DNA of 64,000 nt from an uncultured Gemmatimonadales bacterium (GCA_963729985.1 CAVSPJ010000001.1:896156-960155); one strand, 5' to 3'; shown: positions 1 through 64,000, numbered from the stretch's first letter. The notes: generated by a model from the letters alone, not told the origin. A program made the numbers and translations.

Positions 1-315
1 CTCGCCCAGGTGGCCGACCACATCGACCACGTCCGCAAGGTGGCCGGGGCGGACCATGTGGCCATCGGCAGCGATTTCGACGGCTTCGACTTCACGCCGG
101 TCGGCCTGGAGGACGTATCGACCTTCCCGCGGCTCTTCGCCGAGCTGGTGCGCCGGGGCTGGAGTGACGAGGACCTCCGGAAACTGGCCGGGAAGAACCT
201 CCTCCGAGTGCTTCGCACGGCGGAATCCTCCGCGGCCCGCCTGCAGCGGGAGCGGCAGCCTTCGACCCGCACGATCGAACAGCTCGACGGGGCGGCGAGG
301 GTTTCCACTCCCTAG
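1..315 (+). CDS. membrane dipeptidase (peptidase family M19), C-terminal fragment entering from the left edge
   Basis: Frame is open from base 1 to TAG 313-315. HIDHVRKVAGADHVAIGSDFDGF...LRKLAGKNLLRVL is the conserved C-terminal block of renal-type dipeptidases. Confidence 0.8.
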   Translation, partial: LAQVADHIDHVRKVAGADHVAIGSDFDGFDFTPVGLEDVSTFPRLFAELVRRGWSDEDLRKLAGKNLLRVLRTAESSAARLQRERQPSTRTIEQLDGAARVSTP

Positions 316-325
316 GCGCGGCCGA

Positions 326-1042
326 TCACTCCGATCGTGGGTGGGAAGTCTTTGTCCGACCCACCACCAGCACCGCGAACGCGATCGTCATTCCCGCGAA
401 CACGAACCACTGGATGGCGTAGTTCAGGTGCGGTCCGTCGTCCGGCTGGGGTGGGACAAGCCTTCGAGGCGAGGCGGGCAGCGAGGAGTCCGGTGTCTGG
501 CGCACGACGATCGGCGCCAGCGGGTAGGGCAGCCGCTTTCGCAGCGCCGCCAGATCGAGCCGCGCCCAGGTGGTCTGGCCGGCATGAACGACCGCTTGGC
601 CGCCGCCGCTGCCGATGGGGGTGGCCAATCCTCTCACCCGGACCACCCCGCGCTCCACCAGTGAGTCGGTACGGACCCTCACCGCGTCGGGGGCCGGCAC
701 GAATCCCCGCAGCACCAGCAGGGCCGTGTCACTCGTCGCCCGCCGGAGCGGGGTCACCAGCTGCACGCCGGGCGCGCCCTCGAGAGACCGGCCGCGCAAT
801 ACGATCTCGTGTTCGTAATCGTAGACCCCGACAGCCTCCACCCACCGACCGCTCGGGTCGTCCGCCGTGCCGTTCCCGCGTGCCCCTAATTGGAGCAGCG
901 GCTTCGCGCGCGCCGCAAGCGCCGCCTGATTCGCGGCGCGGCGCTCCGAGCGCCGCGTCAGCTGCCAGACACCGAGCCTGACGAAGAGCGCCGCGATGAG
1001 CAGGAGCCCGAGGATGGCGATCCGGCGAGTCGTGGGGGACAT
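326..1042 (-). CDS. SURF1 family cytochrome oxidase assembly protein
   Basis: 238-aa ORF. N-terminal TM helix followed by GVWQLTRR; C-terminal HLNYAIQWFVFAG plus a second TM helix. Confidence 0.8.
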   Translation of the reverse strand: MSPTTRRIAILGLLLIAALFVRLGVWQLTRRSERRAANQAALAARAKPLLQLGARGNGTADDPSGRWVEAVGVYDYEHEIVLRGRSLEGAPGVQLVTPLRRATSDTALLVLRGFVPAPDAVRVRTDSLVERGVVRVRGLATPIGSGGGQAVVHAGQTTWARLDLAALRKRLPYPLAPIVVRQTPDSSLPASPRRLVPPQPDDGPHLNYAIQWFVFAGMTIAFAVLVVGRTKTSHPRSE

Positions 1043-1217
1043 GATCTGTCTGTGGTCGAGGACGAGCGACGTGGCGAACAGCCACGGGGGTCACGGCTAA
1101 CTCCGCCTGGCCCAACCGCTTCCACCGGATGGTGCCGCGGTCCGGGGTTTGCCATGACGGCCTGGGCGAGGGTCCTGCTGGTCTGCGACTCAACATAACG
1201 ACGGCGCGGGGGTAACC

Positions 1218-1823
1218 ATGAGCATCGAGTGGCGCGGCATCACGGCCGCGATCGCCCTCCTCCTGATCGGTTCGGGCGGCGCCCTGGGGCAGGAGGCGCC
1301 CCGGGGGCTCTCGCTGGTTCGAGAGGGCGATCGCGCCGGCCTCTGGGGTGGGTTCTCGCTCGGCGCCGGCGGAGAGGCGTTCGACCTCCGCGACGGCGCC
1401 GGGTATACCGAGGAGCTTTACCGCCCCACCGTGTCTTTTCGCCTCGGGGGTACCGTAAACCAGAATCTCCGGCTCGGCGGTGAGGTGCTGGCGTGGATCA
1501 ACGAGCGGGACCGGAGTGTCGAATCACTCACCAGCCTGCTCTTCGTAGGCCAGTTGTATCCCCTGGCGACCTCGGGCGTTTATTTGAAGGGGGGCGTCGG
1601 TCTGGGCCGGAACGCGGTGGACTTCGACGGCGGCGGTGGAGTGGGTGACACCGGCTTCGCCGGACTGGTCGGAGCCGGATGGGAGCTCCGCGTGGGCCGC
1701 CGCTGGTATCTCAATCCTTCGGTCGATGTCGTTGGCCATAGCTACACCGGCGGCGGCAACGAGCGATATCGCGAGCGATTGGTCAATTTCGGGTTCGGCG
1801 TGGTTTTCCAGAGCGGACGTTGA
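1218..1823 (+). CDS. small outer-membrane beta-barrel protein, function unknown
   Basis: 201-aa ORF with a signal peptide (AIALLLIGSGGALG/QE). Gly/aromatic-rich alternating strands, C-terminal NFGFGVVFQSGR. First gene of the co-directional block. Confidence 0.5.
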   Translation: MSIEWRGITAAIALLLIGSGGALGQEAPRGLSLVREGDRAGLWGGFSLGAGGEAFDLRDGAGYTEELYRPTVSFRLGGTVNQNLRLGGEVLAWINERDRSVESLTSLLFVGQLYPLATSGVYLKGGVGLGRNAVDFDGGGGVGDTGFAGLVGAGWELRVGRRWYLNPSVDVVGHSYTGGGNERYRERLVNFGFGVVFQSGR

Positions 1824-1864
1824 AGCGATCCGCCGAAGGCCGGCCGAGCCGGTGGGTGGTACCG

Positions 1865-2590
1865 ATGACGAAGATACATCGTACATTCGTGCGCTCTTTC
1901 CCCGCGGTGGCCCTGAGCCTGGTCCTGGGGTGCGGCGGCGATCTCCTGCTTCCGACCTCGTCGGGGCAGGGAGTCGATCTCGCTATCCTCGGTGGAAACG
2001 GCCAGACCGGAACCGTGGGTCAGGAGCTCCCCGAACCGCTTGTGGTCGGCGTCGAGTCGGCTGCGGGTCCGATCGCAGGTCATCGGGTCGCGTTCGTCGT
2101 GGCCGGCGACCCGGCTGCGGGACGGCTCGACCCCGATACCGCGGTCACCGGCCCGGACGGCCGCGCGGTCGCACGCTGGGTGCTGGGCTCGACGCCGGGT
2201 CCGCACGAGGTGGTAGCGCAGCTGGTCGTCAGCGAGCCGGCGCCGCCTCCGACGGCGGTGTTCGAGGCCTCCGCGCTGGCGGGCGAGCCGGACACCGTTC
2301 GGGCCGTGAGCCCGGTCAGTCAGCCGGGAAGGCTCGGGCGGCCGGCGACCGAGGATCCGACCGTTCTGGTTGTGGACCGATTCGGAAATCCGGTCGGCGG
2401 CGTGCCGGTGGAGTGGACCGTGACCGCCGGCAGAGGCGAGGTCAGCAGCTCCCAGTCGGCCACCGGAGCGGATGGCAAGGCGGCGGTGACCTGGACTCTG
2501 GGCCTGAGCGTCGGAGTGCAAAAATTGACGGCTCGAGTCGACGGGGCGCACGGCTCGCCAGTGACCTTCACGGCCACGGTGCTGTTCTGA
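1865..2590 (+). CDS. Ig-fold (Big_1-like) repeat lipoprotein, paralog 1
   Basis: ORF 1820..2590; likely ATG at 1865 (MTKIHRTF). Lipobox LVLGC followed by GGD. Two repeats with the D.FGNPVGGVPVEWTV..G.G...TGADGKAAVTWTLG pattern. Confidence 0.7.
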   Translation: MTKIHRTFVRSFPAVALSLVLGCGGDLLLPTSSGQGVDLAILGGNGQTGTVGQELPEPLVVGVESAAGPIAGHRVAFVVAGDPAAGRLDPDTAVTGPDGRAVARWVLGSTPGPHEVVAQLVVSEPAPPPTAVFEASALAGEPDTVRAVSPVSQPGRLGRPATEDPTVLVVDRFGNPVGGVPVEWTVTAGRGEVSSSQSATGADGKAAVTWTLGLSVGVQKLTARVDGAHGSPVTFTATVLF

Positions 2591-2757
2591 GTGCGGGTGC
2601 GTCGTAACGTCTCCGCAACAGGTGCCCGAATCGGGTGAGGAAGTCCTAGTCCCGCAATACATTAAGCCCGAGGGCCGGACTCGCCTTTCGGCATGCATCA
2701 TGCTTTCTTCCGCCCCAGCCCGGGCGCTCCGGGCAGCCCCTCGAATCCAGAGCGGAC

Positions 2758-5700
2758 GTGATTAAGACACCCCAGAGCCTAGCCTTTTCGATCGGAATCC
2801 TGCTCACCACACTCGTTGCCGGGTGTGGAGGCGACGTCGTTCTTCCCAACGAAGGCGAGGCCGCGAGTCTCGAAATTCTCAACGGCGATGACCAGTTTGG
2901 ACAGGTCGGCGCCGCGTTACCCGACCAAGTCGTGGTCCGGGTGACGGACACCCGGGCCCGTCCGGTGGTCAATCAGGACGTGGCGTTCTCTATCGGGAGC
3001 GGCGGCGGGTCGGTGGCCCCGGCTACCGTGAAGACCGATGCCGTCGGCCACGCCGCCGCCGACTGGACCCTCGGTCCGAACGCGGGGAGCCAGTTGCTGC
3101 GGGTGCAGACCGCCCGGGGCGGGTCCGGCACGCTGGAAGTGACCTTCCGTGCGACCGCGGTCGCGGGGACCGGGAGCATTCTCGTCGGCGTCCGCGGAGA
3201 CGATCAGACCGGGCCGGTCAACTCCGCGCTGGCCGACTCGTTGGTCGTGAAGGCCACCGACGCGCTGGGCAACCCGGTGGCCAACGTCGAAGTCTCGTGG
3301 ACCGTTTCGGGCGGTGGCTCCATCCAGCCTCTAACCGTGCTGACCGATGCCGGCGGGCTCGCGGCCGCGGAGCGGGTGCTCGGTGCCACGGCCGGCGCCC
3401 AAAGCGCGCGGGCCACGGTGGAGGGGTTCACCGGTTCTCCGGTCGTCTTCAGCCACACGGCGGTCCCCGCGAATCCCACCGACCTGGTGCTGGTGTCCGG
3501 CAGCGGCCAGGTCGCTCCCGGCGGGTTCGAGGTGGCGGAGGATCTCGTGGTCCGCCTGCAGGACGACAATGGGAACGGCATCGGCGGTCGGCCGATCACC
3601 TGGGTAGTGCCCGCAGGCGCGGGTTCGGTCACCCCGGTAAACACCACGACCAATGCGAATGGATTGGCGACCACCCGGTGGACCCTGCCGACGCTGGTGG
3701 GGAACTACACCGTGAGCGCGGTCTTTTCCGGCTTGCCTCCGGTGCCCTTCACCGCGACGGCGACCGCCGACGTGCCGACCACGATCGAGGAGGCGGGTGG
3801 CAACAACCAGAGCGCGCCGGTGGGGACCTCGCTGCCGAACCCGCTGGTCGTCAAGGTCACCGACGCCACCGGCAATCCGGTGACGGGGGTCTCGGTGAAC
3901 TGGACCGCGGAGGGTGGTGGCTCGGTGTCCGCGGCGACGTCGGGGACGAACGCGTCCGGCCTGGCGCAGATCACCAGAACCGTCGGAGCTACCCCGGGCC
4001 AGTACACCACGAGGGCCGAGGTAGGGGGCCTGAGTGGATCGCCGGTCACCTTCGCCTCCACGGCAACCGTCGGGCCCCCGGCCCGCCTCGCGATCACGAC
4101 CGCGCCGGGTAGCCCCACGGTCAGCGGGGACGCGCTCTCCCCGGCCCCCGTGATTCAGGTGCAGGACCTCCAGGGCAACGCCGTCGGCAGCCCACTTGGC
4201 AGCGGCATCACGGTGACGGTCGCGATCAGCTCGGGGCAGGTCGGAGCGAGCCTGATCAATACGGAGCGCAACACCAACGGGAGTGGCCGGGCGACGTTCA
4301 GCAACCTCCGGATCAGCGGGCCGCCGGACGACGATTACGTGCTGACCTTTACCGCGACGGCCGCCAGCGGGCCGCTCGTTCCCGTGAGCTCCGGGCCACT
4401 TGTCGTCACCGCGGGCGCCGCCAACCGGCTGGTGATCATTCAGCAGCCTTCGGCGACTGCCCAAAGCGGCGTGGCCTTCGCTCAGCAGCCCAGCGTACAG
4501 GTTCAGGACGCGAGCGGAAACCCCATCGCGGGCAACGTCACCATCACCGCGCAGGTAGGCCAGGGTTCCGGCACGGTATCGGGCACGACCACTGCCAGCA
4601 CCGGCGGCTCGGCCACGGCGAGCTTCAGCGGGCTCGGGATCAGCGGCCCGGTAGGCACCAAGACGATCATCTTCACGTCCGGAGCGTTGGCGCCGGGCGA
4701 GTCCAATTCGATCACCCTGTCGGCGGGGCCGCCCGCATCCATCGCGATCCAGGCGGGAAACGATCAATCTGCCGGCGTCAACCAGGCGGTCTCGACCGCC
4801 CCCGCGGCGATCGTGCGTGATGCGAGCAACAACCCGGTGGCGAATGTGGACGTGAATTTCCAGGTAACCGGAGGCGGCGGAACGGTAACGCCGGGCACGG
4901 TGGCCACGGGAAGCAACGGCATCGCGACCGTCACCAGCTGGACCCTGGGACCCTCGGCCGGGCCCAATACGATGACCGCCACGGCCACGGGGCTCAATAC
5001 GGTCACGTTCACCGCGACCGGCACCACGACCGCCACCAGCACCAGCCTCTCCGCCGACCCCGGCACTTCGGTCGCGGGCGAGCCGGTGACGTTCACCGCC
5101 ACGGTCACGGGCGGCGGGGGCACGCCCGCGGGACTGGTCAGCTTCCGCGACGACGGGGCCGAGATCGGCCAGGGGACGCTGGACGGCGGCGGAGTCGCGA
5201 CGTTCCAGACGTCCAGTCTTGCCGCCGGCACCCACCCGATCACGGCGGAATACCTGGGGAACGGACCCTTCGCCGCCAGCACCTCTAACACGGTGAACTA
5301 CAGCGTGTCGGCGAGCAACGTGGCGCCGAGCGCCCAGGCAGACACGTTCAACGTCAACGAGGATGCTACCCTGACCGTCGCCGCCAACGGCGTGCTCGGC
5401 AACGACGACGACGACGACGGTGACCCGCTCACCGCTCAGCTCGTGACGGGTCCTACCCACGAACAGAGCTTTACGCTCAACTCGAACGGATCCTTCAGCT
5501 ACACGCCCGAGAGCAACTTCAACGGCGGCGACTCGTTCACCTATCGAGCGAACGACGGCCAGGCCAATTCCAACAACGCGATCGTCACCCTCACGGTGAT
5601 CGCGGTGAATGACAGCCCCACCTTCACCATAGACGGGGACGTCTCGACTTCGTCGCTGACCAGCTCGACGATGGGAGAATCGCACGCGGGCTGGGCCAGT

Positions 5701-5946
5701 GGAATCAGTCCCGGTCCCTCGGATGAGATCACCCAGGACGTTACCTTCGAAATTTCCACCGATGCCGATGATGCCTTCGATACGCCCCCCCAGATCACGC
5801 CTCTCCAGACCGACTCCGTCAGAAACCTCACCTACCAACCGAGCCAGCGCTCCGACACCTTGGTCGTGAACGCGACGATCACCGCCACCGACAGCGGCGG
5901 AGCCGTCAGCCCCGGGCAGGACTTCACCATCACGATCAACCCCTGA
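2758..5946 (+). CDS. large Ig-fold repeat lipoprotein, paralog 2 (Big_1-like repeats, Big_3-like Ig domain, cadherin-like/VCBS-type module)
   Basis: 1062-aa ORF with GTG start and lipobox LVAGC-GGD. About 7 repeats of D..GNPV...V.W.V..GGG...T...G.A...W.LG. Also carries GTHPITAEYLGNGPFAAS and NEDATLTVAANGVLGNDDDDDGDPLTAQLV...FSYTP...FTYRANDG...VNDSP. Confidence 0.75.
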   Translation: MIKTPQSLAFSIGILLTTLVAGCGGDVVLPNEGEAASLEILNGDDQFGQVGAALPDQVVVRVTDTRARPVVNQDVAFSIGSGGGSVAPATVKTDAVGHAAADWTLGPNAGSQLLRVQTARGGSGTLEVTFRATAVAGTGSILVGVRGDDQTGPVNSALADSLVVKATDALGNPVANVEVSWTVSGGGSIQPLTVLTDAGGLAAAERVLGATAGAQSARATVEGFTGSPVVFSHTAVPANPTDLVLVSGSGQVAPGGFEVAEDLVVRLQDDNGNGIGGRPITWVVPAGAGSVTPVNTTTNANGLATTRWTLPTLVGNYTVSAVFSGLPPVPFTATATADVPTTIEEAGGNNQSAPVGTSLPNPLVVKVTDATGNPVTGVSVNWTAEGGGSVSAATSGTNASGLAQITRTVGATPGQYTTRAEVGGLSGSPVTFASTATVGPPARLAITTAPGSPTVSGDALSPAPVIQVQDLQGNAVGSPLGSGITVTVAISSGQVGASLINTERNTNGSGRATFSNLRISGPPDDDYVLTFTATAASGPLVPVSSGPLVVTAGAANRLVIIQQPSATAQSGVAFAQQPSVQVQDASGNPIAGNVTITAQVGQGSGTVSGTTTASTGGSATASFSGLGISGPVGTKTIIFTSGALAPGESNSITLSAGPPASIAIQAGNDQSAGVNQAVSTAPAAIVRDASNNPVANVDVNFQVTGGGGTVTPGTVATGSNGIATVTSWTLGPSAGPNTMTATATGLNTVTFTATGTTTATSTSLSADPGTSVAGEPVTFTATVTGGGGTPAGLVSFRDDGAEIGQGTLDGGGVATFQTSSLAAGTHPITAEYLGNGPFAASTSNTVNYSVSASNVAPSAQADTFNVNEDATLTVAANGVLGNDDDDDGDPLTAQLVTGPTHEQSFTLNSNGSFSYTPESNFNGGDSFTYRANDGQANSNNAIVTLTVIAVNDSPTFTIDGDVSTSSLTSSTMGESHAGWASGISPGPSDEITQDVTFEISTDADDAFDTPPQITPLQTDSVRNLTYQPSQRSDTLVVNATITATDSGGAVSPGQDFTITINP
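5404..5418 (+). repeat. (GAC)5 trinucleotide run encoding DDDDD inside paralog 2
   Basis: gacgacgacgacgac read directly; it lies in the putative Ca-binding acidic loop of the cadherin-like module. Confidence 0.9.
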
Positions 5947-6025
5947 TCCTTCCGCAACTCCTGTCATAGCAGTTACTTGGCCGGACGTGTGACCCAAGTC
6001 CTAGTCCGGCGCGGGTAACGGCGCT

Positions 6026-8227
6026 ATGCTCTGCCCGATGCGTCATCTTCGACTTCTCGCGATCGGTCTCGCTTCTACCGTGGTCGCCTCCTGCGGAGGC
6101 GACGACCTCGTGCTTCCCAGCGAAGGCCAGCCGGCGGTGATCACCATCATTCAGGGGAAAGGCCAGACCGGCCGGGTGGGCGAAACGCTCGCCGAGCCGC
6201 TCGTGGTCGAGGTGATCGACGGTGCCGACCGACCGGTGGCGGCCGCGACCGTCGTGGTCGAGATCTCCGGCGCGGTGTCGGAGCCCGACACCCTCTCGAC
6301 CGATGCCAAAGGGCGGGCCGAAGCCCGGATCACACTGGGATCACAGGTGGGCGAGCTCGCCGGCGCGGTGCGCGTGATCGCACCGGAGAGCCCGGTGGCG
6401 GTCGAGGCGAGCTTCAACATGGTGGCCGTGGCCGCTTCCGCCAACGGGCTCGCCGGCGTGTCGGGCGACGGGCAGAGCGGCGTCGCCGGAACCGAGCTCG
6501 CCGAGCCACTCGTGGTGGAGGTGACCGACGCGTTCGGCAATCCGATCGAGGGCGTCACCATCACCTGGGCCCCGGACGCCGGGAGCGTCAGCGAGAGCTC
6601 CACCGTCACCGACGGCTCCGGTAGAACCTCGGTCGCCCGAACCCTCGGGCCCGCCGCCGGATCGCAGACTACGCTCGCGAGCTCCGAAGGTCTCGCCGGC
6701 TCTCCGGTGACCTTCACCCATACCGTTACAGCCGGCAGTGCATCGGGTGTCCTCGTCGCAGCGGGAAACAACCAGACGGCCGCGCCCGGGGCCACCCTCC
6801 CCGAGGACCTGGTGGTGCAGGTGGTGGATGCAGACGGCAATCCGGTGGTGGCCGCCGCGGTCACCTGGGTGGTGACGGCGGGCGGGGGCACGCTCTCGCC
6901 GGCGACCGGAGCGACGGACGCGAACGGCCGCGCCGCTACCCGGTGGACGCTTGGCGCGTCGGCCGGGGCCAATACCGCCCAGGCGATCGTCTCCGGCGTC
7001 GGGGAGGCGGCGTTCAACGCAACTGCCGCCGCGGGTACCGCCAGCCAGATCCGAGTGGTTTCGGGTGACGGTCAGACCGCCCAGGCCGGAGCCCGGCTCC
7101 CCGCCGCGCTGGTAGTCCAGGTGCTCGACGGCGCCGGGAACCCGGTGAACGGGGCGGTGGTGAGTTGGGCCGTCGAATCGGGAGGTGGGGCGCTCTCCCC
7201 GGCTTCCGGCCCGGCCGGCGCGGACGGCCAGGCTTCGACTTCCTGGACGCTGGGCCCGGGGACCGGGACCCAGCGGGTGCGAGCATCCACACCTGGCGCG
7301 GGCTCCGTTCGATTCGAGGCGACCTCCACGGCGGGTGCGCCCTCGGCGCTGGGGCTCACAACCCAGCCATCCGGCAAGGCACAGCTTGGCCTGCCGTTCG
7401 GTCGGCAGCCGGTGATCCAGGTGCGCGACGCCTCGGGGAATCCGGTCCAGACGGCGGGCGTGATAGTCACCGCGGCCATCGCCAGCGGGGCCGGACAGCT
7501 CATAGGCACCGCGACCAGGACGACGGGGTCGAACGGGCGGGCGTCCTTCACGAATCTCGGTATTCAGGGTGCCGTCGGGCGCCACTCGCTGATCTTCGCG
7601 GCGAGCGGATTCACCTCCGTGACGTCCTCGAGCATCGACATCGACCCGGTCGAGACCACCACTCGTATCACATCGGACGCCCCCGATCCGTCGGCCCCGG
7701 GTCAGGGCGTGGCGGTGGTCTTCGAAGTCACCTCGCCCGGCGGGGCTCCGTCGGGCACGGTGGACGTCACGGCCTCAGGCGGGCCGGAGACCTGCAGCGC
7801 CTCGGCGGCGGCCGGGCAGTGCACCATCGTGCTAAATGGGGCGGGGTCGCGCACCCTCACCGCCCGCTTTCAGGGGGGAGTGCTGTTCAAGGCGAGCTCG
7901 GGTTCGACCTCGCACAACGTCGTCGTCCCGAACACTCCGCCGACCGCGGTCGACGATGGCTACTCCGCGACCGCCGGCGTGACCTTGTCCGTCTCCCAAG
8001 CCGACGGGGTGCTGGCCAACGACTCCGACCCAGACGATCCGATGACCGCCCAACTGCTCACCTCCCCGAGCCACGGCTCCGTCACCCTGAATTCCGACGG
8101 CTCGTTCGACTACACGTCCACTCCCACGTACTTCGGACAGGACACGTTCACCTACCAGGTGAACGCCGGGGGCGCAACGGCGTCGGCCACGGTCAGAGTC
8201 ACCGTCAACCTTCCTCCAGGTCCCTGA
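6026..8227 (+). CDS. Ig-fold repeat lipoprotein, paralog 3 (Big_1-like repeats plus cadherin-like/VCBS-type C-terminal module)
   Basis: 733-aa ORF (alternative ATG at 6038), lipobox VVASC-GGDD, repeated D.FGNPI/V motifs. C-terminal TAVDDGYSATAGVTLSVSQADGVLANDSDPDDPMTAQLL...FDYTS...FTYQVN. Confidence 0.75.
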   Translation: MLCPMRHLRLLAIGLASTVVASCGGDDLVLPSEGQPAVITIIQGKGQTGRVGETLAEPLVVEVIDGADRPVAAATVVVEISGAVSEPDTLSTDAKGRAEARITLGSQVGELAGAVRVIAPESPVAVEASFNMVAVAASANGLAGVSGDGQSGVAGTELAEPLVVEVTDAFGNPIEGVTITWAPDAGSVSESSTVTDGSGRTSVARTLGPAAGSQTTLASSEGLAGSPVTFTHTVTAGSASGVLVAAGNNQTAAPGATLPEDLVVQVVDADGNPVVAAAVTWVVTAGGGTLSPATGATDANGRAATRWTLGASAGANTAQAIVSGVGEAAFNATAAAGTASQIRVVSGDGQTAQAGARLPAALVVQVLDGAGNPVNGAVVSWAVESGGGALSPASGPAGADGQASTSWTLGPGTGTQRVRASTPGAGSVRFEATSTAGAPSALGLTTQPSGKAQLGLPFGRQPVIQVRDASGNPVQTAGVIVTAAIASGAGQLIGTATRTTGSNGRASFTNLGIQGAVGRHSLIFAASGFTSVTSSSIDIDPVETTTRITSDAPDPSAPGQGVAVVFEVTSPGGAPSGTVDVTASGGPETCSASAAAGQCTIVLNGAGSRTLTARFQGGVLFKASSGSTSHNVVVPNTPPTAVDDGYSATAGVTLSVSQADGVLANDSDPDDPMTAQLLTSPSHGSVTLNSDGSFDYTSTPTYFGQDTFTYQVNAGGATASATVRVTVNLPPGP

Positions 8228-8381
8228 CCCCACCTACCGCAACCGCATGTGGTGAAAAATCTTGCACTCCTCGGGCCGGAGCGGGTTTGTGTGATCCAGG
8301 ACCCTATCGTCCGGGTTCCCGGCGTGCTAAGGTAGACCTCCCGAAATCATCGTCGACCCCCCCTCTCCAACGGGGTGCAAT

Positions 8382-9725
8382 TTGCGCTACTTCCGTGCGC
8401 TGGCCGCGTTGTTGTCCCTGGTCTCCGGCGTCGCCTGCGGCGGAGGCGACCTGGTGCTACCCGAGGACCAGGTGCCGGTGGAAATCACGGTCGTCGAGGG
8501 CAATGGTCAGATCGGCGCGGTCGGGGCCGAGTTGACCGAGCCGCTCCAGGTACAGGTGTTGGACGTCCAGGGACGCGGGGTGCCGGGAGTGCGAGTCGCC
8601 TTCAAGCTCGGTGCACGGGCAAACGGGGGCGACATGAGCCCGGATACCGCGCTCACCAACGCCGACGGGCTCGCCTCCTCACGCTGGGTGCTGGGGGGTG
8701 CGCCAGGCCGGCAGGAGGTGCAGGCACAGATCGTCGGGGCGAGCGTGGCCGTCACGTTCGTGGCCGAAGCCGAGCAGACTTCCGGGCTCCGACTCGAGCT
8801 CTCCAGCGGGGATGAGCAGGAGGGTGAGACCGGTGCCGAGCTCGCCGAGCCCCTGATCGTCCGGTTGGTGGACGAGGGTGGTGAGGGGGTTCCGGACCAG
8901 GCGGTAGCCTGGGTCGTCGCAATCGGTGAGGGTACGGCGGCGCCGCAATCGACCGGCACCGATGCCGACGGTTTCGCCAGCACTACCTGGACCCTCGGCC
9001 CGAAGGCCGGTCTCAACACCTTGAACGCTGTAGTATCCGGCGTCGGTGTTGTAAGCTTCACGGCAACCGGCGTGGCCCAAGGCGGCGGCGGGCCAAGCCC
9101 GGAACGCTCTAGCGTCACTGCGTCACCATCCGACATCGTCGTGGGCGCCGGCGTCTCCACCATCACGGTGAAGGTGCGCGACGGGTCGGGTGCCGCGGTC
9201 TCAGGCGCCACCGTCACGCTGACGGCCACGGGTGGCGGCAACATCCTGACCCAGCCGCAGGCCCGCACCGGCGCTGACGGCGTGGCCACCGGAACGCTGC
9301 AGTCGGCGATACCGGGTACCAAAGTCGTGTCGGCCGTGGTGAACGGATCCATCGCGATTACGGAGACGGCAGCCGTCACGGTGACCGCCCTGCCCCAGGC
9401 CAATGGCCTCCGGTTCCGGGTGCAACCGTCCGACACGGAGAAGGACGAGGCGATTTCGCCGGTGGTCGAGGTCGCCGTCGTGGACCAGCAGGGGGAGGTA
9501 GTGCCGGTGTCGGGCGTCGAGATCGCGATCGAGCTGATTCGGAAAGACGGCCACGACTCCCGCGACCTCGAAGGCGACCTCACGCAGGACACGGAGGACG
9601 GCGTCGCGGTGTTTCCCGACCTGGTGGTGGACCGCGAGGACAAGGACTATCGGCTCCGCGCCTCGGCGCCCGCCAGGCCGGAGTTGGGAACGGTCGAAAG
9701 CGAACCCTTCGACATCGAGGATTGA
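8382..9725 (+). CDS. Ig-fold repeat lipoprotein, paralog 4 (includes an invasin-type Big_1 domain)
   Basis: 447-aa ORF with TTG start and lipobox SGVAC-GGGD. SSVTASPSDIVVGAGVSTITVKVRDGSGAAVSGATVTLTATGGG...TGADGVATGTLQS is classic Big_1. Confidence 0.7.
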   Translation: MRYFRALAALLSLVSGVACGGGDLVLPEDQVPVEITVVEGNGQIGAVGAELTEPLQVQVLDVQGRGVPGVRVAFKLGARANGGDMSPDTALTNADGLASSRWVLGGAPGRQEVQAQIVGASVAVTFVAEAEQTSGLRLELSSGDEQEGETGAELAEPLIVRLVDEGGEGVPDQAVAWVVAIGEGTAAPQSTGTDADGFASTTWTLGPKAGLNTLNAVVSGVGVVSFTATGVAQGGGGPSPERSSVTASPSDIVVGAGVSTITVKVRDGSGAAVSGATVTLTATGGGNILTQPQARTGADGVATGTLQSAIPGTKVVSAVVNGSIAITETAAVTVTALPQANGLRFRVQPSDTEKDEAISPVVEVAVVDQQGEVVPVSGVEIAIELIRKDGHDSRDLEGDLTQDTEDGVAVFPDLVVDREDKDYRLRASAPARPELGTVESEPFDIED

Positions 9726-11644
9726 TGGCGCGTCGCTCAGCCCTTCGGCTCGCGCTCACGCTGGCCCTGGCACCGGCCTGCGGCGGCGACAATCTCACGC
9801 TGCCCGACGAGGGCGAGCCGGCGGTCATCGAGATCGCCCGAGGCGACCGCCAAAACGGGACGGTGGGTGAGGCGCTGGGGGACTCGCTGGTGGTCCAGGT
9901 GAGTGATCGCTTTGACACCCCGGTCGGCGGGGTGACGGTGATCTGGTCGGCCGAGCGGGGTGGGAGCGTGGATCCGCATGCGAGCGTCACCGCGGCCGAC
10001 GGCCGGGCCGGGACCCGGCGCGTACTCGGCCCCCAGCCCGACACCTACCTCACCGTCGCGACGGTCGACGGTCTCTCCGAGCCGGCGACCTTTACGAGCA
10101 CCGCGCTCACGGCGAAGCTGGTCTTCACGTCCGAGCTGCCCGCCATCGCGGTTTCCGGAGTTCCCCTCTCCCCGCAACCGACGCTACGACTGCAGGACGC
10201 CGACGGCAGCCCGATCGCGCGGGAAGGGGTCATCGTGACGGTGCAGATCGCCTCGGGCGGCGGGTCTCTGGTGGGGGCAACCACGGCGACCAGCGACGCC
10301 GAGGGCCTGGTGGCGTTCGATGGTCTGGCCATCAGTGGGTCGCCGGGCACCCGCAGGCTCATCTTCGCGGCCGATGCCTTCGCGCCGGCGACTACACCAC
10401 CGATCGCGCTGGGCGTCGGCGCGCCCGCGTCGATCGAGCTCGCGGCCGGCGACGATCAGAGCGCCACTGTGGGCGAAGCGGTTTCCATCGATCCTTCCGT
10501 CCTCGTTCGAGACGCGGACGGAAACCCGCTGGGCGGCATCCCGGTGACGTTCACGGTGACGAGCGGCGCCGGCACCGTCTCGGACAACACGCCCATTACC
10601 GGTGCCGACGGGGTCGCCGCGGTGGGCGAGTGGAAGCTGGGGGGCACCGCCGGGGAGAATACCCTCTCCGCGGCCGTGGCGGGGCAGGCCCTGAGTGGCA
10701 GTCCGGTGGTCTTTTCCGCCACTGGGGTCCCGGACGACGCGAGCGCCGGGCAAAGCACCGTCACCGCCGTACCGGCGACGATCAACGCCTCCAGCGGCTC
10801 GAGCTTCTCGACCATCACGGTCACGGTGCGCGACCGGTATGACAACCCGTTGGCGGGAGTGGCGGTGACGCTGGCGGTCACGGGCTCCGGCTCCGGAAAC
10901 ACCCTGGTCCAGCCGGCCGGCCCCACCGGCCCCGACGGAGTGGCCACCGGCAAATTCAGCTCGTCCGCGGTGGGGAGCCGCACGATCACCGCCACCGCCG
11001 ACGGCGTCGCCATCGAACAGACCGCCACGGTAGCGGTCGGCGCCGGCGGGCCCTCCGCCTCCACCAGCTCGGCCACGGTACCGAGCGGCCGGGCCGGCCA
11101 GCCTACTACGATCGAAGTTCTGCTGAAGGACGCGCTGGGCAACCCGGTGAGCGGCGCGGCCGACGCGATCGTGTTGACCATTGCGGGGGCCAACAATGTC
11201 GGCAGTTTGCCCGCGGGCGACCAGGGCGGCGGTCGATACACGGTGAGGTACACGCCGCAGGTTGCCGGCACGGACCAGGTGACGATCCGGGTCGCGGGAG
11301 TGGCGTTGGCCGGCTCGCCGTTTTCCAGTCAGATCGGGTCCGGTCCGACGGTAGCGTCGCAGAGCACCGCCACCGTACCGGCTCGAGTCTCCGTCTTCAC
11401 GCCGTTTACCATCACGATCACGGCCCGGGACCAATTCGGGAACCAGGCCACGCAGGGCGGAGATCCCTTCGAGCTGAGGATCGATGACGGCGCACCGCGG
11501 ACCTTGACCGATAACGGGAACGGTACCTACCAGGTGACGATTGCGAGCTTTTCGCTGTCGGTGGGGTCGCACCAGGTGTTCGTCACGCTGGGGGGCGCGG
11601 ACATCAAGGGGAGCCCGTATCAGCTCGTAATCTCGTTCCCCTAG
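9725..11644 (+). CDS. Ig-fold repeat lipoprotein, paralog 5 (Big_1 repeats plus two filamin-like repeats)
   Basis: ORF 9722..11644. ATG 9725 overlaps the stop of paralog 4 (TGATG). Lipobox LAPAC-GGD. C-terminal DQGGGRYTVRYTPQVAGTDQVTIRVAGVALAGSPF and DNGNGTYQVTI...HQVFVTLGGADIKGSPY resemble filamin/ABP280 repeats. Confidence 0.75.
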   Translation: MARRSALRLALTLALAPACGGDNLTLPDEGEPAVIEIARGDRQNGTVGEALGDSLVVQVSDRFDTPVGGVTVIWSAERGGSVDPHASVTAADGRAGTRRVLGPQPDTYLTVATVDGLSEPATFTSTALTAKLVFTSELPAIAVSGVPLSPQPTLRLQDADGSPIAREGVIVTVQIASGGGSLVGATTATSDAEGLVAFDGLAISGSPGTRRLIFAADAFAPATTPPIALGVGAPASIELAAGDDQSATVGEAVSIDPSVLVRDADGNPLGGIPVTFTVTSGAGTVSDNTPITGADGVAAVGEWKLGGTAGENTLSAAVAGQALSGSPVVFSATGVPDDASAGQSTVTAVPATINASSGSSFSTITVTVRDRYDNPLAGVAVTLAVTGSGSGNTLVQPAGPTGPDGVATGKFSSSAVGSRTITATADGVAIEQTATVAVGAGGPSASTSSATVPSGRAGQPTTIEVLLKDALGNPVSGAADAIVLTIAGANNVGSLPAGDQGGGRYTVRYTPQVAGTDQVTIRVAGVALAGSPFSSQIGSGPTVASQSTATVPARVSVFTPFTITITARDQFGNQATQGGDPFELRIDDGAPRTLTDNGNGTYQVTIASFSLSVGSHQVFVTLGGADIKGSPYQLVISFP

Positions 11645-11706
11645 ACGGGACGTAGCGCCAACGTCGGCAAGTACTTATCCGTGCAGTTGGGCGGAGTTAT
11701 GCGGGG

Positions 11707-11735
11707 TTGATTCCCCTTTCTCCGGCCGCTATCTT
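11707..11735 (+). promoter_or_regulatory. sigma70-like promoter for the tRNA-Leu/tRNA-Thr pair
   Basis: TTGATT (11707-11712), 17-nt spacer, TATCTT (11730-11735). The tRNA starts 11 nt downstream. Confidence 0.45.
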
Positions 11736-11746
11736 GCGCCCCGCAC

Positions 11747-11828
11747 GCCCTGGTGGTGAAACTGGTAGACACGCTATCTTGAGGGGGTAGTGCCGAAAGG
11801 CGTCGCGGTTCGAATCCGCGCCAGGGCA
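11747..11828 (+). tRNA. tRNA-Leu(GAG)
   Basis: Folded by hand. Acceptor GCCCTGG/CCAGGGC, anticodon stem CTATC/GGTAG, loop TTGAGGG, 13-nt variable arm, T-arm CGCGG-TTCGAAT-CCGCG. Confidence 0.9.
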
Positions 11829-11837
11829 TCGACATCG

Positions 11838-11859
11838 GGGGCGCGTCCACACGCGCCCC
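11838..11859 (+). other. GC-rich stem-loop in the tRNA-Leu/tRNA-Thr spacer
   Basis: GGGGCGCGT-ccac-ACGCGCCCC, 9-bp perfect stem. Possibly a processing or pausing element. Confidence 0.4.
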
Positions 11860-11872
11860 TCATTGCTGACCA

Positions 11873-11944
11873 GCCACTGTAGCTCAGGGGTAGAGCTCTC
11901 GATTCGTAATCGAGCGGTCGTCGGTTCAAATCCGACCAGTGGCT
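11873..11944 (+). tRNA. tRNA-Thr(CGT)
   Basis: Acceptor GCCACTG/CAGTGGC, D-arm GCTC-AGGGGTA-GAGC, anticodon stem CTCGA/TCGAG, loop TTCGTAA, T-arm GTCGG-TTCAAAT-CCGAC. Confidence 0.9.
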
Positions 11945-11963
11945 CTCGCCGCAACCCAGGCTT

Positions 11964-12401
11964 CTAGTCCGCAGCGTCGAACCGCACCAGCACCCGCAGC
12001 ACGAACAACAACAGCGCCGTGACCGTCCCAGCCAGCACGAAGAACCCCAGACCCGCCGCGACACCGACCGCCGCCGTGGCCCAGACCGATGCGGCCGTGG
12101 TGAGGCCCCGGACGCGCTGCTCCTGCGGTCCCACGAAGATCACCCCACTCCCCAGAAACCCGACGCCGATTGCCACCGCCTGGATGACCCGGATGGGGTC
12201 GGCCTGTAGGGCATCGGAGTTGGGGGGGATATTCGACACCGACATCTCGGCGATCGCAGTGTAGAGCGCGGCGGCGATGCCGACCAGCATGTGGGTGCGT
12301 AAGCCGGCGGGCTTGTGGGCGTGCTCGCGCTCCCAGCCGAGCAGCGCCGCCAGCACGGCGGCCACCAGCAATCGAACCAGCATGAGAAGCTCGGGATCCA
12401 C
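11964..12401 (-). CDS. MgtC/SapB family membrane protein
   Basis: 145-aa ORF. LLGWEREHAHKPAGLRTHMLVG is the MgtC signature; four hydrophobic helices. Confidence 0.8.
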   Translation of the reverse strand: MDPELLMLVRLLVAAVLAALLGWEREHAHKPAGLRTHMLVGIAAALYTAIAEMSVSNIPPNSDALQADPIRVIQAVAIGVGFLGSGVIFVGPQEQRVRGLTTAASVWATAAVGVAAGLGFFVLAGTVTALLLFVLRVLVRFDAAD

Positions 12402-12467
12402 CGGGACCTCGCGAAGGGGATCCCGATAAACTAGCGGCGCTCCGCCGTACGGGAGAGGTGCCTTGGG

Positions 12468-13532
12468 CTAGCTACGCGCGCCGGTGGTGAGCATCCGGCG
12501 CAGCGGGTGGCGGGCGTAAATCGGTTGGAGGGCGAGGTAGCGAGTCATGACCGCGGTGCCCGGCACCAGCAGCTCATAGTGCTCGAGAAGCTCGGACGCC
12601 TGGAGATCGGCCGGGTCGGTGTCCGTGGTGGTGGCCTGGAGGAAATGGACCGCGAAGGCGATCGCCTCCGCCTGATGCTCGGACGCGCTCTGGTGGCCGT
12701 ACCGGTGGCTGTCGGGGATGGGCGCGATTCCCCGCCACAGGATGTTCAGCTGTCCCGAAGCGCGTGCCTGCCACCGATGGGCCAGCTCGTGAGCCAGCGC
12801 ATGCCGGAGCTGCTCCTGGCTGCTCATCCGCGCCGGGTCGAGCGCCAGCGAGTCGCGCGAGGCGATGTACTCTCCCAGCCGACCCGCCCGGCGCCCGCGA
12901 TCGCCTACCAGCCCGGCGGGGCGCGCCGGCCGGCCGAACAGCGCATACAGGGTGTCGGCGTACACACTGCGCTCGATCGAGCGGGTGACCAGCCAGATCG
13001 CGGCTGGGTCCCGGGGATTGACCAGCGGGTGGTCGGGCCGCCGCTCGCGCGAGGCGACGCTATCGAGCCACCGTGGCCGCTCGGCCATATCCAGCAGGGT
13101 TCCCGGCGCCTCGGTTCCGAAGACGCCGCCATCCACCCGGAAGACGTACACCGGCCTGCCCCGGGCCGAATCGGCGTAGGCCAGTGATACCATCGGCGCC
13201 CGCCACGCGCGGCCCTCGCGCAGCCGGACCGGCCCGATCAACGGGTAGGTCTGAGCCAGGCGGCCGTCCATCGACAGGAAGACCAGGCCCGTGTCGGTGA
13301 CGATGAACCGGCCCGGCCGCGGAGGCAGCCCGCGAGGAGACAGGAAGCCGCCGATCTCCGCCCCGACCGGGAGCGCGCCCGACCTCGCGCGGCCGGGCCG
13401 GTCCATCGGCACCGGGGCCGGGCGCGCGGTATCGCCGGCGGTCCCGAACACGTAGCCCATCGCGCCGCCGGACGCGCGCTCACCCGCGGCGGAGGCCGCG
13501 AGCGCCACGAGCAAGAGGAGAGGGGCGCGCAC
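12468..13532 (-). CDS. secreted hypothetical protein with an HExxH motif (putative zinc metallopeptidase)
   Basis: 354-aa ORF with a signal peptide (LLLLVALAASAAG). Single HELAH motif (ALAHELAHRWQ). No family recognised. Confidence 0.45.
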   Translation of the reverse strand: MRAPLLLLVALAASAAGERASGGAMGYVFGTAGDTARPAPVPMDRPGRARSGALPVGAEIGGFLSPRGLPPRPGRFIVTDTGLVFLSMDGRLAQTYPLIGPVRLREGRAWRAPMVSLAYADSARGRPVYVFRVDGGVFGTEAPGTLLDMAERPRWLDSVASRERRPDHPLVNPRDPAAIWLVTRSIERSVYADTLYALFGRPARPAGLVGDRGRRAGRLGEYIASRDSLALDPARMSSQEQLRHALAHELAHRWQARASGQLNILWRGIAPIPDSHRYGHQSASEHQAEAIAFAVHFLQATTTDTDPADLQASELLEHYELLVPGTAVMTRYLALQPIYARHPLRRMLTTGARS

Positions 13533-13537
13533 TCCGC

Positions 13538-13741
13538 TCAGAGCCGGGCGTAACCCGCCGACTCGGCCGGCGGGGCGTCGGAGGCGCTCGCGGGATCTAC
13601 CCAGGTGGTTCTCACCAGGATCGCGACGAGCAGCAGGATCAGAAGGATCATGGAGCCGAGAATGGCGGCGGCGGCCCGTTCGGGGACGGGAGCGACGGCG
13701 GCTGCGGTGGCGGTCGGCGGTGCGCTGGAGTCGGCGGACAC
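13538..13741 (-). CDS. small single-pass membrane protein (hypothetical)
   Basis: 67-aa ORF with one TM helix (ILGSMILLILLLVAILV). It ends 5 nt before the start of the downstream HExxH gene. Confidence 0.35.
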   Translation of the reverse strand: MSADSSAPPTATAAAVAPVPERAAAAILGSMILLILLLVAILVRTTWVDPASASDAPPAESAGYARL

Positions 13742-13782
13742 TGGTCGGGTTCCGGTCTCTGGATGAGTTTGAGGGTGGTGGA

Positions 13783-15218
13783 TCAGCCGGGTATACGAAG
13801 CCGCGTGCCGGCCCGGATGGCGTGCTCGTTCCGGATCGAGTTGACCCGTCGCAGCGCCTTGACCGACACCCGGTAGTGTTGCGCGATGCCGCTCAGCGTC
13901 TCGCCTCGCCGCACCCGGTGGGTCCGCGAGGGGGCCGAATGGTGTGGCCGGCGCTCGCCCGCGGCGCGGATCGCGAGCGCCGAGGGGATCGCGACGGTCG
14001 GCACGACCAGCTGGGCGCCCGGGTGCGGGCGCGGGCCGTACTTGGGATTGGCGGCACGCAGGTCCGCCAGCGGGATCCGGTACCTTGCCGCGATCGTGGT
14101 GAGGCGCTCGCGCTTCCGGACCACATGGGTCAGGTAGTGGACCCGCTCATCGGGCGCGAGGTTCGCGTACGCCTCGGCGACAGCGGGCCCCGATCCGGGG
14201 GGAGGCGGACGACCGACGTGGTATTCGGCGGTGTCGCGAGCCTGAGATACTGGGGATTGAGGTCGCGGACCTCGCCCAGGCTGATGTCGGCCAGCACGGC
14301 TACCACGTCCAGACCGGTAGCCTCGGTGACGACCAGGGAATCGTAGGTGAACCGCTCCACCGGCGCGGTCTCGATGCCGTAGCGCGCCGGCTGCTTGGCG
14401 ATGATGGCGGCGGCGATGAGCTTGGGGACGTAGTCCCGGGTCTCCGTGGCCAGCAGATCGGAGTCGGCGAGCCGGAAGAAGGCGGCATTGCCGGAGATGC
14501 CGGCATCGGCGCCGTCGTCCGCGTCTTCGTCGGCCGCCTCGACCGGCTCCAGCTTCCCGAGGCTGCGCGAGACCTTTCCGGCGCCGGCGTTGTAGGCCGC
14601 GGCCGCCAGATAGAGCGAGCCGAACCGCTGGCGCAGGTCGCGGAGATGTCGCGCCGCCGCCTCGGTGGCCTTGACCGGGTCCCGGCGCTCGTCCACCCAG
14701 GTATCCACCCGAAGTCCGTATCCCCGGCCGGTCCCGCGCATGAACTGCCACATGCCGACGGCGTAGGCCCGGCTCACCGCCTCGCTCGAGTAGCCGCTCT
14801 CGATCAGCGCGAGGTAGACCAGATCGCCGGGGAGTCCTTCGGCCTCGAACCGCTCGCGGATCATCGGCTCGTATCGGGCACCCCGCTCGAGCATCGACGC
14901 CATCCGGGTCGGCGGTACCCTGCGGAAGTACTCCAGGTAGTGCTGTACCCGCGGATGCGAGGCGTAGGTGCTGACGTCGATGTCCCAGGTGACGGCGTCC
15001 GCATCGAGCGAGCCGACGTCGCCATCGGGCGCTGCGCTCGCGAAGTCGTCGAGCGGCTCGGCGGTGGCCTGCCTGCTGGGAAGCGAACCGACCGTGACGG
15101 GCGAGAGACTGTCCTGAACCGGGGCGGAGATCGGGGCGGTCGCCGGAGCCGGCGGCAGGCCTGTGGCGCACGCACTGAGGAGCACGACTCCGATGGAGAG
15201 GTTCAGCAGTCGCTGCAT
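13783..15218 (-). CDS. MltD-like lytic transglycosylase with two C-terminal LysM domains; one frame break as sequenced
   Basis: SLT block LALIESGYSSEAVSRAYAVGMWQF...AAYNAG lies in frame of ORF 14130..15287. The LysM repeats (HVVRKRERLTTIAARYRIPLADL; HRVRRGETLSGIAQHYRVSVKAL) lie in frame of ORF 13783..15363. The frames join at the G6 run 14197-14202. Confidence 0.8.
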
Positions 15219-15387
15219 GTCGGCCGTAGGCTGAGTTCTGAGGTAGGAGCGCCCGGTCCAGTTGGAAGCACAAAGCGGGCCGTGCACGAGCCTCAGCTAA
15301 GTCGTTGTCCAAATGGGAATTGCGGAGAGAATTTCGGCTCGGCGGCGGGGCGAGATCAGGCAAAAGTCGAAGGGCTCGGCAATTCGC

Positions 15388-16591
15388 CTAGCGGGCGCCT
15401 CCTTCCTCAGTGAGCCAGAGCGAGTAGACCTCTGAGCCTTTCGGATGCCCGTTCTCCGCCACGACGGTCGTGACCGACAGCCGCACCCGACCGCCATGCG
15501 TGACGTCGAGGCGCATGAAGCCGGCCGCCTCGCGCTCGAACAGCGATCCTTCGATGTCGCGGACCACGCTGGCATGGCCCAAGATTCCCGCGCCGCTCAC
15601 CAGCTGGAATGCGGCCTTGGTGACACGGGGGCGTCCCCCGCGGATGACCTGGAGGTCGTGGTCGTGGCCCGACGCCACGACCAGGGGCGGGTCGCGGGCG
15701 AAGGCGCGCTCGAAGGCGACCCGCATCTCCCGGTATTTCTTGCCGGTGACGTCCTGGTTGGAGATGCCCATCTGGCGCGCGAACGGGTAGATCGATCCGA
15801 TCACGGGCAGGGGCAGCCAGAGCCACCGCTTGAAGTTGCGCAGCGGAAAGATGTGGTCCATCAGGGTGAAGGAACCGCCGTGGATACCGCCCGAGCGCAT
15901 TGGATGGTGAGTGAGAACGATCGCGTGCCGCGTACCCTTGTCCCGGAGGGCACCGGCGAGCGAGTCCGCGACCTCGTCGTAGGTGCGGGTGGGGCATGGC
16001 GACGTATCGCCGTACGGCTTCACGTCGTTGTGCAGCCACCACTCGGTGTCGAGCGCGATCAGCCGCACCCGGGCGTCGAGGTCGACGACGTCGGGCCCCG
16101 GGCATCCATCCGAGGGCGCCAGCCGTACGTCCTCGCCCCCGAATTTCCGGACCAGCGTGTCCTGCCGCCGGATGGAGTTCCAGCCTTCACGGCCCTGGCG
16201 GTCCCAATCATGGTTGCCCGGAATCAGGAGTCCCTGGGCGCTCCCCTTGCGGATCGCCAGCACCTGGGCCGCGACCTTCTTCTCCGCGTCGTCGCGATTG
16301 GGGTGACCGAGCGGTGGGACGCCGCGCGGGTAGACGTTGTCGCCCAGGAACACCACGAACTGGCGTACCGGCCGGAGCGAGTCCGACTGGCGGGCCAGCT
16401 CCTGGAGCACGGGCTCGCCGTCGTAGGCCTCGCTGCCGGCGTCGCCGATGAGGAACAGGCTCAGCTCGATGCTGTCCTTCGGCGTCACCGGCGCCGGTGC
16501 CAACGTGGCCGGCTCCAGGGCGGGGGTGCAGGCGGCGGACGCCGATGAGGGCCGCCGCGATCCACGCCCGCGCGTCAGGGGCGATATGCAT
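15388..16591 (-). CDS. calcineurin-like metallophosphoesterase, probable lipoprotein; frame break inside the signal peptide
   Basis: GDAG...FLGDNVYPRG...GNHDW...THHP...GHDH motifs. ATG 16591 gives MHIAPDARAWIAAALIG. The next frame continues SAACTPALEPATLAPAPV, and the join is near 16540. Confidence 0.75.
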
Positions 16592-17420
16592 AGCCGGTGA
16601 TGGTGGCCTGCTTCCCGGCAGCCTCGTCGCCGATCAGCAGCGTCAGGTCCGGGGCGATGGCGATGCCTTCCGGCTGCCGGTGAAGGGTACCGCTCAACTT
16701 TCCGCCGCCAAGCACCTTTCCGGTCGAATCGACCTCGGCGTACACCCGCTGCGGCCCGGCGACCATCAGGTAGGTCCCGGTGCGCGGGTGCCGGGTGATG
16801 GCCGATCCGGAGAAGCGCTTGGCGCCGGTGACCCGTTGGAGATCGGCCTCGGCAATGGTGATCCGTGGCTCGGGCTCGAACTCGCCCGTGTCGGGCGAGA
16901 GGGCGAGAATCACGACCAGCCCTTCCCAGCGCTTGCCCTTCGTCCTTTTGCAGAGCAGCAGCAGCGACCGGGTGCCGGCGTCCCAGACCATCCCCTCCAC
17001 CTCGCAGGCGCCGCCGAGCCCGCGATTCACCCGAACCGGCGGTCTCGTTTCCCCGTCGGCTGCTTCTCGCCCTTCGATGACCTGGCCTTCGCTGGTGACC
17101 AGGAAAACGCGGTCGCCAACCACCTGGATGTCCTCGAAATCCCCCAGAATCGGGCCGCCGCCGCCGCCGATGCCGAACCGCTTGACCGAGAGCCCCCGCG
17201 CCACATCGATCTGGTGCACGACCGCCTGCTCGTCACCGTGGGCGAACAGCCGGCCATCGGGGGTGTAGGCCAGGCCGGAGAGCTCCGCCAGGTCGGCCGG
17301 AAGCATGACCCGAAGCGAGGTCGGGCCCTCCGGGTCGTAGTGCTTCAGACCGGCGGACGACTGGGCCGCAGCGCAGCCCGCGACGCCGAAGCCGAGCAGG
17401 ATGAGGAGCGATGGATACAT
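16575..17420 (-). CDS. SdiA-regulated/YjiK-like beta-propeller lipoprotein
   Basis: ORF 16575..17522; likely ATG at 17420 (MYPSLLILLGFGVAGC). Contains ELSGLAYTPDGRLFA...EGMVWD...QPEGIAIAPD. Confidence 0.55.
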   Translation of the reverse strand: MYPSLLILLGFGVAGCAAAQSSAGLKHYDPEGPTSLRVMLPADLAELSGLAYTPDGRLFAHGDEQAVVHQIDVARGLSVKRFGIGGGGGPILGDFEDIQVVGDRVFLVTSEGQVIEGREAADGETRPPVRVNRGLGGACEVEGMVWDAGTRSLLLLCKRTKGKRWEGLVVILALSPDTGEFEPEPRITIAEADLQRVTGAKRFSGSAITRHPRTGTYLMVAGPQRVYAEVDSTGKVLGGGKLSGTLHRQPEGIAIAPDLTLLIGDEAAGKQATITGYAYRP

Positions 17421-17549
17421 TCTGCATGGGAGTATAACGCCGTCGGGAAACGGGCTCCCGGCTAGTGCGTTCCCTGTACCCGCAGGGGACGCGCAGCAAT
17501 ATTTTCGAGGGCTCTTCCGCAATCACGCAGGCGGGTAGAGGATTGTCAC

Positions 17550-20120
17550 ATGCCGAGTTTCCGCGGTCGCCGCGCGAGCCGCTCCATGCGGCTCACTCTG
17601 GTGCTGATTGGAGTCCCGCTCCCAGCCGTCACGGCGCAATCCAACGCCGACACGGCGGCGCCGCAGAAGACCACGAGCATCGCCGCCGGCCCGCAATACG
17701 ACACCGGGTGGCTCCACCGGCTCTTCTTCGGCAGTCTTTACCGGGATCTCTGGCGCACGCCGATCGAAGCGCCGATCCTCGATCTGGACCACTTCGCCGG
17801 CGGCCTCGAGGCCACCAAGCGGGGTGGCGGCCAGCAGACCAAGTCACTTCGCCTCAAGGGGGCCGACGGGAGGGAGTACCAGTTCCGTTCGATCGACAAG
17901 GATCCGGTGTCTACCCTCCCGCCGGCCCTGCGCTCGACCGCGGCGGCGGACGTCGTCCGCGACCAGACCAGCGCGGGACATCCGGTCGGCGCGGTGCTGG
18001 CCCCGCCGATCCTCGAGGCCGCGGGCGTTCTTCACGCCGCTCCGCGGGTGGTCATTCTTCCGAAGGACGAGCCTCGGCTCGGCGAGTTCGCCGGAGAATT
18101 CGGCGGGATGCTCGGTACCATCGAGGAGCGCCCCGAGGACGACGAGGGTGCCTCCTTCGCCGGAGCCAGCCAGGTGATCGGCACCGCCAAACTGCTGAAG
18201 GAGGTGGAGGACAGTCCCAACGACCGGGTCGAGGCACGGGCCTTCCTGACCGCACGGCTGGTGGACATCCTGATCGGCGACTGGGACCGCCACGTCGATC
18301 AATGGCGCTGGGCTCGGTTCGGCGACAGCACGCCCCGCCTGTGGTTTCCGATACCGCGCGACCGCGATCAGGCGTTCGTGCGCTACGACGGACTCCTGCT
18401 GACGGTCGCGCGGGCCAGCACGCCGCAGCTGGTGAACTTCGGGCCCAAGTTCGCCGGCATGCTGGGCCAGACCTGGAACGGGCGCGATCTCGACCGGTGG
18501 CTCCTCGTGCCCCTGGAGGTGCCGGTCTGGGATTCCGTTGCGGCGGCGCTCCAGTCGCGCCTGACCGACGAAGTGATCGAGTCGGCCGCGGCGCAATTGC
18601 CGCCGAGTTACATCCCCCTGGATTCCGCACGGCTGGCCGACGCCTTGAAGCACCGACGCGACGACCTGCCCGAGGTGGCGCGGCGGTACTACCGGCATTT
18701 GGTGGGCGAGGTGGAGGTGCACGCGACCGACCGGAACGATATCGCCGAGGTCCAGCGGGTGGACGGGAGGTTCACGGAGGTGTCGTTGGCGGTGATGGGC
18801 GAGAACGGTGAGGCCGATGAGCCGTACTTTCGCCGCCGGTTCGACCGGAAGGAGACCAAAGAGGTTCGGCTGATGCTGCACGGTGGCGCGGACCGGGTCC
18901 GGGTGTGGGGAGAGGGTGGTGGGGGTGTCCGGATCCGGGTACTGCCGGGGAAAGGCGACGACGTGGTCGTGGACTCCTCTCACGGTGGTAAAGTCACGCT
19001 GTACACCGAGGAGGCCGCCGATTCGGTGCTCCCCGGCCGGGACGTGGCCGTGAATCGAAAGCGCTACGCTCCGCCCGACACCGCCGTCCGCGACTGGGGC
19101 GATCGCTGGCTATCGGTCGTATGGCTCGCCGCGGGGCCGGACATCGGCATCTTCGGCGGGACCGGCATCTCGCTGACCCGGTTCGGCTTCCGCCACGATC
19201 CCTACGCGGCACGGTACCGCCTGCGCGCCGGCTGGTCTACCGGGGCCTCCACCGGCCGGGCCGACTTCAACGCGACCTGGATTCCGGAAAATTCGCGGCT
19301 TCGGGCGAACCTGCTCGCCCGGGCCTCGGGAATCGACGTGCTCCGGTTTCACGGGTTCGGGAACCAAGTGAGCGCGGGCGGGCCCGAGGAGTTCTACCGG
19401 GTGGACCAGGTGGACCTCACGCTGGGTCCGTCCCTCGCCTTTCCCGTGGGGAAGGTTGCCCAGCTCAGCTTCGGTCCGCGGCTCCGCTACTCGTCCACCG
19501 ACTTCGACCAAAACCGCTTCCTCACTCCGCTCACCTACGGCGCGGGCAATTTCGGCATGCTGGGAGCTAGCGGCCGGTTCCAGCTGGAGACCCGAAACAA
19601 GTCGCTGGGGGCGACTCGCGGGCTGACTCTGGAGGTGGGCGGCGGCTATTTCCCCTCGATACTGGATGTGGAGGATCCCTTCGGGGAGGTCCATGCCGAG
19701 GCGTCCACCTTCGTCACCTCGCCGAGCCTGCCGCTCCAGCCCACGCTGGCCCTGCGAGCAGGCGGCAAACGTGTGTGGGGCCGGTTTCCGTTCCAGGAGG
19801 CGGCGTATATCGGCGACGCCGGCACCGTGCGACTGGGCCGGCAGAATCGGTATGCTGGCGACGCCTCGGTCTACGCGGGGAGCGAGCTCCGGCTGTTCCT
19901 GACCCGGTTCTACTTTCTGGCACCGGCTGATTTCGGGGTGCTCGGTCTGGCCGATGTAGGGCGGGTCTATCTCGACGGAGAGGAGTCGGACCGATGGCAT
20001 GCCGCGGGCGGCGGCGGCATCTGGGCATCGTTCCTCGACCGCTCCTACATGGTCAGCCTGTCCCTCGCGAAGAGCGCCGAACGGACCGCGCTGTACTTCA
20101 GGATCGGGTCGGGTTTCTGA
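17550..20120 (+). CDS. large outer-membrane protein with an Omp85/BamA-like C-terminal beta-barrel
   Basis: 856-aa ORF with a signal peptide. The C-terminal 350 aa are Gly/aromatic beta-strand-rich and end ALYFRIGSGF (terminal Phe). Confidence 0.55.
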   Translation: MPSFRGRRASRSMRLTLVLIGVPLPAVTAQSNADTAAPQKTTSIAAGPQYDTGWLHRLFFGSLYRDLWRTPIEAPILDLDHFAGGLEATKRGGGQQTKSLRLKGADGREYQFRSIDKDPVSTLPPALRSTAAADVVRDQTSAGHPVGAVLAPPILEAAGVLHAAPRVVILPKDEPRLGEFAGEFGGMLGTIEERPEDDEGASFAGASQVIGTAKLLKEVEDSPNDRVEARAFLTARLVDILIGDWDRHVDQWRWARFGDSTPRLWFPIPRDRDQAFVRYDGLLLTVARASTPQLVNFGPKFAGMLGQTWNGRDLDRWLLVPLEVPVWDSVAAALQSRLTDEVIESAAAQLPPSYIPLDSARLADALKHRRDDLPEVARRYYRHLVGEVEVHATDRNDIAEVQRVDGRFTEVSLAVMGENGEADEPYFRRRFDRKETKEVRLMLHGGADRVRVWGEGGGGVRIRVLPGKGDDVVVDSSHGGKVTLYTEEAADSVLPGRDVAVNRKRYAPPDTAVRDWGDRWLSVVWLAAGPDIGIFGGTGISLTRFGFRHDPYAARYRLRAGWSTGASTGRADFNATWIPENSRLRANLLARASGIDVLRFHGFGNQVSAGGPEEFYRVDQVDLTLGPSLAFPVGKVAQLSFGPRLRYSSTDFDQNRFLTPLTYGAGNFGMLGASGRFQLETRNKSLGATRGLTLEVGGGYFPSILDVEDPFGEVHAEASTFVTSPSLPLQPTLALRAGGKRVWGRFPFQEAAYIGDAGTVRLGRQNRYAGDASVYAGSELRLFLTRFYFLAPADFGVLGLADVGRVYLDGEESDRWHAAGGGGIWASFLDRSYMVSLSLAKSAERTALYFRIGSGF

Positions 20121-20138
20121 GGGGCATCGGGCACGGGA

Positions 20139-21524
20139 TCAGTACCCGGTCAGACTCGGCTCCGGCCCGTTTTCCAGGAGGTCGGCCAGGCGGCCCAATC
20201 CGTCCTCCAGCCGCCGGCGGCTCGCGGTAGCACCGAGACAGACGCGCACCGCGTGCGGCGCGATCTCCCGTCCGACCACGAACTCCTCCGAAGGACTCAC
20301 CACTACCTGTTGCGCCCGGGCCTGGGTGACGAACTCCTCGGTGCGCCAGGGCTCGGGCAGCGGGAGCCAGAGGTGAAAGCTGGGCGACGCCGTCGGCGGA
20401 AGCCACCGGCCCAGGACGCGGAGCGCGGCCGCATGGCGCGCGGAGGTTTCCTCCCGCTTCCAGGCCACCATCGCCTCTGCGTCGCCGCGCTCGATCCATT
20501 CACTGGCCAACTCGGCGAGCAGCGGCGCGATGAGCCAGGTGCTCGCTCGGATCACTCCGGCGACCCGGTCCACCCGCGATTCCGGCGCCACCACGTAGCC
20601 GATGCGCAGCCCGGGCGCCAGGCTCTTCGAGGTACTGGTGATGTAGTAGGCGTGTTCGGGATCGATGGCGGTGAGCGGGGGAAGCGGATCGGGGGGTAGA
20701 AAGCCGTAGACATCGTCCTCGATCAGCGCGACCTCGTATCGGGCGGCGATCTCGGCGATGGCCTGCCGCCGGGCGAGCGGCATGGTGCGGGCGGTGGGAT
20801 TGTGCAGCGTCGGGATACAGTAGAGTGCCCGCGGCGCGTAGTTCCGGCAGGCCGCTTCGAACGCGTCGGGGATCAGGCCGTGAGCGTCGAGCGGCAGGCC
20901 GCGGAGCTGAAGGTGCAGCAGGCTCGCGATCGCCTTCAGGCCGGTATAGGTGACCTGCTCGGTGAGCACCAGGTCGCCCGGCTTCGCCAGCGACGCCAGC
21001 ACGGTGGCGGCGCCGTGCTGGGCGCCGCTGGTGATGATCACGCGCTCGGGCGCCACGGCCAGGCCGGTGCGCCCAAGCCAGCGGGCCCCCATCTCACGAT
21101 GCCGAGCCATGCCCGGGGCCGGCTGATAGAAATCCATCAGCCGGTCGAGGTCGGGCCGGCGGGCGAGCGTCTGTAGCACCTCCGCGACCGAGCCGACGCG
21201 CGGGTCCCGAACCAGCCGGCTCTTGCTCAAGTCGATGACGTCGGGATCCTCTTCCTCCGTGCCCGCCTCGACACCGGGCTCGGGCCCGCGCACGAACGTC
21301 CCCCGTCCCACCTCCCCGCTCACCATCCCCCGCTGTTCCGCGACCGCATACGCGCGCCCCACCGTACCGATAGCGACTCCGAGACGTTGGGCGAGGTCGC
21401 GCTGGGTGGGGAGTCGGGTGCCAGGGGTGAGCATGCCGGAGCCGATATCGCGCCGGAGGGCGTCGAGCAGCGCCTGGTACTTGGGCTCGGCATGGGGAGC
21501 GAGGGCCGGGTTCCACATTGTCAT
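20139..21524 (-). CDS. MocR/PdxR-type regulator (GntR HTH fused to a PLP aminotransferase-like domain)
   Basis: 461-aa ORF. N-terminal [31 protein letters not shown] (GntR wHTH), followed by a fold-type-I aminotransferase body with TSTSKSLAPGLRIGY (PLP lysine motif). Confidence 0.85.
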   Translation of the reverse strand: MTMWNPALAPHAEPKYQALLDALRRDIGSGMLTPGTRLPTQRDLAQRLGVAIGTVGRAYAVAEQRGMVSGEVGRGTFVRGPEPGVEAGTEEEDPDVIDLSKSRLVRDPRVGSVAEVLQTLARRPDLDRLMDFYQPAPGMARHREMGARWLGRTGLAVAPERVIITSGAQHGAATVLASLAKPGDLVLTEQVTYTGLKAIASLLHLQLRGLPLDAHGLIPDAFEAACRNYAPRALYCIPTLHNPTARTMPLARRQAIAEIAARYEVALIEDDVYGFLPPDPLPPLTAIDPEHAYYITSTSKSLAPGLRIGYVVAPESRVDRVAGVIRASTWLIAPLLAELASEWIERGDAEAMVAWKREETSARHAAALRVLGRWLPPTASPSFHLWLPLPEPWRTEEFVTQARAQQVVVSPSEEFVVGREIAPHAVRVCLGATASRRRLEDGLGRLADLLENGPEPSLTGY

Positions 21525-21540
21525 AGGTACAATGTTTCAT

Positions 21541-21569
21541 TTGACTCTATACAAGTCAATAGCAATATT
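21541..21569 (+). promoter_or_regulatory. candidate EamA promoter overlapping a TTGACT-N7-AGTCAA palindrome (candidate MocR operator)
   Basis: TTGACT (21541-21546), 17-nt spacer, AATATT (21564-21569). The palindrome spans 21541-21559 in an unusually AT-rich 77-bp divergent intergenic region with repeated CAAT. Confidence 0.4.
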
Positions 21570-21601
21570 GGGCAATCAATGGATTGAACACTGAGGCCGC
21601 C

Positions 21602-22609
21602 ATGAGCACCAGCAACCTGCCACGCCAAGCCACCCCCGCGGCCGCCTCCTCGAGTACCCCCGCCCCCGAGCGGGCGGCGCCGCGGCCGCCGCTCCGGATT
21701 TCTCGGCCGCGGGTCCCTCCGACCAGCGCCGGCTACAAGGCCATCATCGCCTTTGCCGGCCTGTGTGCCATCTGGGGATCCACCTGGCTCGCGATCAAGG
21801 TCGGTCTTCGAGACCTGCCCCCGATCAGCTTCGCGGGGATTCGCTTCGCCCTCGCGGCCTTGATTCTCTATGGCATCGTGGTGGCCCGCGGGCTCCGCCT
21901 GCCCTGGGCGGGACGAGACTGGCGGCTGTTGCTGTGGACCGGATTCCTGTCCATCACCATCAACTACGCCCTGGTGTTCTGGGCGGAGCTGCATATCTCC
22001 TCGGGACTCGCCGCGGTGCTGAACGCCACGATACCCCTCTTCGGATTGCCGCTCGCCCACCGCGCGCTCGCCGCCGAGCCGATGACCCCCTATAAGGTGT
22101 CGGGCGTCGTCCTCGGCCTGCTCGGTGTCGCCATCGTGTTCGGCTCCGAGCTCGGGGGGAACAGCCCGTGGGCAGGCTGGGCCGGTGCCGGCGTGCTGGT
22201 GGCTTCACTCGCCGGGGCGCAGGCCGGCGTGCTGATAAAGGCCAAGGGCACCCACCTAGACCCGGCGGTACTCGCCGGCGTGCAGATGGCAGCGGGCTCG
22301 ATGCTGCTGCTCGCGGCGGGAGCCGCCCTCGAGGGCAATCCCATCCGGTTCCACTGGACCCCCACCGCGCTGCTCTCGCTGGCTTACCTGACGGTGGTCG
22401 GTTCGGTCATCGCGTTTCTGGCGTATTACTGGCTGATACGGCACACCGACGTGACACGGGTATTGCTCATTCCGCTGATCACGCCGCTGGTGGCGGTCGG
22501 CTTGGGCGTGCTGTTCCTGGGAGAGCGTGTGGCGTGGGGAACCGCCGTGGGCGGGGCGGCGATCCTTGGCGGCGTGGGGCTGGCGGTATGGAACGGAGGG
22601 CGTCGTTGA
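21602..22609 (+). CDS. EamA/DMT superfamily transporter
   Basis: ORF 21584..22609 with TTG start; ATG at 21602. Ten hydrophobic helices; duplicated EamA halves (AIWGSTWLAIK... and YLTVVGSVIAFLAYYWLI). Confidence 0.8.
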   Translation: MSTSNLPRQATPAAASSSTPAPERAAPRPPLRISRPRVPPTSAGYKAIIAFAGLCAIWGSTWLAIKVGLRDLPPISFAGIRFALAALILYGIVVARGLRLPWAGRDWRLLLWTGFLSITINYALVFWAELHISSGLAAVLNATIPLFGLPLAHRALAAEPMTPYKVSGVVLGLLGVAIVFGSELGGNSPWAGWAGAGVLVASLAGAQAGVLIKAKGTHLDPAVLAGVQMAAGSMLLLAAGAALEGNPIRFHWTPTALLSLAYLTVVGSVIAFLAYYWLIRHTDVTRVLLIPLITPLVAVGLGVLFLGERVAWGTAVGGAAILGGVGLAVWNGGRR

Positions 22610-22621
22610 GCCCTCCGTTCC
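22590..22621. terminator. 12-bp perfect hairpin between convergent genes (possible bidirectional terminator)
   Basis: GGAACGGAGGGC-gtcgttga-GCCCTCCGTTCC overlapping the EamA stop codon. No U-tract. Confidence 0.4.
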
Positions 22622-22628
22622 ATCGGGG

Positions 22629-23653
22629 TCAGGCGGCGGAGTCGCCCGCGCTACGGGAGGGGCGCGTCTCCACCTGCCGCTTGAGCCAGTCGATCTGATC
22701 CTTGATGGTCTGGCGCGTGGCCCTGGTCGCCAGCCACTCGAGCGCGCGGCGGCGCTCGTCCTCGGAGAACACCGGCGATTCGGCGAGCCGCTGGTAGAAG
22801 GCCACCTGTTTGTCGGTGGGGGCATAGGGGCCGACTCGGCCAACCGGCGCGGCAGGCGGGCGACGTGCGCCGATCGGTGACGCAGCCGCCTTCGCCGAGT
22901 CGGGGACCGTTCGCGCCTGGGCCTGGGCATCCACCAATCGGGTCTGGCCGCCGCGCCGGGCGGAGGCGATCACCTGGGCTCGGACGCTCCCGGGGATCAG
23001 CCGGAATCGGGCGTTCCGGGCGGCTTTCATCGCACCCGGCCTCGTACCAATGCGGGTTGAGCTGCGGGCCACGCTGCGCCCCGACTGCCTCGCCCGCCAG
23101 AATGCGCCGAACGAAGTCGCGGATCTCCGCCTCGTCGAAGTTGTTCCGCCATCCAGACGCAGATAGTCCCGCCCTTCGGCGAATGCCAGCAGCTCGCGGT
23201 AGGTCTTGCCGCGATATTTCCTGCCCGGGGACGCGGGAGTCGAGCTCGAGCTGCGCCGGCTCGTAGTAGAGCGGCTGCCGCTTCACGCCGATCACCTGAT
23301 CGAGGCGGACCTCCTGCCCCGCCGGGGAGACGGCGAACCGCGCCGCCTTCACCTTGAACAGCGCCTCACGGTCCTCGCCCTCGCCGATCAACTCGTACTG
23401 CAGGTCCTCCTCGCGAATCACCTGTCCCTGGGCGACCAGCGCCATGCAGCACTCGTCCACCCCGGTCTTGCTCAGCCCGACGACTTCCTGGCCGCCCTCC
23501 TTCACGACGTACACCAGCTCGGTGGCGGCGACTCCATCCAGCTCCCGCCGGAGAGCCTCTTCGTCCATCCGATCCATCAACTGAAACGGGTCCCACCGAG
23601 GGGCCGCCGGCACCGCCGGGGCCTCCGCAGGGATGACGCATCGCTTCCGACAT
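22629..23653 (-). pseudogene. accessory-type hypothetical protein, frame-broken about 4 times as sequenced
   Basis: ATG 23653 is preceded by AGGAG. The conserved-looking segments lie in three frames:
- PRWDPFQLMDRMDEEALRREL...VKRQPLYYEPAQLELD
- GRKYRGKTYRELLAFAEGRDYLR
- NNFDEAEIRDFVRRILAGE
- AMKAARNARFRLIPG...PTDKQVAFYQRLAESPVFSEDERRRALEWL
Joins fall near 23630, 23215, 23160 and 23035. Confidence 0.45.
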
Positions 23654-23923
23654 GTCCGTCTCCTGCTAGTGAAGTTCACGGGCCGGTCGAGCGCCCGGTA
23701 TTCGGACTCATCCAGAGCTTCGAGATCCCACCTGACCTGCACTTGTAAATCGAAATCTAGCAACGGGTTAGCCTATGTCAACGGACCCTATGTCGGCGCC
23801 TGTCATGGACTTAGGGAACCCGGTTTCGGGTTTGATTCGGGGAAGGGGGTAAGCGGGGAATAGCGGAGAGGGACCGGCACGGCGCCAGCCCCTCTCAAGC
23901 AGGTGGGTCCAGCTCCCTGCGGA

Positions 23924-24106
23924 TTACTCATCATCTCTCTGGTTCTTGTAGAGCCAATACTCCGGGCCTGCGAGGCTCTCGGGCCAATCGTCCAGGTGGA
24001 GATCCCCCCGCCAGGCCTCGGTGTCGGCCGGCTCCCATTCCCCGTCCGGCGTGTCCCAGGGCAGATCTCCTTCTCCTTCCCAGGGTCGCCCGTCCTGTAG
24101 GCTCAT
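23924..24106 (-). CDS. small acidic Trp-rich hypothetical protein (60 aa)
   Basis: ATG 24106 is preceded by GAGGAG at 6-nt spacing. MSLQDGRPWEGEGDLPWDTPDGEWEPADTEAWRGDLHLDDWPESLAGPEYWLYKNQRDDE. Confidence 0.45.
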   Translation of the reverse strand: MSLQDGRPWEGEGDLPWDTPDGEWEPADTEAWRGDLHLDDWPESLAGPEYWLYKNQRDDE

Positions 24107-24392
24107 AACCCGCTCCTCGGTTGGTCTTCCGGAACCCTCCGTGCTTCCTTGACGAGCAAATGCCGGGCCGGACGACTCGGTTCCCCGGTTTCCGGGGGTC
24201 GACCAGCCCCCGAGGGGCGCACGGCGCCGGAAGACCGAGACGAGTATCGGGGGATGGTGCCTGGGCCGAAGTGGGATCGGTCACAGTAGCCCCCGGCGGC
24301 GGGCGAGACACAGCTGTCTCCGGTTGGCGACCGACCTGCCCAATGGACCTACCATGTTGCAGACGGCCCCACTACAATTCCGTCCCGCATGA

Positions 24393-24466
24393 CGGGACGT
24401 GGCGCAGCCCGGTAGCGCACTGCAATGGGGTTGCAGGGGTCGCGGGTTCAAATCCCGCCGTCCCGA
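24393..24466 (+). tRNA. tRNA-Pro(GGG)
   Basis: Acceptor CGGGACG/CGTCCCG, D-arm GCGC-AGCCCGGTA-GCGC, anticodon stem CTGCA/TGCAG, loop ATGGGGT, T-arm GCGGG-TTCAAAT-CCCGC. TACAAT lies 14 nt upstream. Confidence 0.9.
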
Positions 24467-24557
24467 TGGGCACAGAGCCGACCTCACCTGGTCGGCTTTG
24501 TCGTAGCCGGATTCCCTCCTGGGATCGACCAACCATCTTCATCGAGGTTCACCATGC

Positions 24558-25006
24558 GTGGCTCCAGCACTGGCTCTGCTTGCGCTCTTTCTTTCAGCCT
24601 GCGGCGGTGATGGCGAGCCGAAGGCGGACGCCGCGAGCGCCGAGTATCGAGATCGATTCGGCCGCCCTCACCAAGACCGCCTCCGGCCTGCGGTACCAGG
24701 ACGTCGTCACCGGCACCGGACCCGGTGGCGGAGCCGGGTCAGACCGCGGTGGTCCACTACACCGGATGGCTGACCGACGGGACCAAGTTCGACAGCAGCC
24801 GGGACCGGGGGCAGCCCTTCTCCTTCCCGCTCGGCGGCGGCCAGGTGATCGCCGGATGGGACGAAGGGGTGGCCGGGATGAAGGTGGGAGGGCGCCGCAA
24901 GCTGGTGATTCCACCCGACTTGGGGTACGGGCCCATGGGCAGCCCGCCGGTCATTCCCGCCTCGGCGACCCTGGTGTTCGACGTGGAGCTGCTGGAGCTG
25001 AAGTGA
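24558..25006 (+). pseudogene. FKBP-type peptidyl-prolyl isomerase lipoprotein; two frame breaks as sequenced
   Basis: Three segments in different frames: signal/lipobox [15 protein letters not shown], then [27 protein letters not shown], then [25 protein letters not shown]...VIAGWDEG...[11 protein letters not shown]. Joins are near 24637 and 24727. Confidence 0.85.
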
Positions 25007-25158
25007 GATGGATCACAGCCGGTTGCGGGTCGGATGGCCTAAGCTAGGACGCTGTTTTCCGTTCACCATCCGCAGACGATCTCACCGGCTGGGGGCCTCC
25101 GGGGTCCGCACGTCAGCCGCGTCTGCAGGGATCATCAGCCTGAGAAAAGGGGGAGCCG

Positions 25159-25831
25159 ATGTTTACTCGTCAGGGCCGCCGGACAGCGATGACGGTCGGT
25201 GCGCTCGCGATGGTGGTCGGACTGGCCGGTTGCGCCGCCAAGGTGAAGCAGGAGGACTTCAACAGCGAGGTGGCGAAGCTACGCCAGGAGATGCAGTCCG
25301 GCGACCAGGCGGTGGCGGCCCGGCTCGATTCCACCAACCAGGCGGTGGCCCAGCAGAACGCCCGGATCGACGCCCTCGAGCAGGAGCTGCAGGCGTTCCG
25401 CAGCGAGTACACCGTGAGCATCGAGAAGGTGCGCGGGATGCTGAAGTTCAACGTCCCGGTCCACTTCGAGTTCGACAGCAGCGAGCTGCGCGAGGCCGAT
25501 CGTCCGGTGCTCGACCGGTTCGCCTCGGTCGTCTCGGAGTACTACCCCGGCGCGCTGGTGACGGTCGAGGGCTTCACCGATCCGTCCGGCAGCGCCGCGC
25601 TACAACCTGCAGCTCGGCCGCCGGCGCGCCGATGCGGTCAAGGAATACCTCGCGACCGCGGGTGGGTTCGGGGCCGACAACCTCAAGGCGGTCAGCTACG
25701 GTGAGGTCCGCAACCGGCAGGTGGTGCCGGGCGCGAAGGGCCCGGGAGACAGGGGCATCGAGAACCGCCGCGTCGCCCTGGTGATCGACCACGCCGCGAT
25801 CGCCACCGACGAGGTCGCGCTCACGCCCTGA
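25159..25831 (+). CDS. OmpA-family (peptidoglycan-associated) lipoprotein; one frame break
   Basis: Lipobox LAGC, a coiled-coil segment, then FEFDSSELREADRPVLDRFASVV...VEGFTDPSGSAA. The frame shifts near 25599 into YNLQLGRRRADAVKEYL...ENRRVALVI, ending at TGA 25829-25831. Confidence 0.85.
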
Positions 25832-25834
25832 CGC

Positions 25835-26717
25835 TCAGCGCGTGTCGTGATCAGGATCGCGATCGTGGTCGCGGTCCCGTGCGCCCCGGGAACTCCCGGG
25901 GCGCACGAGTTCTATGGACCCCTGAAACGATTCCAGCGTCATCTGCGCGCTGCCGGTGCCGAGGGTGAAGCTGAACCGCTTGCCCTTGCGGGTCTCGGTG
26001 AGCGTCACCGGGAACTCCGAGGCGAATTCGCCGTTGAAGGTCGAGACCGACACGGCGGCGTTGCTGCCCTCCGGCACGGTGACGGTGATGTCCCCGTTGT
26101 GGGTCGAGAATGCGTAGCGGCCGCCGTTCCTGATGGGGCCGTCGTACGTCAGGTCGCCGTTGACCGAGCTGGACATCACGCTGGTCGCGTCCACCTTGCT
26201 CAGCGTGATGTCTCCGTTCACGGTTTCCGCGGTCACCTCGCCCGAGCTGTTGCGGATGCTCACGTCCTCGTTCACCGAGTGAACCTCCAGCCGTCCCTTG
26301 GCGCCCTTGAGCGCGACGCTGCCCTGGACCGACTGCAGCGACACGAGGCCGTCGCCCCCCTCGACGTCCACGTCGCCCTGCACCGTCTCCACCGAGATGG
26401 GGCCGCGGGCGCCGACCACGGTCACGTCGGTGTTCACGCCGGACAGGTCGAGCGGCATCCACGCGGGCGCCGTGATCACGCAGGTCCACCATCCGGGGCG
26501 CGCCCCGTTGTCCCACCGTCCGGACGCTGATCGAGCCGGGAGCGCGGTCGATCTCCACCCTGGTCCGGCCGTCGGGGTCCGCCTCCACCCGCACCGCGTT
26601 CCGGGACCAGGCCTTCACGGTGATGTCGCCCGCGTAGGCGCTGACCTCGAGCCGCTGTCCCCGTTCCGCCGGAACGGTCGAGTCGATCTGTTGGAGCAGG
26701 GCGAGTAGCAGAAGCAC
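25835..26717 (-). CDS. DUF4097-like beta-strand repeat protein (putative adhesin fold); one frame break
   Basis: GTG 26717 with an AAGGA SD. N-terminal part lies in frame of ORF 25851..26717 and the remainder in ORF 25835..26479, joining near 26480. Repeats of the type GDV.V....G.V.L.SV.G.V. Confidence 0.6.
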
Positions 26718-26729
26718 GTCCGGGTCCTT

Positions 26730-27377
26730 TCAGCTCACGGCGGAGACCAGCGCCGCGGCCTGCCGGAGCAGGTCGATCTTGCGCCGCATCGTCTCGGCCA
26801 GGTGGGTATTGAGGTAGACGTTGGCGGAGTCGGCCGCCACCGCGCGGCGGGCCTGCGCGATCGCCCGGTCGATGAGGGCCAGGTTCTGCTCCAGCACCCG
26901 CACCGTCGTGGTGTCGAGCCGGCCTCGGCCCTCGGCCAGGACCCGCTCGAGGTCGTCCACGGCGGAGTCGTAGCTCCGTCCGGCACCGCCCGCGGCCGCG
27001 ACCGGCGCGACCGGCCGGGGCCGCGGTATTGCCCGGGACCGCCGCGACCCCCGCCGGGCCGGGATGCAGCAGCCAGGCGCCGCCTCCCGAGAGGACCGCG
27101 AGGGCGATCCCGGCGGCCAGCAGCTGGGGCACCGAGAAGGTGATCCGGCGGCGGCGCGGACCGGCGCCGATCCGCGCCGCGACGCCGGACCAGAGATCGC
27201 GCGCGGGCGGCCGGTCCTCGAGCGACCGCGCCCGCGTGCCACGATCCGGCGCAGGCCGGCCAGCGTCTCCGCGCAGGCCGCGCAGGACTCCAGGTGCGCC
27301 TCGAGCGCCGCCTCCTCCGCGTCGGTCAGGTCGCCGTCCAGATACTCGGACAGCCGTTCGGTCCACTGGTCGCTCAT
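26730..27377 (-). pseudogene. anti-sigma factor (zf-HC2 type, single TM); two frame breaks as sequenced
   Basis: [39 protein letters not shown] segment [22 protein letters not shown] lies in a second frame and the C-terminal helical part is back in the first. Joins near 27240 and 27000. AGGAG lies 8 nt before the ATG. Confidence 0.7.
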
Positions 27378-27385
27378 CGTGTCTC

Positions 27386-27960
27386 CTATCGGTCCAGGTG
27401 CTGCCGGAGGGCCATGCCGGGCCCGGTGCAGCTGCGACTTCGAGGTGCCGGTCGCGAGCCCGAGCAGCTCGGCGATCTCCTCGTGCCGGTACCCCTCGAC
27501 GTCGTGCAGCACGAAGATCTGCCGGGCGCCGTCGGGAAGCCGCGCGATGGCGCGTCTCCAGGTCCATCGAGGTCTCCGGGGCCGCGCCGCCGCCCGGCAC
27601 CGTCTCCAGCACTCCATCGCCCTCGAGGTACCGCTGCCGCTGCACTCCGCGCCGCTCGCGCCGCCCCAGGATCACGTTGATCGCCAGCCGGTGCAGCCAG
27701 GTCCCGAAGGCGGCCTCGCCCCGAAACGTGCCCAGCTTCTCCCAGGCCCGCACGAACACGTCCTGGGCCGCCTCGTCGGCCTCGTCGTCGCTGAGCATCC
27801 GCCGGGCCAGGCTGTGGACCCGGCCCAGGTGCCCCCGGTAGAGCCGCTCGAAGGCGTGCGCGTCCCCGCTCGCGGCCAGGGTCGCGTCCACGGCGTCCGA
27901 ATCGGATTTGGAGGTCAGATCGCGCCGCAGCTTCACCGGTCCTGGACGGGTTCGGGTCAT
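27386..27960 (-). pseudogene. ECF (group 4) RNA polymerase sigma factor; two frame breaks as sequenced
   Basis: Region 2: FERLYRGHLGRVHSLARRML...AQDVFVRAWEKLGTFRGEAAFGTWLHRLAINV. Region 4: [45 protein letters not shown]. Joins near 27555 and 27415; the restored C-terminus is [12 protein letters not shown]. Confidence 0.85.
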
Positions 27961-28066
27961 CGCGAGGTATTGGATCGGAATCCGGGGGGAAAGGTTGCAG
28001 GGAGGCGGCGTTGCGTCGAGGGGTCTGCTTGTCATCCAGAGCGCAGCGAAGGATCTTTTCCGATCC

Positions 28067-29746
28067 ATGGCTCTCACTCCGACGCTGTCACCCATCCACG
28101 CCCCTACCGGCGCGACGCTCTCCTGCAAGGGCTGGCACCAGGAGGCCGCGCTCCGGATGCTGATGAACAACCTCGATCCGGCGGTCGCCGAGCGGCCGGA
28201 CGACCTGGTGGTCTACGGCGGGAGTGGGAAGGCCGCCCGAGACTGGCCATCCTACGAGCGCATCGTCGCCACGCTCCGCCGGCTGGAGAACGACGAGACG
28301 CTGCTGGTCCAGAGCGGGAAGCCCGTGGGGGTGTTCCGGACCCACGCGGAGGCGCCCCGCGTGCTGATCGCCAACGCGCATCTGGTGCCGCGATGGGCCA
28401 CCTGGGACGAGTTCCGCCGGCTGGAGGCGCTCGGCCTGACGATGTACGGCCAGATGACGGCCGGCTCGTGGATCTACATCGGCACCCAGGGAATCCTGCA
28501 GGGGACCTACGAGACCTTCGCGGAGTGCGCTCGGCAGCATTTCGGCGGCACGCTCGAGGGGCGCCTGGTGGTGACCGGCGGCCTCGGCGGCATGGGTGGC
28601 GCCCAGCCGCTGGCCGCGACGATGAACGGGGCCGCCTTCCTCGGTGTGGACGTGGACGAGAGCCGGATCCGGCGCCGGGTGGACACCGGCTATTGCGACC
28701 GGCTGGAGACCGACTCGACCGCGCGCTCGCGCGCTGCTCGACGAGGCGAGGAAGGCTCGCCGGCCGCTCTCGGTGGGGTTGGTGGGGAACGTGGCGGAGG
28801 TGCTCCCGGAGCTGGTCCGGCGCGGGGTGGTGCCGGACGTGGTCACCGACCAGACCTCGGCGCACGATCTCCGGCTGGGGTACATTCCCGCCGGCTGCAG
28901 CCTCGAGGAAGCCGCGGTCCTCCGCGAGCGCGATCCGGCGGCGTACGAGGCTCGGGTTCTCGACTCGATGAGCACCCATGTCCGCGCCATGCTCGACCTG
29001 AAGGCGCGTGGCGCCGTGGCGTTCGACTACGGCAACAATCTGCGGGGGCAGGTCGCCGATCACCGGGGAATGCGCGAGGCGTTCGACATCCCCGGCTTCG
29101 TGCCGGCCTACATCCGCCCGCTGTTCTGCAAGGGCGCGGGGCCGTTCCGCTGGGCGGCGCTCTCCGGCGACCCCGCCGACATCGCGGCGACCGACCGCGC
29201 GGTGCTGGAGACGTTTCCCGAAGAAGGAGTCCCTCGCCCGCTGGATCCGCCAGGCGCAGGAGCGGGTGCAGTTCCAGGGCCTGCCCGCCCGGATCTGCTG
29301 GCTGGAGTACGGCGAGCGCGCGGAGATGGGGCTCCGGTTCAACCGGCTGGTGCGGCGAGGGCAAGGTGGCGGCGCCGATCGTCATCGGACGCGACCACCT
29401 CGACACCGGCTCGGTGGCGTCTCCCAACCGGGAGACGGAGGGCATGCGGGACGGCTCGGACGCCATCGCCGACTGGCCGCTGCTCAACGCGCTGCTCAAC
29501 ACCGCGTGCGGCGCGAGCTGGGTGTCGCTCCATCACGGCGGGCGGCGTCGGGCATCGGCTACTCGATTCACGCGGGGATGGTCGCGGTCGCCGACGGGAC
29601 CGACTCCGGCCGACCGCCGCCTCGAGCGGGTGCTCACCGCGGATCCTGGCACCGGCGTCATGCGCCACGCGGACGCGGGATACGAGCTGGCGATCGAGAC
29701 CGCGCGGGAGCGGGGGGTGGATCTGCCTTCGGTGCTCGACCGGTGA
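28067..29746 (+). pseudogene. hutU: urocanate hydratase; at least 6 single-base frame breaks as sequenced
   Basis: GWHQEAALRMLMNNLDP...GQMTAGSWIYIGTQGILQGTYETF...GGLGGMGGAQPLA...TDQTSAHD...[13 protein letters not shown]...[21 protein letters not shown]...[15 protein letters not shown]...[10 protein letters not shown]. These segments are spread over three frames, with joins near 28725, 29227, 29355, 29541, 29550 and 29608. Confidence 0.9.
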
Positions 29747-29770
29747 GTCCATGATTCTCGCCCGGCGCGC

Positions 29771-31025
29771 ATGAAGCTCATCGAGAACATCGCCCAGCTC
29801 GCCACCTGCCGGGCTGAAGGGGGTCAGGGCGGAGATTCACCCGATCGCCGACGCGGCGATGGTGTGGGAGGGGGCGACGATCCGCTGGGTCGGTCCCGCG
29901 GCGCGAGTTGCCGGCGGAGTACCGGCGGGCGGAGCGGCTCGACGCGGTAGGGCGGGCTGGTGGTTCCCGGGCTGGTGGACTGCCACACCCACCTCGCCTT
30001 CGGCGGCTGGCGTGCCGACGAGTTCACCCAGCGGATCCAGGGCGCCAGCTACCTCGACATCGCCCGCGCGGGCGGCGGGATCGCTCGCACCGTGCGGCTC
30101 ACGCGCGAGGCCGGCGAGGACGCGCTGTACCAGCGCGCCCGCGGCTTCGTCCGCGAGATGATCCGGCTCGGTGTCACGACGATCGAGTGCAAGAGCGGGT
30201 ATGGCCTCGACCGCGACCACGAGCTCGAGCTGCTGCGGGTCTATCGCCGGCTGGCGGAGTCGGAGCCGGTGAACATCGTGCCGACCTTCCTCGGCGCGCA
30301 CGTGGTGCCGCCGGAATACCGCGAGCGCCGTGAAGCGTATCTCTCGCTCCTGGTGGACGAGCTGATTCCGGCGGTTGCAGCCGAGCGACTGGCTGTCGGC
30401 TGCGACGTCTTCGTGGAGGCCTCCGCGTTTACGGTGGAGGAGGCGCGGCGGGTTCTCCTGGCGGGGCGCGCGGCCGGGCTCGCGCCACGGCTTCACGCCG
30501 ATCAGCTCTCCTCGTCCGGGGGTGCCGAGCTCGCGGCCGAAGTGGGCGCCGCTCTCGGCGGATCACCTGGAGCACGTTTCCGATCGAGGCATCGCCGCGA
30601 TGGCCGAGGCCGGAGTGGTGGCCGTCAGTCTCCCCATCGCGACCCTTTATCTGGGGCAGCCGCCGATGCCGGCTCGCCGGCTGATCGCGGCGGGGGTGGG
30701 GGTCGCGGTCGCTACGGACTTCAATCCCGGATCAGCTCCAAGCTACCACCTGCCGTTCGCGATGACCCTGGCCTGCACCCTTCAACGGATGACGCCGGCG
30801 GAGTCGCTCAAGGGAGCTACCTTCTTTGCCGCCAAGGCGTTAGGGCTCGAGAGGCTGGCGGGATCGTTGGAGGCCGGGAAGGCGGCGGACTTTGCCGTTA
30901 TCGACGCGCCCGACGTCGAGACTTGGCTGTACCACCTTCGCCCGAACGCCTGCCGGCTAACTGTGGCCGGGGGTCAGGTTGTCTGGCGAGTGTCCGACCA
31001 GCCGGGCGCTCGAGAGCTTGCGTGA
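29771..31025 (+). pseudogene. hutI: imidazolonepropionase; four frame breaks as sequenced
   Basis: [13 protein letters not shown]..., EIHPIADAAMVWEGATIRWVGP, LPAEYRRAERLDA, VVPGLVDCHTHLAFGGWRADEF...CKSGYGL...LHADQL, LSADHLEHVSD...ATDFNPGS. Joins near 29832, 29903, 29955 and 30549. Confidence 0.9.
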
Positions 31026-31111
31026 AGCTGCATTCCCTTGCAGAGTTGACTCCGGGGTAGAACCTCTCGATCACCACCACATACTGATTTTACGCACTCC
31101 ACGGAGGCGCC

Positions 31112-34030
31112 ATGCCACATCGCTGGTGGGGGATGGTTATAGCCCTCGGCACCCTGGTTTCCCCGTCCGCGATGGCGCAGGTGCGCCAGGTCTCCGGACA
31201 GGTGACCAATTCGCAGACCGGCACAGGGGTGGCCGAGGCGACGATCGCGGTGCAGGGTACCCGGATCGTGGCCCAGGCGGGGCCAGACGGCCGGTACACG
31301 CTCAACGCACCCGCCAACACGCTCGTTCTCGTGACCCGGGCGATCGGATTCAAGTCACGCACGGACACGATCCCGCTGGGCGTGGAAACGGTGGACCTCG
31401 TCCTCGAAACGGACATCTTCAAGCTCGAAGAGGTGGTGGTCACCGGCCAGTCTACCGGCATTCAGAAGCAGAACCTGCCGAATGCGGTAGAGACGGTGAG
31501 CGCGGCCGAGCTCACCCGGGCGCCGACCGGAACCTTGGAAAGCGCGCTTCAGGGCAAGATCCCAGGTGCACTCATCCAGTCGAACTCCGGCGCGCCTGGC
31601 GGCGGTATCCAGGTGAACCTGCGAGGGGTGTCCACCATCAACGGCGACGTGAACAACCTCTTCGTCATCGACGGGGTCGTTGTGAGCAACGACGCGATCC
31701 CCAACGGGGCGGACGCGGTGACGGCGGCCCAGGCGGGCGGCAATCCCCGGAACCAGGACAATGCGGTGAATCGTATCGCTGACCTGAATCCGGAGGACAT
31801 CGAGCGGATCGAGGTTCTCAAGGGGGGATCGGCGGCCGCGATCTACGGCTCCAAGGCCAACAACGGCGTGGTGATCATCACCACCAAGCGGGGGCAGGCG
31901 GGCAAGCCACAGTTCAATCTGACCCAGCGGATCGGTACCTTCGTCCGGGCTGCCACCCTTGGCCGACGGACCTTCAATACGCTGGAGGACGCGCTCAGTG
32001 TCTACACCGACACCGCGCTGGTCACGTCGCTGTACCAGCCGGGCCGGACGTTCGACATCGAGGATCAGATCTACGGCCGCAAGGCACTCTCGTACGAGAC
32101 CTCGGCGAGCGTGAGCGGCGGCACCGAGCAGACCCGGTATTATGTGTCCGGGTTGCTCAAGGACGACGAAGGCATCGCGATCAACACCGACTACAAGAAG
32201 CAGTCGCTTCGCGCCAATCTGGATCAGCGGCTGAACGATAGAATTCAGCTGTCGGTCAACACCAACATCGTACACAGCCGGTCCAACCGCGGGCTATCGA
32301 ACAACGACAACTCCGGCACCAGCCCGTACCTCGTCTTCCCGTTCACCCCGAACTTCATCGATCTCTCCGCCACCGGGGACCAGATCACCGACTTTCCCCT
32401 GAACCCGTTCGAGCGGAGCAATCCGATCCAGACCTTCAGCTTCCTCAAGAACGACGAGGACACCTGGCGGGCGCTGGGCACGCTCACCGCACGGATCGGG
32501 CTGATCGAGAACGCGCGGCACAACCTCAACCTGATCACCATCGGCGGGGTGGACTATTTCAACCAGGAGAACGATTTCGTCTCTCCGCCCGAGCTTGAGT
32601 TCGAGCCCAATGACGGCCAGCCGGGCACCGTGGTGCTGGGCAAGGCGTCCAACCTGAACCTCAATCTCGCGGTGAACAGCAATTACATCTTCACGCCGGA
32701 GTCGGGGAAGTATCAGTCGACGACCTCGGTCGGCGTCCAGTACGAGGACCGGGATCTGGACGCGACGCGGATCCTGGCGCGGACGCTGCTCCCGGGTCAG
32801 CAGAACCCGGACCAGGCCACCAGCGTCAGCGTGCTTCAGGACAATCGCCCGGTGCGTGACCTGGGCTTCTACGGGCAGGAGGAGCTGCTCCTCATGGACC
32901 GGAAGCTGCTGCTGACCGCCGGTGTCCGGGCCGACCGGAGCAGCACCAACGGCAACACCGGGAAGTTTTTCCTCTATCCCAAGGCGGCGCTCTCGTATCG
33001 GGTGATCAAGCCGTTCGGCGGGCTCGACGAGATCAAGCTGCGCGGTGCCTTCGGACAGACCGGGAACCAGCCGCTCTTCGGCGCCAAGTTCTCCCCGGAC
33101 ACCACCGGCACCATCGGCGGCCTCTTCGGCGTGCTGCCCGGCAACCGCGCCGGCGACGCCTTCATCGCGCCCGAAAAGCAGACCGAGTTCGAGACGGGCT
33201 TCGACGCCCAGCTCGCCAACGGGCGGGCCGAGCTGAATTTCTCGGTCTATCAGCGGACCATCAGCAAGCTGCTGCTGGAGCAGACCCTCGCCCCGAGCAC
33301 CGGCCAGGAAACCCGGATCTTCAGCTCGGACAGCAAGCTCCGGAATCGCGGGATCGAGGTGGCGCTCACGCTCTCGCCGATCCAGACCCGCGACGTCAAT
33401 TGGCTCTTCCGGACCACCTTTTTTAAGAACAAGGCGACCATAACCCAGCTCGACGTGCCATCGTTCGAGACCGGCGGATTCGGGACTTCGCTCGGAGCCT
33501 TCTTCATCGAAGAGGGGTCGTCGGCCACCCAGATCATCGGCACCGAAGGCGTCGTGGGCGACGCCACCCCGGACTTCCAGATGAGCTTCTCCAGCGACCT
33601 CGACGTGAAGCGCTTCACGATCGGCTTCCTGTGGGACTGGAAGCGGGGTGGGGACGTCGTGAACCTGACCGAATTCCTCTACGACCTGGGCCAGAACTCG
33701 ATCGACTACGAGGAGGCTGGTGCCAACCGGATCGCCGGGTGGTCGAACGGCCAGACCGCGGTCTATGTCCAGGACGCATCGTACTTCAAGCTGCGGGAGC
33801 TGAACCTGTCCTACAATCTGCCGGAGTCCTTCACCCGCGGCATTTTCGGCGACGGCGTCCGGCAGGCACGGCTCACGCTCAGCGGGCGCAACTTGATCCG
33901 CGTCACCCCCTATCGCGGGCTCGACCCCGAGGTGAGCAACTTCGGGAACCAGGCGATCGTGCGGAACATCGACGTGGCGCCGTTCCCGCCGAACCGCAGT
34001 TTCTTCTTCTCGATCGATCTGGGGTTCTGA
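31112..34030 (+). CDS. SusC/RagA-type TonB-dependent receptor
   Basis: 972-aa intact ORF. Signal peptide, CarboxypepD_reg-like N-domain (VSGQVTNSQTGTGVAEATIAVQGT), plug (LEEVVVTG...IERIEVLKGGSAAAIYGSKANNGVVIITTKRG), 22-strand-sized barrel ending FFFSIDLGF. Confidence 0.85.
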   Translation: MPHRWWGMVIALGTLVSPSAMAQVRQVSGQVTNSQTGTGVAEATIAVQGTRIVAQAGPDGRYTLNAPANTLVLVTRAIGFKSRTDTIPLGVETVDLVLETDIFKLEEVVVTGQSTGIQKQNLPNAVETVSAAELTRAPTGTLESALQGKIPGALIQSNSGAPGGGIQVNLRGVSTINGDVNNLFVIDGVVVSNDAIPNGADAVTAAQAGGNPRNQDNAVNRIADLNPEDIERIEVLKGGSAAAIYGSKANNGVVIITTKRGQAGKPQFNLTQRIGTFVRAATLGRRTFNTLEDALSVYTDTALVTSLYQPGRTFDIEDQIYGRKALSYETSASVSGGTEQTRYYVSGLLKDDEGIAINTDYKKQSLRANLDQRLNDRIQLSVNTNIVHSRSNRGLSNNDNSGTSPYLVFPFTPNFIDLSATGDQITDFPLNPFERSNPIQTFSFLKNDEDTWRALGTLTARIGLIENARHNLNLITIGGVDYFNQENDFVSPPELEFEPNDGQPGTVVLGKASNLNLNLAVNSNYIFTPESGKYQSTTSVGVQYEDRDLDATRILARTLLPGQQNPDQATSVSVLQDNRPVRDLGFYGQEELLLMDRKLLLTAGVRADRSSTNGNTGKFFLYPKAALSYRVIKPFGGLDEIKLRGAFGQTGNQPLFGAKFSPDTTGTIGGLFGVLPGNRAGDAFIAPEKQTEFETGFDAQLANGRAELNFSVYQRTISKLLLEQTLAPSTGQETRIFSSDSKLRNRGIEVALTLSPIQTRDVNWLFRTTFFKNKATITQLDVPSFETGGFGTSLGAFFIEEGSSATQIIGTEGVVGDATPDFQMSFSSDLDVKRFTIGFLWDWKRGGDVVNLTEFLYDLGQNSIDYEEAGANRIAGWSNGQTAVYVQDASYFKLRELNLSYNLPESFTRGIFGDGVRQARLTLSGRNLIRVTPYRGLDPEVSNFGNQAIVRNIDVAPFPPNRSFFFSIDLGF

Positions 34031-34034
34031 TCAT

Positions 34035-35384
34035 ATGCCGACCATGCGACGGTGGCACCCGCTGCTCCTGCTCGGCACGATCGCCGTGGGAGCCTGCAGC
34101 TTCGACTTGAGCACCAACCCCAACAGCCCCGATCCGATCGGGGCCAACCCCTCGCGCGTGCAGGTCGGCGTGGCCGCGAACGGCATGCTGATCGCCTTTC
34201 GCACCGACTTCGCCGACTTCGCGCTGGACCTAGGGGTGATCGGGCGTGAAGTGATGCGATTCGACGGCTCGGATCCGCGCTTCACCACCGAGCTGTTACA
34301 CGGGCCGCTCGACCCCGGAGGCGACGCCTTCGGCGGCGACCATTGGGGCGACCAGTACGCGGCGATCCGCGGCGGCAACCTCATCCTGGCCGTGCTGCCG
34401 ACGGCGGCCGAGCTCACCGCAGCGGAGCAGAGCGCCACCTCGGGCTACGTGAAGACGATCGAGGCGCTCAACTACCTGATGGTCCTGAACTCGCACACGC
34501 AGGACTCGATCCCGATCGTGACCGACACCTCCGTGGTCGCGGAGCCGGCCCCGTTCCAAACCAACGCCGCAGCCTTCCAGCACGTCGTCACCCGATTGCA
34601 GGAGGCGCGGGCGGAGCTGGACGCCGGCGGAGCGGCCTTCCCCTTCGGCCTGCCGTCGGGTTTCGACGGATTCAACACGCCGGCGACGTTCGTGGCGTTC
34701 AACCGGGCGCTGCTGGCCCGGGTCGAGGTCTATCGGGGCAACTTCACCGAGGCCCTCGCCGCGCTGGGCGAGTCGTTCATCGATCCGGCTGCGCCGCTCG
34801 ACCGCGGGGTCTATATGAGCTATGGGACGGGCCCGGGCGACTTCGCCAATCCGCTTTCCATCGACCCGCAGCAGGGAGAAAACTTCGCCCATCCATCGCT
34901 CAGGAGCGGGGTCCAGTTCCAGGCGGACGGGACCACGCCCGACCAGCGGTTCCTCGACAAGATCGTCCCTCGTCCGCCGGGCAGCGCCGACGATCTCACC
35001 TCGGATCTCGGGTGGATACGGTATCCGACGCCCACCACACCGATCCCGATGATCAAGAACGAGGAGCTGCTCCTGCTCAGGGCGGAGGCGAGCATCGGAA
35101 ACTCGGACTTCGTCACCGCGCTGGTCGACATCAACACAGTGCGGACGCGCTCGGGGGCTCTGGAGCCGCTCGGCTCGCTCGGCACGCCGGGGCAGGCGCT
35201 GGACGAGTTGCTGTACAACAAATTGTACTCACTCATGTTCGAGGGGGCTCACCGGTGGATCGACGCCCGTCACTACGGACGGCTCGGCACGCTGCCGATC
35301 GACCGGGGTCCGAGGGCGAACAAGCCTCCAGATCAGGTGTTCTCGACGCTTCCGATTCCGTCGGACGAAACGAACGCGCGGTAG
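34035..35384 (+). CDS. SusD/RagB family nutrient-binding lipoprotein
   Basis: 449-aa ORF starting 4 nt after the SusC stop. Lipobox AVGAC. TPR-like helical content. C-terminal ELLLLRAEA...ERTRSG...ELLYNKLYSLMFEGAHRWIDARHYG is typical of the SusD_RagB C-terminal region. Confidence 0.8.
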   Translation: MPTMRRWHPLLLLGTIAVGACSFDLSTNPNSPDPIGANPSRVQVGVAANGMLIAFRTDFADFALDLGVIGREVMRFDGSDPRFTTELLHGPLDPGGDAFGGDHWGDQYAAIRGGNLILAVLPTAAELTAAEQSATSGYVKTIEALNYLMVLNSHTQDSIPIVTDTSVVAEPAPFQTNAAAFQHVVTRLQEARAELDAGGAAFPFGLPSGFDGFNTPATFVAFNRALLARVEVYRGNFTEALAALGESFIDPAAPLDRGVYMSYGTGPGDFANPLSIDPQQGENFAHPSLRSGVQFQADGTTPDQRFLDKIVPRPPGSADDLTSDLGWIRYPTPTTPIPMIKNEELLLLRAEASIGNSDFVTALVDINTVRTRSGALEPLGSLGTPGQALDELLYNKLYSLMFEGAHRWIDARHYGRLGTLPIDRGPRANKPPDQVFSTLPIPSDETNAR

Positions 35385-35396
35385 CGCTCAGCCCGA

Positions 35397-35429
35397 CGAC
35401 GAGCCCCCACTGGCGTAGCGGGGGCTCGT
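35397..35429 (+). terminator. hairpin after the SusD gene (putative terminator, no U-tract)
   Basis: GACGAGCCCCC-11 nt-GGGGGCTCGTC, an 11-bp perfect stem 13 nt after the stop. Confidence 0.45.
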
Positions 35430-35523
35430 CTGGCATTATGGACGTCCGGACCGGCCCCAGCGGCCGGCCGGGCTCCCGCATGCCGCAGGCGGCCTCCCCG
35501 CCTACCGTTCACCCCGGAGGGGT

Positions 35524-36738
35524 ATGGAAGCCACCGCCGTCGGCGGCACGCCGGCTCTTGAGCTTGGTGCGGAGCAGCGGGTGACCGGCCGGGTGCGGCT
35601 GGACTCGGTGGACCTCCTGCGCGGCCTGGTCATCATCATCATGGCCCTGGATCACGCCCGCGACTACTTCACCATCGCCCGGTTCGACCCCACCGACCTC
35701 ACGCAGACGACAGCGTCGCTCTTCCTGACACGCTGGATCACTCACTTCTGCGCGCCGGTGTTCGTCTTTTTGGCGGGGACGTCGGCCTTTCTCTACCAGG
35801 CGCGGGGCCGGAGCCGCGCTGAAGTGTCGCGCTTCCTGCTCACCCGGGGACTCTGGCTGGTGGTGCTGGAGCTGACGGCGGTGCGCTGGGCGTGGACCTT
35901 TAATTTCAGTTACACCGAGCTCCTGTTCGTTCAGGTGATCTGGGTGATCGGCGTGTCCATGATCGTCCTGGCGGGGCTGGTATACCTCCCCCTGCGGGCG
36001 GTGGCGGCGGTGGGCATCGCGATGATCGTGGGGCACAACCTGCTGGACGGGATCACGCCGCAGTCGCTCGGCGCGTGGGGACCACTCTGGACCATCCTCC
36101 ACGTCCAGTCCGCCATCCCGCTCGGCGGGAACCGGGTCTTCATCGTGATCTATCCGCTGATCCCATGGATCGGCGTCATGGCGGTGGGGTATGCCTTGGG
36201 CTCGTTGCTGCTGCGTCCCGGACAGGAACGCCGGCGCGCTCTGCTGATGATCGGAGGCGGGCTGACCCTCGCGTTCCTGGCGCTTCGTGCCGCGAACGTC
36301 TACGGCGATCCCGCGCCCTGGGCCGCGCAGGAAACGGCGGGACGGACGGTGCTCTCGTTTCTCAATACGACAAAGTACCCCCCATCCCTGTTGTTCCTCC
36401 TGATGACGCTGGGACCGGCTATCGCGCTGCTGCCATTGTTCGAGCGCCTTACCGGGCCGGCCGCCCGCGCGGTGACCGTCTTCGGACGGGTGCCGCTGTT
36501 CTTCTATGTGATTCACCTGTACCTGGTCCACGCGCTCGCGCTTGCCGTGGGCGTGATCGCCGGATTCGATGCCCGGAGCTTCCTCCATGTGTGGCTGATG
36601 AACCCCGACGGATGGGGGTACGGGTTGCCGGTGGTGTATCTGGTATGGGCCGGCGTGGTTGTGGCGCTCTACCCGGCGTGCCGCTGGTTCGCCGGCGTGA
36701 AGGCTCGCCGCCGGGAAGTGTGGTTGAGTTACCTCTGA
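35524..36738 (+). CDS. DUF1624 / heparan-alpha-glucosaminide N-acetyltransferase-like membrane protein
   Basis: 404-aa ORF. RLDSVDLLRGLVIIIMALDHARDYF signature near the N-terminus; about 10 TM helices. Confidence 0.6.
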   Translation: MEATAVGGTPALELGAEQRVTGRVRLDSVDLLRGLVIIIMALDHARDYFTIARFDPTDLTQTTASLFLTRWITHFCAPVFVFLAGTSAFLYQARGRSRAEVSRFLLTRGLWLVVLELTAVRWAWTFNFSYTELLFVQVIWVIGVSMIVLAGLVYLPLRAVAAVGIAMIVGHNLLDGITPQSLGAWGPLWTILHVQSAIPLGGNRVFIVIYPLIPWIGVMAVGYALGSLLLRPGQERRRALLMIGGGLTLAFLALRAANVYGDPAPWAAQETAGRTVLSFLNTTKYPPSLLFLLMTLGPAIALLPLFERLTGPAARAVTVFGRVPLFFYVIHLYLVHALALAVGVIAGFDARSFLHVWLMNPDGWGYGLPVVYLVWAGVVVALYPACRWFAGVKARRREVWLSYL

Positions 36739-36760
36739 CGATTCCGAGATCGTTCATTCA

Positions 36761-37180
36761 ATGGAGGGCATCAAGATGATCCACTGCATCACCCGAGTTA
36801 CCGGAGTTCGTCTCCTGGCCGCGGCCGTCGCGGTTCTCTCCGTCACCGCATGCGGCGGGGAGGCTTCCAAGTACTCCGGCGATTGGAAACGGGACCTGTA
36901 TGGCGAAGGAGAAGTGCAGATGAAGCTGGCCTCGAACGGCGGGGTGGAGCTGATGCTTCCCTCACCGCGCTGGCCCGACAGCGTGGACATGAAAGGCCGC
37001 GCCGCCTTCAGCGGCGACACGTTGATCTTCAAGGCGGACACGGCGGGGAGCCCGTGCCAGACCGCGGATGCGCGCTATATCGTGAGCCGGACCGATAACG
37101 AAATGCGCATTGCGGGGGTGGGGATGGATTCCTGTGGCGGCCGGCGGGCGGCGCTGGTGGGGACCTGGCAGAAATCGTGA
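36761..37180 (+). CDS. small lipoprotein, hypothetical
   Basis: 139-aa ORF (alternative ATG at 36776). Lipobox SVTAC-GGEAS. No family recognised. Confidence 0.5.
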   Translation: MEGIKMIHCITRVTGVRLLAAAVAVLSVTACGGEASKYSGDWKRDLYGEGEVQMKLASNGGVELMLPSPRWPDSVDMKGRAAFSGDTLIFKADTAGSPCQTADARYIVSRTDNEMRIAGVGMDSCGGRRAALVGTWQKS

Positions 37181-37193
37181 GGCCGGACACGCC

Positions 37194-38207
37194 TCATGCT
37201 GCCGGCCACTGCTGGGTCACACAGTGGAAGGCACCCAGCCCCCAAACCAGGTCGGTGCAGTCTATGCCGACGACGTCGCGGCCGGGGAAGAGTCGTTCCA
37301 GGATTTCCCGGGCCTCGGCGTCACGGTCGGGGTCGTAGGTCGGCAGTAGCACCAGGCCGTTGGCGATGTAGAAGTTGGCGTAGCTCGCCGGCAGCCGCTG
37401 GCCCTCGTGGTACATCGGGCGGGGCATGGGCAGGGTCAGCACCCGCAGCCGCGTTCCGTCCTGATCCCGCATGGTCCGGAGCCGTTCCAGGTTCTGCTGG
37501 AGCGGCTCGTAGTTTTCGTCCCTGGGGTCGTCCTCCACCACGGTGACGACCGTGGTGGGATCGACGAATCGGGTCAGGTCGTCGATGTGCCCATCGGTGT
37601 CGTCACCCGCGATTCCGTCACCCAGCCAGAGGATGTTGCTGACGCCGAGATGCCGGCGAAGCTTCGTCTCGATGGCCTCCCGGCCGAGCCGGGGGTTGCG
37701 GTTCGGATTGAGCAGGCAGGCTTCGGTGGTCAACAGGCTTCCGTGGCCGTTTACGTCGATGGATCCGCCCTCGAGTATCATGCCCGGGTGGTACACCGGG
37801 ATGCCGTATTCGCGGCCGATGCGGGTCGGGATGACATCGTCCAGGTCATACGGCGGGTACTTGCCGCCCCAGGCATTGTAGCCCCAATCCAGGATGGCTT
37901 CCTCGACCTGCCCGTCGGACCGGCGCTGGACGAATATGGGGCCGTGATCCCGGCACCAGGCATCGTTGGTTGGGTTGTGATGGAAGAAGACGTTGCTGGC
38001 GCCGGTCCCCTGGTCCGCCAGGAACCGGCGGACCCCGGCCTCCATCTCGGGCCCCGCGACGTTGATGTGCACCTCTTCCCGCTCGGCCAGAAGCCGCACT
38101 ACGCGCGCGAAGATTCCCGGGATGGCGTCGAACTTCCCGGGCCAGGAGGCTTCCTTATGGGGCCAGCTCAGCCAGGTGCCGCGGTGGGGCTCCCACTCGG
38201 CGGGCAT
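37194..38207 (-). CDS. aguA: agmatine deiminase
   Basis: 337-aa ORF. MPAEWEPHRGTWLSWPH..., DAWCRDHGPIFV, GGSIDVNGHGSLLTTE, C-terminal GLGAFHCVTQQ (catalytic Cys). Confidence 0.9.
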   Translation of the reverse strand: MPAEWEPHRGTWLSWPHKEASWPGKFDAIPGIFARVVRLLAEREEVHINVAGPEMEAGVRRFLADQGTGASNVFFHHNPTNDAWCRDHGPIFVQRRSDGQVEEAILDWGYNAWGGKYPPYDLDDVIPTRIGREYGIPVYHPGMILEGGSIDVNGHGSLLTTEACLLNPNRNPRLGREAIETKLRRHLGVSNILWLGDGIAGDDTDGHIDDLTRFVDPTTVVTVVEDDPRDENYEPLQQNLERLRTMRDQDGTRLRVLTLPMPRPMYHEGQRLPASYANFYIANGLVLLPTYDPDRDAEAREILERLFPGRDVVGIDCTDLVWGLGAFHCVTQQWPAA

Positions 38208-38227
38208 GCGAAATCCGAGGAAGTCCG

Positions 38228-39115
38228 TCAGTCCAGGTATCTCTTCGTGATGTCCTGGTAGGCGTCGATTCGCCGGTCGCGCAGGAAGGGCCAGTGGGTG
38301 CGGCTCGCGTCCACCTTGGACAGATCGCAGTCGGCGACGAGCACCTCTTCACCGGTCCCGCCCTTGACCAGGAGGCGACCACCCGGATCGGAGACGAAGC
38401 TGCCGCCCCAGAACTCGATGCCGCTCCCGGTGTCGCCCTCGTAGCCCACCCGGTTGACCGCGCACACGAAGACACCGTTGGCGATGGCGTGGCTCCGCTG
38501 GATCGTCTCCCAGGCCGACTGCTGCTGCGCCCCGTGCTCCTGCTTTTCGGCCGGCAGCCAGCCGATGGCCGTCGGGTAGAAGAGGATCTGGGCCCCGCTC
38601 AGGGCGGTGAGCCGGGCGGCCTCGGGATACCACTGGTCCCAGCAGATGAGCACCCCGATCCGACCGTAGCGGGTGTCCCAGGCGCGGAAGCCGAGGTCGC
38701 CGGGCGTGAAGTAGAACTTCTCGTAGTACTGCGGGTCGTCCGGAATGTGCATCTTGCGGTACTTTCCGAGGTACCGCCCGTCCGCGTCGATCACCGCCGC
38801 GGTATTGTGGTACAACCCTGCGGCTCGCTTCTCGAAGAGCGAGGCGATGATCACCACCTCGAGCTCGCCGGCCAGCCGGGCCAGCCGCTCGCTGGAGGGG
38901 CCGGGGATCGGCTCGGCAAGATCGAAGTACCGGTGATCCTCGGTCTGACAGAAATACTGGCTCCGGAAGAGCTCCTGGAGACAGATGATCCGGGCGCCCT
39001 TGGCGGCGGCCTCGCGAACACCCGCGATGGCCTTCAGCAGATTTTCCTCGGGGTCCGTCGTGCACCGCATCTGGACCAGGCCGAGTGACACCGAGGCATT
39101 GCCGGACGAGTTCAT
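38228..39115 (-). CDS. aguB: N-carbamoylputrescine amidase (nitrilase superfamily)
   Basis: 295-aa ORF. E-K-C triad context: CLQELF...YRKMHIPD...VLICWDQWYPEAAR. Confidence 0.9.
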   Translation of the reverse strand: MNSSGNASVSLGLVQMRCTTDPEENLLKAIAGVREAAAKGARIICLQELFRSQYFCQTEDHRYFDLAEPIPGPSSERLARLAGELEVVIIASLFEKRAAGLYHNTAAVIDADGRYLGKYRKMHIPDDPQYYEKFYFTPGDLGFRAWDTRYGRIGVLICWDQWYPEAARLTALSGAQILFYPTAIGWLPAEKQEHGAQQQSAWETIQRSHAIANGVFVCAVNRVGYEGDTGSGIEFWGGSFVSDPGGRLLVKGGTGEEVLVADCDLSKVDASRTHWPFLRDRRIDAYQDITKRYLD

Positions 39116-39277
39116 GATGTGAAGATAATGCCCGTGGTTGCCTCGGGCAGCGTCCCCCCGGTGATCCAGGTCACCCCTGGACCGTGGTGATGGGTCGCGG
39201 CGGCCAACGCGGAGTCCGGGCTAGGATGGATCCTGGCCGCGGAGCGGCTCCCACTCTTGGAAAGGAAAACGAGGATC

Positions 39278-40057
39278 ATGAGCGCTGCTTTGCATGTGGA
39301 CGGGTATGATCGCGCGCCTGCGATCCGCTGGGCGGGCCTGACGGCACTCCTGCTGCTGGCCGCCTGCGGCGGCGAACCGCGTGAGTCGCCGGGCGCCCGC
39401 GCCGAGGGTACCGCCATCGCCGACAGCACGCCGGCGGCTCCGGCCGACACCGGCGGGGGCGCGGCAGCCAAAGACTCCGCCCCCAGACAGCAGGCGCAGA
39501 GTCCCGCCGATACGGCGAAGCCGGCCAAGCCAACGGCGCCCGCCGAGCCCGCACCGCCCAAGGCCAAGCCGGCCCCGGAGACGACGGCCACGGCGGTCGT
39601 GCCCAAGGACACGGCCTCGAAGCCTGCCTCCGCCCCTGCCGCCCCGGCGGCCACCGCTACCCCGGCTGCGCCGGGCAACGCCGGCACGGAGCAGACCGCG
39701 GCCGGGGACACGCCGCTGCGCGACGAGTACCACCAGGCTCCGAGGGACACCGTCGACCAGGCCACCTACGACGGCTGGAAACAGTACAATCTCAATTGCG
39801 CGCGGTGTCACGGCGAGGACGTGCTGGGCACGACGATCGCCCCGCACCTTCTCACGTCCCTCAAGCCCGATGGACCCATCAACACTCAGGAAGCGTTCGT
39901 CCAGGTGGTCTGCGCCGGCCGGCCGGAGAAGGGTATGCCGTCTTGGTGCGCGCTGGGAATGGATCCGGCGAAAATCAACCAGATGTACACCTACGTGAAG
40001 GGCAGGAGCGACGGGAAGATTCGTCCCGGCCGGCCGGCCCGTAAGCCGGAAGGGTGA
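39278..40057 (+). CDS. c-type cytochrome lipoprotein with a long Ala/Pro-rich linker
   Basis: ORF 39257..40057 with TTG start; ATG at 39278. Lipobox LLAAC-GGEPRE, about 120 aa of AP-rich low complexity, then a single CARCH haem motif and a GMPSW Met ligand region. Confidence 0.7.
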   Translation: MSAALHVDGYDRAPAIRWAGLTALLLLAACGGEPRESPGARAEGTAIADSTPAAPADTGGGAAAKDSAPRQQAQSPADTAKPAKPTAPAEPAPPKAKPAPETTATAVVPKDTASKPASAPAAPAATATPAAPGNAGTEQTAAGDTPLRDEYHQAPRDTVDQATYDGWKQYNLNCARCHGEDVLGTTIAPHLLTSLKPDGPINTQEAFVQVVCAGRPEKGMPSWCALGMDPAKINQMYTYVKGRSDGKIRPGRPARKPEG

Positions 40058-40061
40058 GCCG

Positions 40062-40472
40062 ATGAAACCGCATGTGGCCGCGCCGCTGCTTCTCATGATC
40101 CTCAGCTTCGGATCCGGCGGGCGCGTCGTGAGCCAGGAGAAGGGAGTCGTGAGCCCCGCGGAGTACGAGGGGTGGCGGCAGTACAGCGCTCAATGCGCGC
40201 GGTGTCACGGGCAGGACGCGCTGCCGAACCCGGTGGCGGCGAATCTGCTGGAGAGCCTGGCACCGGGCGGTCCGGTCGCGGGCAAAACGGCCTTCACCAA
40301 GGTGGTCGAGGAAGGGCGCGAGGAGCGTGGCATGCCGGGCTTTGGGGAGACCATGGAACCCGGCCAGGTCGAGGCGGTTTACGCCTACCTGAAAGGCCGG
40401 GCCGAGAAGCGGATTCCGCCGGGCCGGCCGAAGGAGCCGGCGGGGCCGGACCAGGGGGGTCCGGAGGGCTAA
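40062..40472 (+). CDS. c-type cytochrome, paralog of the preceding gene
   Basis: 136-aa ORF with a signal peptide. WRQYSAQCARCHGQD...GMPGFG...VYAYLKGRAEKRIPPGRP parallels WKQYNLNCARCHGED...GMPSW...MYTYVKGRSDGKIRPGRP. Confidence 0.7.
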   Translation: MKPHVAAPLLLMILSFGSGGRVVSQEKGVVSPAEYEGWRQYSAQCARCHGQDALPNPVAANLLESLAPGGPVAGKTAFTKVVEEGREERGMPGFGETMEPGQVEAVYAYLKGRAEKRIPPGRPKEPAGPDQGGPEG

Positions 40473-40498
40473 GTGAACACCCTCTTCATCGATTACCG

Positions 40499-42433
40499 CT
40501 AGAGCGCCGGGCGGAGAACCAGCGCCGCCTCTCCCAGCCGAACCGGCCACCGGACCGTGAGCGACTCCCCCTGCCGGGTGCGGTCCAATCCGCGCTCCGA
40601 TTTGGCCACCGTCTCGATCGCGAAGCGCCACAGCTCCGCGGTGGGCGTGGAAACCGGTTCCAGAGACCCGGCCAGCGAGAGCTCGGTGGAAAAGAGGTCG
40701 TCCGGCGCGGCCGCCCCCGGATCCCAGGCGTAGCGCACCGTCATCTCCCCATCGCCGGCAAAACGGATCAGCTTGGCCAGCCGCTCGAGTCCCTTGCCCG
40801 CGGCGCAGGCGATCTCCAGGGCGCCGCGCCGCCGCCGCACCGCGTAGTCGAACGGTGTTCGGGCCCAGGAATGCACCACCCGATAGGCGCCGCCCGTGTA
40901 CTCCTCCAGGCCCAGCCGTCCCGGAAGGATCCGTTCGATCAGCAGGGCCCGATCGTCCGCGTCGACCGGCGGACGCCCCTCCAGCCTGATCCCGGCCTCG
41001 ATCTCATGGATGCTGGCCGCGCCCTCGGCCCCGTGCGCCGATTCCGCCGCGGGGCGCTCCAGGGCCAGGTCGTGGTAGGCCTCCCGCCTGCGGGTGAGCA
41101 CATTGGCGTAGTTGATTCCGCCGCGGAAGACGGTGTACTCCTCGACCGCGGCTCCACGCGCCGGGCTCACGATCGCGGAGAACGACTCCGAGTGCACCCA
41201 GATCTCCGGATATCCGTCGCCGTCGAAATCGAGCACCTCCCAGGCGAGCCCCCGGCCCCGGCGGAGCTCGCCTTCCGCGAAGGCCAGCTCGCGCCAGACG
41301 GCGTCCCGGAGGTGCGGCAGGTACAGGCCGCCGAAGACGCCGTGCCAGTACGCGTCGTTGCATTGGGCACGGCCGATGGCTCGGCGGGCCTCGGGGGGAT
41401 TGCCCTTGCGGCGGCAGAGCGCGGACAGCGCCTGCATCTTCTTGTGCATCCGGTTCGACTCGGAGTACTTCACCAGGAAATTCCGCCAATGGGCGCCGCG
41501 GACCAGGGCCCCGTCGGGGCCGGCGAGGCGGGCCTCGCCCAGATCGCGCTGAAGCCGTACGAGCCGGAGCGCCGCATCCGGCGGGAGCGCCCAGCCTTCC
41601 ATCTCGGTATAGGACGCGGTGGGCAGGTACGCCAAGCCGTTGCTGGGCACGTCGGCAAGGGCCTGGTCGAGCCGGCTCAATTCGACCTCACCGCTCTCCA
41701 CCAGTCGCCCGATCACGGCCAGGAACTGGTCGAGCCAGCCGCGCTGGTACACCCACTCCTTCGTGCCGGGCCACCCGCCGAACTTCTCGCCGTCGTCGGC
41801 CAGCACCGCCAGCCGGTGTCCGGCATTTCGGAGCTCCCCGAGATACTGCGCCGTGTCCTCCGGCGGCCGGAATGGGATCAGGTACCGGAGACGCTCGTCG
41901 ATCGGGAACAGGGCCAGGCGGCGCCCGTCGCTCTCGGTCCAGAAGGGAGCGTGCAGCTGCCGGCTCTCGAATCCGGTGGCGAGGAAGTGGCGGTCGTCCA
42001 CCAGGGCGTAGCGGACACCGGCGTCGGCCAGGTCGGCGGCGAGCTCGGGCTCCCACACGCGCTCCGTCAGCCACAACCCTCGGGCGTCCACCCCGAACCG
42101 GCGCTGCACCGCCTGGTGCATCCAGCGGATCTGCTCGATCCGGTCGGCCCTGGGAATGGAGGCCAGCACCGGTTCGTAGAATCCGGCGAGGAGGATCTCG
42201 AGGTTGCCGTCGGCGGCCAGCGTGCCGAGCTGGTCGAGGTAGGCCGGTTCGTGACCCTCCAACCACTCGAGAAGCGGTCCCGAGAGGTGGAGGACCACGG
42301 GGAGAAACCCGCGTCCCGCGAGCCGGTTCACCAGCGGCCGGTACACGTCCTCCAGGTGTTGCGCGAACACATGGTCGAAATTGCCGACCGGCTGGTGGAG
42401 GTGGAGCCCGAAGACGAACTTGATCGGATCCAT
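40499..42433 (-). CDS. GH57 family alpha-glucan-active enzyme (4-alpha-glucanotransferase/amylopullulanase-like, with DUF1925/1926-type C-terminal domains)
   Basis: 644-aa intact ORF. FVFGLHLHQPVGNF...VLHLSGPLLEWL...EILLAGFYEPVL...GLWLTERVWEP...DDGEKFGGWPGT. Confidence 0.75.
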   Translation of the reverse strand: MDPIKFVFGLHLHQPVGNFDHVFAQHLEDVYRPLVNRLAGRGFLPVVLHLSGPLLEWLEGHEPAYLDQLGTLAADGNLEILLAGFYEPVLASIPRADRIEQIRWMHQAVQRRFGVDARGLWLTERVWEPELAADLADAGVRYALVDDRHFLATGFESRQLHAPFWTESDGRRLALFPIDERLRYLIPFRPPEDTAQYLGELRNAGHRLAVLADDGEKFGGWPGTKEWVYQRGWLDQFLAVIGRLVESGEVELSRLDQALADVPSNGLAYLPTASYTEMEGWALPPDAALRLVRLQRDLGEARLAGPDGALVRGAHWRNFLVKYSESNRMHKKMQALSALCRRKGNPPEARRAIGRAQCNDAYWHGVFGGLYLPHLRDAVWRELAFAEGELRRGRGLAWEVLDFDGDGYPEIWVHSESFSAIVSPARGAAVEEYTVFRGGINYANVLTRRREAYHDLALERPAAESAHGAEGAASIHEIEAGIRLEGRPPVDADDRALLIERILPGRLGLEEYTGGAYRVVHSWARTPFDYAVRRRRGALEIACAAGKGLERLAKLIRFAGDGEMTVRYAWDPGAAAPDDLFSTELSLAGSLEPVSTPTAELWRFAIETVAKSERGLDRTRQGESLTVRWPVRLGEAALVLRPAL

Positions 42434-42435
42434 CG

Positions 42436-44129
42436 TCAGCCGATGTCGAGTGATCGCGAGCCGTCGAGCGCCGCGGCGACGGCCGCCAGGACGTGGGGGA
42501 ACACATCGTCACGGCGGGCCAGATCCTCCGCATGGGCCGTGGCCCACGGGAGGCGGTCCTCACCCCCGGACGCCAGCGCGGCCAGCAGCGCCTGCGCGTC
42601 GTCGCAGTGTTCCGTGAACCGGCGTTCGGCGTAATCCGCGGCGGCACCGGTGGAGATGATGAACTGCCAGTCGGAGGCCTGGGCGAGGAGCAACTCCCTC
42701 GCGGCTTGCGCCAGCACCGGTCGCGCGGCCGGTCGGGCGAGCGCTGCCGGGGCCGTGTCCCAGAACGTCTGCTCCAGCGGCCACAGCCGTTCCCAGGTCC
42801 ACGCCGTGGCGTCGCCGAGCCACATGCTGAAGTCGCCGTTGGCCCCCCAGGAGCCCGAGGGGAAATGGATCGGCTGCTTCGCGGGATGACCGGCAAGGTG
42901 TCGGGATACCGTGACCGGCCGGACCCCGCGACCGTCTCGCGCCAGGGTTCGATACACCGCCCCGAGCCATTGCGGCCCCTCGAACCACCAGTGCCCGAAC
43001 AACTCGGTATCGAATGGGGCGACGATGATTCCGTCGGGACGCTGGCCCTCGCCGCGGGCGATCTCCGCGAGGAGGCCCACGAAATGAGCTCGCGTGGCCG
43101 TGGGCGCGGTCGAACGCGGCCCCGGGGTCGTAGGGCTCCTTGCCGCCGAGGTCGACTTCGGCGCCGGTCACCCGCCAGAGCTTGAGGCCGCCCGGCCAGC
43201 GCATCTTGTGAAACTCCAGGTAGGTCCCGTCGCCGGGGTACCCCTGGAACCGGCTCCACACCTGCATGGACGAGCGGGGGTCCCGGACCAGCGCCGCGAT
43301 CCCGTCAGGCGCCCCGGAGTGTGCCACCTGGTAGGCCGCGTAGGGCGAGCGGTGCGCGATGACTGCGGCCTGGTGGCCCGGGCGGTGCTCGGTTGGATCG
43401 CCGCCGGGGTCGCCGTAGATCCCCAGCGGCCGTCCGGCCGAGGCGAGGTGGGAGTCCACGAAAAAGAAGCGGAACCCGGCGTCGCTCAGGTGCTCCTCTA
43501 GGCCCGGTCGGATGCCGGCGCGCGGAGCCGTCGGCCATGGATGCCACGGGCCGCGCGGACGGTAGGCGCACTCCGGAAGCCAGACTCCATCGGGCGCCCG
43601 CCCGAAGAGCCGGAGGTGCTCGGCCCGGCCGACGGCGAGCTGAAGCCGGATGCTCTCGTCACGAGCGAGTAGTGGGAGGAATCCGTGCGTCGCGGCCGAG
43701 GTCGACGGTCTCGAGGCGGCCGGCACGCTCCAGGGCCCGGAAGGCCCCGACGATGTCTCCATCGATGTCGTGAAGGAGCGCGCGCAGCCCGACCAGGCGC
43801 TGGCGCCAGAACTCCACCAGGGGGAGCAGATGCGGTTCCCCGGTGGCCGTGAGCGACGCGGGAGCCTCGTCGCAGGCCAGGAGGCGCTGGGCGAAGAACG
43901 CTTCCAGCTCGGCGAGGAACGCCGGACTGGTGAGCTGGTTGGCGAGAACCGGCGTGACCCCGAGCGTGACGGGGGCGGGGACCCCATCGGCCTCGAGCCC
44001 GCGAAGCGTCTCGATCAGCGGCAGGTAGGTGTCGAAGGCGGCCTCGCAGAGCCAATCACTGCCATGGGGCCAGCGGCCATGGTTCAGGACGTAGGGCAGG
44101 TGGCTGTGGAGCGTGAGGGCAAAGTCCAT
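42436..44129 (-). pseudogene. GH57-type 1,4-alpha-glucan branching enzyme; two frame breaks as sequenced
   Basis: MDFALTLHSHLPYVLNHGRWPHGSDWLCEAAFDTYLPLI..., STSAATHGFLPLLARDESIRLQLAVG...LPECAY..., HFVGLLAEI...APFDTELFGHWWFEG...DWQFII. Joins near 43708 and 43088. Confidence 0.75.
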
Positions 44130-44140
44130 CACTGCATAAC

Positions 44141-45620
44141 CTATCGCATCGCGGCGAAGGCGATGGCCCGGCGGTAGACCTCGAGGTATTGCTCGACCGA
44201 GCGCTCCCAGCCGAAGTCGCGGGCCATGGCACGGCGCACCATCGCCTGCCATCGGGCGAGCGTCGGCGTAGCCCCGGAGCGCGCGGAACCCGGCCGCCTG
44301 AAACGCTTCGGAGGTATACCCGTCGAACGCGAAGCCGGTGACGCCGTCCTCGACCGTGTCGGCGAGCCCGCCGACTCGGCGCACGATCGGCGGGGCGCCG
44401 TAGCGCTGCGCCCGCATCTGGGTGAGGCCGCACGGCTCGTAGAGCGATGGCATCAGGAAGACGTCGGCCCCCGCCATCAACCGGTGCTCCAGCCGGTCGG
44501 TGAAATCGAGCTGCACCCCGATCCGGTTGGGCGCGGACGTCGCCAGCTCGACCAGGGCCCGCTCGTACCGCGGGTCGCCGCTGCCGAGAAAGACGAACTG
44601 CGCGTCGCTACCCAGCAGCTCCGCGGCTCCGAGGATGAGATCGAGCCCCTTCTGGGTGACCAGCCGGCCGGTCATTCCGAAGAGCGGGGCGCGCCGGCGC
44701 TGGGGCAGGCCGAAGGATCGTTGAAGGGCCGCCTTGCAGCGCCGCTTGCCCTCCAGCTTGTCCGCCGAGTACTGGGCGGTGATCTGGGGGTCGGTCACCG
44801 GGTTCCAGAGCCCCTGGTCGATCCCGTTGAGCACGCCGACCAGGCGGTCGCCCAGCGCGATGAAGAGATCGTGCAGACCGAAGCCGCCGCCGGGTGTGCG
44901 CAGCTCCTTCGCCTGGGTGGGGCTCACGGTGGTCACCGCATCCGCGAAGACCAGTCCGCCTTTCAGGAAGTTCACCTTTCCGTACCACTCGAGCCATTGC
45001 CAGGTGTACAGCTCCCACGGCAGCCCGATCTCGGGCATCACCTCGGGGCCGAAGTGACCCTGATAGCCGGGATTGTGGACCGAGACCACGGTGGTCGCAT
45101 TCCGGGCGTAGCGCTCGTGGCCGAGGATGGTGCGGAGGTACACCGGCGCCAGCGCCGTGTGCCAGTCGTGGGCATGGAGGAGAACCGGCCCTTTGACCAG
45201 GCGGGGGAGCGCCGTCATCGCCGCCAGGGCGAAGAACGCGTACCGGCGGTGGTTGTCGGGGTAGTCGCCGCCACCTTCGCCGTAGATCCCGGGCCGGTTG
45301 AAATAGTCGAGATGCTCGATGAAGTACACCCGCGCCCCGGTGGCCGGCCCCGCGACTCGAAAGACCCGCGCCTCCTCCGCACGGGCCCCGACGGTCACGG
45401 TGAACGGCTGGCCGACCGGCTCGAGATCGGGGTCCTCATCCCGCACCGTGCGATAGAGCGGGAGGATCGCGGTCACGTCGAGGCCGGCGGCGTGCTGGAA
45501 GGCGGCCAGGCCGGCGACCGCCTCGGCGAGCCCGCCGGTACGGGCGTAGGGGAAGTACTCCGCCGTCACGTGGACGATCGATACGGGCTCGTCGCCCCGC
45601 GCGGTCATCAGGTTCGCCAT
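44141..45620 (-). CDS. glgA: glycogen synthase (GT5); one frame break near the C-terminus
   Basis: IVHVTAEYFPYARTGGLAEAV...HAHDWHTA...NGID...WNP...PSLYEPCGLTQM. The tail WQAMVRRAMARDFGWERSVEQYLEVYRRAIAFAAMR-TAG lies in the next frame (join near 44252). As sequenced, the ORF reads through into the next gene. Confidence 0.9.
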
Positions 45621-45630
45621 CGATCGGGCC

Positions 45631-47785
45631 TCAGCCGGTGGGCGGATCGTCGCCTGTCGCCTCGCCGCGGATCGCGGGAGCGTAGTACTCCTGCACGTAG
45701 TCCTGCACCATCCTCCGGGCGGTGAATCGTGAGCCGGCGAGCCGCAGCGCGTGACGCATCTTGTCCACCCAGCCGATGGGGACGTCGGCCGCGTTGCGAG
45801 TGTGGTAGAGCGGGACGATCTGTTCCTCGAGGAGCCGATAGAAGCGCTCGGCGTCCGCCGCGTCCGCGTCCTCGCTGTCGCCGGCCGGCGAGATCGCCCA
45901 GCCGCTCAGTCCGTCGAATCCCTCCTGCCACCATCCGTCGAGCGTGCTCAGCTGCGGGACTCCGTTGAGCGCCGCCTTCATTCCGCTGGTGCCCGACGCC
46001 TCCAGCGGCACCCGCGGCAGGTTGACCCAGACGTCCACGCCCTGGACCAGGAGATGGGCGAGGTGCATGTCGTAGTCTTCGAGGAACGCCACCCGGCCCT
46101 CGAACTCCGGATCGCGGGTGAACTGGTAGACGCTCTGCAGCACCTCCTTCCCGGGCCGGTCGGCCGGGTGCGCCTTGCCCGCGAAGATGATCTGCACCGG
46201 CCGCCGCTGGTCACCAGCAGCTGGCGCAGGCGCTCGAGGTCGCTGGAAGATGAGGTTGGCCCGCTTGTAGGTCGCGAAGCGCCGTGCGAAGCCGAGCGTG
46301 AGCGCGGTGGGGTCGAGCAGGGTGCCGGCGCCCACCACCTGGGCCGCCTCCTTGAACCGCTGGGCGAACCGCCGTCTGGCGTCCTCCCGGATCCGGGTGG
46401 CGAGCACCTGCTTGAGGCGGACGTGGGCGGCCCACAGCCGCTCGTGGTCGAGTGTCAGCACCCGGTCCCAGAACCCCGGCTCGTCGAGCCGGTCGCCCCA
46501 GTCCGGGCCGATGTGCTCGTCGAACAGGTCCATGATCGGGCTCGCCATCCAGGTGGCGAGGTGCACGCCGTTGGTCACGTGCCCGATCGGCACGGTCTCC
46601 CAGGGCCGCCCGGGCCAGAGATCGCGCCAGAGGTTCCGCGACACCTGGCCATGGCGCCGGGAGACGCCGTTCACCCGCGCCGACATCCGCATGGCGCAGA
46701 CGGTCATGTGGAACTGGCCGTCGATCGACGGATGGGTGCCGAGCCGGAAGAGCGTCTCGCGGTCGATCCCCATCTCCTCCCAGATCGGGCCGGCGCACGC
46801 CTCCAGCGCCTCGACGGCGAAGGCATCGTGGCCCGCGGGCACCGGGGTGTGCGTGGTGAACACGCTGTGGGCCCGCACCCTGCGCACCGCCTCCTCGAGC
46901 GGGATGCCGGCCGCCAGGCAGCTCTCGCAGCCGCTCGACCATCATGAACGCGGCGTGTCCCTCGTTGGCGTGCCAGACGGCGGGATCGATCCCCAGCGCG
47001 CGCAGCACCCGCACCCCGCCGACGCCGAGAATCCACTCCTGCCGCACTCGCAGGTCGGGTCCGCCGGCGTACAGCTTGTTCATCAGGCCGCGATCGTCCG
47101 CATGGTTGAGGTCGAGATTGGTGTCCAGCAGGTAGATGGGCACCCGGCCCACCATCATCCGCCAGGCGCGCACGTGGACCGGGCGTCCGGAGGTTTCCAC
47201 CGTCGTGAGGAAGGGGCGGCCCTGGGGGCCGCTGACCGGCTCGAGCGGAGTCAGCGTGACGTCGTACTCGTCGTCGCTGTCCTCCTGCCAGCCGTCCAGC
47301 CTGAGCCGCTGGTCGAAGTAGCCCTTCATGTACATGAGGCCCACGCCGACCAGCGGGATGCCCACGTCGCTCGCCGCCTTGCAGTGGTCGCCGGCCAGGA
47401 CGCCGAGGCCGCCGGAGTAGATCGGCACCGAGCTGTGCAGCCCGAACTCGGCGCAGAAATAGGCCACCGGTCGGCCGTTGAGCTCGCCGTAGTGCTGGGT
47501 AAACCAGGTGTCGGGGCTCGAGGTCTCGTGGTGCATCCGCACCATCACCTCATCGTACCGCCGGAGGAAGTCGCTGTCGCTCGCGCACCCGGCGAGGCGC
47601 TCGGGATCCACCCGGCACAACAGCTCGAGCGGATTGTGGCGCGTCATGCCCCAGAGCGACGGATCGATGGTCCGGAACAGTCCGCGGGCCTCGCGATTCC
47701 AGCTCCACCAGAGATTCTTCGCGAGGTGGGTGAGGCCTTCGACGCGGGAGGGGAGATACGGAATGTGCGGGCTGTGGGAAGTCAT
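45631..47785 (-). CDS. glgP: alpha-glucan phosphorylase (GT35, DUF3417-type N-terminus); one uncompensated frame break and one compensated indel pair
   Basis: LAKNLWWSWN...YFCAEFGLHSSVPIYSGGLGVLAGDH...NEGHAAF // LAAGIPLEEAVRRVRAHSVFTTHTPVPAGHD...GFARRFATYKRA...IIFAGKAHPAD...EASGTSGMKAALNG. Join near 46920. Confidence 0.85.
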
Positions 47786-47836
47786 AGCGGGGTAGTATAG
47801 GTAGACAGGGGGAACGGCGGAACGGCGCCGGGCCCC

Positions 47837-49513
<1,677 letters not shown>

Positions 49514-49534
49514 GGGGGGGCAACATAACCAGAA

Positions 49535-49556
49535 GGGCGTCCCAGCGGGGACGCCC
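49535..49556 (-). terminator. hairpin between the SWIB gene and ettA (putative terminator/attenuator)
   Basis: GGGCGTCCC-agcg-GGGACGCCC, a 9-bp perfect stem. On the minus strand it is followed by TTCTGGTTATGTT. Confidence 0.35.
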
Positions 49557-49580
49557 TCGAAGGTCGTGAATGAAAAAAGG

Positions 49581-49937
49581 TCAGCTGAGGTGGCGGTTCA
49601 CCAGCTTGGTCATCTCGAACATGGTGACCTGGCTTCTGCCGCTGAACACCGGGCGAAGCTTCTCGTCGGCGTTGATCGCGCGGCGGTTCTTGGAATCCTG
49701 CAGCCCATTCCGCTTGATGTAGGCCCAGAGCTTCTTGGTGACCTCGGTGCGCGGCAGAGCATTCGAGCCGACCACGGCCGAGAGGGCGGCGCTGGGTTGC
49801 ATCGGCTTCATGAACGCGGCGCTCGGCGTGCGCTTCTTGCCCGACTTCTTGGTGGCTTTCTTTTTCGCTGCGGTCTTTTTGGCGGGCTTACGGGCGCTCT
49901 TCTTGGTGGACTTCTTTGCCTTTTTCTTGGTAGCCAT
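49581..49937 (-). CDS. SWIB/MDM2 domain protein with a Lys-rich histone-like N-terminal tail
   Basis: ORF 49581..50021; likely ATG at 49937. [35 protein letters not shown], then [33 protein letters not shown]...[11 protein letters not shown]...MFEMTKLV. Confidence 0.8.
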
Positions 49938-50124
49938 CGCGTGTCTCCCAGAGTGGGTAAGGACCTTGCGTGCCGCGGTTACCGCAGAACTCCCGTGACA
50001 AACAGTACACGACCGGACCATAACTGCAATAGGGAATCACCGGATTTCCCCCGGGAGGAAAGAACCGGAACGGCCTGAAAAAAGAAAGGGAACGAGTGAA
50101 TGGAGGGCCGAGCTGCCAGCACGA

Positions 50125-51435
50125 TCAGCCCTTCTGTTCGCTCCTCCCGCTCGGCAGCGCCCTCTCGACTTCCCGCAGGTCGGGCTCGATCTCCAGCGGC
50201 CGGTTGGCGCCCGCCGGCGGCGGCTCCGCCTCCAGATGATAGTGGAGCAGCATCCCGGGATCCTTCAGCACGTGTCCGGTCAGCACCGCCACCACCCGGG
50301 CGCCGGGCGCGATCGTACCCCGCCGCGCCAGCTCGCGCGCGCCCGCGACGCTCGCCGCGCTGGCAGGCTCGCAGCCGACGCCGCAGGCATCCACGGCCGC
50401 CTTGGCCTCCAGGATCTCGGAGTCGGAGACCGCCAGGACCACGCCGTCCGTCTCCTGGATGGTCCGTACCGCGCGGTCGTGCGAGGCGGGGTCGCCGATC
50501 CGGATGGCGGTCGCCACCGTGTGCGGGTCGACCCGATGCCGCCGCCGGAATCCCTCCTCGAAGCTCCGCGCGAACGGCGCCGCGCCCGCCGCCTGCACCG
50601 CGGCGATTCTCGGCATCCGGGAGATCAGCCCCCACGAGCGGGCCTCCCGCAGCGCCTTACCGAAGGCCGCGGTGTTCCCCAGGTTGCCGGCGGGAAGCAC
50701 GATCCAATCGGGCGGATCCCAGGCGAGCTGCTGCAGCAGCTCGAGCACGATGGTCTTCTGGCCCTCGATCCGGAACGGGTTGATCGAGTTGAGCAGGTAG
50801 ACGCCGAGCCGCTCGCTGGCCTCCTGGACCAGGCGGAGACAGTCGTCGAACCCGCCGCGTACCAGCAGCGTGCGCGCGCCATAGGCCAGCGACTGGGCCA
50901 GCTTCCCCGAGGCCACGTGCCCCGCCGGCACCAGGACCAGCGCCGGGATCCCGGCCTGCGCGGCGTAGGCCGCGAGCGAGGCGGAGGTGTTGCCGGTGGA
51001 CGCGCAGGTGACGGCGTGAGCCCCGATGCGGCGTGCCTGGGTAACCCCGACGGTCATGCCCCGGTCCTTGAACGAGCCAGTGGGGTTGTGTCCTTCGTGC
51101 TTGAGCAGGAGATCGCCGATGCCGGTCCACCGGTCGAGCGCGCCGCGATGGAGCAGCGGCGTGTTGCCCTCGGGGTGGGAGACGACCTCCGCCGCCGACG
51201 GCAGGACCACCTCACGGAACCGCCAGACTCCGGAGGCCGACGCGCCCGGCGGCCGGCCCCGGCGCTCGGTGAATCGCAGCAGCAGCTCCTCGCGGGTGAG
51301 GTCGGGCGGGCGATGGGCGAGCTCGAGCAGCCCGCCGCAATCGGGGCAGCGCGGGCGGGGGTCGCTCTCGGTGAGCTCGTTGCCGCAGACGATGCAGACC
51401 TGCCAGCTGGCGGGGCGATCGGTCTCGAACTTCAT
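50125..51435 (-). CDS. thrC: threonine synthase
   Basis: ORF 50125..51504. ATG 51435 overlaps the thrB stop (ATGA). N-terminal Cys4 ribbon; PLP site HEGHNPTGSFKDRG; ASTGNTSAS. Confidence 0.9.
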   Translation of the reverse strand: MKFETDRPASWQVCIVCGNELTESDPRPRCPDCGGLLELAHRPPDLTREELLLRFTERRGRPPGASASGVWRFREVVLPSAAEVVSHPEGNTPLLHRGALDRWTGIGDLLLKHEGHNPTGSFKDRGMTVGVTQARRIGAHAVTCASTGNTSASLAAYAAQAGIPALVLVPAGHVASGKLAQSLAYGARTLLVRGGFDDCLRLVQEASERLGVYLLNSINPFRIEGQKTIVLELLQQLAWDPPDWIVLPAGNLGNTAAFGKALREARSWGLISRMPRIAAVQAAGAAPFARSFEEGFRRRHRVDPHTVATAIRIGDPASHDRAVRTIQETDGVVLAVSDSEILEAKAAVDACGVGCEPASAASVAGARELARRGTIAPGARVVAVLTGHVLKDPGMLLHYHLEAEPPPAGANRPLEIEPDLREVERALPSGRSEQKG

Positions 51436-52388
51436 CGCGACGATTCCGGCTCGCGGGTGACGGTGGCGCCGGCCCGATCCACCGGTCCGGTCCGAACCTG
51501 ACACGCGATGCCCTTCGCGCGGTAGGCGCCCGCCATCGCCGCCGCGATGCGGTCGGCGCTCTCGGGCCCGCGTGCCAGCGCGAACGCGGTCGGCCCGCTT
51601 CCCGAGATCGAGCTGCCCAGCGCCCCGGCGGCGAGCGCGACGCGCTTCGCCTCGGCGAAGCCGGGCAACAGCGCGGCCCGCGCCGGCTCGGCGATGCGGT
51701 CGTCAATGGCGCGAGTCAGCAGGTCGTAGTCGTCCAGGGCCAGCGCGGCGACCAGGGCGGCCACGTGGGCCGCCTGGTGCAGCGCCACGGCGCGGGGGAT
51801 CTCGCGGGGGAGCACCGCGCGCGCCTCCGCCGTCCGCATCTGCTGCTCCGGCCGCGCGAGCACCACGTAGAGCTCGGCTGGAACGGGAAGCTGCACCAGG
51901 TCGAGCGGGTCCAGGGCGCGGATCAGCACGATCCCGCCGAGCAGCGCCGGCGCGATGTTGTCGGCATGGCGCCCGGCGACCGCCTCCTCGGCGTCGAGAC
52001 AGATCTCGATGAGCTCCATCTTGCCGAGCGGATCGCCCAACAGCGCGTTGACGGCGACCGCGCCGGCCACGGCCGAGGCGGCGCTGCCTCCCTGACCGCC
52101 GCAGAGCGGCAGTCCCTTTCGTACCGAGAGCCCGATTCCCCGGCCCAGGGCGCGTGCGGCGCCGGCGCGCTCGAGCACCGCGCGGGCCGCCAGCCCGGCG
52201 GTGTGCCGCTCCGCCTCGCGGGGCAGCTCGGCATGGCCGGGGTCGAGCATCCGGATGCCCGGTTCGGCCAGCCACTCCGCCCGAACGGCGTCCCCGTCAC
52301 CCGCGACGGCGAGGCCGAGTATGTCGAGACCGGGCCCCACGTTGCCGACGCTCCCCGGGGCGAAGGCGGTCACCGCGCCCCCGCTCAT
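51432..52388 (-). CDS. thrB: homoserine kinase (GHMP family)
   Basis: 318-aa ORF. APGSVGNVGPGLDILG, GHMP motif KGLPLCGGQGGSAASAVAG. ATGA overlap with thrA. Confidence 0.85.
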   Translation of the reverse strand: MSGGAVTAFAPGSVGNVGPGLDILGLAVAGDGDAVRAEWLAEPGIRMLDPGHAELPREAERHTAGLAARAVLERAGAARALGRGIGLSVRKGLPLCGGQGGSAASAVAGAVAVNALLGDPLGKMELIEICLDAEEAVAGRHADNIAPALLGGIVLIRALDPLDLVQLPVPAELYVVLARPEQQMRTAEARAVLPREIPRAVALHQAAHVAALVAALALDDYDLLTRAIDDRIAEPARAALLPGFAEAKRVALAAGALGSSISGSGPTAFALARGPESADRIAAAMAGAYRAKGIACQVRTGPVDRAGATVTREPESSR

Positions 52389-54901
52389 GCGCCCGCCAAC
52401 CGAAGGATGTCGTTGAGCACGCCGGCGGCGGTGACTTCCGCCCCCGCGCCGGGGCCGCGGATGACCAGTGGATTCGACTTGTACCGCGCGGTGGTGAACA
52501 CCAGCTGGTTGTCCGACCCCTTGATGGAGGCGAGTGGGCTCGTGAGCGGCACCGCCTTGAGGCCGACCGCGATCTTGGCCGGCGTCACGGTGGCGACGTA
52601 CCGGAGTGTGTTGCCCTGGGCCCGGGCGGCGTCCACCCGCCGCTTCCAGCCGGCGTCCAACTCGGCGAGCCTCGCCAGAAACTGGCTGAGCGGCAGCGGG
52701 CGGGCCCAGTTCGGCACCAGCGACTCGACGGCTTTCCGGCTCAGCTCTCCGCGATACCCGAGCAGCCGCGCCAGGATCAGCGCCTTGCGGCCCACGTCCA
52801 TTCCGGAGAGGTCCTCCCGGGGGTCGGGCTCGGTGTAGCCCAGCCGCATGGCAGCGCGGACGGCGCGGGAGAACGGGACGCCGTCGCCCACCTCGCTCAA
52901 CACGTACCCGAGGGTGCCGGAGAGCAGGCCCTCGATGCGCTGGACCCGGTCGCCCGACTCGGTCAGCTTGTGATAGGTGTCGATGATCGGAAGCCCGGCG
53001 CCGACGGTCGCCTCGTGGAGGATCCGGCGCCCCCGCGCGCGGGCCGTCTGCCAGAGGGACTCGCTGGCTGAGCGGCGGCCCGCCAGGGGCAGCTTGTTGG
53101 CGAGGACGAGATCCATGCCGTGGGTCAGCGCCGCTTCGAGGGCCTCGCTGGTGTCGTCGGCGGTGAGATCCACCACGACCGGCCGGGTGAGCGCGTACCC
53201 CGCGATATGGGCGATCGCCTCCGCCGCCGTGCCGGGCTTGCCGCGCGGCGCGTCGGCGAGGCGCCGGCCCTTCCGCTTGTCGGCGGCCAGCGTGGCGAGC
53301 CGGCGGGGGCCGATCCCCTGGGGATCGAACACGAACCCGCTGCGGTCGATCACCGCCGCCACCTTGAGCGAGAGCGCGGGCCGGCGCACCTGGCCGATCA
53401 GCGTCGCCAGGGTGCGGCCGATCTGGCCGTACCCCAGCAACACCACCTCCATGCGCTCGGGCTGGACCACGCCGCCGCCGGCGATCCGCGAGAGCTGGAA
53501 CGCCGCGTGGATCCGCCGCTGCGCCTCCGCCGCCTGCCGGGCCTCCACCACTACCGAGATGTTGAGCTCGGAGGATCCCTGCGCGATGGCGACGACGTTG
53601 ATGCCGCCGCCGGCGAGGGCGGAGAACACCCCGGCCGCGATGCCGGGCGTGCCGTGCATGCCGAGCCCGACGACGGCGATGGTCGCCATGCTCGAGGTCG
53701 CCTCGACGCCGTCGATCTCACCCCGGCCGATCTCGCCGCGGAACTCGCGCTCCAGGCTGGCGCGGGCGGCGTCGGCGAACGCCTCGGGCACGCTGAAGCA
53801 GATCGAGTGCTCCGAGGAGGCTTGGGAGATGAGCGAGACCGAGATCCGCCGCGCGTGCAACGCCCCGAAGGTGCGCGCGGCGATGCCCGGCACGCCCAGC
53901 ATGCCGTTGCCGGTGACCGTGAGCAGCGCCTGTCCCACCGCCGCGGTGAGCGCCTTCACCGGGCTCCGTCCGGCGCCGACCCGCTCCGAGACCTCGGTGC
54001 CCGGCGAGTCGGCGTCGGCGAACGGCCGGACGAAGACGGAGATGCGGCGGCCGGTGATGGGGATGAGCGCGCGGGGGTGGAGCACCTTGGCGCCGTAATA
54101 CGCCAGCTCCGCCGCTTCCCGCGCGTGGAGTTGGGGAATGACGCGCGCGTCGGGTACCACGCGGGGATCGGCGGTGAGGAGTCCGGGCACGTCCTTCCAG
54201 AGGGAGACCCGGGCGGCGCCGAGCCCCCGGGCGAGGAGCGTGGCGGTGAGGTCGGAGCCGCCGCGACCCAGGGTCGCGATCTCGCCGTCCGGGGTGGCGC
54301 CGAGGAACCCCGGGACCACCGGCACGATGCCCCGGGCCAGCAGCGGGCCGAGCACCCGCTGCACCGCGCGGTCGGTGCGGGAATGGTCGGGCGCCGCGTG
54401 GCCGAACGCGGCGTCGGTGTGGATCAGCTCCAGCGCGTCCACGTACCGGGCCCGGGTGCCCGCCGCCTCCAGCGCGGCGGCGACCAACCGGGCGCTGAGC
54501 CGCTCTCCCCGCGACACCAGGTAGTCGGTGGTGCGCGGGGTCAGCTCCCGCAGCAGGCGGAGTCCCTGGGCCAGCGCCTCGAGCTCGGTGAAGAGATCGC
54601 CGATGTGCAGCAGCACGTCGGCGCGGAGCCGCCCGCCCGGCAGCAGCGATCGGGCCACCTCGACGTGCCGGGTCCGGAGCCGGGCGATGAGGGACGCGAC
54701 GGTGCGAGACTCGCCGGTTCCCGCCTGATGCGCCACTTCCAGGAGCGCGTCGGTGGTCCCCGCCATCGCGGAGACGACCACGACGGTCGGCTCGGAACGA
54801 TGGCGGCGGACGATCTCGACCGCGTGGCGGACGGCAGCGGAATCGGCCAGCGACGCACCGCCGAACTTGTGCACGTGCGCTGCTCGGCGGGGACGGGGCA
54901 T
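52385..54901 (-). CDS. thrA: bifunctional aspartokinase / homoserine dehydrogenase
   Basis: 838-aa intact ORF. VHKFGGASL...VVVSAMAGTTD (aspartokinase), two ACT-like regions, and a C-terminal homoserine dehydrogenase (VVLLGYGQIGR...GTLGYV...RGPGAGAEVTAAGV). Confidence 0.9.
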   Translation of the reverse strand: MPRPRRAAHVHKFGGASLADSAAVRHAVEIVRRHRSEPTVVVVSAMAGTTDALLEVAHQAGTGESRTVASLIARLRTRHVEVARSLLPGGRLRADVLLHIGDLFTELEALAQGLRLLRELTPRTTDYLVSRGERLSARLVAAALEAAGTRARYVDALELIHTDAAFGHAAPDHSRTDRAVQRVLGPLLARGIVPVVPGFLGATPDGEIATLGRGGSDLTATLLARGLGAARVSLWKDVPGLLTADPRVVPDARVIPQLHAREAAELAYYGAKVLHPRALIPITGRRISVFVRPFADADSPGTEVSERVGAGRSPVKALTAAVGQALLTVTGNGMLGVPGIAARTFGALHARRISVSLISQASSEHSICFSVPEAFADAARASLEREFRGEIGRGEIDGVEATSSMATIAVVGLGMHGTPGIAAGVFSALAGGGINVVAIAQGSSELNISVVVEARQAAEAQRRIHAAFQLSRIAGGGVVQPERMEVVLLGYGQIGRTLATLIGQVRRPALSLKVAAVIDRSGFVFDPQGIGPRRLATLAADKRKGRRLADAPRGKPGTAAEAIAHIAGYALTRPVVVDLTADDTSEALEAALTHGMDLVLANKLPLAGRRSASESLWQTARARGRRILHEATVGAGLPIIDTYHKLTESGDRVQRIEGLLSGTLGYVLSEVGDGVPFSRAVRAAMRLGYTEPDPREDLSGMDVGRKALILARLLGYRGELSRKAVESLVPNWARPLPLSQFLARLAELDAGWKRRVDAARAQGNTLRYVATVTPAKIAVGLKAVPLTSPLASIKGSDNQLVFTTARYKSNPLVIRGPGAGAEVTAAGVLNDILRLAGA

Positions 54902-54919
54902 GGGGGGAAGTATACAGGC

Positions 54920-54976
54920 GGGACGGCGGGACGGCGGAAGGTGGCCCGGCGCAGCCCTCCGCCGTTCCGCCGTCCC
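54920..54976. repeat. long imperfect inverted repeat in the thrA / TIGR03546 divergent intergenic region
   Basis: GGGACGGCGGGACGGCGGAAGG (54920-54941) pairs with CCTCCGCCGTTCCGCCGTCCC (54956-54976). About 20 bp with one mismatch or bulge and a 14-nt loop. Confidence 0.6.
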
Positions 54977-54999
54977 GCAGTCCCGCCTACATTCCCACC

Positions 55000-55518
55000 A
55001 TGTTCGCCCTCCTGAAGTTGATTCAGTCCCTCATCAAGACCCTCCACTCCGAGGGCACTCCGGGCCAGGTGGCGGCGGGGATGGCGCTGGGGGCAGCGCT
55101 GGGCCTCACGCCGCTGATGAACGTCCACAACCTGATCGTGGTCGCGATCATCATGGTGGTGAACGTCTCGTTCGGCGGCGCCATGCTGGGGTGGGCGGCT
55201 TTCGTGCCGGTGGGGTTTCTGCTGGATCCGCTGTTCCATTGGTTCGGCCTCCGGCTGCTGGAGGCCGCTTCGCTCCGCCAGCTCTGGACCGGCTGGTATA
55301 ATGCCCCGCTCATGCCCTATACCAACTTCAACAACACCGTGGTGCTGGGCAGCGTGACGGGCTGGCTGCTGCTGGCGGTCCCGATCTTCTTCGGGGCGCG
55401 CTGGGGCGTGGCCCGCTATCGGGCGACGCTGGGAGCGCGAGTGCAGCAGTCGAGGCTCTACAAGGCGATCACGGCGTCGAAGGCGTACAACGTCTACCGC
55501 CTCTTCCGGCCGGACTGA
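55000..55518 (+). CDS. TIGR03546-family small membrane protein (DUF2062-like)
   Basis: 172-aa ORF. KLIQSLIKTLHSEGTPGQVAAGMALGAALGLTP...NFNNTVVLGS pattern, 3-4 TM helices. It ends 4 nt before its usual partner gene. Confidence 0.55.
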   Translation: MFALLKLIQSLIKTLHSEGTPGQVAAGMALGAALGLTPLMNVHNLIVVAIIMVVNVSFGGAMLGWAAFVPVGFLLDPLFHWFGLRLLEAASLRQLWTGWYNAPLMPYTNFNNTVVLGSVTGWLLLAVPIFFGARWGVARYRATLGARVQQSRLYKAITASKAYNVYRLFRPD

Positions 55519-55522
55519 GACC

Positions 55523-57355
55523 ATGACCGTCAAGGTCTTCCGCTGGAAGGCGATCGGTCCGCTGGCCGTGCTCCTCGTCATCATCGGGGTGCTGCTCTGG
55601 CTGTTCGCCGAGCCGATTGCCAAGGACACCACCGAGGAAGTCGGCACCGAGCTGCTGGGAACCCAGGTGGACGTCGGCAAGCTCGACATCATCGCCGACG
55701 AGGCGTCGGTGGATCTGCGCGAGCTGCAAATCGCCGATCCGTTCAACCCGAACCGGAACCTGGTCGAAGCCTCCGGGATCAGGCTCAAGCTGAATCCTCT
55801 CGCGCTCGCCGAAAAGAAGTTCGTGGTGGAAAACTTCCGGCTGAGCGGCATGCGCTTCGGCACCGACCGGAAGAAGCCGGCCCGGCCGGTGAAGGGAGGC
55901 GGCTTCGCGTCGCAGGCCCTGCGCGCGGTCCAGCAGTGGTCCCAGCAGTTCGACGTGCCCATCCTCGAGCTCACCCCGATCGACACTATCAAGCAGCTGG
56001 TGCTGAACCCGACGCAACTCACGTCAGTGAAGGCGGCACAAGAGGTCGCCGCGCGCGCGGATTCATCCCGCCGCGCCCTGGACCAGTCGTTCCAGCAGCT
56101 CGACATCAAAGGGACTGTGGACACCGCGCGGGCATTGGTGGATCGGCTGCAGGCCACCAATCCGAAGCAGCTCGGTCTCGACGGGACCCGGCAGGCGATC
56201 GAGGATGGGCGGGCGTCGCTCAAGCGGCTGGAGCAGGCCAAGCAGCGACTCGGGGCACTGGAGCGGGATGTGAAGGGTGGGGTGGGATCCCTCGCCTCGG
56301 GCCTCGGAACTCTCGACGAGGCGCGACAGAAGGACTACGCCTTTGCCCGGTCGCTGCTCCAGCTCCCGAAGTTTTCGGCTCCGGACATCGGCGAGGCGTT
56401 CTTCGGAAAGGTCAGTATCGATCGCTTCCAGCAGGCGCTCTACTATTCCGAGCTGGCGCGGCATTACATGCCGCCGGGGCTGCTCCCCAGGGAAGATCCG
56501 GGCCCCCAGCGGCTGCGAGCGTCAGGCAAGAGCATCCGGTTTCCCAAGGAGCGGGAGTGGCCCAAGTTCCTGGTGCAGCTGGGGCAGCTGGACCTGGCGA
56601 TCGGCGGCGACAGCCCGCTCCGCGGCGCCTACGAGGCGGTGGTGCAGGGGCTCACGTCGGATCCCTCGCTCTACGGCAAGCCGACCGTGGTGCGCACCAG
56701 CCGAACCGCGGAGGGCAGCGCGATCGCGTCGATCGACGTGCGGGTGGTGGTCGATCACGTCCACCCCGACCGGGTCAAGGACTCGGCGTCGGCCCGGCTC
56801 CGGGGCGTGAAACTCCCGAACTTCACCGTGCCCGGGCTGGACTTTCAGGTTCGGCCGGGCACCGGCGCCGCCGATCTCAGCTTCGCGTTGCGGAACGACG
56901 AGTTGTCGGGCCGGTGGTCCATCGGATCCGACCAGGTCGTCTGGGCGCTCGACAGCACCGGGAAGCGGCTCAACGACCTGGAGGGGCTGGTCTGGCGGGT
57001 GGTCTCCGGGCTCAAGCAGCTCTCGGTGGACGCGCGCCTGAGCGGATCGGTGCGCTCGCCCAAGCTGTCGGTGTCGAGCAACCTCGACCGGGCCGTCGCG
57101 CAGCGGCTCCAGGCGGTGATCGGGGAGGAGGTGGCCAAAGCGGAGAAGATGGTCCGGGCCAAGGTGGACAGCGTCGTGGCGGCGAAGGTCGAGCCGGTGA
57201 AGCGGCAAGTCGCGGAGGTCCGGACCCAGGCGGAACAACGCCTCGCGGGGGAGCAGAAGCGGGTGGACGACGTGGAGCAGGCGCTCCAGGCGGAGGTCAA
57301 ACGCTTCACCAGCGGCCTGGCGCCGGACATCAAGCTGCCAAAGATCAAGCTGTAG
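55523..57355 (+). CDS. TIGR03545-family protein (AsmA-like, N-terminal TM anchor, coiled-coil C-terminus)
   Basis: 610-aa ORF. MTVKVFRWKAIGPLAVLLVIIGVLLWLF...GTQVDVGKLDI...VDLRELQIADPFNPNRNL...FVVENFRLSGMRFGTDRKKP. Confidence 0.5.
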   Translation: MTVKVFRWKAIGPLAVLLVIIGVLLWLFAEPIAKDTTEEVGTELLGTQVDVGKLDIIADEASVDLRELQIADPFNPNRNLVEASGIRLKLNPLALAEKKFVVENFRLSGMRFGTDRKKPARPVKGGGFASQALRAVQQWSQQFDVPILELTPIDTIKQLVLNPTQLTSVKAAQEVAARADSSRRALDQSFQQLDIKGTVDTARALVDRLQATNPKQLGLDGTRQAIEDGRASLKRLEQAKQRLGALERDVKGGVGSLASGLGTLDEARQKDYAFARSLLQLPKFSAPDIGEAFFGKVSIDRFQQALYYSELARHYMPPGLLPREDPGPQRLRASGKSIRFPKEREWPKFLVQLGQLDLAIGGDSPLRGAYEAVVQGLTSDPSLYGKPTVVRTSRTAEGSAIASIDVRVVVDHVHPDRVKDSASARLRGVKLPNFTVPGLDFQVRPGTGAADLSFALRNDELSGRWSIGSDQVVWALDSTGKRLNDLEGLVWRVVSGLKQLSVDARLSGSVRSPKLSVSSNLDRAVAQRLQAVIGEEVAKAEKMVRAKVDSVVAAKVEPVKRQVAEVRTQAEQRLAGEQKRVDDVEQALQAEVKRFTSGLAPDIKLPKIKL

Positions 57356-57439
57356 GCGGTCGCTCGCCAGGCTGTCGTCTTGACCCAGTGCCCGGCTCGG
57401 TAAGATTACTCGGTCCCACCCCGTCGACCGGAGCCCCCG

Positions 57440-58578
57440 ATGCGCATTGCGGTCTCAAGGGAAGCCGCCCCAGGCGAGCGGCGCGTTGCGTTGGTGCCTG
57501 AGTCCGGCAAGAAGCTGATCCAGGCAGGGTATGAGGTCGCGATCGAGGCCGGTGCGGGCGACGAGGCCGGGTTCGCCGACGCGGCCTACCGGGAGGCAGG
57601 CGCCCTCGTGGAGCCGGACCGCGCCGCGCTGGTGGGCTCGGCCGACTTGCTGCTGAAGGTCGGGGCCCCGGCGCGCGACGAAGTCGGGTGGCTGCGGGCC
57701 GGGGCGATCTATCTCGGCTCCTTGATGCCGATTCGCAACGCGGCCGCCGTTCGTGCCCTGGCGGAACAGCGCGTCACCGCCTTCTCCACCGACGCCATTC
57801 CGCGCATCACCCGGGCCCAGTCCATGGATACCCTTTCCTCCATGGCGAACATCGCCGGATACCGCGGCGTCCTGCTCGCGGCGGTCGAGCTCAACAAGTA
57901 CTTCCCCATGCTGATGACCGCCGCGGGGATGGTCCCGCCGGCCAAGGTGTTCGTGATCGGGGCGGCGGTCGCCGGCCTCCAGGCCATCGCCACCGCCAAG
58001 CGGCTCGGTGCCAACGTCGTGGCCACCGACGTGCGGCCCGAGGTGAAGGAACAGATCGAGAGCGTCGGCGGCAAGTACGTGGGCATCGAGCTCGGCGAGG
58101 CCGCCTCGGCCGGCGGCGGGTACGCCAAGGAGCTGTCCGAGGCCGACCAGGCTCGGCAGCGGGAGCTGCTCGCCGCCCAGGTGGCTCAGTCCGACGTCGT
58201 CATCACCACGGCGCTCATCGGCGGCGTGGTCGCGCCCCGGCTCCTCACGGCGGGGATGGTGCGGAGCATGAAGTCCGGCGCCGTGATCGTGGACCTGGCG
58301 GCCGATGGCGGGGGGAACTGCGAGCTCTCACGCCCGGGCGAGACGGCGCGGGTGGGCGGCGTCACGATTCTGGCGCCGCTCAACCTCGCCGCCTCGATGC
58401 CGCTCCACGCGAGCCTGCTGTTTTCCCGCAACCTCACCGCCTTCGTGCAGGCCTTCACCAGGACAAGAGTTTCCAGCTCGACTTCACCGACGAAATCCAG
58501 CAGGGCGCGCTGATCACCCATGACGGCGAGGTGAAGCACGCGCGCACCCGGGACGCTCTCCAGAAAGGTGCCGCATGA
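57440..58578 (+). CDS. pntAA: NAD(P) transhydrogenase subunit alpha part 1; one frame break near the C-terminus
   Basis: RVALVPESGKKL...SMDTLSSMANIAGY...VFVIGAAVAGLQAIATAKRLGA...VITTALIGG. The tail KDKSFQLDFTDEIQQGALITHDGEV lies in the next frame (join near 58460). Confidence 0.9.
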
Positions 58579-58919
58579 TCTCGCCCGAGACCGCCGCCTC
58601 CGCCGCGGCGCAGACCCCGGACATCTGGTCCCAGATCTTCGTCTTCGTGCTGGCCACCTTCATCGGCCTGGGCGTGATCCGCCGGGTGTCCCGGCTGCTG
58701 CACACGCCGCTGATGTCCCTCACCAACGCGATCTCCGCCATCGCGGTCGTCGGCGCGATCCTGGTGGCCGGGCCCGACTACCCGGTCGGGATCCGGTTCC
58801 TCGGCGCCGTCGCGGTCTTCGCGTCCATGACCAACATCGTGAGCGGGTTTCTGATCACCGAGCGGATGCTCAAGATGTTCAAGACCGACAAGAAGCCGGG
58901 CGAGGGCTCCCGCCCATGA
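58575..58919 (+). CDS. pntAB: NAD(P) transhydrogenase subunit alpha part 2
   Basis: 114-aa ORF. LHTPLMSLTNAISAIAVVGA...FASMTNIVSGFLITERMLKMF. Overlaps both of its neighbours. Confidence 0.9.
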   Translation: MISPETAASAAAQTPDIWSQIFVFVLATFIGLGVIRRVSRLLHTPLMSLTNAISAIAVVGAILVAGPDYPVGIRFLGAVAVFASMTNIVSGFLITERMLKMFKTDKKPGEGSRP

Positions 58920-60326
58920 GCCAGGGCCTGGTTCAGTTCGCCTACCTCGTCGCCACCGCGCTCTTCGTCTTCGCCCTCCACTGGATGAACACGCCCGCCA
59001 CGGCGCGCCGCGGCGTGTATGCGGGCGTGGTCGGCATGACTCTGGCGGTCGTCGCCACCTGGGCCGAGCCCGAGGTGGTAAATCATCTCTGGATCGTGAT
59101 CGCCGTGATCGCCGGGTTCGCGGTCGGCATTCCCCTCTCGCGGGTGCCGCTCACCGCGGTCCCTCAGCGGACCGCGCTGTCGCACGCGTTCGGCGGCCTG
59201 GCCGCCGGCCTGGTGGGCGCGGCGAAGTTCTATCTCTGGACCGGCGAGGGCTCGGCGCAACTCACCACCTTTCGGACCACGGCGATCATCGCCGAGGTGC
59301 TGCTGGGCTTCCTCACCTTCACCGGCAGCCTCATGGCCGCGGGGAAGCTCCAGGAGGTGAAGTGGATCCCCCAGCGTCCGGTGACGTATCCGATGCAGAA
59401 CGTCACCAACTTCGGCCTGCTGCTGCTCGCGGCCGCGCTGGGCATCGGCGTGGTGCTCCAGCCGAGCGCGGCCTGGGCACCGGTGGCCTTCGGCGCGATC
59501 ATCGCCCTCTCGCTCCTCTTCGGCGTCCTCCTGATCATCCCGATCGGCGGCGCGGACATGCCCACGGTGATCGCGATCCTCAACGCCTACGCCGGCCTGG
59601 CCGCGGTGGCGATGGGCTTCGTGCTGGACAACAAGCTGCTGATCACCGCCGGCGCGCTGGACGGCTCCAGCGGCCTCATCCTCGCCGTCATCATGTGCAA
59701 GGCGATGAACCGCTCGTTCACCAACGTGCTGTTCGGCGCCTTCGGCCAGGTGCAGCAGGCCAAGGCGGGCGGCGAGGAGCGGCTCTACAAGTCGGAGTCC
59801 ATCGAGGGCGCGGGTCAGGTGCTGGAGCAGGCCAACCTGGTCGTGATCGTGCCCGGCTACGGCATGGCGGTGGCCCAGGCCCAGCACAAGGTGCGGGAGC
59901 TCTACGACCAGCTCCGCAAGCGGGGGATCGCGGTGAAGTTCGCCATCCACCCGGTGGCCGGCCGGATGCCGGGGCACATGAACGTGCTGCTGGCCGAAGC
60001 CGACATCCCGTACACCGACCTGGTCGAGATGGACGAGATCAACTCCGACATGCCCCAGGTCGACGTGGCGCTGGTCGTCGGCGCCAACGACGTGGTGAAC
60101 CCGGCCGCGCGCTCGCGACAAGGGCAGTCCGATCTTCGGCATGCCGATCATCGACGCCGACCGGGCCCGGACCGTCTTCGCCATCAAGCGAAGCAAGAAT
60201 CCGGGGTTCGCCGGGATCGACAACGAGCTCTACTTCTCGGACAAGACCTGGATGCTGTTCGGAGACGCCAAGAGCGTGATCGGCGAGTTGGTGAAACAGT
60301 TGGCCGGGGGGAGCGGGATGCATTAG
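58916..60326 (+). CDS. pntB: NAD(P) transhydrogenase subunit beta; one frame break near the C-terminus
   Basis: ATG 58916 overlaps the pntAB stop (ATGA). PIGGADMPTVIAILNAYAGLA...VPGYGMAVAQAQH...HPVAGRMPGHMNVLLAEA...VVGANDVVNPAAR, then GSPIFGMPIIDA...FAIKRS in the next frame (join near 60115). Confidence 0.9.
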
Positions 60327-60371
60327 GGTAAGGGGTCACGCCTTCGCTCATTTTTCGCTGGAGATTCTCGC

Positions 60372-61022
60372 ATGCGTGTAACCATAGCCGGAATGCTGTC
60401 GCTGTCGCTCTTCGGCATATCTACCGCCGCCGGCCAGGGTCGTGAGTGCATGGCCGGAATGAAGATGCCGGATGTCGGACAGTGGGCCGAATATCAGGGG
60501 GTCATGAACCAGAAGGATCCCTATACCCTCCGCTACGCCGTGGTCGGCGCCGAGAAGCGGGAAGGGAAGCCCATGAAGTGGCTGGAGTTCAGCATGGTGG
60601 GGGAGGGGAAGGGCCAGAACATGGTCTACCAGGTCCTGACGCCGGGCAATCCGGCGGAGATGGAGCAGGCCCAGGAGATCGTCTTCAAGACGGGCGACAA
60701 GCCGGCGATGAAGCTGAACCCGATGATGATGAAGATGCTCCAGGGGCAGCTGGGCAAGAACTCGGTCCTGGGCAACCTGTGCGAAGGGGTGAGCCTGGCG
60801 GGCAAGGAGTCGGTCACCGTCCCGGCCGGCACCTTCAAGGCGCTCCGTTACCACAACGACAAGTATGGGAGCGATGCCTGGGTGGTTCCCGAGCAGCCGT
60901 TCTTCATGGTCAAGTCGCAGGGAAAGGACTTCGAGATGAGCCTGGTCTCCAGCGGCAAGGGCGCCAAGTCGTCCATCACGGAGACGCCGCAGGACATGCC
61001 GGGGCTTGGGCCGGCTAAATAG
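60372..61022 (+). CDS. secreted hypothetical protein, Met-rich
   Basis: 216-aa ORF with a signal peptide (MLSLSLFGISTAAG/QG). Noticeably more Lys/Met/Asn codons than its neighbours. Contains a PAMKLNPMMMKMLQGQ segment. Confidence 0.5.
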   Translation: MRVTIAGMLSLSLFGISTAAGQGRECMAGMKMPDVGQWAEYQGVMNQKDPYTLRYAVVGAEKREGKPMKWLEFSMVGEGKGQNMVYQVLTPGNPAEMEQAQEIVFKTGDKPAMKLNPMMMKMLQGQLGKNSVLGNLCEGVSLAGKESVTVPAGTFKALRYHNDKYGSDAWVVPEQPFFMVKSQGKDFEMSLVSSGKGAKSSITETPQDMPGLGPAK

Positions 61023-61176
61023 GGGGGTGCCCTATCGCTCAGCCGCCAGGTAGGCGCCCCTAAGTAGTTCCGTCTGCCAAAGTTGCAGGCGGCCTTGGCC
61101 ACAGATCACATAGCTGCTGTGGTTTCGGGTCCGCTGCACGCAAATCGCCATCCCGCTACGATTTAGCCCTAAGGTG

Positions 61177-61205
61177 TTGTATTTTCGCATCTTAGGTGCT
61201 ATATT
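61177..61205 (+). promoter_or_regulatory. sigma70-like promoter upstream of the sigma factor gene
   Basis: TTGTAT (61177-61182), 17-nt spacer, TGc-TATATT (extended -10, 61197-61205), in a locally AT-rich stretch about 80 nt upstream of the GTG start. Confidence 0.5.
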
Positions 61206-61285
61206 CGCGCGTCTCGACCTGGGGGCGGCCCCGGGTCTGTTGCAGGTATACGTGCGGGGGACGGGAGTCCGAGGAGACATCCAGC

Positions 61286-62179
61286 GTGACGATAAAGGCA
61301 CGCAGCAAGCGTCGCCCGGTGCGACCAGCGCAGATCGCACGTGCAATCGATGAAGGCCGTGAGAGTCTCGACCTGTACCTGGACGAAATCAGCCGGGTTC
61401 CGCTCCTCAACCGCGAGGAGGAGATGGAGCTGGCCCGCAAGGCGTTCAAGGGCAGTGTGGCGGCCCAGGAAAGGCTGGCGCGGCACAACGTCCGCTTCGT
61501 GGTCTCGGTGGCCAAGAAGTTCCAGAACCGTGGCGTGCCGCTGGTCGACCTGATCGGCGAGGGCAACCTCGGCCTCATGACGGCCGCCCGGAAGTTCGAT
61601 CCCGACCGGGGAGTGAAGTTCATCTCCTACGCGGTCTGGTGGATCCGCCAGGCAGTGCAGGCGGCGATCGCCCGTCACGGGCGCCCGGTCCGGGTGCCGC
61701 TCAACCGCACGGCCGATCTCAGCCGGCTGGGCCGCACCACCACGCTCCTCAAGGACAAGCTCGGTCGCATGCCGACCACCGAGGAGCTGGCCCGTGCCAC
61801 CGGCCTCACCGTGGAAGCCGTCCGCTCTCTGAGCGCCCTCAACTCCGAGGCCGTGCGCCTCGATCATCCCACCCGGGACGGCGAGGGCAACGAGCGGATC
61901 GAGCGCTTCACCAGCGGTGAGCAGGAAAGCACCGACATGACCACCATGGCCAACAGCCAGACCCGGGACATCGAGGCCGCGCTGGCGGCGCTCCCGCCCC
62001 GCGACGCCAAGGTGCTCCGGCTCTACTTCGGCCTGGACGACGGGAACAGCCGGACGCTGGAAGAGATCGGCCGGATGATGGGAGTGACCCGCGAGCGGAT
62101 CCGGCAGCTGCGGGACCGGGCCCTGCTCCGCCTGCGAGAAGGGGAGACGGGGGACAAGCTGCGGGATCTGGTCGCCTGA
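61286..62179 (+). CDS. RNA polymerase sigma factor, RpoD/SigA family (short form lacking a long region 1)
   Basis: ORF 61196..62179; likely GTG at 61286, 9 nt after GAGGAG. LDLYLDEISRVPLLNREEE, RFVVSVAKKF, DLIGEGNLGLMTAARKFDPDRGVKFISYAVWWIRQAV, TLEEIGRMMGVTRERIRQLRDRALLRLR. Confidence 0.85.
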   Translation: MTIKARSKRRPVRPAQIARAIDEGRESLDLYLDEISRVPLLNREEEMELARKAFKGSVAAQERLARHNVRFVVSVAKKFQNRGVPLVDLIGEGNLGLMTAARKFDPDRGVKFISYAVWWIRQAVQAAIARHGRPVRVPLNRTADLSRLGRTTTLLKDKLGRMPTTEELARATGLTVEAVRSLSALNSEAVRLDHPTRDGEGNERIERFTSGEQESTDMTTMANSQTRDIEAALAALPPRDAKVLRLYFGLDDGNSRTLEEIGRMMGVTRERIRQLRDRALLRLREGETGDKLRDLVA

Positions 62180-62200
62180 TTCACCGTAAGGTCCCATGGG

Positions 62201-62231
62201 AAGCCCCCGGCCATCGGTCGGGGGCTTTTTC
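62201..62231 (+). terminator. rho-independent terminator of the sigma factor gene
   Basis: AGCCCCCGGCC-atc-GGTCGGGGGCT followed by TTTTT (T-run through 62230), 22 nt after the stop. Confidence 0.8.
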
Positions 62232-62258
62232 GTGGGCTGTGCGAGCCTCCATGCTCCA

Positions 62259-62336
62259 GTGAGCGAAACGAGGGGCCCGGGGAGGCTGGCCAAGCCCCGC
62301 CAACCCCAGCCTCCCCGGGCCCCTCGTTTCGCTCAC
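62259..62336. repeat. 31-bp perfect inverted repeat with a 16-nt loop
   Basis: GTGAGCGAAACGAGGGGCCCGGGGAGGCTGG (62259-62289) and its exact reverse complement (62306-62336), checked base by base. Confidence 0.95.
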
Positions 62337-62405
62337 CCTGGCATCGGGAAGAGGCCTTCAAGAAGGGCCCTTTTTCTTCGGCCCCCACGAGGTTTCGTTT
62401 GCCGG

Positions 62406-63963
62406 GTGGCATTCTGGCATCCGGTCCCCCAGGTCGACGACGAGGCGTTGCGCCGAGGGCTCCGCGCCTTCCAGGGCGACGGGGTCTGCTCCCAGGTCCG
62501 CGACTCGCTGCTGAGCGGCCCGCTGCTGGTGGGCTACGCCCTCCTGCTCGGCGCGTCGAACGCGGGCGTCGGCATCCTCTCCGCCCTCGCGCCGGCCACC
62601 CAGATCCTCCAGCTCCCGACGGTGGCGCTCATCGAGCGGTGGCGGATGCGGAAGGCGATCTGCTGGTGGGCCGCGTGCTTCGCCCGGGTGACCTGGCTCG
62701 GCGTGCTGGTCCTGCCCTGGGCGGTGCCGGCCGGGGCCCGGACTCCGGCGCTCTTCGGACTCCTCCTGCTCGCCTCCGCGCTCGGCACCGTGTCGGGGGC
62801 GGCCTGGAACCCCTGGATTCGGGACTTCCTGCCGGAAGAGATCCGCAACCGGGCCTTCGCCCGGCGGATGGCGATCGCGACGGCCATGGGGGCCGTGCTC
62901 GCCCTGGTGGCAGGCCTCGCGGTCGAGGAGCTGGGCGACCGGCTCCAGTCCGCCGCCGCGGGTTACGTGGTCGTGCTGGGCGGAGGCGCCGCCGCGGCGC
63001 TGCTCGGCCTGGTCTTCCTGGGCCGGATTCCCGAGCCCGCCATGCCGCCGGCCAGCCACCGGCCCTGGGCCGACATCATGCGGGCCCCGTTGCGGCACCG
63101 CGAGTTCCGGGCGCTGGTCACCTTCCTGGGCACCTGGACCTTCGCCATCCATCTCTCGACCCCGTTCTTCACCGTGTACCTGCTTGCGGCGGTTCGGGCT
63201 GCCGATGGCGATGGTCATCGCGCTGGCCGTGCTGTCCCAGGTCACCGCCGCCCTGGTGCTGCGCGCCTGGGGCAACCTGGCCGACCGGTTCTCGACCCTC
63301 ACGGTGCTGCGGGTGAGCTGCGCCGGTTTCCTGCTCAGCGTGGCGTGCTGGCCCATGGTCGGCCTGCTCGAGGCGCGCTGGCTGGTGCTGGCTGGGCTCG
63401 CCCTCATCCACATCCTCGCCGGGCTCTCGACGGCCGGAGTCAACCTCGGCTCGGGCACGGTCGTGATGGAGCTGGCGCCGCGGGGCGCCGCCGCCGGCTA
63501 TCTCGCCACCAACGCGCTGATCGTGGGCGCCGCGTCGGCGCTCGCGCCGGTGATCGCCGGGCTGTCGGCCGACTGGCTGGAGACCCAGCGCCTGTCGGTC
63601 ACCGTGGCGTGGACCTCGACCCTCGACGCCGGGACCGGCCTGGCGCTCCGGCCGCTCGACCTGCACGGCCTCGACTTCCTCTTCGTCGCCACCGTGCTGG
63701 TGGGGCTCTACGCGATGCACCGGATCCTGTCCGTGACCGAGCGAGCCATGCCCGGGCGGCGCGTGGTGCTGGCCGCGCTGCTCGAGCAGATGCGGGAGCA
63801 GATGCCCCAGCCGCTCCGGGCGATCACCACCGTCCCGTCGGTGCGCGACCTGGCGTACTTCCCGTTCTCGGTGCTGGGCCGGGTGTTGCCCGAGCGGCGG
63901 CGGGCGGCGGCGGCGCACGGGCTGGGGTATCGGCGCCGGGCGCGCGACTCCCGGGGCGGGTGA
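62406..63963 (+). CDS. MFS transporter; one frame break; start uncertain
   Basis: The N-terminal half (LRAFQGDGVCSQVRDSLLSGPLLVGYALLLGASNAG...STPFFTVYLL) lies in a frame that never meets a stop before the window end, so it is missing from the ORF track. The C-terminal half is ORF 63184..63963 (RRFGLPMAMVIALAVLSQV...). An extra T lies near 63185. Confidence 0.7.
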
Positions 63964-64000
63964 GCCTGAAGGCCGGCGACGCGGCCAATTTGGACCGTCA

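Follow-up and report, generated by a model that had tools for sequence, protein, structure and literature searches.

Predicted tandem Ig-domain lipoproteins with a shared anchor-proximal tether, encoded beside a predicted small outer-membrane barrel in a conserved Gemmatimonadales locus

The Big_1 passengers of intimin and invasin and the lipid-anchored Big_2 arrays of the Leptospira Lig proteins are known to act in adhesion and cohesion. In intimin and invasin a 12-stranded barrel lies at the N-terminus (Pfam IAT_beta) and is fused to the Big_1 passenger, and in the surface adhesins LigA and LigB the lipobox cysteine stands directly before a long tandem series of bacterial Ig-like domains; neither a conserved D-L-x-L-P tether nor a linked small barrel is known in Lig proteins. 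Slam-dependent lipoproteins themselves end in an 8-stranded barrel domain, and the Slam translocon is encoded by a neighbouring gene. The lipoprotein export signal (LES) of Bacteroidota surface lipoproteins is K-(D/E)2 or Q-A-(D/E)2 directly after the +1 cysteine (PMC5080379).

The locus described here belongs to an uncultured soil bacterium of the order Gemmatimonadales and was studied in a window (the whole stretch of DNA analysed) of 64,000 nucleotides. The block at 1218-11644 consists of a barrel gene followed by five lipoprotein genes, P1 to P5, all on the plus strand, and the features of the block and its left border are as follows:

326..1042, minus strand: SURF1-family gene (Pfam SURF1, 123.7 bits)
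1218..1823, plus strand: small outer-membrane protein, 201 aa (AF2 model, Foldseek, PF13505 in precomputed tables)
1865..2590, plus strand: P1, putative lipoprotein, 241 aa (Pfam Big_1 at 56 bits, repeat HMM, AF2, Foldseek)
1931..1981, plus strand: tether of P1, CGGDLLLPTSSGQGVDL (motif search, N-termini and ortholog alignments; AF2 pLDDT below 50 to residue 29)
2758..5946, plus strand: P2, putative lipoprotein, 1062 aa (Pfam, repeat HMM)
2824..2874, plus strand: tether of P2, CGGDVVLPNEGEAASLE (motif search, N-termini alignment)
6026..8227, plus strand: P3, putative lipoprotein, 733 aa (Pfam, repeat HMM)
6092..6142, plus strand: tether of P3, CGGDDLVLPSEGQPAVI (motif search, DNA pattern, N-termini alignment)
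8382..9725, plus strand: P4, putative lipoprotein, 447 aa (Pfam, repeat HMM)
8436..8486, plus strand: tether of P4, CGGGDLVLPEDQVPVEI (motif search, N-termini alignment)
9725..11644, plus strand: P5, putative lipoprotein, 639 aa (Pfam, repeat HMM)
9779..9829, plus strand: tether of P5, CGGDNLTLPDEGEPAVI (motif search, DNA pattern, N-termini alignment)

The gene layout of the original prediction, a barrel gene and five plus-strand lipoprotein genes of 241-1062 aa with 41 nt between the barrel and P1 and a 1-nt overlap of P4 and P5 (TGATG), was reproduced throughout; P3 probably starts not at the ATG at 6026 but at the one at 6038, with a length of 729 aa, and a protein identical to P2 is already recorded in a public collection. 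The SURF1 gene, divergent from the block, lies upstream of the barrel or of the array in L001-L027 and in L148-L151, and forms the conserved left border of the locus, to which it probably does not belong functionally. On the right side follow MgtC and an SLT-domain lipoprotein, both on the minus strand; an ORF without Pfam matches is also among the flanking genes. Pfam analysis of the window neighbours (SURF1, MgtC, SLT-domain lipoprotein) agreed with the earlier statement in that neither an enzyme nor an ATPase or sorting-tag gene lies next to the block.

According to our analysis, all five genes, P1-P5, encode the same leader pattern, in which positive charge at the start is followed by hydrophobic residues and then by a lipobox cysteine; this cysteine is 100% conserved among 84 orthologous N-termini and is the sole cysteine of mature P1, P2, P4 and P5. 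The expected lipoprotein leaders were thereby borne out, and P1-P5 can be classed as predicted bacterial lipoproteins and signal peptidase II substrates. The expected Ig-fold character came out equally clearly, Big_1 (PF02369) scoring 56 bits in P1, 135.3 in P2, 99.1 in P3, 81.4 in P4 and 120.4 in P5, all above the Pfam gathering cut-off of 34.9 bits. Other Pfam matches in the array are Invasin_D3, Big_3_5, Big_9/Cadherin_4/5 and Filamin, together with weak matches to MG4, MG2 and CarboxypepD_reg, the MG ones sitting beneath stronger Big_1 matches.

P1 carries a pair of Big_1-like Ig domains, at residues 44-121 and 151-238, behind Cys23 and the tether, and its C-terminus (...TATVLF) is invariant in an alignment of 59 orthologs. 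P2 is built of Cys23, tether, seven Big_1-like repeats (42-754), Big_3_5 (764-850), a Big_9/cadherin-like domain (854-947) and some 110 further residues at the C-terminus, and P3, numbered from 6026, of Cys23, tether, five Big_1-like repeats (43-533), Big_3_5 (551-632) and a Big_9/cadherin-like domain (636-726). P4 has Cys19, tether, four Ig repeats, the third of Invasin_D3 type (240-336), and an acidic C-terminus; P5, numbered from the TTG at 9722, has Cys20 and the tether before four Big_1/Invasin_D3 repeats, with two repeats of Filamin type (449-534 and 554-628) behind them. The C-termini differ among the five: P2 and P3 carry a tip of cadherin-like/Big_9 with Big_3_5, the tip of P5 is filamin-type and that of P4 an acidic tail, and P1 has no tip module. 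For the AF2 model of P1 (pLDDT 88.9, with more than 90 in both Ig domains and less than 50 in residues 1-29), Foldseek gave intimin D0-D1/D00-D0, InvE, FdeC, invasin and InvD as nearest solved folds.

With the intimin/invasin family (type Ve: intimin, invasin, InvD, InvE, FdeC) P1-P5 share the Ig type, Big_1 and Invasin_D3 passing their cut-offs, and the construction of tandem-domain rods with a distinct tip. They differ in that every one of them brings a signal peptide and a lipobox cysteine of its own and that the barrel is a separate protein with eight predicted strands; Pfam matched neither an inverse-autotransporter barrel nor LysM in P1-P5, and we rejected type Ve inverse autotransporters as an identity for proteins with no fused translocator barrel and with a neighbouring barrel modelled as 8-stranded. 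LigA and LigB resemble P1-P5 in the array of bacterial Ig-like domains directly behind the lipobox cysteine; Lig repeats, however, are Big_2 (PF02368) and come from a different phylum, and a Lig-type identity was discarded, Big_2 matches being absent from all five proteins in Pfam.

The original prediction had also proposed an N-terminal module of about 60 aa common to the five proteins. It is indeed present in all of them, and it is composite: a type-II signal peptide with lipobox cysteine, a tether, and the first copy of the Ig repeat. Extra conservation is limited to the first ~17 residues past the cysteine, which are specific, whereas the remainder is a generic first repeat, with an identity over Ig columns of 38.8% for first domains against 39.2% for internal repeats. 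Such an outcome was among those that the original prediction had listed against itself. The HMM of the internal repeats gives full-length matches of 62-93 bits to every first domain, and the part of the motif from G-x-G-Q-x-G onward is not specific to the N-terminus, because internal repeats carry the same stretch. A profile search with the module returned 26,547 representative proteins, the majority of them giant and multi-repeat, the matches beginning mostly at profile position 10-17 and including the tether in just 2 of the top 150. By these sequence comparisons the Ig part is generic and the tether alone specific.

The tether comprises about 10-17 residues, C-G-G-(x)-D-L-x-L-P-x-(E/D)-G-x-P, and its conformation is probably extended. 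Among 84 unique N-termini the conservation is C 100%, G 93%, G 80%, D 80%, L 82%, L 99% and P 100%. The shared motif occurs in all five array genes and nowhere else within the window, where the CGGDxLxLP DNA pattern has 2 occurrences against 0.01 expected by chance, and in related loci, ~0.6 Mb in all, array genes are the only ones with the tether. In a pattern scan of metagenomes, 6 of 7 matches with a genuine lipoprotein-leader context, as judged by eye, have the repeat 21-22 residues further on. In the P1 orthologs of three loci (L009, L010, L025) the first Ig domain is lost and the tether retained, and in the P1 model the tether, at a pLDDT below 50, does not pack on that domain. This anchor-proximal motif is without earlier description, and the locus is otherwise ordinary in kind.

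The barrel protein has a signal peptide (residues 1-24) and a conserved N-terminal extension (residues 25-41, APRGLSLVREGDRAG) bearing a G-L-x-x-V motif, which is invariant yet unmodelled. Its AF2 model has eight antiparallel strands at a mean pLDDT of 75, and the top Foldseek matches against PDB are Ail, OprG, NspA, the OmpA transmembrane domain, OmpW and OmpX, with an identity to these solved structures of 10-18%. More than 120 clusters match it at 73-100% identity, and precomputed tables list PF13505 (OMP_b-brl) for most relatives but mark it 'weak' for the protein of the window itself, for which hmmscan against Pfam (E<=0.01) gave no match. We consider it a predicted 8-stranded barrel of the OmpX/Ail/OmpA-TM kind. 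It has in common with OmpX/Ail/NspA, OmpA-TM and OmpW/OprG the eight predicted strands and short loops, and differs from OmpX/Ail-type proteins in the G-L-x-x-V extension, in the linkage to an Ig-lipoprotein array and in its unusual conservation, being with 74-82% identity to orthologs the best-conserved gene of the block.

The order SURF1 (minus)/barrel/array is kept in 27 of 27 barrel-anchored loci (23 genome loci and 4 contigs, L008 duplicating L001). In more distant Gemmatimonadota the locus persists, with 0-2 barrels and between 2 and 5 tether lipoproteins, the largest of 2634 aa; two tandem barrel paralogs precede giant tether lipoproteins in L149 and L151, and the tether-bearing arrays of L148 and L150 have no adjoining barrel. 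The proposed synteny of barrel and array is therefore complete when viewed from the barrel and fails in 2 of 5 more distant arrays. Because the arrays of L148 and L150 stand without an adjacent barrel, the barrel is not obligatory and a barrel-lipoprotein partnership in cis is not required.

An earlier reading took the array for a recently expanding, variable repertoire of adhesin or S-layer-like proteins, in which a constant anchor is combined with diversifying distal parts. Five tandem paralogs with unlike distal modules would fit it, and so would the somewhat lower conservation far from the membrane in P2 and P5, where 100-aa bins are 28-50% conserved in the distal part against 56-81% in the proximal part. 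Every paralog, however, has a positional ortholog across the related genomes, the same-position gene scoring 100-160 bits against 60-80 for the other paralogs, and the overall divergence is that of a housekeeping neighbour (identity to orthologs of 55-76% for the five lipoproteins, 59-71% for SURF1), which contradicts the claim of one expanding family. Comparison of direct DNA repeats among the array genes revealed no recent duplication or gene conversion, because paralog DNA is just 60-77% identical (one 35-nt pair, at 91%, is the exception), and members of the close clade keep stable domain architectures. What the array contains is thus five ancient paralogs retained as positional orthologs, not a quickly expanding or variable repertoire, and we regard that earlier reading as very improbable.

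The block is a conserved and stable core-chromosome envelope operon, and with somewhat more confidence than doubt we propose that its Ig-rod lipoproteins serve as outer-membrane-anchored adhesive or cohesive surface fibrils, with the barrel as an accessory. The lipidated P1-P5 would be carried to the outer membrane, where the tether may place or sort them, and rods of tandem Big_1 domains would stick out from the cell as fibrils of ~8 to 40 nm, serving adhesion or cell-cell and matrix cohesion by analogy with the Big_1 of intimin/invasin and the Big_2 of Leptospira Lig; the co-transcribed barrel would be an accessory envelope partner rather than a translocator. Surface exposure, and with it an adhesin or S-layer role, we infer. 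It seems rather unlikely that P1-P5 are instead periplasmic, held on the inner leaflet of the outer membrane or on the inner membrane as a scaffold, spacer or protective layer, a suggestion that would suit the housekeeping rate of conservation, the fixed gene order, the core-chromosome site and the lack of a recognisable surface-export signal or machinery nearby. Bacterial alpha-2-macroglobulins (YfhM/ECAM-type) offer an analogy here, being likewise lipoproteins of many beta-sandwich, MG/Ig-like domains, and the weak MG4, MG2 and CarboxypepD_reg matches point the same way; A2M, thioester and bait-region domains and the CxEQ motif are, however, all absent from the array, so that this identity was rejected, and the MG matches lie under stronger Big_1 ones. 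The closest solved folds are extracellular adhesin passengers, and tips of the cadherin-like/Big_9 and filamin kinds typically belong to extracellular adhesins. An extracellular location is also favoured because the rods (10 domains in P2, ~26 in 2600-aa homologs), at an assumed ~3.5-4 nm per Ig domain, would exceed the width of the periplasm, the largest several times over. Quite unlikely, in our estimation, is a dedicated partnership in which the tether docks on the barrel or threads along it and the barrel displays or organises the rods at the surface, as a split and lipidated analogue of an inverse autotransporter, even though the barrel adjoins the array in all barrel-anchored loci, in tandem in L149 and L151, and 41 nt ahead of P1. 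The barrel's leading conservation, its invariant extension and a tether conserved without packing on the first Ig domain could be read in its favour; against it stand an 8-stranded barrel, which has no pore and no open lumen, the retention of the tether in L148 and L150 beside no barrel, and the need for a single barrel to serve five lipoproteins. Covariation between barrel and tether elements would carry no signal, because both are nearly invariant. In this reading the tether might pair with the barrel's conserved N-terminal G-L-x-x-V strand.

Apart from the fibril proposal, we may suggest, as an idea that is itself unlikely, that the tether is a Gemmatimonadota-specific sorting or docking signal which directs Ig-rods to the surface or clamps them to the co-encoded barrel(s). 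If true, lipoproteins would here reach the surface by a route other than Bacteroidota LES, Slam and inverse autotransport. The tether and LES are alike as short conserved stretches right behind the lipidated cysteine, found in the same superphylum, and the sorting role could be analogous. Unlike LES, the tether G-G-(x)-D-L-x-L-P-x-E-G-x-P is hydrophobic, proline-containing and family-specific, and it was not found in the window's five other putative lipoproteins; the post-cysteine residues G-G-(x)-D-L-x-L-P do not match LES (PMC5080379), and P1-P5 were not assigned to LES-bearing surface lipoproteins. Slam dependence was dismissed as well, the window neighbours being SURF1, MgtC, the Pfam-less ORF and the SLT-domain lipoprotein and the C-termini of P1-P5 being Ig, cadherin-like or filamin, and so were type IX secretion substrates, Por_Secre_tail not being found by Pfam in P1-P5, whose C-termini differ.

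The block consists of six genes of high third-position GC that run in one direction, a small outer-membrane protein gene (the barrel) followed by an array of five lipoprotein genes (P1 to P5):

1218-1823, plus strand: barrel gene, 201 aa
1865-2590, plus strand: P1, 241 aa
2758-5946, plus strand: P2, 1062 aa
6026-8227, plus strand: P3, 733 aa (likelier start at the ATG at 6038, 729 aa)
8382-9725, plus strand: P4, 447 aa
9725-11644, plus strand: P5, 639 aa

The later start of P3 is preferred since the orthologs begin with MR(N/Y/H) and no 733-aa form has been recorded. Successive gaps from the barrel to P5 are 41, 167, 79, 154 and -1 nt; searching the block for promoters and terminators gave nothing exceeding shuffled expectation. 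In all five lipoproteins charged residues at the start precede a hydrophobic segment and a lipobox cysteine, after which comes C-G-G-(x)-D-L-x-L-P, and their leaders, as read from the sequence, are of lipoprotein type. The barrel and five lipoproteins on one strand are thus as the original prediction described them, while its interpretation, an expanding surface-protein family with a special N-terminal module and an adhesin- or S-layer-like repertoire, stood in part and failed in part. The DNA pattern of the conserved residues after the cysteine, which we call the tether, occurs twice in the window against 0.01 occurrences expected by chance; HMMs of the repeat and of the barrel matched no further ORF there.

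Big_1, the intimin/invasin-type Ig domain of Pfam, is found in all of P1-P5 at 56-135 bits against a cut-off of 34.9 bits, which confirms the Ig fold that had been expected. Distal modules are Big_3_5 and Big_9/Cadherin_4/5 in P2 and P3 and Invasin_D3 in P4 and P5, with two Filamin repeats in addition in P5. An HMM built from one internal repeat detects, from P1 to P5, 2, 7, 5, 4 and 6 significant repeats (i-Evalue <= 1e-9); P2 has two marginal fragments as well. AlphaFold2 models P1 (mean pLDDT 88.9) with two confident Ig domains, and the best matches of this model among solved structures are intimin D0-D1 and D00-D0, InvE, FdeC, invasin and InvD. Nothing in the NCBIfam scan rose above threshold, the only matches being sub-threshold ones to the tandem-95 repeat and rSAM-lipoprotein families. 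Relatives bear the generic name 'Ig-like domain-containing' in the sources and the window's own copies are unnamed; apart from the tether and the pairing with the barrel, P1-P5 are indeed ordinary lipoproteins of that description. The C-terminus of P1 reads ...TATVLF in 59 of 59 aligned orthologs, with the last Leu-Phe invariant (window 2570-2590); such a terminal Phe is reminiscent of the signal by which barrel proteins of the outer membrane are assembled and is odd in a lipoprotein, and it may simply belong to the final strand of the Ig domain.

The shared N-terminal module of about 60 aa, which the original prediction took to be special, is mostly not so on sequence comparison. Each first Ig domain matches the internal-repeat HMM from end to end (62-93 bits), and identity over the Ig columns is 38.8% between first domains, 39.2% between internal ones and 34.6% between first and internal. 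Among 1.84 billion representative proteins, a profile built from the five modules found 26,547 matches, of which the best are giant proteins of up to 35 repeats whose alignment begins at profile position 10-17; only 2 of the 150 best carry the tether. The claim holds for the ~17 residues after the cysteine, which are the special part. Among 84 unique N-termini of related loci these are conserved at the level of the Ig domain's best positions (C 100%, G 93%, G 80%, D 80%, L 82%, L 99%, P 100%), and within those loci the tether is confined to array genes; five other putative lipoproteins of the window have unrelated post-cysteine sequences. P1 orthologs of three independent assemblies retain the tether (CGGDLSLPSSPGE) and lack the first Ig domain:

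L009, 10572-11075: P1 ortholog without first Ig domain
L010, 2865-3377: P1 ortholog without first Ig domain
L025, 9959-10948: P1 ortholog without first Ig domain

The domain is cleanly missing in these genes, and lipobox and tether lead directly into the second one. The tether does not pack against the first domain in the model of P1, where pLDDT is <50 up to residue 29. A scan of metagenomes with the tether DNA pattern found a genuine lipoprotein context in 7 of 120 stretches among the matches listed, a weak estimate of specificity because it was swamped by chance out-of-frame matches. Short, nearly invariant and placed straight after the predicted lipidated cysteine, the tether is the only non-generic element. 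One array member of 699 aa (L024, 11623-13719, plus strand; tether CGGDSLTIPS) has Big_1 and Big_3_5 at its C-terminus only; over its first ~480 residues neither the repeat HMM nor Pfam gives a match.

A similarity of N-termini within one genome could reflect concerted evolution of the modules, which we rule out since paralog identity within the genome (~39%) lies far under that of orthologs (55-75%) and DNA repeats among paralogs are only 60-77% identical, one 35-nt pair reaching 91%. The N-terminus of each gene in related loci best matches the window's gene of the same rank (100-160 bits, against 60-80 bits for other paralogs and 40-75 bits for internal repeats); the array genes are positional orthologs. 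Close relatives are 74-82% identical to the window in the barrel, 59-71% in SURF1 and 55-76% in P1-P5; therefore the lipoproteins evolve like their housekeeping neighbour. Positional orthology, SURF1-like identities and the modest DNA repeats all speak against one expanding family, and the lipoprotein family is old and stable. In P2 and P5 conservation is lower in the distal bins than in the proximal ones (28-50% vs 56-81%). An apparent P4-P5 fusion of 1101 aa in L001 and its duplicate L008 (16486-19788) is most likely a frameshift error of long-read assembly, since it includes a complete internal signal peptide and lipobox; array genes are similarly fragmented in several further MFD loci (L004, L019, L025).

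Scanning GTDB genomes with the barrel gave 23 loci, 22 titled Gemmatimonadales metagenome-assembled genomes and one Gemmatimonadota. In all of them and in four further contigs, SURF1 diverges upstream of the barrel, which is followed by same-strand genes for tether-bearing Ig lipoproteins, numbering three to six on contigs of sufficient length; the synteny on which the original prediction could be checked is therefore present in all these barrel-anchored loci. More distant Gemmatimonadota keep the chromosomal site, Peptidase_M19 and minus-strand SURF1 and then the locus, in a different arrangement:

L148: five array genes, without barrel
L150: lipoproteins of 2233 and 537 aa, without barrel
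L149, 6329-7724: two tandem barrel paralogs between SURF1 and tether lipoproteins of 2623 and 2333 aa
L151, 6500-7808: two tandem barrel paralogs between SURF1 and tether lipoproteins of 2634 and 534 aa

The tandem paralogs were recognised at HMM E-values of 1e-26 to 1e-34, and the L149 and L151 layouts show that other Gemmatimonadota divide up the locus in very different ways. A second distinctive feature of the locus is that the array often comes with one or two small barrels. The tether also heads 14 of 114 giant Ig-repeat proteins related to database protein P0204, mostly of Gemmatimonadota and named, where at all, 'Ig-like domain repeat protein', 'adhesin/invasin' or similar.

The barrel itself is identical to database protein P0001 and has relatives in >120 clusters at 73-100% identity. 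In its model (pLDDT 75) a signal peptide and an N-terminal extension of low confidence precede eight strands; structural matches are Ail, OprG, NspA, the OmpA transmembrane domain, OmpW and OmpX. An hmm scan against Pfam found no family at E<=0.01. In precomputed tables most relatives are assigned PF13505, the window's copy only with the mark 'weak', so this assignment rests on a borderline score and the predicted fold. Between signal peptide and first strand (residues 25-41, window 1290-1340) lies a short motif, seen also in the barrels of L013, L018, L020, L024, L026, L149 and L151. It reads 'APRGLSLV' in the window, 'PPGLVEV' in most relatives and 'LREV' or 'GIRQV' in the tandem paralogs of L149 and L151, and is conserved even in these distant copies; its AlphaFold confidence is low, and its alternating hydrophobic pattern resembles D-L-x-L-P of the tether.

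The locus combines intimin/invasin-type Ig rods bearing different tips with a free conserved tether, a small barrel modelled with eight strands and conserved synteny. The lipoproteins would be anchored in the outer membrane and exposed at the surface, as rods of 10 to ~26 Ig domains would be longer than the periplasm is wide and the tip modules are typical of adhesins; their role would be adhesive or cohesive. The tether may serve sorting or positioning, and the barrel, absent beside two related arrays, would be an accessory partner that cannot be a pore. P1-P5 would work like the passenger rods of intimin and invasin but lack a fused translocator barrel, and like the Leptospira Lig lipoproteins but without Big_2 repeats; they belong to neither family. 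The lipoprotein export signal (LES) of Bacteroidota does not resemble the tether, and we reject membership there, as well as in the alpha-2-macroglobulins (no thioester features), type IX secretion and Slam systems (no such features in the five proteins or among their neighbours within the window). According to our analysis the block is of a known kind with a new variation, in which predicted lipid-anchored Big_1 rods are combined with a tether specific to the lineage and with a small barrel linked to them; the main testable point is a possible role of the tether as a signal for sorting or docking.

Gemmatimonadota are abundant in soil and hardly cultured. Literature searches covering Ig-like proteins, S-layers, adhesins and surface lipoproteins of the genus Gemmatimonas and of the phylum gave nothing on the locus, and we found no publication on their cell surface. 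The locus, kept across the order at one fixed chromosomal site, and its giant homologs make a strong candidate for the chief protein-based surface or adhesion apparatus in this group. The tether and the pairing with barrels together offer a testable handle on lipoprotein surface placement in a phylum outside Proteobacteria and Bacteroidota.

Elsewhere in the window, two ORFs without a Pfam match at E<=0.001 (12468-13532, minus strand, 354 aa; 17550-20120, plus strand, 856 aa) are probably real genes because of their high third-position GC. At 31112-35384 (plus strand) a SusC-like TonB-dependent receptor of 972 aa (CarbopepD_reg_2 and Plug) directly precedes a putative lipoprotein of 449 aa that has no Pfam match; in this Gemmatimonadales genome the two resemble a pair of SusC/SusD type. 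Separated by one ORF, genes for GH57 alpha-amylase/4-alpha-glucanotransferase and starch/glycogen synthase share the minus strand at 40499-45620, and such ordinary glycogen metabolism confirms that the window is core chromosome.
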